From positions 1 to 32,419 of IMG/VR virus record IMGVR_UViG_3300016265_000854: a stretch of 32,419 bases of DNA, one strand, 5' to 3'. Each line of letters opens with the position of its first letter. Positions within the stretch are counted from its first letter, which is position 1. Origin of the DNA: a virus. Taxonomy: Duplodnaviria > Caudoviricetes. The position numbers and the translations under genes were made by a program. The notes beneath the pieces are model-generated. The model was not told the origin of the DNA. It ran no database searches and saw nothing but the letters and a program-made list of their open reading frames with translations. This document shows positions 1 to 32,419 of the stretch, piece after piece.

Positions 1-2265
1 GCTGCCGGTGGCGCAGCGGCGGGCCTTGGCGCTGCCGGGGCGGCGGGTGGCACGGCTGCTGGCCTAGGGGCCGCTGGCGCGGCTGCGGCTGCCCCTGCGG
101 CGGCTGCGGGCGGCACTGGCTTCTTCGCATCCATCCTTCCGTTCCTGGGCCTCTCTGACGCTCGGGCGAAGGAAGACATTAGGCCGGTCGGCAAGACCTT
201 CGACGGGCAGACGGTTTATTCCTATCGGTACAAAGGTGAACCGGGCGTCCAGATGGGCCTGATGGCCCAGGAGGTCGAGCGCCGCCACCCCGATGCGGTC
301 GCGCATGACCATCGCGGTCTGAAGATGGTGAACTACGATCGCGCCACGGCGGACGCTGCGGAGCGCGGGAAGTTCTACGCGGGCGGCCTTGCTCGCTCGG
401 GTTATCAGGTTGGCGGTACGCCGACCGACGAGGAACTCCAGCAGCGGATCGAGGCCGACGCGCCGATCGGGTTTGGCTCGGCGGTTGAAAATGTTCTTGA
501 GCGGGAAGGCCGGGGTCTCGTTCCGGATGATGCGGGCCGTGGTCCGAGCAAGTTTGGCATCAACGCGCAGGCCAATCCCAACGTCGATATTCCCAACCTG
601 ACCGAACCCGAGGCCAGGCGCATTTATCGCGAAGAGTATTGGAACCCTGTAGTGAAGCCGGAGATGAACCCGGCCATGCAGAACATTGCCTTCGACACTG
701 CGGTCCTGATGGGTCAGCCCACGGCCCAGGGGCTTATTGCCCAGTCGGGCAATGACCCGGCCAAACTCCTCGATCTTCGGGATGAGAGGCTGCGGAAAAT
801 GGCCGAGAACCCTCGGCTGGCCCCGCACCTCGAGGGATGGTTGAACCGCAGCCAGGGACTTGCCAATCAATTCCAGCTTGCCCGCGAGGCGAATGCCTCT
901 CCGACTGCGCTGCCCAGCTTTGTGCAGCCGGAGCAGGAGCGGGCCGGCCTAAATCGAGCAGACCTACAGGCGTTCCTTTCCGGAGGGGAGCGCGGAGCGG
1001 CCCCGGGCGAAGAGAGGGATTTCTTCGATCGCGCCGGGGACTGGTTCCAGCGGAACAAGATGTGGATCATCCCCACGGCTAAGGGCCTCGCCACTATGGC
1101 GTCGTCCCCCAGCCGGTATCTTGGCTCGGCTATCCTCCAGGGCGTTGGCGGCGGTGCCCAGGCGTACCAGGATCTGCTCGAGTCCGAGGCTGGCCTTAAT
1201 CAGATCTACGCCGGCATCGCCAAGGGCGCTCTTCCGAAGGAACTGCTGCCGGGCTACCGCTACGTCAATGGCCGCTATGTCCCGATGGCTGGTTTTGAGG
1301 CTATGGGCGATGTCGGGAACATTGAGACTGACCCTCGTCGGGCCAGGGATACGTCTATGGGAGAAGCGCCGGCCCCGAGCGTTGCGGGCGCGGCCATTGA
1401 GGGCGTCACGGGTGAGGGCGAGGGTCCGTTTACGGGCGGCGGTCGTCCCGAGGGCAGCCTGATCGACCCCCAGATTGAAAGGCTTGCTGACCAGAACATC
1501 GAAAACCTCAAGTTTACGATGGGCCAGGAAGAGCCGGATTATCAGACCGGTCCTATGGCTGCGGCGGCAGAAGCCCAGAACCAGCGCCAGAACCTTCTGA
1601 CCTTTGCCAAAGTCACGTCCCGCATCCCGCAGGAAAGCTTCTTCCTGCAAACCGGCGCGGGTGGAGAGGCTCTTAGGCAGGGCGCGGCAGTCCTGAACAG
1701 CTTCTTCGGTCGCACTAGCGGCATGCCGGTAGTCAGGCCCGAAGACCTGGCGAATGCCGAAGAGTTCAGGAAGATCATGGCGCAGATGAACGCTGCCGCC
1801 ACCAGGGCCAATGACATGACGGCCCTGGCTGCGCTGGGGCAAATGGCCGAAGGCTACCCGAGTTACGGCAATTCCCCCCAGGCCCTGCCGATGCTTGTCG
1901 CTGATCTGATGGTCGGCAACCAAAAGAGCATCGACCAGGGGGCTCTTTTCCAGCAGTACCGTGATTTCGTAACCCAGAAATACGGGAACGTCGGACGGTT
2001 CTTGGCCCCGAAGATTGGCCGAGATCTGGATAAGGAGTTCAACCGCGTCTTCTCGCCGGGTCAGTACATGGAAGAGAGGGATGCCCTGATTAAGGCGCTT
2101 TCCAATACCGCCGGTACCGATCCTTCGACGGGCGAGCCAATCTCCTATGCCGAATTTATCATGAAGCACGGCAACAGGCTTAACCCGCAGAAACGTGCGG
2201 AGATTGAAAAACTGCTTGGTTCGCCCAGTGGTGCCCGGAGTGTCTTCCGCTACTTTGGCGTCTAA
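1..2265 (+). CDS. Virion ejection/DNA-transfer protein (5'-truncated) with Ala/Gly-rich segment, internal peptidase S74 chaperone domain and GH108-type lysozyme domain
   Basis: Frame 1 is open from base 1. It reads AAGGAAAGLG...FFASILPFLGL-SDARAKEDIRPVGKTFDGQTVYSYRYKG...GLMAQEVE..HPDAV (S74 SDxRxK and G(L/F)xAQEV motifs), then VLEREGRG..DDAGRGPSKFGI...IYREEYW...AFDTAV...GWLNR (GH108 with peptidoglycan-binding signature). The track's ATG at 253 lies inside the S74 domain. Confidence 0.8.
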   Translation, partial: AAGGAAAGLGAAGAAGGTAAGLGAAGAAAAAPAAAAGGTGFFASILPFLGLSDARAKEDIRPVGKTFDGQTVYSYRYKGEPGVQMGLMAQEVERRHPDAVAHDHRGLKMVNYDRATADAAERGKFYAGGLARSGYQVGGTPTDEELQQRIEADAPIGFGSAVENVLEREGRGLVPDDAGRGPSKFGINAQANPNVDIPNLTEPEARRIYREEYWNPVVKPEMNPAMQNIAFDTAVLMGQPTAQGLIAQSGNDPAKLLDLRDERLRKMAENPRLAPHLEGWLNRSQGLANQFQLAREANASPTALPSFVQPEQERAGLNRADLQAFLSGGERGAAPGEERDFFDRAGDWFQRNKMWIIPTAKGLATMASSPSRYLGSAILQGVGGGAQAYQDLLESEAGLNQIYAGIAKGALPKELLPGYRYVNGRYVPMAGFEAMGDVGNIETDPRRARDTSMGEAPAPSVAGAAIEGVTGEGEGPFTGGGRPEGSLIDPQIERLADQNIENLKFTMGQEEPDYQTGPMAAAAEAQNQRQNLLTFAKVTSRIPQESFFLQTGAGGEALRQGAAVLNSFFGRTSGMPVVRPEDLANAEEFRKIMAQMNAAATRANDMTALAALGQMAEGYPSYGNSPQALPMLVADLMVGNQKSIDQGALFQQYRDFVTQKYGNVGRFLAPKIGRDLDKEFNRVFSPGQYMEERDALIKALSNTAGTDPSTGEPISYAEFIMKHGNRLNPQKRAEIEKLLGSPSGARSVFRYFGV

Positions 2266-2274
2266 GGAGCCATC

Positions 2275-4791
2275 ATGGCCGCGTTCGATCCCAACGAGAT
2301 GCAGCTTATTCCGCCTCGCGGCCCGGAAACCCGGAAGCAGCCGCCAGGAACGGCGATGCCGAGCGTCCCGACGTTCGACAAGGCGGCTCCCGAAGCGGAT
2401 CCGAACAAGATGGTTCTTTCCCCGCCAGGTTCTGGGGGAGAGACGAACAGGCCGAAGCCTGCGGTGAGCCCGGCCCTCGATTTTGGCCGCCAACTTCTCC
2501 AGGGATCCGCCAGGGGCGCTCAAGTCTTGCACCTTCCGCGTTCGCTGGCCTCTCTGGAAAGCGTGGCTGTCGCGGATTTCCCGGCACTCCTCAGAAACCT
2601 GGATGTCTGGGAGGCCAAGGCCAAGGGGACCATTTCCCCGGCCAAAGCGGAAAGCATTCGGCAGTCCTATTACGAACTGCCCGTGGTCGCTGCCGCCAGG
2701 CGGAAGGGCTATTTGCCGCCCCTGACGCCAGAGCAGAGCGCCGGCCTCCGCAGCCCCATTTTCAACGCTCTCACGCTTAAGGGAGAAGAAGAGCGCCTCG
2801 CCCAGGCGGCAAAGGAAGGCAAGGTCGGTCTTTTCGGCGAGTTCAAGCCGGAAGGCAGGGCGGGCACGATTGGCGGCGCTATCGGCGAGTCCATTGTCCC
2901 TTCTGCCATTGGCCCCGCTCGAGGCTTGGCGAGCCGCGTCATTGCTGGCGGCGCCGGCGCGGGCGCTGGGAAGTTCATTGAGGAGCAGTACCCTGGCAAC
3001 GCCTGGGCTCCCATCATCGCGACCCTCGGCGGGGGTTACTTGGCGGAAAAAACGCTCGTTCCGGCAATGGCCGCTACGGGTCGTATTTTTGCGCCCGGGA
3101 CGACAGCCGAGCGCGAATTGATTTCGGCCATTAGCGTTGACCTGGCAAACAACCCGGCCCTTCGCGAAAAGGCCCTGGCGGCCAGGCAAAGCGGGACACC
3201 CCTCCAGCTTCTGGATGTTATGGGGCCTCGAGCGCAGGAACTTTTCAGAAAGAAGGGTTTCGCCGACGCTGACATTCAAAACATTATTGATAGGACCAAG
3301 CCACAATTGGAGGCCAGGGCCAACCAGGGGCCGACCCGGGCGGTCGATTTTATGACGAGCCGGTATGGTGTCCAAAACGCTGGCGAATTGACAGACCTCG
3401 CCAAAGAGGCCGGCAGGCTGGAGCGCACCCGCGTTTATGATTACGCCAGGAACCAGGCGGCGGGTATCCCTATTAGCCTGGGGGATCTCGATCCTTCTTT
3501 GATCAGGAGGCCCGTTTTTAAGCAGGCGATGGATCAGGCGAATATCGTGTCTGACAACATGCCCCAGTACGGCATGTTGGTCCCTGCCCCTTACCGCCAG
3601 CATATCTACCCGAGCGGTCGCGTCATCACCGGGCGGTCGAACCTTCAGTATATGGATCAGGTGAAGCGCGAACTCGAGGCGATAGCGAGGGCGGATCCGT
3701 CGCAGGCTGTAGCGGCTATGGATGCCAGGGACACCCTTCTCAAGACCCTCGACAGCAAATTCCCCGATTACCCCGTGGCCCGAGGCGTTGCGAGCGCGAC
3801 TTTTGCCGCCCAAAACGCGCCGGAGGCGGGGCTTAATTTCTACAAAAAGGCCGATCAATTTGCCGTTAACGACATAAAGAAGGCCATCTCCAGTTATGGC
3901 CCCGACCAGGCGGATCTTTTCGCACGGGGCTTCATGACCGGCGTGACCGCTGACATGGCTAAAGGCAATTTCAAAGGTCTTTATACAAACTTCTTCAGAA
4001 ACCCGGATTTCCAGGAGCGGGCGATGCTCGCGCTTGGCCCTCAACGGTACAATGAAATTGCGGGCAAAGTTGCGGCTGAACAACTCCTTCTGACGAGCGG
4101 CGTCCCAAATTTGAACCCCACTGGGTACGTCCAGAACATGGCTAAGATCGGCGGCTTTACTGGCGTTGGGTCGATGGCCCTCGACTCGCTTATGAACATG
4201 GCAATGTTCAGCGGCAACCCGATCGAAATGCAGAAAGCGCTTGGGGCGGCGGTGGCGGGCGCGTTTGCGGGGGCGCTTAAAACTAAGGGCGATCAGGCCG
4301 TGGGCAGGGAACTTGTCCGCCTGGCATTGTCCGATAGCGCCGGCTCGCGTGAACAACTGGCAAAGCTTCTTTCCCAGTCGTCTATTCGGCGCACCTATGA
4401 ACAAATGATGGCTTATCGGACGCCTGCGACGGCCTATCTCACCCAGGCCGCAGGGCGAGCCATCGAGGGCGGCGGAAACCAGTACCCTGATTATGAAGAG
4501 GCGCAGCGTCGGGCCAAAGCAGGCCCGGAGGGGAGAGCCGATGAGGCGATCAACGAAGCGGTTCGCCAGGGTGTGCGTGAACTTCTTGGGATGCCTCGGT
4601 TCACTGGTGGCCGCGTCGGTCGCGCCGCCGGCGGGCGCATTGGGAGCATAAACCACGCAGCCAAGGCCGCCGCCCTGGTTCGTAGGGCCGAACAGGCGAA
4701 GCGCCAGCACAGCAGCCAGACCGAGGGCATCCTCGATCAGCCGGATACGGTGGTTGCGAAAGCCCTGGCGAAGGCGAACGACGCGATTTAG
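2275..4791 (+). CDS. Large Ala/Gly-rich virion ejection (DNA transfer) protein, 838 aa
   Basis: TAAGGAG RBS. Pro-rich N-terminus and Gly/Ala-rich hydrophobic helices. Last gene of the rightward structural block, as P22-like ejection genes usually are. The C-terminal tail carries RFTGGRV/RAAGGRI motifs. Function inferred from position and composition. Confidence 0.6.
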   Translation: MAAFDPNEMQLIPPRGPETRKQPPGTAMPSVPTFDKAAPEADPNKMVLSPPGSGGETNRPKPAVSPALDFGRQLLQGSARGAQVLHLPRSLASLESVAVADFPALLRNLDVWEAKAKGTISPAKAESIRQSYYELPVVAAARRKGYLPPLTPEQSAGLRSPIFNALTLKGEEERLAQAAKEGKVGLFGEFKPEGRAGTIGGAIGESIVPSAIGPARGLASRVIAGGAGAGAGKFIEEQYPGNAWAPIIATLGGGYLAEKTLVPAMAATGRIFAPGTTAERELISAISVDLANNPALREKALAARQSGTPLQLLDVMGPRAQELFRKKGFADADIQNIIDRTKPQLEARANQGPTRAVDFMTSRYGVQNAGELTDLAKEAGRLERTRVYDYARNQAAGIPISLGDLDPSLIRRPVFKQAMDQANIVSDNMPQYGMLVPAPYRQHIYPSGRVITGRSNLQYMDQVKRELEAIARADPSQAVAAMDARDTLLKTLDSKFPDYPVARGVASATFAAQNAPEAGLNFYKKADQFAVNDIKKAISSYGPDQADLFARGFMTGVTADMAKGNFKGLYTNFFRNPDFQERAMLALGPQRYNEIAGKVAAEQLLLTSGVPNLNPTGYVQNMAKIGGFTGVGSMALDSLMNMAMFSGNPIEMQKALGAAVAGAFAGALKTKGDQAVGRELVRLALSDSAGSREQLAKLLSQSSIRRTYEQMMAYRTPATAYLTQAAGRAIEGGGNQYPDYEEAQRRAKAGPEGRADEAINEAVRQGVRELLGMPRFTGGRVGRAAGGRIGSINHAAKAAALVRRAEQAKRQHSSQTEGILDQPDTVVAKALAKANDAI

Positions 4792-5042
4792 TCGAAGTCG
4801 ATGTGAACGACGGCTTTGCCGATGGCCGAGGTGTTCAGGATGATGTCACCTCGGTCTTCCCACACCGTGGTGTTCGACATCGGATCCTTGCCCTTCCGGT
4901 AGAACTGCCGGCAGATGATGAAGTCGTTTTCGGACAGTTCGTCCAGGAGTTCCTCGAGGGAATTGGCGGGGTGATCGCACGTAATCTGGTGGACAAGGTT
5001 ATTGCTGGCGCTGCCCATATTCATCGTAATGATAAAACGCAC
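4788..5042 (-). CDS. Hypothetical phage protein, 84 aa
   Basis: GGAG RBS upstream, globular-looking sequence, stop overlaps the stop of the convergent gene. Confidence 0.75.
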   Translation of the reverse strand: MRFIITMNMGSASNNLVHQITCDHPANSLEELLDELSENDFIICRQFYRKGKDPMSNTTVWEDRGDIILNTSAIGKAVVHIDFD

Positions 5043-5069
5043 CGATCTACTCCAATCTCATAGCCTCGC

Positions 5070-5267
5070 TTATCTATCCCCCGGATCAATCTGCACTATT
5101 CTGGCCCCGGCAGCAAACAGCCTTTCGGCCTTGTCGATCGCCCAACCGGGCGTCGGCGCAAAAAGGTGGCTGTCTGCCGTATCCCAGCCGATCCCTGGCG
5201 GATGAACCTCGACCCAGGGTTCGTGCATGATGCGAGCCATGTACATGATCTGCTGTTCTTTGGTCAT
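5070..5267 (-). CDS. Hypothetical protein (MTKEQQIMYMAR...)
   Basis: ATGA overlap with the upstream ORF stop at 5264-5267. Confidence 0.6.
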   Translation of the reverse strand: MTKEQQIMYMARIMHEPWVEVHPPGIGWDTADSHLFAPTPGWAIDKAERLFAAGARIVQIDPGDR

Positions 5268-5470
5268 GGCACTTCGGCGGCGGTCAGCCCCTCCCATGTT
5301 CGGGCGACCATATAAACCACGTCGTCATACCCAAGGAAATTGTTGGCGCTCCGAGGCCCGGGCGTCACGCCAATCGAGAGGGCGATGCCAGCCGGCGTCA
5401 TGCCCTGGTCTTTGCACCAGACGACGTGCTCGAGGGCGACCCCCATAGAATACTCATGAACGTCGATCAT
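5264..5470 (-). CDS. Hypothetical protein, 68 aa (MIDVHEYSMG...)
   Basis: GGAG RBS and ATGA coupling at both ends. It is the C-terminal part of track ORF 5264..5833. Confidence 0.6.
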   Translation of the reverse strand: MIDVHEYSMGVALEHVVWCKDQGMTPAGIALSIGVTPGPRSANNFLGYDDVVYMVARTWEGLTAAEVP

Positions 5471-5583
5471 AGCTTCTCCCGGGCCGCAAATTTCATCAGG
5501 ACCAACTCTTCCCAGGTGGGTTCGGGATCCGCGCCCAGGGTGCTCGGGGTCACCAGGGCGATCAGGATGACGAGGAGACGCAA
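5467..5583 (-). CDS. Small protein with signal-peptide-like N-terminus, 38 aa (MRLLVILIALVTPSTLGADPEPTWEELVLMKFAAREKL)
   Basis: GAGGAGG RBS before a TTG start. Its stop overlaps the next ATG (ATGA) and it fills the operon gap. Not in the ORF track. Confidence 0.5.
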   Translation of the reverse strand: MRLLVILIALVTPSTLGADPEPTWEELVLMKFAAREKL

Positions 5584-5612
5584 TCGCCGCCTCCTCGCCG
5601 CCCTCCGGCGTC

Positions 5613-5837
5613 TTACTTGACGCGCCACGTCCTGATTTCCTCGCCCATAATCCGGGTGGTGAACTGCTTGGTGTTGTTCGGATCCCGGTAAAGGCGGGCG
5701 ATCGTCGTGCGGATCGTCGCGGCCCGCTCCTTCGGGACGACGAAACTATCGCCCGGCTCGAGCGCCCGGAGGGTGGCCGAATAATCGCCGCCCGTGGCGA
5801 GTTCGGGGAGCGGAACGTCTTTCTCGATCTCAAACAT
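5613..5837 (-). CDS. Small phage protein, putative DNA-binding, 74 aa
   Basis: MFEIEKDVPLP...LEPGDSFVV...IRTWRVK pattern typical of a widespread small phage family. GAGG RBS. Confidence 0.7.
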   Translation of the reverse strand: MFEIEKDVPLPELATGGDYSATLRALEPGDSFVVPKERAATIRTTIARLYRDPNNTKQFTTRIMGEEIRTWRVK

Positions 5838-5840
5838 GGG

Positions 5841-6161
5841 TCACCTCAAATTCATCTCGGCTCGCCGGTTGGCGGCCCTGGTTCTCCAAGCCTCGAAGCG
5901 GAGGCGGTAAATCTCGGCGTCAGCCTTAGCCAGGGTGGCCTCGAGTTTCGCCTTAATCGCGGCTTCCGCCGCAGCGATGTACCGCTCGTTGCACCTGGCC
6001 TGATGCTCAGCCTTCCCGATCGGCCCCTCCGAAGCCGAGACGATCGCCGAGAAGGTGGTCTTCTCGAGACGCTCGGCCCGAAGGGCTTCGATCTCTGCCC
6101 GGGCGGCCCGCTCGAAAGCCAGGCCCGCCTCGGTCAGGAAGGTGTCGATCGACTGCTCCAT
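5841..6161 (-). CDS. Coiled-coil protein of the recombination module (possibly UvsY-like mediator)
   Basis: All-helical and Ala-rich, C-terminal FEAWRTRAANRR. TAATG coupling to the SSB-like gene. Function is an inference. Confidence 0.6.
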   Translation of the reverse strand: MEQSIDTFLTEAGLAFERAARAEIEALRAERLEKTTFSAIVSASEGPIGKAEHQARCNERYIAAAEAAIKAKLEATLAKADAEIYRLRFEAWRTRAANRRAEMNLR

Positions 6162-6394
6162 TAGAAGGGCATGTCGTCATCCAGGTGCGCGTTGCTGCGG
6201 CTGCGCGGGGCATCGCCACGGTCGCGGGGCTCCTGGATGATCAGGTTGACGCTGCCGCGCTCGTCGGCCAGCGGGAGGCTGTCGAGCCATACCGAGATGC
6301 TCCCGTCGTCCTTGCGGACGGCGCTCCCGATGCGGTGCGGGTACTTCTTGTCCTTCCCCTGGCGGAAGGTAATCACGTCAAGACGCTGGCTCAT
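6161..6394 (-). CDS. Small single-stranded DNA-binding protein, 77 aa
   Basis: Beta-rich core (HRIGSAVRKDDGSISVWLDSLP) and acidic SSB-type tail LDDDMPF. Lies near ERF and YqaJ, AGGAG RBS. Confidence 0.75.
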   Translation of the reverse strand: MSQRLDVITFRQGKDKKYPHRIGSAVRKDDGSISVWLDSLPLADERGSVNLIIQEPRDRGDAPRSRSNAHLDDDMPF

Positions 6395-6555
6395 TTTCTT
6401 GTGCTCCTGATATAGCCCCAGATCATGGCCGGGGCCGCGATGATGAAGAAAGCCACTTTGATCAGCCCGGTGAAGGCCAGGATGACCACCGCCGCCATTA
6501 CGGCATAGATGACCATCACAAACCCCAGGGCATGCATGAGGGGGTTGTCCCTCAT
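6391..6555 (-). CDS. Small membrane protein, 54 aa (MRDNPLMHALGFVMVIYAVMAAVVILAFTGLIKVAFFIIAAPAMIWGYIRSTRK)
   Basis: ATGA overlaps at both ends and a long hydrophobic stretch. Not in the ORF track. Confidence 0.65.
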   Translation of the reverse strand: MRDNPLMHALGFVMVIYAVMAAVVILAFTGLIKVAFFIIAAPAMIWGYIRSTRK

Positions 6556-7172
6556 GGTTCTTGGGCGAGCATGTGCGCCCGCTTATTGGCCCGGTCCCGC
6601 AGGAAACTCGAGGCGGCATCGGGGAGGGCGGACAGGGTTTCGTCGGCGTTCTGCATGATCAACTGAAGCGCCTTGATGCTCGAGGCCCCGTCGATCTGCT
6701 CCTTCACCTTGTCAGCCTTGGCCTTCAGGTCAGGGGCGATCGCCGGCTTGGCGGCGGGGGCCGCCTGGGCGGCTTCGGTCTTCCGACCGGACGCGGCGTT
6801 GCCGTCGTCATCCTCCGGGGCGACACCGAGAACGGCCATCAGGGCATAGCGGCGGGCGTAGGTGATCGCCGAGCCGTAGCCTTGCGGGTCGTGCTTCACC
6901 GGGTTCAGCGGATAGTCGCCTTCCAGCCATTCCCCGGACGAATGCATCAGCCGGGTCGTGAGCCAGAACGTCGTCGGGTCGCTGTGGGGCATCTGAATGA
7001 CCGACAGGCCATGCTTCGTCATTGGTCCCCGGATGGCGTCCCAGACGCTCCCGAGATCGGCATAGCGCGAGCGGAAAGCCGGATTGGTCTTGTCCTTCAC
7101 CGCGCCCTCGATCTCCCATTGGGCCTTGGCGAGGGCTGCGGCGAGGGCCGCAATGCTTTCAGACGATCTCAT
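6552..7172 (-). CDS. erf: ERF-family single-strand annealing protein
   Basis: LAAALAKAQ...KDKTNPAFRSRYADL...TRLMHSSGEW...PQGYGSAITYARRYAL...EDDDGN are hallmark ERF motifs. AAGGAG RBS before ATG 7172. Confidence 0.92.
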   Translation of the reverse strand: MRSSESIAALAAALAKAQWEIEGAVKDKTNPAFRSRYADLGSVWDAIRGPMTKHGLSVIQMPHSDPTTFWLTTRLMHSSGEWLEGDYPLNPVKHDPQGYGSAITYARRYALMAVLGVAPEDDDGNAASGRKTEAAQAAPAAKPAIAPDLKAKADKVKEQIDGASSIKALQLIMQNADETLSALPDAASSFLRDRANKRAHMLAQEP

Positions 7173-7173
7173 A

Positions 7174-7944
7174 TCAATTCTCCTTGATGGAAAGCGCACC
7201 GGCCTTCGACCGGCTGATGATGATGCCGTGCCCGGCGGCCTGGATCACGTCGGGCTCGACCAGGGCCTTGAGCATCTTCTTGGCCTCTTCGTGCCGGCCA
7301 GCAGCGTCCTTGGTTTCCCGGTAGGACGCGGCGTAGCTGGCCCAGGTGTTGTTGCCGGTCATATCCTCGACCCGCTTCGGCACGACCGGGGCGGCGGACA
7401 CCATCGCGGCCCCCGGAGGCGTCTTGTTCTGGACGTGCGCCCAGAAGGTACGGCAGGCGTCGATCACCTCGGAGGCGTACATCCAGTCGTAAGCCACCTC
7501 GACCACCTCATGTTTGAGGGTGCCGATCAGGATGGACAGGTAGGCCCGCTCGAGTTCGGCGCACCACATCTGGACGTGTAGCTGGGCCGAATACCGGGCG
7601 ACGACCTCGTCGATCTTGGCGAATTGGTTGACGTGCTTGGCCTCGAAGACGGCAGTTCCGCCGGCTCCCGTGGCGACACCATCGAGGGTCGCGACGAGCC
7701 ATTCCTCTCCCGGCTTCGAGATCCGCTCCTGCTGCCGGGTGACGGCGAGGCCGGTCGTCTGCTCGAAATACCGGACGTTGAACGCCTCGGTGGCAATGCC
7801 GATCTGGACCGGGATCACCAGCGAGAGATCCTCGGCCTCACGCTGGCCCGTCTTGTAGAGCCAGAGGCTGTTGATCTGCTCGGGCGTCCCGTTGACCACG
7901 ATCGTGGCGTCGGATGCCCCCAGGGCGGCGCGGCGGTCGATCAT
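7174..7944 (-). CDS. YqaJ/lambda-exonuclease-like recombinase nuclease
   Basis: RRAALGASD...LWLYKTG...G..TE...ATLDG...FEAKH...YSAQLHVQM (PD-(D/E)xK, YqaJ pattern). Adjacent to ERF. Confidence 0.9.
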   Translation of the reverse strand: MIDRRAALGASDATIVVNGTPEQINSLWLYKTGQREAEDLSLVIPVQIGIATEAFNVRYFEQTTGLAVTRQQERISKPGEEWLVATLDGVATGAGGTAVFEAKHVNQFAKIDEVVARYSAQLHVQMWCAELERAYLSILIGTLKHEVVEVAYDWMYASEVIDACRTFWAHVQNKTPPGAAMVSAAPVVPKRVEDMTGNNTWASYAASYRETKDAAGRHEEAKKMLKALVEPDVIQAAGHGIIISRSKAGALSIKEN

Positions 7945-8129
7945 TTGCCGATCCTCCGATAAGGGGTCGCGTTCAGGATGTGAGACGCGATCATCCTCGA
8001 GGCGACCTCGTCGGACGTGTAGCGCGGCGGCCCGATCAGGCGGACGGTCGGCTCGGGCTTCGACGGGCGAAGCGCCTCGCGGACGCGCTGCCACCAGGTG
8101 GCCGGCGGCGGAACGTAAACGTCGCGCAT
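7941..8129 (-). CDS. Hypothetical protein, 62 aa
   Basis: GGAGG RBS and ATGA overlap with the exonuclease start. Confidence 0.6.
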   Translation of the reverse strand: MRDVYVPPPATWWQRVREALRPSKPEPTVRLIGPPRYTSDEVASRMIASHILNATPYRRIGK

Positions 8130-8131
8130 TA

Positions 8132-8311
8132 TCAGACCTCCACCTTCTGGGCCTGGGCGTCGAGCAGGGCGTTGATCCGATCGACCAGGGTGCGGGCCTC
8201 GTCAATCTCGAGGCAGATCGTGATGTCCCCGCCGGGGCGAATCCAGATGCCGTCCTCGTCGAGTTCGACCTTAACGGGGCCGTCAGTGAATTTGTGAGCC
8301 GAGATATACAT
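8132..8311 (-). CDS. Hypothetical protein, first gene of the leftward recombination operon
   Basis: TTGATGGAGAT RBS before ATG 8311, directly downstream of a sigma70-like promoter. Confidence 0.65.
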   Translation of the reverse strand: MYISAHKFTDGPVKVELDEDGIWIRPGGDITICLEIDEARTLVDRINALLDAQAQKVEV

Positions 8312-8345
8312 CGTCATCTCCATCAAGTGCGTATGTCGATGAACA

Positions 8346-8400
8346 AGCCTACGACACCATCAACCCCGATGCAACGGAAAAAATCAGAAAAAAATATCTT
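8346..8400 (-). promoter_or_regulatory. Leftward sigma70-type promoter with A/T-tract UP element
   Basis: Minus strand TTGCAT (8374-8369), 17 nt spacer, TAGGCT (8351-8346), preceded by T-tracts in an AT-rich island between divergent operons. Confidence 0.6.
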
Positions 8401-8465
8401 GATTTCAGCGGCGGCCCGTGGCTGACTTCCGAAGCAGATTTGATTTCAGTGCTAGAGGAAATCCC

Positions 8466-8981
8466 ATGACGCACACCCCCAGGAGACGAGCGGACATCAC
8501 CAGAGAGTCCCAGGAATTTGACGCTAACCTGTTGAATAGGCTTAAGGAACTGGCGCAGCAGCCGAAGCCGATCGGCAATTACGCGGCGATCGGGGAGCCC
8601 CTCCGCGCCAGCCGTAAGCGGGTCGCGTCGGGGATGGAGCGCCTCGAAAAGGCCGGCGCAGTCAAGATCCGCAATACGTCCGGAAACCGGACCATTTCGA
8701 TCGTCGGCACCGACCTGGTCGTCAGGGTGCGCCCCGCCTCGGGCTACCAGTGGACGACCAAGGGCACCATCACCAAGGCCAGGATGGACAGCGCCGCCAA
8801 CGGCAATATCCCGCCCGATGCCGCCGAAGCGATCGCCACCCTTCGTCGTCGCGGCTACATCGCCTATGCCGAGCGCGTGAGCGAGCGGGGCCTGGCGCTC
8901 ACCGGGCTCTTCATTGTCGGTCGCCGGTCGGTCGATCTCGAGGAACTGCTCGAGATGGCTGGCGTCCAAAGGGCCGCGTGA
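8466..8981 (+). CDS. Winged-helix DNA-binding protein
   Basis: YAAIGEPLRASRKRVASGMERLEKAGAVKI fits a wHTH pattern. GAGG RBS. Confidence 0.65.
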   Translation: MTHTPRRRADITRESQEFDANLLNRLKELAQQPKPIGNYAAIGEPLRASRKRVASGMERLEKAGAVKIRNTSGNRTISIVGTDLVVRVRPASGYQWTTKGTITKARMDSAANGNIPPDAAEAIATLRRRGYIAYAERVSERGLALTGLFIVGRRSVDLEELLEMAGVQRAA

Positions 8982-9334
8982 TGCTGAAGCGCCGCAAGCC
9001 TCCCCCGACCGGGATCCGCACCAAGCCCCAGGCCCGATCGGCGGCCCACCTCCAGTGGGTTCGGGGGCACGTCTGCGCGGTCGAAGACGACCAGTGCGCC
9101 GGCAAGATTGAGGCCGCCCACGTCAGGCGCGGCACCGATGGTGGGATGGGCGTGAAGCCGTCCGACCATTACGTCATCCCGCTCTGCCAGTGGCACCACG
9201 CTGAGCAGCACAGGATCGGCGAGGGCAGTTTCGAGCAGCGATATGCCGTCTCGATGCTGCGCCTCGCCGAAGAATTGGCACGGCGCTCGCCCGCGCTTGC
9301 CAAGGTTCAATCCACCAGCAATGAGGAGGACTGA
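8981..9334 (+). CDS. DUF968-like / HNH-type Zn-binding nuclease
   Basis: HLQWVRGHVC...C...EAAHVR...GMGVKPSD...IPLCQWHHAEQH motif set. TGATG coupling. Confidence 0.8.
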   Translation: MLKRRKPPPTGIRTKPQARSAAHLQWVRGHVCAVEDDQCAGKIEAAHVRRGTDGGMGVKPSDHYVIPLCQWHHAEQHRIGEGSFEQRYAVSMLRLAEELARRSPALAKVQSTSNEED

Positions 9335-10216
9335 ATGTCCATTCTAGCCAATCTGACGAGCCCGACCAAGACGCGCATCACCAACGACCTCGAGGCCGAA
9401 CGCTGGATGACCGAACGCATCCGCGCTGGCCGCAAGGGCTTCTTCGTCGAGATCGTGGACGTGACCCCGGTCCTGGCGACCAACATGATCTCGAGGAACA
9501 CGTCGGCGAACCGCAAGATCCGCGAGCGCGTGGTCGAGGAGTACGCCAGGGCGATGTCCGAGGGGCGGTGGCTGCTGACCTCTCAGGGGATCTCGTTCTC
9601 GAAGGACGGCCTCCTGGACAACGGCCAGCACCGCCTCGAGGCGATCATCATGTCCGGGATCACCGTGCCCATGACCGTCGCCTTCGGCCAGACCGAAGAG
9701 GCGTTCGCCGTCCTCGACAGCGGCTCGAGGCGTCGAGCCTCGGACGCGCTCCGGGCGGTCGGCTTCGCGAACGAGCACATCGTCGCCGGGATCATCGCCC
9801 GGGTGATCAACATCTCGAACGGCAAGGCCGGGCGGTCGATCCGCCCGACGCACGACGAGATCGTCGATGCGGCCTCGAACGACAAGTTCATCTCGGACGC
9901 CGCCCGGACGGGGCATCGCCTGGGCCGAGGGCTCCGCACGACCGACGTGGGCATCGGCCTGGGGGCTTACTACATCCTGGCCGCCGATCGCCGCCCCGAG
10001 GAGTTCTTCAACAGGATTTCGAACGGCGTGATCTCCGGCTCGAGGGATCCGGTCAAGTTCCTCCGCGAGAGCGCCATGCTCGGCGAGTTCAAGGGGGATG
10101 CCGGCATCTACCAGGCGGCGGCTCAGATGATTAACGCCTGGAACCTGACCCAGGCCGGCAAGAGCGGTCGCCCGACCTGGGATCCGAACGACGATTTCCC
10201 GACCGTCAAGGTGTGA
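9335..10216 (+). CDS. ParB-N-like (DGQHR-type) phage protein
   Basis: NRKIR...YARAM..GRW...QGISF..DG.LDNGQHRLEAI motif. GAGGAGG RBS. Confidence 0.75.
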   Translation: MSILANLTSPTKTRITNDLEAERWMTERIRAGRKGFFVEIVDVTPVLATNMISRNTSANRKIRERVVEEYARAMSEGRWLLTSQGISFSKDGLLDNGQHRLEAIIMSGITVPMTVAFGQTEEAFAVLDSGSRRRASDALRAVGFANEHIVAGIIARVINISNGKAGRSIRPTHDEIVDAASNDKFISDAARTGHRLGRGLRTTDVGIGLGAYYILAADRRPEEFFNRISNGVISGSRDPVKFLRESAMLGEFKGDAGIYQAAAQMINAWNLTQAGKSGRPTWDPNDDFPTVKV

Positions 10217-10218
10217 TC

Positions 10219-10238
10219 GAGGGGGCTCCGGCCCCCTC
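10219..10238 (+). other. GC-rich hairpin with C(UCCG)G tetraloop, no U-tract
   Basis: GAGGGGGC-TCCG-GCCCCCTC immediately after the stop at 10216. Confidence 0.7.
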
Positions 10239-10285
10239 CCTCGCATACCGGAATAATATTTCGTTATTGATAGGAGGATGGTACG

Positions 10286-10504
10286 ATGCCGCGCATGAAC
10301 CCGCCGCAGTACATCCGCAGGATCGTTTTCGGCATGAGCCAGAAGGCTTTTGCCGAGGCGCTTGGTGTCCATCAGCCCACGGTCAGCGCCTGGGAGGCTT
10401 CGGGCCGGATCAACAGCAAGCATGCCGCTGCTGTCCGCGCCCTGGCGAAGGACATGGGGAAGGTCTGGTCGGATGGCTGGTTCTTCGAGACACCGGAGGA
10501 CTGA
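10286..10504 (+). CDS. Cro/XRE-like HTH regulator
   Basis: MSQKAFAEALGVHQPTVSAWE is a canonical HTH_3 pattern. AGGAGG RBS. Confidence 0.85.
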   Translation: MPRMNPPQYIRRIVFGMSQKAFAEALGVHQPTVSAWEASGRINSKHAAAVRALAKDMGKVWSDGWFFETPED

Positions 10505-10506
10505 TC

Positions 10507-11391
10507 ATGGCTCGCTGGTACAGAGCATACGAAGGCACAACGACCGACCCCAAGCTTGGCGAGGTTGCCCTGATTGCCGAATGCTCCCGATCGGTCGTCA
10601 TCGCGACCTGGCATGCCATCCTCGAGGCGTGTGCAGGGGCGAACGCCGGGGGCGCTTTTGACCTGACCCCTCGCCGGGTTGCCGTCTCCTTGGGCGAGCC
10701 AATAAGCCTTATTCAGGCTGTCTTCTCCGGGCTGGCCGAAGTCGGAATGATCGAGGGCGACCAGGTGGTCCGCTGGAAAGACCGGCAGTACGAAAGCGAC
10801 TCAAGTACTTCTCGCGTAAGGGCTTTTCGCGAGCGGAAGCGTGTTTCCGAAACGTTTCCAGGCAGTCACAGTGCCGTTTCCGAAACGCCCCGAAACAGCG
10901 AGGAAACGTTTCAGCAACGTTGCGTAACGGCCCCAGAGACAGAGACAGAGACAGATACAGAGATAACTTCTCCTTACGGAGAAGAGGTAGTGGCTTTAAG
11001 CCCGGCTCCCCGGTTCGATCTGAACGAAGCTTCGGACGCCTGGAACGCCCTGGCCGACCGGAAGGGGCTCGCCAGGATCCAGCGGATGAGCGAGCCTCGT
11101 CGCCGGGCGCTGAAGGCCAGGCTGGCCGAGTGTGGGGGCATCGAGGGTTGGTACGCCGCGCTCGAGAAGGTCGAAGCCAGCCCGTTCCTCGTCGGTCAGA
11201 ACGATCGCGGGTGGCGGGCAGATTTCGATTTTGTCGTGAAGGAATCGAATTTCATCAAGATCATGGAGGGCAAGTATGACCGCGCTGACCAGAAATCCGC
11301 CGCGCAACGGGCATTCGAGAGCCTCTTCCCCGGAGGAGACGCTGAAGCTTCTGACTCGCCTTTCCAATCACTTTCGGTCCGAACGGTCTGA
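10507..11391 (+). CDS. Phage replication initiator (O/DnaT-like)
   Basis: MARWYR...DPKL N-terminus, WKDRQYESDSSTSRVRAFRER, ETETETDTE linker, C-terminal WN...FLVGQNDRGWRADFDFV..NFIKIMEGKY. GGAGG RBS, follows the Cro-like gene. Confidence 0.8.
   Translation: MARWYRAYEGTTTDPKLGEVALIAECSRSVVIATWHAILEACAGANAGGAFDLTPRRVAVSLGEPISLIQAVFSGLAEVGMIEGDQVVRWKDRQYESDSSTSRVRAFRERKRVSETFPGSHSAVSETPRNSEETFQQRCVTAPETETETDTEITSPYGEEVVALSPAPRFDLNEASDAWNALADRKGLARIQRMSEPRRRALKARLAECGGIEGWYAALEKVEASPFLVGQNDRGWRADFDFVVKESNFIKIMEGKYDRADQKSAAQRAFESLFPGGDAEASDSPFQSLSVRTV
10843..10964. repeat. Putative replication origin: clustered GAAAC/GTTTC palindromes followed by (AGAGAC)n
   Basis: GTTTCCGAAAC at 10843 and 10876, GAAACGTTTC at 10849 and 10903, GCAACGTTGC at 10914, then a purine-rich hexamer repeat. 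All inside the initiator gene, as in lambdoid origins. Confidence 0.6.
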
Positions 11392-11887
11392 AGCCGAGTG
11401 GCGGGATCTGCTGGCCGACTACGCCGGGCTGTTGTCCGATCTGCCGCCCGAGGTCACCCAGCGGGCGATTTTCAACCTGGGGCGGACCCTGCGGTGGTTC
11501 CCGAAGGTGTCGGAGATCCGCGACGAGGCCAGCCGGCTGATCGCTGCGGCCCCTCGAGCCGAACAGCCGGGCGACGAGCCCCTGCACGTCAGGCTCGACA
11601 AAGAGGCCAAGCGGTACGTGAAATCGTTCATGCAGGGCGACCTTGGCTGGCAGGCTCGAGACGAGGGCTGGCGCGATCTGCTGAGCGGCTGGATGCTGTC
11701 GGCGACCTACGCCGCGTTGCTGAAGGCCCACCAGACGGGCGAGGCCCCGGATCTTCCGACCACGGTCCCGTCCCACATCATCGACAGCTATCGACGGATG
11801 CGGCCCAAACTCACGGGAAGGCCCAGGGACGAGGCTGGAGAGGGGGAAAGCGTTTTCCGGGACATCGCCACCCGGAATGGCGAATAG
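11276..11887 (+). CDS. Putative helicase loader / replication accessory protein
   Basis: Directly follows and overlaps the initiator. DYAGLLSDLP...WFPKVSEIR resembles loader/inhibitor-type small domains. GGAGG RBS. Confidence 0.55.
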   Translation: MTALTRNPPRNGHSRASSPEETLKLLTRLSNHFRSERSEAEWRDLLADYAGLLSDLPPEVTQRAIFNLGRTLRWFPKVSEIRDEASRLIAAAPRAEQPGDEPLHVRLDKEAKRYVKSFMQGDLGWQARDEGWRDLLSGWMLSATYAALLKAHQTGEAPDLPTTVPSHIIDSYRRMRPKLTGRPRDEAGEGESVFRDIATRNGE

Positions 11888-12044
11888 GCCATCAGGCGGC
11901 GCTCCTAGGGCCAGCAAATGGCATCTGGTGATGGGGGCTCCGGTCTTGCAGGATCGAAGCCCCCGCCTCGCCGGGGCATGGGCGGCGCTGGAAAGCATGA
12001 GAGTTCGCCGCCGCGAGGAAGCCTACAGCAAGGCCCAGAACGGG

Positions 12045-12076
12045 AAAAGGCCCCCGAGCCGGAGCCCAGGGGCCTT
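12045..12076 (-). terminator. Intrinsic terminator of the leftward early cassette
   Basis: Minus strand AAGGCCCCTGGGC-TCCG-GCTCGGGGGCC-TTTT: long stem, UCCG loop and U-run, between convergent genes. Confidence 0.65.
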
Positions 12077-12124
12077 CCCATCAACATGGAGGTGTTCGAC
12101 ATGAACGCCCCGATTATACCCGGG

Positions 12125-12352
12125 TCAGAGTAGGCCGGCAATCGCGGAATCGAAGTCGCGCTCCTGGCGGATGACCATCGGGCGGCCATCGCCCAGGGTG
12201 ATGTTGCTGTCATCCACGAACCAGGACACGTCCTCGAACCGGCTGTGGACGGCATAGACCCGGAAGCGGTTCATCGGGCCGAACGCCAGGGCGGGGGAAG
12301 CCTTCTGACCCCGGCGAGCGGGGTCATTGGCCTGGGCAACGAGGCGGATCAT
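12125..12352 (-). CDS. Hypothetical early protein, 75 aa
   Basis: TGATG coupling to the upstream gene, GGAG RBS. Confidence 0.7.
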   Translation of the reverse strand: MIRLVAQANDPARRGQKASPALAFGPMNRFRVYAVHSRFEDVSWFVDDSNITLGDGRPMVIRQERDFDSAIAGLL

Positions 12353-12600
12353 CAGAGAATGCTCCCATCAGAGAGGGCGGTGTAAAAATCGTGAACCGCG
12401 ACGTTGGTGACCTGGCGGCCAAACTTCAGCGGGGTGTTAGGGTATAGGATCCCGAACTGGCGACCGCGCTCGTAATCCCACGTCGTGTCGATCGTCTTCG
12501 GCCAGGGAGCCCCGGCGCGGCCATCGGCGAAACCTCGAGCAAATTCCTTGCGGTTGATCACGCTGCGGACGGTGACGGTCTTCACTTTGATCTGGGTCAT
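12352..12600 (-). CDS. Hypothetical early protein (MTQIKVKTV...WDYERGRQFG...)
   Basis: GAGGAG RBS before ATG 12600. C-terminal part of track ORF 12352..12945. Confidence 0.75.
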   Translation of the reverse strand: MTQIKVKTVTVRSVINRKEFARGFADGRAGAPWPKTIDTTWDYERGRQFGILYPNTPLKFGRQVTNVAVHDFYTALSDGSIL

Positions 12601-12622
12601 GGTCGATCTCCTCGAGGTGGGC

Positions 12623-12642
12623 GGGGCCGCCGGAGCGGCCCC
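12623..12642 (-). other. Intergenic hairpin with C(UCCG)G tetraloop
   Basis: Minus strand GGGGCCGC-TCCG-GCGGCCCC, no U-tract. Confidence 0.7.
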
Positions 12643-12650
12643 CAGGGCGA

Positions 12651-12920
12651 TTAGGCGGCGACCGTGAGGCGCGGCTTGATGCGGATCGTCTCGATCGTCG
12701 CGGTCTTCGAGCAGGCCGCGATCTGGTCGGCGGTCAGCAGCTTCTTGGCGGCGGCGGTGTCGAGCGTGGTGCGCTCCGAAAGGCCGAGGGTCACGATGAC
12801 GTTGGTGCCCACGATCTCGGCGCGGCCCTCGGCGCGGATCTCGGCCTTGACGGCGTCGAGTTCCGCCTGGATGCTGTCCATCTGAGCCTTCAGGGCGGCG
12901 TAGCGGTCGGCGAGGTTCAT
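12651..12920 (-). CDS. Hypothetical early protein with N-terminal coiled coil
   Basis: MNLADRYAALKAQMDSIQAELDAVKAEI..., GGAG RBS, first gene after the promoter. Confidence 0.75.
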   Translation of the reverse strand: MNLADRYAALKAQMDSIQAELDAVKAEIRAEGRAEIVGTNVIVTLGLSERTTLDTAAAKKLLTADQIAACSKTATIETIRIKPRLTVAA

Positions 12921-12936
12921 CGGTATCTCCATCAAG

Positions 12937-12990
12937 CAGCGTCATTGCTGTGATGAAGACAGTAGCACGTCGGTAAACGCGGTCAACAAT
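12937..12990 (-). promoter_or_regulatory. Early promoter A plus leader hairpin
   Basis: TTGACC (12986-12981), 16 nt, TACTGT (12964-12959) with extended TG, then CAGC-AATGAC-GCTG. Near-duplicate of 14549-14600. Confidence 0.75.
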
Positions 12991-13029
12991 TATTTTTCGA
13001 TTTTTCGGATTTTTTTTCCGCGAGGCGCC

Positions 13030-13482
13030 ATGATCCTGGCTATCGACCCTGGCATCTCGGGAGCCCTGGCCTGGCTCGAGGGGGAATATCTGGTGGCTGT
13101 CGAGGACATGCCGACGATCGAGGTGCGGGGGAAGCGCCGGGTCAACGCGGCGGCATTGTCAATCCTGATGGCGAAGCGGGACGTTGATCTGGTCGTGATC
13201 GAGGGGGTGAGCGCGATGCCGCGCCAGGGCGTCTCGAGCACGTTCGCGTTTGGCTACGCGGCAGGGCTGATCGAGGGGGTGGCCGCCGGCCTGGGGCTGC
13301 CGGTCGAAATCGTCCAGGCGAGCATCTGGAAGCGGAAGGCGGGGGTTCCGGCGGACAAGGGAGCCGTCCGCCAGATGGCCTCGAGGTATTGGCCCGGAGC
13401 CGCCGCGTCGTTCGCCAGGGTCAAGGACGATGGCAGGGCGGACGCGGCGCTCCTGGGGCGCTGGTACGCTCAAAGGCCCTGA
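13030..13482 (+). CDS. RuvC-like Holliday junction resolvase
   Basis: ILAIDPGISGA...VVIEGV...GVSSTFAFG...WKR...DGRADAALL gives the RNase H-fold acidic tetrad. Confidence 0.9.
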   Translation: MILAIDPGISGALAWLEGEYLVAVEDMPTIEVRGKRRVNAAALSILMAKRDVDLVVIEGVSAMPRQGVSSTFAFGYAAGLIEGVAAGLGLPVEIVQASIWKRKAGVPADKGAVRQMASRYWPGAAASFARVKDDGRADAALLGRWYAQRP

Positions 13483-13691
13483 GCCTCCATCTCCTCGAAG
13501 ATCCCCGAGTGCCAGGAGCCGTCGTCGATCGCGGCGGTCACCAGGCGAGCCCAATCCTTCGGGTCGATATCGCGGGTGTCGAGGCCGTCATACTCGTCGC
13601 AGAGCATGGTGTGCAGCAGCCAGGCGGCGTCGTAGCTGATGTCGGCGTGGCGGGCCAGGTCGGCGATGCTCATGTCGTGATGGATCAGCAT
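13470..13691 (-). CDS. Small acidic protein, possible HTH
   Basis: MSIADLARHADISYDAAW. GGAGG RBS before ATG 13691. Confidence 0.6.
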   Translation of the reverse strand: MLIHHDMSIADLARHADISYDAAWLLHTMLCDEYDGLDTRDIDPKDWARLVTAAIDDGSWHSGIFEEMEAQGL

Positions 13692-13708
13692 ATCTAGTCC
13701 TCCATTTA

Positions 13709-14110
13709 TCAAGGATGGGCAGCGTCGTGATCGCGCTCCCAGGCGATCAGGTCGGCCTCTCCGCCCAGGCTCTGGTAAGCTTCGGAGCCGTAGACGTAGC
13801 CGAAGAACTCCCAGTGTTTCGGATTGGGCAGCCGATCGTCCAGGACGGCATTGAGGACGCGATCGGCCAGGCGCTCGGCGTCGGCCTTTTTCTCGAAGCC
13901 GTGGAAGTGGCGGAAGCGGACGCCCTCGTAGGGGCAATTGCTGGTGATGATCTCGACGTAGAACCGCTCGCGCCAGATCTCGCCCCGGGGATTGTCGAAG
14001 TCCGCCATCTCAGGGTCGCGGCCCATGTAGACGAGATCCGAGCGGACATCGACGCCGGTCAGGCTCGAGGGGCGGTAATGGGTCAGGTCTTCAGGATTGT
14101 GGCGGGGCAT
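13709..14110 (-). CDS. Hypothetical early protein, 133 aa
   Basis: GAGGAG RBS, globular aromatic-rich sequence ending YGSEAYQ..GGE. Confidence 0.75.
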   Translation of the reverse strand: MPRHNPEDLTHYRPSSLTGVDVRSDLVYMGRDPEMADFDNPRGEIWRERFYVEIITSNCPYEGVRFRHFHGFEKKADAERLADRVLNAVLDDRLPNPKHWEFFGYVYGSEAYQSLGGEADLIAWERDHDAAHP

Positions 14111-14136
14111 GGCATATCTCCTCGAGTAGGGTGGTT

Positions 14137-14152
14137 GGGGGCCGAAGCCCCC
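14137..14152 (-). other. Intergenic hairpin with C(UUCG)G tetraloop
   Basis: Minus strand GGGGGC-TTCG-GCCCCC, no U-tract. Confidence 0.7.
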
Positions 14153-14157
14153 GGGGA

Positions 14158-14532
14158 TCAGAAGTTGTAGTCGTAGTGGCGGCGGGCACCGTTGGCGATG
14201 AACTCAAGGCCCCTCGAGCCCCACAGCTTGTCCGATCCAGCGTAGCGGCTCTTGACCAGGCGGATCTTCATGGTGCGCTCGCCGAGGCCGGCGTAGAGCC
14301 ACGTCTGGGTGTGCTGGTTGGTGCAGTGCCCGGCAAAGCCGCCCGTGACGAACTCGGGCCTCCAGGCAGGATCGCGCTCGGTCAGAACCTCGCGGATGGT
14401 CAGCGTCTTTTCCGTGCGGCCAACGACCACCCAGGGGCGGGTGTCGGAGTAGCCCGTCTCGGTGAGATACTCGCCCTCGGGGAGGCCCTTAACGTTGGTC
14501 GTGAAAACGTTGTAAGCGAGGATCGTCGTCAT
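14158..14532 (-). CDS. Hypothetical early protein, 124 aa
   Basis: AGGAG RBS, GYSDTRPW...GGFAGHCTNQ...HYDYNF, first gene after promoter B. Confidence 0.75.
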   Translation of the reverse strand: MTTILAYNVFTTNVKGLPEGEYLTETGYSDTRPWVVVGRTEKTLTIREVLTERDPAWRPEFVTGGFAGHCTNQHTQTWLYAGLGERTMKIRLVKSRYAGSDKLWGSRGLEFIANGARRHYDYNF

Positions 14533-14548
14533 CTCGTATCTCCTAGGT

Positions 14549-14600
14549 AAGCGTCATTGCTTGATTGAGAGATTAGCACGACGTGCCACGCGGTCAACAA
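14549..14600 (-). promoter_or_regulatory. Early promoter B plus leader hairpin
   Basis: TTGACC (14597-14592), 16 nt, TAATCT (14575-14570), then AAGC-AATGAC-GCTT. Near-duplicate of promoter A. Confidence 0.75.
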
Positions 14601-14707
14601 AAAAGCGCACATAACGAAGATTTTTTTCAAACCACGGCGGCGGGTCCGATTTTTCTCTTGCGGCCCCGGGAATGTGCTATGCTGTGCCCCTCATAGATGA
14701 GGGCGAT

Positions 14708-14962
14708 ATGGATACGCTGATCACGATATATGGGGACCACGAAGGCCCCGCCTCGATCGAAACAAGCCCCGCGTTCGAGAACCTTTCGCGCACCCTCCGG
14801 GTGGCCGCGTTCCACGCAATGGCTGAGCATCTCCTCGACCTGGCGACGATGGAAAGCGGCGTCTCGCTCGAGGACTGCGCCTACGAAGATCTCCTCGAGG
14901 TCGGGGAAGCCGCGCCCCCGCGCCCCAGGGGCGGACACCTTCGCCTCGTTCATTCTGTTTGA
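14708..14962 (+). CDS. Hypothetical protein
   Basis: GAGGG RBS before ATG 14708, TGcTATGCT extended -10-like element upstream, ends in HLRLVH. Confidence 0.5.
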   Translation: MDTLITIYGDHEGPASIETSPAFENLSRTLRVAAFHAMAEHLLDLATMESGVSLEDCAYEDLLEVGEAAPPRPRGGHLRLVHSV

Positions 14963-14973
14963 TGGAGATAACC

Positions 14974-15261
14974 ATGAGCATGCGCCAGAGGATCGAAGAG
15001 GGCATCGAGATGCTCGACCTCGATTACGACGTGGTTTTTTTGGACGGCTTCGATGATGCCATTCTCGGCATCACTTTCGGGGACACTAGCGAACCTGTCC
15101 GGGTCGTTTACAGCGGGAATAACATCCTCGCGACCCTGGTCGAGCGCGATGGGATGACCGAGGATGAGGCTGTCGAGTTTTTCGATTACAACATCGCCGG
15201 CCTGAACCTTCCGCTCATGCCGATCTTTGTCGCCACGCCCCCGGGGAGGCACGACGCATGA
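14974..15261 (+). CDS. Conserved acidic phage protein
   Basis: DGFDDAILG...VVYS...GMTEDEAVEFFDYNIAG pattern common in phages. TTGATGGAGAT RBS. Confidence 0.8.
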   Translation: MSMRQRIEEGIEMLDLDYDVVFLDGFDDAILGITFGDTSEPVRVVYSGNNILATLVERDGMTEDEAVEFFDYNIAGLNLPLMPIFVATPPGRHDA

Positions 15262-15683
15262 CCTACCAGAAGCCTCCCGAGCCCCGGAGCGCCGGTATGG
15301 GCGTCGTCTGGTCGAACCCCCCGGTTCCCCGAACGGTCGCGCCGGAATTCACGGGCATCACGCCCGGCTACCCCTCAGTCATTGGCGCTCCAGATTTTGC
15401 CCAGACCCAGATGGAGCGAGCCTTTGAAGATCAGACCGGAAAGATCCTCGCCGAACGCGGCAAGACCTATGGCGACTTCGTTACCCAGGCCCAGATAGCC
15501 CAGACCCTCAAGGCTTCAATGGCCGCCTCGAGCAACTGGTCCAGGATGCGCCCCTACCAGAGGGAAGCCCTCGACATGATTGCCGGCAAGATCGCCAGGA
15601 TCCTGAACGGGGATCCCATGTACCAGGATAGCTGGGCCGACATCGCCGGCTACGCTCGCCTGGTCGCCGACAATCTTAAGTAA
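15258..15683 (+). CDS. DUF6378-like phage protein
   Basis: ILAERGKTYGDF...EALDMIAGKIARILNGDP...DSWADIAGYARLV. ATGA coupling. Confidence 0.8.
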   Translation: MTYQKPPEPRSAGMGVVWSNPPVPRTVAPEFTGITPGYPSVIGAPDFAQTQMERAFEDQTGKILAERGKTYGDFVTQAQIAQTLKASMAASSNWSRMRPYQREALDMIAGKIARILNGDPMYQDSWADIAGYARLVADNLK

Positions 15684-15712
15684 GTTACCCTGGTTTAGCC
15701 CGCGAGGATAAG

Positions 15713-16273
15713 ATGCCCCGCAAAGCCAACCTAAAGCCAGGCACAGTAGCCCAGGACAACCTCGGCATCCCCGAGGACCAGATGCCCGTGCCCGTTAAGC
15801 GCCCAGTAGGCCGACCCACAAAATACAAACCCGAATACTGTGACAAGGTCGTCGAACTGGGAAGCCAGGGATACAGCATCACCGCTATCGCTCATCTCAT
15901 GGGGGTACTAAAGCAAAACCTCCTTGATTGGGCGGAAAGACACGAAGAATTTTCTTCCGCATTAAAGCGAGCCAAGGCCGCAGAGCAATTTTGGTGGGAA
16001 GAAGCCGGTCGAAGCGGGATGTTCTTGGACAAGTTCAACGCGGCTGTCTGGCGTACTTCGATGCAGGCCCGCTTTCGCGACGAGTACACCGAGAGGAAGG
16101 TGACCGAGATCACCGGAGACGGCGGCGGCCCGATCCAGATCCAGCCCGTTCGCCTGGCTGTAGACGAGATGGATGCCGAGGCTCGAGAGGCCCTTCGCGA
16201 AGCCCTGGTGAAGGCCAGGCAGCAGGCCCTGCCGCAGCCTCAGACGATCGACCACGATCCCGAGGAGGTTTGA
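15713..16273 (+). CDS. terS: Terminase small subunit
   Basis: GRPTKYKPEYC...HTH...W...EFSSA...WWE...EITGDGGGPI, upstream of TerL. Confidence 0.85.
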   Translation: MPRKANLKPGTVAQDNLGIPEDQMPVPVKRPVGRPTKYKPEYCDKVVELGSQGYSITAIAHLMGVLKQNLLDWAERHEEFSSALKRAKAAEQFWWEEAGRSGMFLDKFNAAVWRTSMQARFRDEYTERKVTEITGDGGGPIQIQPVRLAVDEMDAEAREALREALVKARQQALPQPQTIDHDPEEV

Positions 16274-16274
16274 T

Positions 16275-16529
16275 ATGGCTTACCAGCCCGAGGGCCACGG
16301 CAAGACATGGGGCGAGTGCGGCACCTGTGGCTTCTTCGACAAGCATCACGCAGAAGAAGACAAGTACGCCCACGGGGAGTGTCGAAGGCATGCGCCCGTG
16401 CCGTTTCTTGTGGCTCAGAGCGACGACATCGTGCCGCGTCCGATGGCGATTTGGCCGCAAGTCCATGAACTTGACGGCTGCGGCGAATACGAACGCTTTG
16501 AACCCGAGGCGGAGGAAGACGATGCTTGA
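16275..16529 (+). CDS. Small Cys-rich (Zn/Fe-binding) protein
   Basis: CGTCGFF...GECRRHAP...WPQV...GCGEY. GAGGAGG RBS. Confidence 0.75.
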   Translation: MAYQPEGHGKTWGECGTCGFFDKHHAEEDKYAHGECRRHAPVPFLVAQSDDIVPRPMAIWPQVHELDGCGEYERFEPEAEEDDA

Positions 16530-16623
16530 CCTGGTCGCCTGGCTGTTCCTGATCATCGCGTTTGCCTGGGGCCTATGGGGCATCTGGTACACGGCCACCT
16601 GGCTGCTTGGGGGCGACGACTAA
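16522..16623 (+). CDS. Small membrane peptide, 33 aa
   Basis: MLDLVAWLFLIIAFAWGLWGIWYTATWLLGGDD. GGAGG RBS, TAATG coupling to terL. Confidence 0.6.
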   Translation: MLDLVAWLFLIIAFAWGLWGIWYTATWLLGGDD

Positions 16624-18242
16624 TGCTGGTCACGATCGACGGGGCAATCATCGACGCTGAACAGGCCCTCCGGGATCTGGATAGGGCGGACTGTGAGGAG
16701 AGCCTGTACACTTTCCTCCAATATGCCTGGCGCTGGTTCGACCCGAGCCCCTTCACCCCTGGGTGGCCGATCGAGGCTGTCGCCGAGCACCTCGAGGCCG
16801 TGGCTGACGGCGAGATCAAGCGGCTGATCATCAACATTCCGCCCCGGTGCGCGAAGAGCAGCTTGGTGTCAGTAGCCTTCCCGTCCTGGGTATGGGCGCA
16901 GAGCCATGTCGGCCCGACGAGCGGCCCCGGCGTTCAGTTCATCATGTCGTCCTACGCCGGGCAGCTAAGCCTCCGCGATAACGTCAAGGCCAGGCGCTTG
17001 ATCGAGAGCCCGTGGTATCGCTCGCTCTGGGAGGAACGCTTCCGGCTGACGAGCGACCAGAACACGAAGGGTCGCTTCGATAACGATCGCGGCGGCGTCC
17101 GCATCGCCACGTCGGTCGGCGCGGCGGTTACGGGCGAAGGCGGCGACATCATCATCATCGACGACCCGAACGGTGCCCAGGACGCCACCTCCGAGGCGGT
17201 GATCGAGAGCACGATCGAATGGTGGGACAGCGCCATGTCCACCCGCCTCAACCGCCCGAAGGAAGGCGCGTTCATCGTCATCCAGCAGCGCCTGGCCGAG
17301 AACGACCTGACCGGGCACATCCTCGAGAAGGACGTGGGCGAGTGGACCCATCTCATGCTGCCGATGCGGTATGAGCCTGACCGAAGCTTCGTCACCTCGA
17401 TCGGCTGGCAGGATCCTCGAGAGTTCGAGGGCGAACTGATGTGGCCCGAGCGGTTCGGCGAGGAGGAAGTGGCGAGCCTCGAGCGCCGCCTCGGCCCCTG
17501 GGCGGCTGCCGGGCAGCTTCAACAGAGGCCCGAGGTGAAGGGCGGCGGCATCATCAAGCGCGAGGACTGGCTGCTCTGGGATAAGGACCGCTTCCCGGAC
17601 ATGGACTACGTCATCGCCTCGCTCGACACGGCCTACACGACGAAGGAGAGCAACGACTACAACGCCCTGGTCATCCTGGGCGTCTTCAGCGGCGAGATGG
17701 TGGATATGCAGGCCCAGGCGTCGAAGGGGCCGAACGGGCAGATCGTCCGCAGCTATAATACGAACATCCCGCCCCGCGTCATGCTGATGAACGCCTGGGC
17801 CGAGCGCCTCGAACTGCACGAACTGGTTCAAAAGGTAGCCGAGAGTTGCCGGGGCGCTCGGATCGACAAGCTTCTGATCGAGAACAAGGCCGCCGGCATC
17901 TCGGTGTCCCAGGAGATCCGCCGCCTTTACGGGCATGAGCCCTGGGCGGTCCAGCTTGTGGACACGGGCCGCCAGGACAAGATGGCCCGGCTCTACTCGG
18001 TCCAGCACCTGTTCGCCGAAGGCATCGTCTACGCCCCCGATCGGTCCTGGGCCGATAAGGTAATCACCCAGGCTGCGGCATTCCCTAAAGCCAAGCATGA
18101 CGACCTTGTCGATGCGCTTAGCCAGGGCATGAAGCACCTTCGCGAAACCGGCATATTGGTGCGCGGCCCCGAGATTACCGCTGGCATCGAGCAAAGCATG
18201 CAGTACACTGGTAAAGGCCCCGCGCCGCTATATCCGACGTGA
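16623..18242 (+). CDS. terL: Terminase large subunit
   Basis: Walker A region INIPPRCAKS, Walker B GDIIIIDDP, QQR..ENDL, nuclease SLDTAY...DYNA...IENKAAG...FPKAKHDDLVDA. Confidence 0.95.
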   Translation: MLVTIDGAIIDAEQALRDLDRADCEESLYTFLQYAWRWFDPSPFTPGWPIEAVAEHLEAVADGEIKRLIINIPPRCAKSSLVSVAFPSWVWAQSHVGPTSGPGVQFIMSSYAGQLSLRDNVKARRLIESPWYRSLWEERFRLTSDQNTKGRFDNDRGGVRIATSVGAAVTGEGGDIIIIDDPNGAQDATSEAVIESTIEWWDSAMSTRLNRPKEGAFIVIQQRLAENDLTGHILEKDVGEWTHLMLPMRYEPDRSFVTSIGWQDPREFEGELMWPERFGEEEVASLERRLGPWAAAGQLQQRPEVKGGGIIKREDWLLWDKDRFPDMDYVIASLDTAYTTKESNDYNALVILGVFSGEMVDMQAQASKGPNGQIVRSYNTNIPPRVMLMNAWAERLELHELVQKVAESCRGARIDKLLIENKAAGISVSQEIRRLYGHEPWAVQLVDTGRQDKMARLYSVQHLFAEGIVYAPDRSWADKVITQAAAFPKAKHDDLVDALSQGMKHLRETGILVRGPEITAGIEQSMQYTGKGPAPLYPT

Positions 18243-18248
18243 GATGAC

Positions 18249-18491
18249 ATGAGATTTAAGAAGCTTAGCGTCCCCGAGCGGGCGCATCCCCTGGTCCGTG
18301 AAATGTACGCCCTGATGAACAAAGAGCGGGTGAGCCTGCTCGACCTGGCGTGGCGCTCGGGCAACCACAAAGACACGCTGTCGGCCTGGCGGCGTCGAGG
18401 AGCGCCCCGGGTGGACATGCTCGAGGCGGCCCTTAACGTCCTGGGCTACCGGCTGTCGATCGAGCCGATCAAGCGGGAGGCTGCCGAATGA
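18249..18491 (+). CDS. HTH DNA-binding protein
   Basis: LLDLAWRSGNHKDTLSAWRRRGAPRVDMLEAALNVLGYRL is XRE-like. Confidence 0.75.
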   Translation: MRFKKLSVPERAHPLVREMYALMNKERVSLLDLAWRSGNHKDTLSAWRRRGAPRVDMLEAALNVLGYRLSIEPIKREAAE

Positions 18492-18676
18492 GGTACGTCC
18501 CGATGAGCCGCATGGCTGTGTCGCTGTGGGAGACGTGCTTTCAGCAGGAAGTAGATAGGGGCCTGACGCCCATCGCCGTGATGCTGGCCGAGGGTCGAAT
18601 GTTTTTTCCGTTCCTCGAGGACGACGACGATCAGACGTTTTCGGCGGACATCTGGTGGGAGGGGAACGATGGATGA
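18488..18676 (+). CDS. Hypothetical protein, 62 aa
   Basis: ATGA coupling, GGAGG RBS. Confidence 0.6.
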   Translation: MRYVPMSRMAVSLWETCFQQEVDRGLTPIAVMLAEGRMFFPFLEDDDDQTFSADIWWEGNDG

Positions 18677-18911
18677 CCAGCACGGGCGGTGCCCGCACTG
18701 CGATGCCGACATGAACGGCGGCTCGATCTGGGCCTACTTCCTCGACGCCACGGGCGGGGATGAGAAGGAAGCCGACTTCATCGCCTCAATGTACGGCGCG
18801 ACCCGCGATAAGGGCCGCTGGGGTCGGCAGATCGGCATCACGCCGGTCGGGGAAGACCGGGTTACTGACTGGCAGTGCCCGGACTGCAAGGGGCTGTGGC
18901 CCCGTAAATGA
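18669..18911 (+). CDS. Zinc-ribbon protein
   Basis: CPHC...WQCPDC, GGAGG RBS. Confidence 0.75.
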   Translation: MDDQHGRCPHCDADMNGGSIWAYFLDATGGDEKEADFIASMYGATRDKGRWGRQIGITPVGEDRVTDWQCPDCKGLWPRK

Positions 18912-19195
18912 GGAGAAAAGACATGATCGACGTTGAACGCACCATCAGCATGCTCCGCACTGCGGAGGACGATCCCGTGCAGCAGGAGGCGGCTGACCTG
19001 ATTGGTCAGATGGCCGTCTATATCGCTAAGCTCCACGACGCGATCTATGAGTGGTCGAAGGCCATCAATGCCGCCGAGGGCGTCCTGTTCCTCGACAACC
19101 TGTTCAGCCGGGAATTGATCGAGGACATCCTCGAAGAGGCGCGGGAGCGCGAAGAGCGGCAGGAGGCTTTCGACAGGGAGATGGCCCGGGCGTGA
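18908..19195 (+). CDS. Hypothetical protein
   Basis: Coupled ORF in a run of small genes. The true start may be the ATG at 18923 after GAGGAG. Confidence 0.65.
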   Translation: MRRKDMIDVERTISMLRTAEDDPVQQEAADLIGQMAVYIAKLHDAIYEWSKAINAAEGVLFLDNLFSRELIEDILEEAREREERQEAFDREMARA

Positions 19196-19377
19196 ACTGG
19201 GGCCATCACATCGGAACGCCGCACCAGTGGCGCATGGTGTTCGTGAAGGGGCGTCGTCTCCCCTTCCGGCCCGTGCGATGGCTCTACTACAGATCGAACC
19301 AAGGGTTTCGTCCCTGCGGCTTCTGGAAGCGTAAGGCGGCCAAGGAGACGTTCTACATCGAGGACATCAGGATATGA
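19192..19377 (+). CDS. Small basic hypothetical protein
   Basis: GTGA overlap at the start and ATGA overlap at the end. Confidence 0.5.
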   Translation: MNWGHHIGTPHQWRMVFVKGRRLPFRPVRWLYYRSNQGFRPCGFWKRKAAKETFYIEDIRI

Positions 19378-19553
19378 CCGACATTCCCACGTGGGTTGAT
19401 CGCTGCGAAGCGCACCCTGCCCATCAGAGCGGCATGGTGTCTCATAGAATGATTCAGATGAGAATGCAGGAGGAGATTGACGATCTCCGGAGCGAGATCT
19501 CGCGGCTGCGGAAGGAACTTAAGAAGGCCCGTCCGCAGGGCAAGGAGAAATGA
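19374..19553 (+). CDS. Hypothetical protein, 59 aa (MTDIPTWVDRCEAHPAHQSGMVSHRMIQMRMQEEIDDLR...)
   Basis: ATGA overlaps at both ends, GAGGA RBS. Not in the ORF track. Confidence 0.65.
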   Translation: MTDIPTWVDRCEAHPAHQSGMVSHRMIQMRMQEEIDDLRSEISRLRKELKKARPQGKEK

Positions 19554-19765
19554 TGATGGCCGACATCGTTGAGCGTCTGAGGACGCTGGGGAACGCCCCC
19601 TTCCTCGAAGAAGCGGCGGAGGAAATCGAGCAGCTTCGGACGATGCTGGAGCAGTGCCGATTCCTGCTGACCATGCTCCACCCTGACCACCACGGGGAGA
19701 TGTCGAACGCCGAGATCGCCAGTCTATTCGGCGCGACCCTCAACATGCTGGAGGAGAGGACGTAA
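19550..19765 (+). CDS. Hypothetical protein (DIVERLR...EAAEEIEQLR type)
   Basis: Motif typical of small phage accessory proteins, AAGGAG RBS. Confidence 0.7.
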   Translation: MMMADIVERLRTLGNAPFLEEAAEEIEQLRTMLEQCRFLLTMLHPDHHGEMSNAEIASLFGATLNMLEERT

Positions 19766-19768
19766 GCC

Positions 19769-20113
19769 ATGTCCTATTGCCGGTGGGGAGACTGTGACGT
19801 GTACGTCTATGAACATGTCGATGGGGGCTGGGTGACACATGTCGCTAGCTGCCGACGGGTCGGCGGCTTCCCGCCCCCTTACGATTCCAGTTCTCTTGAG
19901 GCGTGGAAAAATTCAATCAAGGCCCGAGATGAATGGTTTGTGGCTCATCGAGAAATGGTTGAGATCAATCTTCCTCACGCGGGCCAAACCTTTGTCGATG
20001 AAACCCCCGGCGAATGTGCGGGCCGTCTCGAATGGCTCCGTTCGCTTGGGTACATCGTGCCAGATCACGCGATAGCGGAACTCCGTGAGGAGCATGAAAT
20101 GGGGGAAAAATGA
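19769..20113 (+). CDS. Hypothetical protein, 114 aa (MSYCRW..CDVYVY)
   Basis: GAGGA RBS, globular sequence. Confidence 0.75.
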   Translation: MSYCRWGDCDVYVYEHVDGGWVTHVASCRRVGGFPPPYDSSSLEAWKNSIKARDEWFVAHREMVEINLPHAGQTFVDETPGECAGRLEWLRSLGYIVPDHAIAELREEHEMGEK

Positions 20114-20238
20114 CAATCGACGACATTCTGGCGGCGAACAGCCTGCCGACCGATCGGGCGAGCCTTATGCGAATGATCCGCGCCCTGGCCGCCGAGATCA
20201 AAAGGCTCCGCGAGGAAAAAAAGAACGTTCCTGGCTAA
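20110..20238 (+). CDS. Small hypothetical protein, 42 aa
   Basis: ATGA overlap, MTIDDILAANSLPTDRASLMRMIRALAAEIKRLREEKKNVPG. Confidence 0.5.
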   Translation: MTIDDILAANSLPTDRASLMRMIRALAAEIKRLREEKKNVPG

Positions 20239-20310
20239 ATGTGCGTTGCTAACTGGGGAAACGTGTGCCAATATCCTCATCCATGATATGAACTAGATGA
20301 GGGCATTGAT

Positions 20311-20679
20311 ATGAAAGACACCAAGACCCAGCGCATGCTTTCGCTGCTCGACGTGATCGACAGCAAGGGCGTCATCAACGTCAAGGATATGGTTCGGGAG
20401 GGCCACCCGATCCACATGCTCCGGCCCTACCTGGTCGAACTCGAGAACAACGGCCTGGTGATGAAGGTGGCCCGTGGCGTCTATGGAGCCGGCCCTCGGT
20501 ATCGCGTCCAGCCGGCGGGCACGAAGTTCGACCCAGGATCGCGCAAGAGGATGATGGCCGAGATGGCCCGCCAACTGCTTCAGAGCCCCGCTGGCGGGCG
20601 CGGGTATCCGATGACGGAGGTCGCCAAGATCCTCCACATATCCACCCCGACGCTTCGCCGTCTCCTCGTCAACTTCTGA
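20311..20679 (+). CDS. Double-HTH DNA-binding protein
   Basis: N-terminal wHTH (LVELENNGLVMKVARGVY) and C-terminal HTH (MTEVAKILHISTPTLRR). AT-rich promoter-like gap upstream. Confidence 0.7.
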   Translation: MKDTKTQRMLSLLDVIDSKGVINVKDMVREGHPIHMLRPYLVELENNGLVMKVARGVYGAGPRYRVQPAGTKFDPGSRKRMMAEMARQLLQSPAGGRGYPMTEVAKILHISTPTLRRLLVNF

Positions 20680-20688
20680 GGTGCGGCC

Positions 20689-20901
20689 ATGATTGAGCCA
20701 TATGAAGCGTTTCGCGACCGGACGCGCCTCGAGATCAACCGCCTGAAGGACGAGATCATTTTCCTGAAGGCCAAGCTTCGGACGCCCCACGACGATCTGT
20801 TGGATGCTCTGAGGAACGAGAACGCCAATCTCCGGCACGAACTCGAGGTTCTGCGGGAGAAGGTCGGCTTTATGATGGGGGATCGTTATGAGGCTTCATG
20901 A
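20689..20901 (+). CDS. Coiled-coil hypothetical protein
   Basis: GAGGT RBS, heptad pattern. Confidence 0.6.
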   Translation: MIEPYEAFRDRTRLEINRLKDEIIFLKAKLRTPHDDLLDALRNENANLRHELEVLREKVGFMMGDRYEAS

Positions 20902-21118
20902 GGCATTCACGGGCAACGCTTGGGAGGGGCCGGCTCGAGCAATGGCCCGCGTCGATAACCCAGGTTTTGTGTGGGAAGATTTGGGCGACGTTGCCAAGCA
21001 GCGTTATCGTCGCCTAGCGGTCGCGGCGATGTTCTCCCTGGCTGGCGAGGGGTGGCGACCGTCGCCTTGGGCTCACGTCATAACCAAGTTACGCAAGCGA
21101 TTTTCTATGCTAGTCTAG
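20888..21118 (+). CDS. Hypothetical protein, 76 aa
   Basis: Fills the gap before the portal, ARAMA...WEDL...YRRLA pattern. Confidence 0.5.
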   Translation: MRLHEAFTGNAWEGPARAMARVDNPGFVWEDLGDVAKQRYRRLAVAAMFSLAGEGWRPSPWAHVITKLRKRFSMLV

Positions 21119-21141
21119 CCTCTCCCGGAGAGGATTTAGAC

Positions 21142-23493
21142 ATGGCTTTGACACCCGGCCTGAATGCCAATATCCGCCAGCCCATGCCTGAGCCGGAGGC
21201 GCTCCAGCCGGGTGTCGAGGTCGTCGTAGAGGACGCCGACGAGGGCTCGGATCTTCCCGAGTATGGCGATCGCGGCGAGATCCTCCGCATCGAGCATCCT
21301 GATGGCTCGATCTCGGTCAGCCTGGACGGCACCCCTATCGCCGGCGGCCCGCAGAAGCCAAACCTCGACTGGTTCGACAATCTCGTTGATGAGGTGTCGG
21401 ACGCGGAACTGTCCCGCATCGCGGAGGAACTGCTGCGCGGGATCCGCGACGACCTGGACAGCCGCAAAGACTGGGTTGAGGACCGCGCCACGGGCCTGAA
21501 GCTTCTTGGCCTGAAGGTCGAGGTGCCGGGCCTCGGCGGCAGCGCCGAGGGTGCGCCGGTCGAGGGCATGAGCCGCGTCCGCCATCCCCTGCTGCTCGAG
21601 GCCGTCCTGCGCTTCCAGGCGAACGCCAGGAGCGAACTGCTGCCGACCGATGGGCCGGTGAAGGTCCGCGTAAACCAGGCCACTGCCGACCCCGGCGACG
21701 ACGACCTGGCGAACGCCCTCGAGGATGACCTGAACCATTACCTGACCTCGGTGGCGAGCGAGTACTATCCCGACACCGACCGCATGCTGCTGATGCTTGG
21801 CTTCGGCGGCACGTCGTTCAAGAAGGTCTACTACTGCCCGCTCCGGCAGCGCCCGGTGAGCGAGACGGTCGATGCCGAAGACCTGATCGTCAATAACGAG
21901 GCGACCGACCTCCGCAACGCCAAGCGCATTACGCACCGCGTATACATGCGCCCCTCGACGGTGAAGCGGCTCCAGATCCTGGGCGTCTACCGGGATGTAG
22001 ATCTGCCGGCCCCGCTCCAGCCCGAGTGGGACAGCGTTCAGCGCGAGAAGCGCGAGACTGAGGGCCTGAACGGCGGCACGTTCAATCCCGATGATCGCGA
22101 CCGCGAGATTTACGAGTGCTATTGCGAACTCAACATTGAGGGGTTCGAGCACAAGTTTAAGGGCAAGGAGACGGGGCTCGAGATCCCGTACCGCATCACG
22201 ATCGACGTGTCGTCGCGCCAGATCCTTAGCATTGTCCGCAATTACGACGAAGACACGGCGGATCTGCCCGAGGCTCGTACCAATTTCGTCAAGTACACGT
22301 TCGTGCCTGGCTTTGGCTTTTACGACATTGGTCTTCTTCATATTCTTGGTAATACGACGAACGCCATCACGGCGGCCTGGCGCGAAATGCTCGACGCTGG
22401 CATGTATGCCAACTTCCCCGGCTTCTTGCTGGCGGACACGGGCGCTCGGCAGAACACGAACATCTTCCGGGTGCCTCCCGGTGGTTCTGCCCTGGTGAAG
22501 ACCGGCGGTATGCCGCTCAGCCAGGCGGTCATGCCCCTGCCGTACAAAGAGCCCTCGGGCGCTCTGATGTCCCTGGTGGACAACATGGCCCAGACGGGCA
22601 TGAGGATCGGCGGCACGTCGGAGCAACAGGTCGGCGAGGGCCGGGCAGACGCGCCGGTCGGCACGACGCTGGCGATGATCGAACAGGCGACCAAGGTTCT
22701 GAACGCGGTCCACAAGCGCCTACATGCCGCCCAGGCGGAGGAGTTCAGGCTACTGTGCCAGTGCTTCCGCGAGCACCCGGAAAGCTTCTGGCAGCGAAAC
22801 CGCCGGCCCGCCTACCCCTGGGACGAGCAGACGTTCCTCGCGGCCCTCGAGGATTACGACCTGACCCCGCAGGCGGATCCGAACACGGCGAGCCATGCCC
22901 AGCGCGTGATGAAGATCATGGCGCTGAAGCAGCTTCAGGCGGCCCAGCCGAACCTTTACGACCCGGTCGCGATCGACACGGCGGCCCTCCGCGCCATTGG
23001 TTGGAACAACCCCGAGCAGTTCATGATCCCCGAGGGCGTAAACCAGCCGAACGCCCAGGTCATGAAGTACATGGCCGATGCCCAGGTGAAGGCCCAGGAC
23101 GCCGAAACCAAGGCGAAGCTTGTCGAAGCCAAGACGATGGAAGCGATGGCTCGAGCCCAGGACATGAAGGTCCGCACGGCTTTCGACATGGCGAAGTTCA
23201 AGGCCGAGCAGGACGAGGTGACCAAGGGCGACAGCCGGAAGGACGCCCTCGAGGCCGCGCAGCTTGGCATCGACGCCAGGAAGCTTCAGGTCGAGGAAGA
23301 CGCCCAGCTTTCGAGCGAGCGCCTCGAACTGGTGGATCTCGCCCAGAGCCTGGCGGTCCATCCCGAAAGCGCCGCCCTGGTGGCCCCGCTCATGCGGCCT
23401 CTTATGGACGCCGTACAACAGAAGAGTGCCAGGCCGCCGGCAGTCCCTGGGCCTGGCCTTGTGCCCCCGCAGATGCCGCCTAGGAGGCCGTAA
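21142..23493 (+). CDS. Portal protein (P22-like, long helical C-terminal barrel)
   Basis: D..SRKDW...HPLLLEAVLRFQA...G.SFKKVYY...GFYDIGL...PVGTTLAMIEQ...HKRLH and a long Ala/Gln helical tail. Downstream of terL, GAGGA RBS before ATG 21142. Confidence 0.88.
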   Translation: MALTPGLNANIRQPMPEPEALQPGVEVVVEDADEGSDLPEYGDRGEILRIEHPDGSISVSLDGTPIAGGPQKPNLDWFDNLVDEVSDAELSRIAEELLRGIRDDLDSRKDWVEDRATGLKLLGLKVEVPGLGGSAEGAPVEGMSRVRHPLLLEAVLRFQANARSELLPTDGPVKVRVNQATADPGDDDLANALEDDLNHYLTSVASEYYPDTDRMLLMLGFGGTSFKKVYYCPLRQRPVSETVDAEDLIVNNEATDLRNAKRITHRVYMRPSTVKRLQILGVYRDVDLPAPLQPEWDSVQREKRETEGLNGGTFNPDDRDREIYECYCELNIEGFEHKFKGKETGLEIPYRITIDVSSRQILSIVRNYDEDTADLPEARTNFVKYTFVPGFGFYDIGLLHILGNTTNAITAAWREMLDAGMYANFPGFLLADTGARQNTNIFRVPPGGSALVKTGGMPLSQAVMPLPYKEPSGALMSLVDNMAQTGMRIGGTSEQQVGEGRADAPVGTTLAMIEQATKVLNAVHKRLHAAQAEEFRLLCQCFREHPESFWQRNRRPAYPWDEQTFLAALEDYDLTPQADPNTASHAQRVMKIMALKQLQAAQPNLYDPVAIDTAALRAIGWNNPEQFMIPEGVNQPNAQVMKYMADAQVKAQDAETKAKLVEAKTMEAMARAQDMKVRTAFDMAKFKAEQDEVTKGDSRKDALEAAQLGIDARKLQVEEDAQLSSERLELVDLAQSLAVHPESAALVAPLMRPLMDAVQQKSARPPAVPGPGLVPPQMPPRRP

Positions 23494-23663
23494 TGAGCAA
23501 GGACGTGCGCCGCGCCATGCAGGTGGCGAAGTCGGTCATGGAAAAGCCTGCGGCGAAGGTCGAAGCGGCCCGGAAGCTTGACCGGCATCCGGCCCTCGAC
23601 ATCCCCGGCACTCACGTCCGTCACGAAGTTCACGGCGAGCCCATCTTCACCGGGGAAGACTGA
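23493..23663 (+). CDS. Small protein, 56 aa (MSKDVRRAMQVAKSVMEKPAAK...HGEPIFTGED)
   Basis: AGGAGG RBS, TAATG and TGATG coupling to the portal and the next gene. Not in the ORF track. Confidence 0.75.
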   Translation: MSKDVRRAMQVAKSVMEKPAAKVEAARKLDRHPALDIPGTHVRHEVHGEPIFTGED

Positions 23664-26600
23664 TGACTGACAAAGCCGTCCGCAGCGCGTTGATGGTGGC
23701 TCGTCAAACTGTCCATCGGACGCCTTCCGAGCCCCAGAAAAAGGCGGGGAATTACCGTAAGGGGCATTTGTCGTTCCACGGCCTCCCGGTAACGATTGAA
23801 AACCCCAAGGGCGGATATCGCCGAGGCGTCGATCCGAACGGCAAGCCGTGGGCGGTGCGGATGCCTGCGGACTATGGGTATATCAAGCGCACCGAGGGCG
23901 CGGACGGCGACCATGTGGACGTGTACATCGGCCCCCATCTGTCGTCCCCGGCAGTGTTTATTGTCGATCAGAAAGACGCCGAAACGGGCCGCTTTGATGA
24001 ACACAAGGTCATGCTCGGCTTCGACACGGAGAAAGATGCTGTCGAAACGTACCTAAAGGGCTTTAGCGACGGTAAGGCCAAAGATCGTTTGGGCAAAGTG
24101 ACCGGGATGAGCATCCCATCGTTCAAGGCATGGCTGAAGCACGAAGACACGACGCGCCCGGCGGCCCGGATTGCCAAGGCCGAGGGCGGCGAAGTCGAAG
24201 ATGATTACCGGGGCGGACATACGGCCCCGGATGCCGAAAGCGGCGCTCCCCTTCATGACGTGCGCGGCGTTTACCCGGACGATTTTTACGGCCCGAACGG
24301 GTTCCGCTATTACGCCGACTTTGGGAACCCCTACGATCAGGAAGCCTACGCCAAGATCCGGGATGCCAAGGCGCGACCGAATATGCGCCTTGAGGTGTAC
24401 CGCGCCGTTCCCAAAGACCAGCGCATCACCGATATCAACAAGGGCGACTGGGTGGCGATCAGTCGGCAGTACGCCAAGGACCACGGGGAGCATGCGCTCA
24501 ACGGGAATTACAAGATCCTGAAAAAGACCGTGGCGGCCCGCGATCTGTTCACCGCAGGAGATAGCCACCATGAATGGGGCTACCACCCGTCGCCGACGAT
24601 GAGCCATTCCGAGCGCGTTGCCTTGGCAAATCAGGCTCGCGCCAAATTCGGAATGCCCCCGCTTGAGGGGAAGGCCGAGGGCGGCGAAGTCGGCGACGTG
24701 CCCAACGCCATGAACGTCTTCCCCAAGCCCCAGCGCATGCTCCAGGGCGACGATTACGTGCCGGGCGGCAAGTACCTCGACGCGGCGACGGGCGAGGACG
24801 TAACGGGCCACAAAGCGTCGTCGGCCAGCATCGCCATCGCCCCCGGCGGGAAGCCTTCGTTCACCGCCTCGCGGGACGCGGTCGATCAGACGGGATCCCC
24901 CGGCAAGGGCGCGAAACAGATCAAGGCGAACCTCTTCCGCCGGAAAGGGCGCTGGGACTGGGTCGATGCGCCCGAAGGCCACGAAGACAGCGCCATGCTG
25001 GTGTCCCTTGTCCAGCACGACAAGGGCAAGAAACAGCACTACTATTCGCTCGCCGCGCACTTCCCGAAGGGCGTGGATCTTGCCCGTTACCCCAAGGAGA
25101 AGGACGAGCCACGGCTGCGCCCGACGACCAAGGGGGCGTTGGAGTTTGGCCCACAGGTCGGCTCGATCAGGACGAGCAACGGCCACGTCCACCCGGTCTA
25201 CCAGCACATCATCGCCAAGGCGGATGGCGGCCTCGTCACGACGGCGGACGACGACGAAGAGCCCGGCATCACGGCCTATCAGGGCGGCCCGCACCGCGTT
25301 GGCCCCGAGGGCTACGACAATTCCAAGATCGGTACGGGAGAGGGGGCTCAGGTCTACGGACACGGGCATTACTTTGCCGAACATGAACCCGTGGCGATTG
25401 GATACCGCAATAAACTTGCGGGGGCGCCCGGCCTCACCTATGACGGCCAAAAAGTCTTCGGTCACGCCCCCGCAATCTTGAAGAAAATCCATGAAGCCGG
25501 TGGCTCGGTGGATGCTGCGGTTCTGGCAAGCGTATGCATGGATATGGCGGATTACGATCCCGACAAGGCTCTTAAACTTATTCGGCAGCGGAAAAACGTA
25601 GACCCGGACGTTGCAAGCGAGGCGGCGCACCATCTTCTGCGGATAAAAAATGCGCCATCCCCCGGTTACATGCACGAAGTCCGCATCAAGGGCCGTCCCG
25701 AGCATTTCCTCGACTGGGATGCCCGTTTGAGCGAACAGCCTGAAGCTTATGACGCCATCCGTAACCACCTTCAGAGGCTTGCTGAAAAAGAGCCGTCTGG
25801 ACCGTGGGCACAGATGGGTTCAGACGTTGAAAACCGCGCCGGTGAAATTACTGGGCGCGACATGCATGACATGCTGCATAATTTTCGTGGGTTTGCTTTT
25901 TCCAAGAAGATGGCCGCCCGCCATCTTTCCGACGCTGGCATCCGGGGCATCCGTTACCTCGACGCGGGTTCCCGTGGCGCTGGCGAGGGCACCCGCAACT
26001 ACGTCGTCTTCGACCCCAAGCACATCGAGATCAAGCGCCGGTACGCCGAAGGCGGGAGCGTTGACGACGATCCCACGGTCAACCAGGCCCTGGCGCTGAC
26101 CCGACCCAACGACATGGGCCTATACTCGGGCGCGGCGGCCAATATCCTGGCATCGAAGCAGCCCAAGGGTCCGCTCGATCAGATGCTGGCTTCCGCCAGG
26201 GGCATCAAGCCTGACGAGATCCAGTGGTCCGGGATCCACGAAGCCCTGGGCGGCAAGAAGGTGACCCGCGAAGACATCGCCCGGCACTTCGCCGAGAACA
26301 TGCCCCAGGTTCAGGCTACGACGCTCCGCGCTGGCGGGAATGAAGGCGAACCTCAGTATGGAGATTACACGCTCCCCGGGGGCGAAAATTACCGCGAGGT
26401 GCTGCTGCATCTTCCCGAAAGGGAGCCGCCGAATTTCCCTGATTTTGAATCGTATTTCAAAAGGTCGTTCACCAGGCACTCTCCGGAGGCCGAAGAATAT
26501 GTTCGACAGCGGGCAATGGAGGATTGGCAAGCCGCAGAAGGGAAAATCCCCGACTACCGATCTGCCGAGAACTACAACTCGAGCCATTGGGACCAGCCCA

Positions 26601-29203
26601 ATGTGATTGCCCACATCCGCACGAAAGACCGTCGAGGTTTTGGGGGCGAGGATGTCCTGCACCTCGAGGAACTCCAGTCTGACTGGGGCCAAGCTGCCCG
26701 CGATTACACGCCCGCAAATCCGGAACTACGGGCGCAGTCCGAAGAGGCCAAAAAGCAGTACGTGGACTTCCTGAACAACCTCGTCGAAAGGCGTCGTGCG
26801 GGGCTCCTCAACAATGGCTTTACCGAAGAACAGGCCGACAAGGCGCTTGCCCCGCTCATCTTGGTGATGAGCCGTAACCCCAGCCATCCAACATTTGAAT
26901 TGGTCAAACCCCACCTCACTTCGGGCGAGGCCGATACCGCCGAGCGGCTTGATTACATGGCCCGGCAGGGCGGGGAGAAGGGCGCTCCCGTCCCCCCGGG
27001 GCCGTACATCTCCAACACGGACAAGTGGACCGACCTGGGGCTGAAACACGTCCTGACGACCGCTGCCAGAGAGGGCAAGACCCATGTTGCCTGGACGCCC
27101 GGGGCGGAACAGGCCAATCGGTTCGATCTGAGCAATCAGGTCGAGGAGATCGCCTACAACCCGAAGGAAGAACGGCTTTACTACACCCCGATCGGCGCTG
27201 ACAGCGACATAAGGGTGCCTGGTTTTGTGAAGCCGGAAGATCTTCCCAAATATCTGGGCAAAGAAGTTGCCGAAAGGCTGCTCGCCAAGCCTAAAAGCGG
27301 CAGCACTCACTACCTCAGTGGCCGCGATCTTGAGGTCGGCGGCGTCGGGATGAAGAAATATTACGACGAAATCGTCCCGAAGGCCCTTCTTAAGCTTGCT
27401 CGAGAGCATGATCCCGAGGCGAAACTGGGCAAAGTCAGCATTGGAACTGATGGGCGTGGCGTGTATTCGCTCCAGTCTCTCGAAATCACGCCCAAAATGC
27501 GCGAAAGCATCCTCCAGAAGGGCTTTAAGGCGTTCAACCGGGGCGGCATGGCCTATGCCGATGGCGGTTCGGTCGATGATGACGCCGTAAATAAGGCCTT
27601 GGCGCTCACTGCGCCCAACGAGATGGGGCTTTATTCAGGTGCCGCGAGCGCCGCGCTGGCTCTTCCCCAGGCCAAGGGCTCGCTGTCCCAGATGTTGGCG
27701 ACGATGAAGGGCGTGAAGCCAGACGAGATCAAAGGATCCGGGGTCGAAAGGGCGTTCGCTGGCCGTCCCACGGTCACCCGGGAGGATCTGGCCCAGCATT
27801 TCTCCCAGAACATGCCCAAACTGACGAAGACGACCTACTCTGAAAACGCCGGCCCGGACGATGAGGGCCCGGAATACAATGAGCCGGAATACCGCCTCGA
27901 GGGCAGCCAGAAGGCCAGGAATTACCGCGAAATTTTAATTCATCCGCCTGGGCTCAATGATCACATCAAGGGTCACATCGTTTTCCCAAGCGAAGACCGT
28001 TTGGATGATTTTTTGCATGTTATGGCGGACCTTGACCTTGGAGATTACGAATATGGCGGCATTCAGCATAAAGACGGCAATTACCGGGTGATGGAGTACA
28101 ACATCCCGGCGTCCGTTTACCGGCGCATAATTCCTCAAATTCCGGACGATGCGCGAAATGTTTTGCATGAAGATGATGCCGAGGTAATGCGGAAACTTAA
28201 CGCAAAAAAAGATATTTACCGATCCAGCCATTGGGACGTTCCCAACGTCCTCGCGCATCTCCGCATGGATGAGCGCAAAAACACAAATGGCGACAATGTC
28301 CTGCACATGGATGAACTTCAGTCGGATTGGGGACAAAACGCCCGCGTCCGGGGCATTCGACCGCCTCAGGACGAGATTGATCGCCTCAACCAGGCCCATG
28401 ACGAAGCGGAAAGACAATACCACCAATACGTCCGCGATCTTAAAGATCGGGCGGCGCAGCGGTTGATTTCTATGGGGTACTCTCCCGAAGAAGCCGAGCT
28501 GTCTGCCAGGAACATGCCGCTTGGAAACTTGGCGGATTCTATGGGGGAAAGCCGCCAATTCCAGGCGATGATTGGTGCCGCTTCGATGGCGCAAGGGGCT
28601 ATCACGCGGGAAACAAATGCCGTTCCGCACAATCCGCACATCACATCAACCGAGCGGTGGTCCGAACTCGGTCTGAAACAGGCCCTCCTGGAGGCCGCCA
28701 AGGGCGATCACGACTATCTGACGTGGACGCCTGGCGAGATCCAAGCGGAGCGGTGGAAAGAGCCCGGCCTGGCCGAGTTCTACGACAAGGGCGTCCCCAA
28801 ATCGCTCCTGAAGCTTGCCAGGCAGCATGACCCCGAGGCGGCGATCGAAACGGTTTCGCTGCCCAAGAAGCCCAAGACGCGGTTCCCTGCGGTTGGGCCG
28901 AAGAACAACGAGATCCTTCAACAGATCGGCACTCGGTTCCTGGGGCGTAAAGCCACCATGCACGAAGCGGACGAGGCCGCCCGGGTTCTGCGGTCGATGG
29001 ATATTGACCCGAACCGCTGGGATCTTCAGGCGCAGCCCGACGAGGTTTTCAAAGAGGTGTTCTCGGCTGTTCCGGCTCGCCTGAAAGCTTGGCGCGAAGA
29101 GAACTCGAAGCTTGATGTGCCTGGCATTCGGATCACGCCGAAGATGCGCGAAAGCATCCTCAAGCAGGGCTTCAAGGTTTTCCGCCGTGGCGGCGCTGTT
29201 TAG
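23663..29203 (+). CDS. Large polyvalent protein, 1846 aa: inorganic pyrophosphatase (InPase) domain, ART-like domain, unknown domain, ART-PolyVal-like domain, two tandem ELQSDW modules
   Basis: GNYRKGH...IENPKG...DYGYI..TEGADGDHVDVYIG...FDEHKVMLGF (InPase); VYRAVP...GDWVAIS..YA...EWGY; YQGGPH...IGTGEGAQVYGHGHYFAE...NYVVFDP; duplicated SSHWD.PNV.AH.R...ELQSDWGQ. Modules are separated by xxxGGxV motifs. Confidence 0.85.
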   Translation: MTDKAVRSALMVARQTVHRTPSEPQKKAGNYRKGHLSFHGLPVTIENPKGGYRRGVDPNGKPWAVRMPADYGYIKRTEGADGDHVDVYIGPHLSSPAVFIVDQKDAETGRFDEHKVMLGFDTEKDAVETYLKGFSDGKAKDRLGKVTGMSIPSFKAWLKHEDTTRPAARIAKAEGGEVEDDYRGGHTAPDAESGAPLHDVRGVYPDDFYGPNGFRYYADFGNPYDQEAYAKIRDAKARPNMRLEVYRAVPKDQRITDINKGDWVAISRQYAKDHGEHALNGNYKILKKTVAARDLFTAGDSHHEWGYHPSPTMSHSERVALANQARAKFGMPPLEGKAEGGEVGDVPNAMNVFPKPQRMLQGDDYVPGGKYLDAATGEDVTGHKASSASIAIAPGGKPSFTASRDAVDQTGSPGKGAKQIKANLFRRKGRWDWVDAPEGHEDSAMLVSLVQHDKGKKQHYYSLAAHFPKGVDLARYPKEKDEPRLRPTTKGALEFGPQVGSIRTSNGHVHPVYQHIIAKADGGLVTTADDDEEPGITAYQGGPHRVGPEGYDNSKIGTGEGAQVYGHGHYFAEHEPVAIGYRNKLAGAPGLTYDGQKVFGHAPAILKKIHEAGGSVDAAVLASVCMDMADYDPDKALKLIRQRKNVDPDVASEAAHHLLRIKNAPSPGYMHEVRIKGRPEHFLDWDARLSEQPEAYDAIRNHLQRLAEKEPSGPWAQMGSDVENRAGEITGRDMHDMLHNFRGFAFSKKMAARHLSDAGIRGIRYLDAGSRGAGEGTRNYVVFDPKHIEIKRRYAEGGSVDDDPTVNQALALTRPNDMGLYSGAAANILASKQPKGPLDQMLASARGIKPDEIQWSGIHEALGGKKVTREDIARHFAENMPQVQATTLRAGGNEGEPQYGDYTLPGGENYREVLLHLPEREPPNFPDFESYFKRSFTRHSPEAEEYVRQRAMEDWQAAEGKIPDYRSAENYNSSHWDQPNVIAHIRTKDRRGFGGEDVLHLEELQSDWGQAARDYTPANPELRAQSEEAKKQYVDFLNNLVERRRAGLLNNGFTEEQADKALAPLILVMSRNPSHPTFELVKPHLTSGEADTAERLDYMARQGGEKGAPVPPGPYISNTDKWTDLGLKHVLTTAAREGKTHVAWTPGAEQANRFDLSNQVEEIAYNPKEERLYYTPIGADSDIRVPGFVKPEDLPKYLGKEVAERLLAKPKSGSTHYLSGRDLEVGGVGMKKYYDEIVPKALLKLAREHDPEAKLGKVSIGTDGRGVYSLQSLEITPKMRESILQKGFKAFNRGGMAYADGGSVDDDAVNKALALTAPNEMGLYSGAASAALALPQAKGSLSQMLATMKGVKPDEIKGSGVERAFAGRPTVTREDLAQHFSQNMPKLTKTTYSENAGPDDEGPEYNEPEYRLEGSQKARNYREILIHPPGLNDHIKGHIVFPSEDRLDDFLHVMADLDLGDYEYGGIQHKDGNYRVMEYNIPASVYRRIIPQIPDDARNVLHEDDAEVMRKLNAKKDIYRSSHWDVPNVLAHLRMDERKNTNGDNVLHMDELQSDWGQNARVRGIRPPQDEIDRLNQAHDEAERQYHQYVRDLKDRAAQRLISMGYSPEEAELSARNMPLGNLADSMGESRQFQAMIGAASMAQGAITRETNAVPHNPHITSTERWSELGLKQALLEAAKGDHDYLTWTPGEIQAERWKEPGLAEFYDKGVPKSLLKLARQHDPEAAIETVSLPKKPKTRFPAVGPKNNEILQQIGTRFLGRKATMHEADEAARVLRSMDIDPNRWDLQAQPDEVFKEVFSAVPARLKAWREENSKLDVPGIRITPKMRESILKQGFKVFRRGGAV
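24176..24692 (+). repeat. 22-nt exact direct repeat AAGGCCGAGGGCGGCGAAGTCG (encodes KAEGGEV) flanking one protein module
   Basis: Identical copies start at 24176 and 24671, 495 nt apart and in frame. Confidence 0.9.
26042..29203 (+). repeat. Tandem intragenic duplication of a module of about 500-550 aa
   Basis: Units 26042-27553 and 27554-29203 share YA(E/D)GGSVDDD, MGLYSGAA, KPDEI, VTRED, NYRE, SSHWD, ELQSDWGQ, WTPG, LLKLAR.HDPEA and ITPKMRESIL..GFK.F.RGG. Confidence 0.9.
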
Positions 29204-29261
29204 AAAGATGCTGTGCTAATGGCGACTTGCATATACAATATGTGGGCTCGCCGCATAGGGG

Positions 29262-31568
29262 ATGGCCGTGGCCGATGACCGCAAACTGATCTCTCAGCCC
29301 GATCGTCCGGAAGGCTATAACGACCCCCGGGCGGAGGTTATTCCTGATTGGCAGTGGCGCCCTTTCCAGGACGTGAAAAGCCAGCTTGCCCTTAAGGAGA
29401 TCCCGTCCCACGTCCGGAACTTTGGCCGGTACATGGACGAGGTCGCCAAACGCGCCGGTCGCCAGGGCTTGACGGCTCGAGATCTCATCAAGGCGTACAC
29501 GATCACCCGCTCGAGCATCCAGCGCCAGGCTGTCGATGCCGACAAAGTTCGCCAGGCTGGCCTTGTGCTGCCGCCCGACGTGACTGGCAAGATCCGCCCC
29601 GAGGGTGCGTTTGGCGAGTGGCTGCACACGCCCGCCGGCCAGGCTTATCTCGACGCTGCCGAGCGCGGTCAGGTCCACTCCCGGGCTATTGCCGATGCCG
29701 TCATGCGGATGGCTCCGTTCGGCAAGCATGAGAAAGACATTCCCGACGCCCTCGTCTGGGCCGCTCAGAACCTCCCTGGGCGCGAGAAAGAGGCGAGCGA
29801 CCTTATTGCCGCCGCCAGGGCGAAACAGAGCCCCAGGGACCAGTGGAGGGGCTTCACGAAGGACGTGCGCGGCATTGGCCCGAGCAAGGCCGGCTTTCTG
29901 GCGTCCCTGATGGGTCGCGGCGATCTGCCGACCCTCGACGCCCGCCAGGTGATCCTGCACACGGGCCGCCCGACCAAAGAGGCGTCGAAGTACATCGCCC
30001 GCCGCTCTGGCGCTGGGGGCGACGAGGCCGTCGATCGGCTAGCTGCCCGGCAGGAGGCTATGGGCCTCAAGCTGCCAAAAACTCTGTCTCCTTATTACCA
30101 GCATCTCGCCCATCACGCGGTCTGGGACAAGGCCGGCAACGAGCAGACGACGCACGAAGACGTGATGCGGGCCATGCGCGGCGCGGCCACGGGCGGCGCG
30201 ATCATGGGCGACCACCCGGTCGTCTCCGCACTTCGCCAGATGGGTCTGAAGGGGCTCGAGGGTGGCTACGCTCGAGGCGGCTCTCCCGATGACGACATCG
30301 TCCGCCAGGCGCTCGAGCGCATCGCGAGCCCGTTCAGCGATGATCCCGAATCGGTCGCTAGGGCACTGAAGATTGCCCAGTCATACAAGCTTAAAGGCGG
30401 CAATCAGACGGGTACCGGGTCTTATTACACGACCAAGCAGTCCGTTCCGGTCGAAAAAGTAACGGCCAAAATCAAGCCGATCCCTGGCGTGACCCCGAAA
30501 CCGATCGTCCCTATGACGTATGAAGACATTTATAATCTCGGCAAGGGTGGCGGAAGCCTGATCAACGTAGGCGGCGATCGCTCGAACTTGGGGCGCATGA
30601 CCCACATCAACGGCCAGAAGCTTGCGTGGCCCGTGGACCTTCATGCCGGCCCGAACTACATGCGCGAGCCGAACCCTGGCGCGGTGTGGGCGAATGCGCC
30701 CGGGCATGCGACGGCGTTCAGTAATGTGGTCAAAAGGGCCTCCAAAAAGGGTCCCGCGTTCGGTATTTACTCGCCGATGGGGCCTAGGGCGGTCGATAGT
30801 GCCCACCACATGTTTGATGCCTTGATGGCCCAAGTGCCGACCCGGGACATTGATCCCCAGCTTGCGAATGAGTTCGATCGGGAGATCCGCCAGGCCTCTG
30901 GCTATCCCAAGGCCAAGCGGGCTCGAGCCAGGTCGATCCTTGAAAAATGGCCCGGCGTTTTGAATGCCAAGGAAGCTTCGGAGTTTGCCCGGAAGATCCC
31001 TGGCGTCTATCGGTCGTACATTGTCCAGCTTATGGACAAGGCAAAATACCGAAACGCCAATTTCCCCGAAGTGGGCGTGACTCGGGCAGCCATTACGGAT
31101 CCTGACGTATTCAAGGCGCAGGGCAACATGGTCGGACACCGGATTGTCCAGTTCGACCCCACGGCGGCGGCTGCCGAGGAATCAGCGTATCGCCACGGCA
31201 CGTACCCGGCGGCTACGGCTGGCGAATATGTTGGCGACGTTCCCCTGGCTCAACGCCATTACGTATTCCCGACCGTCACGGAACAGCGCCTCGGTAAGCC
31301 GACGAAGAAAGGGCAAATTATCAATCCCTATTCTCCGGATGCGATGGGACGGTCTTCGTACCGCAAGCTTTTTGAGGAACAGAAACAGGTCCAGCCGATC
31401 ACCCAGGAGTGGCTGGATAGCGTGATGACCGGCCTCGAGAACCAGAAGAAGTACGGCTTCAAGCGCGGCGGCACGGTCGCCAGGGCGCTCGAAATGACAT
31501 CGAAAAACGCCGCGCCGCTGCCCGCAGGCGTTTCCGGATCTCGGCAGCACAAACGGGGACGCCCGTAG
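29262..31568 (+). CDS. Two-module polyvalent protein, 768 aa: HhH DNA-glycosylase-like domain plus unknown domain
   Basis: VRGIGPSKAGFLASLMGRGDLPTLD (HhH followed by a conserved Asp) and ...HHAVWD. The second module GGDRSNLG...PVDLHAGPNYM...VWAN is bounded by YARGGSP and FKRGGTV. Confidence 0.7.
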   Translation: MAVADDRKLISQPDRPEGYNDPRAEVIPDWQWRPFQDVKSQLALKEIPSHVRNFGRYMDEVAKRAGRQGLTARDLIKAYTITRSSIQRQAVDADKVRQAGLVLPPDVTGKIRPEGAFGEWLHTPAGQAYLDAAERGQVHSRAIADAVMRMAPFGKHEKDIPDALVWAAQNLPGREKEASDLIAAARAKQSPRDQWRGFTKDVRGIGPSKAGFLASLMGRGDLPTLDARQVILHTGRPTKEASKYIARRSGAGGDEAVDRLAARQEAMGLKLPKTLSPYYQHLAHHAVWDKAGNEQTTHEDVMRAMRGAATGGAIMGDHPVVSALRQMGLKGLEGGYARGGSPDDDIVRQALERIASPFSDDPESVARALKIAQSYKLKGGNQTGTGSYYTTKQSVPVEKVTAKIKPIPGVTPKPIVPMTYEDIYNLGKGGGSLINVGGDRSNLGRMTHINGQKLAWPVDLHAGPNYMREPNPGAVWANAPGHATAFSNVVKRASKKGPAFGIYSPMGPRAVDSAHHMFDALMAQVPTRDIDPQLANEFDREIRQASGYPKAKRARARSILEKWPGVLNAKEASEFARKIPGVYRSYIVQLMDKAKYRNANFPEVGVTRAAITDPDVFKAQGNMVGHRIVQFDPTAAAAEESAYRHGTYPAATAGEYVGDVPLAQRHYVFPTVTEQRLGKPTKKGQIINPYSPDAMGRSSYRKLFEEQKQVQPITQEWLDSVMTGLENQKKYGFKRGGTVARALEMTSKNAAPLPAGVSGSRQHKRGRP

Positions 31569-31591
31569 AACCCTAGCTAGGAGTAAAGTGC

Positions 31592-32419
31592 ATGTCGGAA
31601 ATGGCAAAGGCGGCCCGCGCCGCCAACAAAGCGAAAGCCGCCAGGATGTCGAAGGGTGACCCGAAGACGAAGGTTGACGCCTCGTCTTGGTCGCCGCCGG
31701 AGATGCTCGAGGCGGACAAGAAGACGGGCCTGCGCCCGGTCAGCCGTCGCGCCTACAAGCGCGGTGGAAAGGTCGAGGGCGTGAAGGCTGAGGCCCGCGC
31801 CGACCGCAAGGCTCGCAAGTCTGGTGGCCGTACCGAGGGCACCGAGATCGCGAACGCCTATACCGTCCGCGACGGCAAGGAAGCCAACAAGGAAAAGTTC
31901 GGTTCGTACCACGTCGGCGGCATGAAGCGCGGCGGCAAGGCGGAGAAGCGCCCCGGCAAGCAGTACGGCGGCACCCCTCCGATGCCCCGGCCCAAGCCCA
32001 AGCCCCCGGCCATTTCCCTCGGCATGGACGAGGACGTGACCCGGATGCCCGAGCCGTCCAAGGAATATTCGGAGCGGCAGAAGATCAACGCCGGCGAGAT
32101 GGAGCCAGATTACGAGCCCCGCAAGCGCGGCGGCAAAGCTGAGAAGTTCGAGGGCTCGGCCAAAGACGAGGCGCAGGACCGCAAGCTTGCCAAGAAGCGC
32201 GGTATGTCGATGAAGGAGTGGGAAGCTTCCGAAGCCGACAAGAAGCACGATAAACAGCAGAGCATGAAGGGCCTGAAGCACGGCGGTCACGTCGAGGGCT
32301 GCATGTGCAAGATGTGCGGTGGTCGCGCTGGTCGGGCCGATGGCGGCGAAATTGGTGAGCCCATTCACGTCGCCAATTCCGAAAAGAGCCTAAACTGGCC
32401 CAAGGGTAAGGACCGCCTT
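31592..32419 (+). CDS. Lys/Gly-rich low-complexity late protein (3'-truncated) with about 9 di-glycine motifs
   Basis: AGGAG RBS, ATG 31592, frame open to the window end (276 codons): MSEMAKAARAANKAKAARMSKGDPK...YKRGGKV...MKRGGKA...RADGGEI. Missing from the track because it has no stop in the window. Confidence 0.85.
   Translation, partial: MSEMAKAARAANKAKAARMSKGDPKTKVDASSWSPPEMLEADKKTGLRPVSRRAYKRGGKVEGVKAEARADRKARKSGGRTEGTEIANAYTVRDGKEANKEKFGSYHVGGMKRGGKAEKRPGKQYGGTPPMPRPKPKPPAISLGMDEDVTRMPEPSKEYSERQKINAGEMEPDYEPRKRGGKAEKFEGSAKDEAQDRKLAKKRGMSMKEWEASEADKKHDKQQSMKGLKHGGHVEGCMCKMCGGRAGRADGGEIGEPIHVANSEKSLNWPKGKDRL

Follow-up and report, generated by a model that had tools for sequence, protein, structure and literature searches.

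The analysed stretch of DNA (32,419 nucleotides, hereafter the window) is a partial contig of a tailed phage, in which the capsid genes and the gene of the protein called here GEYV are absent, and all features described below lie on its plus strand. At one end it carries a pilot/ejection protein devoid of its 5′ part (1..2265), with an S74 domain (aa 52-100) and a GH108 lysozyme (aa 163-238), and a second protein in ejection position (2275..4791, 838 aa). The other end is occupied by the portal gene (21142..23493), whose product is 70% identical to that of MW202675 and more distantly related (33-35%) to the portals of HTVC023P/HTVC027P and CRP-901, and directly after it by the gene of an 1846-aa polyvalent cargo protein (23663..29203), with a 56-aa ORF (23493..23663) at the boundary. 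They are followed by a 768-aa cargo protein of two modules (29262..31568) and a basic, motif-rich protein (31592..32419), of which 276 aa (23% Lys+Arg) are visible before the contig ends inside the ORF; it corresponds to the basic gene with which the cargo cluster of relatives ends. In 18 of 18 relatives the portal is followed by a cargo gene or a basic motif gene, and about 1200 IMG/VR stretches match the portal patterns of this lineage. The post-portal proteins of this short-tailed phage are likely carried in the head, their virion location being suggested by gene position and by analogy with gp45 of crAss001.

Post-portal and ejection proteins contain, at the joints of swappable modules, a short motif with consensus x-[A/K]-x-G-G-x-V and an invariant Gly-Gly; its coordinate is given as that of the residue three before the first Gly, and the predicted cut follows this first residue. 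Seven copies are found in the 1846-aa protein: K-AEGGEV (24176..24196 and 24671..24691), K-ADGGLV (25217..25237), Y-AEGGSV (26042..26062), the double motif F-NRGGMA Y-ADGGSV (27533..27574) and the terminal F-RRGGAV preceding the stop codon (29180..29203). The 768-aa protein has sites at 30183 (weak, 3.9 bits), 30267 and 31458, the second ejection-position protein at 4597 and 4621, ahead of a conserved C-terminal domain of ~50 aa, and the pilot protein has weak ones at 373 (3.2 bits) and 403 (2.0 bits); the portal bears no scored motif. Double motifs are spaced by 7-9 aa, and some copies lie 6-35 aa from C-termini. All ten strings assigned by the preliminary description to the two cargo proteins occur at the coordinates where it placed them, as do the four ejection-protein sites, and its pattern, [FYMKR]-x-x-G-G-x-[VIA], describes most of them but not AATGGAI (30183), YARGGSP (30267) and YQVGGTP (403). 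About nine copies had been counted in the last ORF: nine Gly-Gly dipeptides are indeed present there, but only five fit this pattern, and seven sites reach at least 5 bits with a matrix trained on relatives only.

The motifs divide the 1846-aa protein into six modules. Module 1 (aa 1-172, 23663..24178), the counterpart of which is C-terminal in MW202675, G014 and G015, combines an N-terminal helix tag (see below) with an inorganic pyrophosphatase-like domain (PF18823, aa 24-159). Module 2 (aa 173-337, 24179..24673) has a phrog_2579 match at aa 176-314 and no Pfam match and, judged by eye, is possibly ADP-ribosyltransferase-like, while module 3 (aa 338-519, 24674..25219) is also present in relative G008 in a different context. 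Module 4 (aa 520-794, 25220..26044) is likely ADP-ribosyltransferase-like, as suggested by homologues in three relatives that match ART-PolyVal (PF18760) below the curated cut-off; the window copy itself gives no match to this family. Module 5 (aa 795-1291, 26045..27535), with a helix tag at its start, and module 6 (aa 1299-1840, 27557..29182) are paralogues, 31% identical over 562 columns. In G001, G003 and G008 the modules of the 768-aa protein form a single protein with a module-5/6 homologue that precedes them, and in the same three genomes one gene boundary of the window appears as a motif joint. Polyvalent-type domains are represented by InPase in the window and by ART-PolyVal, M15, GP88 and DUF7178 in relatives. 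The position of the motif at module joints is observed directly: homology blocks in the 1846-aa protein have 58 internal ends, 43 of which fall within 30 aa of a motif (17.7% expected), segments between motifs change order and partners among relatives, and not a single best-scoring Pfam stretch crosses a motif in the cargo proteins of 19 relatives. Blocks running across a motif number 4 of 32 in the 1846-aa protein and 6 of 10 in the 768-aa protein. The proposal that these ORFs are strings of independently shuffled modules fenced by the motif is thus borne out by the block ends and by the changing partners.

Enrichment was assessed with the originally claimed pattern, using 1000 shuffles per protein in the window and 50 shuffles in 18 relatives. 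Post-portal ORFs of the window contain 13 matches versus 1.25 expected (shuffle maximum 5), packaging genes 0 versus 0.3 and 39 non-structural ORFs 1 versus 1.0. In the relatives, 192 matches versus 19.9 expected are found in post-portal and 70 versus 21.9 in ejection proteins, with much lower ratios for portal (3 versus 2.6), head core (3 versus 4.9), neck/tail (40 versus 31.8, maximum 42), terminase (2 versus 1.4) and non-structural proteins (28 versus 26.4). For the two ejection ORFs of the window alone the count is not significant (3 versus 0.9, maximum 6). Scoring by the matrix gives the same picture: the level of 5 bits is reached by none of the GG sites in portal (0/113), head-core (0/133) and terminase proteins (0/56) and by 3 of 708 in non-structural ones, and with the window held out of the matrix by 16 of 38 post-portal, 2 of 21 ejection and 0 of 30 other sites. 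Since portal, terminase, scaffold, capsid, tail and non-structural proteins remain at chance level, the motif marks cargo and ejection proteins, a restriction seen directly in the counts, and not late proteins overall, as had been suggested.

A second element, the helix tag [VIA]xxA[LM]x[LVIMT][ATVS], was absent from the features listed in the preliminary description. It occurs 36 times versus 3.9 expected, and 34 of 40 tags lie at a terminus or within 30 aa after a motif, such zones making up 15% of residues. It is often N-terminal and recurs inside chains after motifs, as exemplified by VNQALALT (aa 806) behind the motif at 26042 and VNKALALT (aa 1309) behind the double motif; the 56-aa ORF contains the tag VRRAMQVA without GG. 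We infer that the helix tag may serve for head targeting.

The place where a cut would fall is indicated by other phages. The tape-measure protein pb2 of T5 is cut after R1127, as established by LC-MS (Linares et al., 2023, PMC10038345), and in the sequence this position reads NSFVPR|AEGGMM, that is, two residues before GG; K-AEGG, present twice in the window, stands in register with R|AEGG of T5. The lineage matrix scores the T5 site at 5.8 bits and lambda sites at 3.7 and 8.4 bits. GG is located 10-20 aa upstream of the core in 88 of 109 members of the T5-type family, where the residue before the predicted cut is R (22), F (14), L (11), M (9) or Y (8) and the next one is A in 62 of 88; the corresponding values for lineage cargo (n=77) are Y 30, F 18, R 10 and K 9, followed by A (45) or K (18). 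Judged by these residues, both groups follow the same pattern, a variable first residue and then A. In gp45 (C1) of crAss001, carrying about seven motifs, the two resolved pieces are 214-245 and 425-552 (Bayfield et al., 2023, PMC10172136), each inside one motif-bounded segment, and the portal-bound piece begins with the predicted new N-terminus, A425-F-G-G; among 28 C1 homologues, conservation starts at the motif. In that study gp45 is modelled as one continuous chain, with peptides detected between the two pieces (PMC10172136), and an ordered region may begin at a domain edge without any cut. For lambda gpH, a cut at F-ATGG (733-737) would leave a remainder of 120 aa, close in size to a fragment reported at ~14 kDa, the site and enzyme of which were stated to be unknown in 2025 (PMC12617516). 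Taken together, K-AEGG occurring twice in the window, R|AEGG of T5 and the C1 start at A425-F-G-G make a cut before AxGG likely, and since the peptide matches the spot where the T5 tape-measure protein is cut, it likely marks a maturation cut two residues before Gly-Gly. The T5 cut, with Arg as P1, is the only one found mapped at this motif; in passages of the DT57C, JBD30, P1, phi24B and Douge papers no second one came up, and the JBD30 authors regard the analogous site, located elsewhere in their protein, as Arg-C-type. No description of this motif in phage cargo was found in open-licence papers.

A candidate for reading or cutting the motif in trans is GEYV, present in 12 of 12 portal-selected genomes and expected just off the contig of the window. 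It consists of two tandem units of the small domain which follows the motif in lambda gpH: a profile built from 120 unrelated loci finds all 18 GEYV proteins, lambda gpH and HTVC023P gp79 at 14-24 bits, the next target among 1396 proteins scoring 5.5 bits. Matches to the GEYV profile form 2981 clusters at 50% identity, and crAss001 gp45 is not matched by this profile; window proteins gave nothing above noise with lambda-type or T5-type domain profiles. Profile comparison gives no link between lambda-type, T5-type and C1 domains (probability 6% or less), in 46 of 120 lambda-type domains GG is missing from the stretch 10-30 aa upstream, and a search for loci started from lambda yielded nothing but copies 94-100% identical. 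GEYV has no sequence match among solved structures and no Foldseek hit in PDB at E 0.001. With models of modest confidence (mean pLDDT 59.5 and 59.6), VIA-align reached at best Z 5.7 for the N-terminal helices and Z 4.2 over 73 residues (rmsd 3.0) for the core, C1 being absent from the list. A viral structure library yielded only uncharacterised phage proteins, and in ESM Atlas the nearest named cluster for two queries was the C1 family (0.83-0.84), to be taken as a lead only. The search for a co-occurring CE-clan, C39 or prohead protease, suggested in the preliminary description, gave none by Pfam in 148 proteins of two complete relatives, G001 and G007, a set with many proteins devoid of any match and excluding those under 55 aa and the G001 pilot gene. 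The only protease families seen there are S74 and one ArdC-linked zincin (G007), to which NCBIfam added nothing, and several core genes are without annotation. That GEYV itself is the cutting enzyme is a tentative idea suggested by its sequence relation to gpH. Somewhat more speculative is a wider proposal, in which the small Asp/Glu domain behind AxGG in lambda-type tape-measure proteins would be an unrecognised protease acting in cis in siphophages, from which the podophage lineage would have freed a two-unit gene (one unit with Asp, the other with Glu) cutting tagged cargo in trans, each piece being loaded by its helix tag.

Processing is the best reading of the motif, and by analogy we consider it rather probable that it is a maturation site cut just before A/K, splitting loaded cargo chains. 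In this view the head would take up long chains, to be split directly ahead of the A/K of x-[A/K]-x-G-G-x-V into single effectors and short basic peptides, the helix tag would route the pieces into the head, and GEYV would read or cut the motif in trans; cleavage in this lineage is what we infer from the analogy, while the register identity with the T5 pb2 cut and with the first resolved residue of C1 is directly observed. Alternatively, the enzyme making this cut could come from the host, could be a core head protein so far without annotation, or could be the pilot S74 domain working in trans; as only the enzyme differs, the limited chance we give to this version is counted within that of cutting before A/K. 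Cutting by S74 domains is known in cis, at their own start, and Pfam finds none in lambda gpH, which counts against the S74 version, yet an S74-type SDxRLK start is found in 15 of 19 pilot proteins and several core genes are without annotation. An older paper cited in the T5 study (PMC10038345) reports, by its title, that the host takes part in cleaving T5 tail protein.

It is unlikely that the motif is a docking peptide bound uncut, by which each module would hook onto an adaptor at the portal, GEYV or a C1-like protein, and so be loaded in its vicinity. In favour of this reading, the C1 piece 425-552 is ordered together with its motif on the portal wing of mature virions (PMC10172136), copies near C-termini would free little if cut, and the ESM Atlas lead points to C1. 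The T5 cut at the motif speaks against it, the separate helix tag, present in the 56-aa ORF without GG, has a position better suited to a loading signal, and closely spaced double motifs together with gene splits at motifs fit a chain break. Quite improbable is a flexible joint and recombination handle acting through short DNA identity, with no protein partner: the motifs at 24176 and 24671 do share 21 identical nt, one on each side of module 2, and modules are exchanged at motifs, but T5-like, lambda-like and crAss-like proteins share the residue preferences and the motif also occurs in basic proteins without apparent folded modules. A DNA repeat as the sole cause was rejected because most copies, including 14 others compared, differ at synonymous positions; a role as recombination handle can coexist with cutting. 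The cut after Gly-Gly by a CE-clan, C39 or SUMO-type protease, as initially supposed, is very improbable. Adenain, ASFV pS273R, SUMO proteases and C39 do cut after GG at polyprotein joints, and the invariant GG at module joints resembles their sites, but the mapped T5 cut lies before AxGG, two residues before GG, residues before GG are resolved in C1, M/I/L two before GG, the adenovirus protease consensus, is found in 3 of 168 scored sites, and no such Pfam family occurs in the 148 proteins. Of the polyprotein reading, module strings and a processing role are retained, and its post-GG cut by a protease of adenovirus, ASFV, SUMO or C39 type is not supported.

The proposed cutting before A/K has partial parallels. 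T5 pb2 (PMC10038345) and lambda gpH (PMC12617516) are alike in being injected and in the peptide with its register, T5 having R|AEGG where the window has K-AEGG, and gpH carries the domain found in tandem in GEYV, to which the T5 domain showed no sequence link; here, in contrast, the phage is short-tailed, chains have many sites, head-cargo proteins are without the downstream domain and relatives encode this domain in a gene of its own. Large multi-domain products whose genes neighbour portal and terminase, and which include InPase and ART-PolyVal domains, are likewise typical of polyvalent proteins (Iyer et al., 2017, PMC5512222); passages of this paper describe processing via zincin or assemblin domains, the word "glycine" being absent from its main text, and lineage cargo proteins have no zincin Pfam match. 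It also mentions that some of them, such as the N4 virion polymerase, are packaged unprocessed, which counts against cutting. C1 (PMC10172136) is similar as virion cargo with repeated AxGG and resolved pieces respecting motif boundaries, but the passages of that report considered here treat it as one chain and mention neither motif nor cut, and no sequence homology to GEYV was found. Capsid targeting of T4 internal proteins and P1 DarB (PMC9024508) relies on a short signal routing effectors to the head, a role that the helix tag, often N-terminal, may share; here it recurs, in addition, inside chains after each motif. The finding predicts a cut of lambda gpH after F733 and names a candidate domain. 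A further prediction concerns crAss001 C1, which may consist of several pieces although it is modelled as a single chain threaded through the portal. If the lambda-type domain is a protease, the long-open cleavage of gpH would be explained and a two-tag modular code of protein delivery would emerge. Because the lineage is abundant, a shared cut-and-load code, if true, would show the ends of injected phage effectors, and modules of unknown function would become easy to delimit and test.

The window is the entire contig of a partial phage genome and opens within a pilot/ejection gene (1-2265; S74 and GH108), recombination and replication genes lying between it and the terminase (15713-18242), while the portal (21142-23493) is followed by four post-portal ORFs. 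Its portal shares 70% identity with that of MW202675 and 33-35% with those of HTVC023P, HTVC027P and CRP-901/902. Many relatives are present in IMG/VR; 18 near-complete genomes of relatives were analysed, namely 12 selected by portal (G001-G012), five by the gene of GEYV, a conserved two-unit protein (G014-G018), and MW202675; genes were called with our own script and classified by gene order. The window's cargo proteins belong to the polyvalent proteins (Iyer et al., PMC5512222), and a literature search found no paper describing the motif in cargo proteins. A GroES-like gene follows the cargo cluster in 18/18 relatives (L081:24255-24644; L172:17147-17536).

The motif (x-[A/K]-x-G-G-x-V) is real. 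Every string listed in the preliminary description was found in the window, where the post-portal ORFs contain 13 matches to [FYMKR]-x-x-G-G-x-[VIA] against 1.25 in shuffles (maximum 5 in 1000), and the post-portal clusters of the 18 relatives contain 192 against 19.9. The absence of clustering from recombination and replication genes was borne out, window packaging and non-structural genes as well as the relatives' non-structural genes being at chance level in shuffles. The view that the motif marks late proteins in general stands for post-portal and ejection proteins and fails for portal, head core, neck/tail and terminase, which are at chance in relatives; as to ejection proteins, the window's two ORFs alone are not significant (3 versus 0.9), and enrichment comes from the relatives (70 versus 21.9). 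A scoring matrix derived from cargo classes of the relatives, which are therefore in-sample, accepted at a threshold of 5 bits 0/113 portal, 0/133 head-core, 0/56 terminase, 6/1124 neck/tail and 3/708 non-structural GG sites in relatives, and in the held-out window 16/38 post-portal, 2/21 ejection and 0/30 other sites. The top motif density was observed in a basic protein of 64-139 aa (L170:1870-2178) that most relatives encode about two genes past the capsid gene; the class of second genes after capsid was set post hoc, once gene order had been inspected. Of the protein's 50 GG sites, 43 score (13/18 genes at that position), and it is missing from the G014/G015/MW202675 subgroup.

The maturation cut of the tape-measure protein is already known in T5 and lambda. 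The cut of T5 pb2, mapped by LC-MS after R1127 (Linares et al., PMC10038345), falls in the sequence NSFVPR|AEGGMM two residues ahead of GG, and compared to R|AEGG the window carries K-AEGG twice, K-ADGG, Y-AEGG, Y-ADGG, R-AAGG and R-ADGG. The cut after Gly-Gly envisaged initially disagrees with this register and is very improbable. In the T5-type family (109 loci, selected by downstream pattern only), GG lies 10-20 aa upstream in 88 loci, 72 of them at one spacing; the residue preceding the predicted cut varies and Ala follows it in 62/88. In lambda gpH, F-ATGG stands at 733-737 and Y-ATGG at 778-782; 120 aa remain if it is cut after F733, and a 2025 paper (PMC12617516) reports a ~14 kDa fragment, stating cut site and catalyst to be unknown. 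Before many lambda-type domains (pattern loci L465-L586) F-[SAT]-G-x-G occupies the place of AxGG and is a possible variant of the site. About seven motifs occur in the crAss001 cargo protein gp45; our motif pattern found none in gp46, gp47 and gp49. Of the resolved gp45 pieces, portal-bound 425-552 and tail-bound 214-245 (Bayfield et al., PMC10172136), the former begins at A425-F-G-G and the latter falls within a single motif-bounded segment, and conservation among 28 homologues starts at the motif. The authors modelled gp45 as a single continuous chain, with no cut in the relevant passages of that paper; that the motif is an uncut docking site we consider rather unlikely.

The claim that the motif bounds modules was supported by splitting 27 cargo proteins at motifs, with the motif itself trimmed off, which yielded ten segment families with order and partners varying among proteins. 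The InPase module, first in the 1846-aa protein (23663..29203), is last in MW202675, G014 and G015. In G001, G003 and G008 the two modules of the 768-aa protein (29262..31568) are joined to the end of a module-5/6 homologue, so that what is a boundary between genes in one genome corresponds to a motif joint in another. In the 1846-aa protein a motif stands no more than 30 aa from 43/58 internal homology-block ends (17.7% expected), and 4/32 blocks run across one; in the 768-aa protein 5/5 ends are near a motif, yet 6/10 blocks cover both modules. Since common tag sequence may draw alignment ends to motifs, segment families provide the cleaner test. In the proteins of 19 relatives, motifs were never crossed by a best-scoring Pfam stretch. 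Modules 5 and 6 (26045-29182), for which Pfam gave no match, form a family of 14 segments across 19 genomes in which the stretches EELQSDWGQ and SSHWD are conserved. The motif copies at 24176-24196 and 24671-24691, separated by one 165-aa module, are identical over 21 nt, as recent insertion through recombination at the motif would leave them, which suggests that motifs do act as crossover points. That the motif is a linker and recombination handle only is an explanation to which we give little credence.

A short second tag, amphipathic-looking and defined by eye from the window as [VIA]xxA[LM]x[LVIMT][ATVS], is found in relatives 36 times in post-portal proteins (3.9 expected), 15 in GEYV (0.6), 26 in ejection proteins (9.6) and 32 in non-structural genes (22.5); in cargo proteins 34/40 copies stand at a terminus or within 30 aa after a motif. 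As the first 30 residues of P1 DarB direct its loading (PMC9024508), this helix tag may plausibly have a loading role. Lying between the portal and cargo genes, an ORF of 56 aa (23493-23663) starts with a helix tag and lacks GG; it may be a remnant or represent a tagged peptide of minimal size.

As to the enzyme, the protease search advised in the preliminary description gave no CE-clan, C39 or prohead protease match among 148 proteins of the two complete relatives. The GEYV gene (170-400 aa) is present in 12/12 portal-selected genomes roughly two genes ahead of the pilot gene, its expected place in the window being off the left end, and encodes a helix tag, its own motifs and two homologous units (hhalign 92%). 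A lambda-type domain profile, built from 120 loci selected with a tape-measure pattern, gave scores of 14-24 bits to HTVC023P gp79, lambda gpH and 18/18 GEYV proteins among 1396 targets, the best of the others scoring 5.5; T5 pb2 and gp45 were not found with it. The first GEYV unit keeps the family's Asp without Glu, and the second keeps the invariant Glu, its Asp not being invariant; Asp of the one and Glu of the other would suit a shared acidic site. The family comprises 3158 clusters at 90% and 2981 at 50%. No solved fold matched two GEYV models (pLDDT 59.5 and 59.6), and the Atlas named the gp45 family nearest (0.83-0.84), a lead only, which profile comparison did not confirm. The first 45 aa of GEYV (L082:8103-8240) match phrog_2423, with tblastn matches that overlap or adjoin head maturation protease genes in Acinetobacter phages. 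The domain is also found at the C-terminal end of proteins as long as 1500 aa (e.g. P0130, P0147, P0162, P0214), some of which contain ART-PolyVal modules. All 18/18 relatives have an acetyltransferase-like gene (L082:8694-9188), candidate for modifying new N-termini, between the genes of GEYV and the pilot protein. GEYV is a tentative candidate for the enzyme, the remaining probability being shared by S74, an unannotated core protein and a host protease.

What is added here is the matching register at which the resolved portal-bound piece of gp45 starts, the profile link between the tandem GEYV gene and lambda gpH, and the helix tag. Taken as a whole, loading of cargo into the prohead followed by cutting before each AxGG is, with moderate confidence, the most likely proposal, and a probable mechanism for this lineage. 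Cargo chains would enter the prohead, probably through the helix tag, and would be split before every AxGG into single effectors and basic peptides; the effectors released would be InPase, likely ADP-ribosyltransferases and modules without assigned function, in pieces whose size and form could allow passage through portal and tail.
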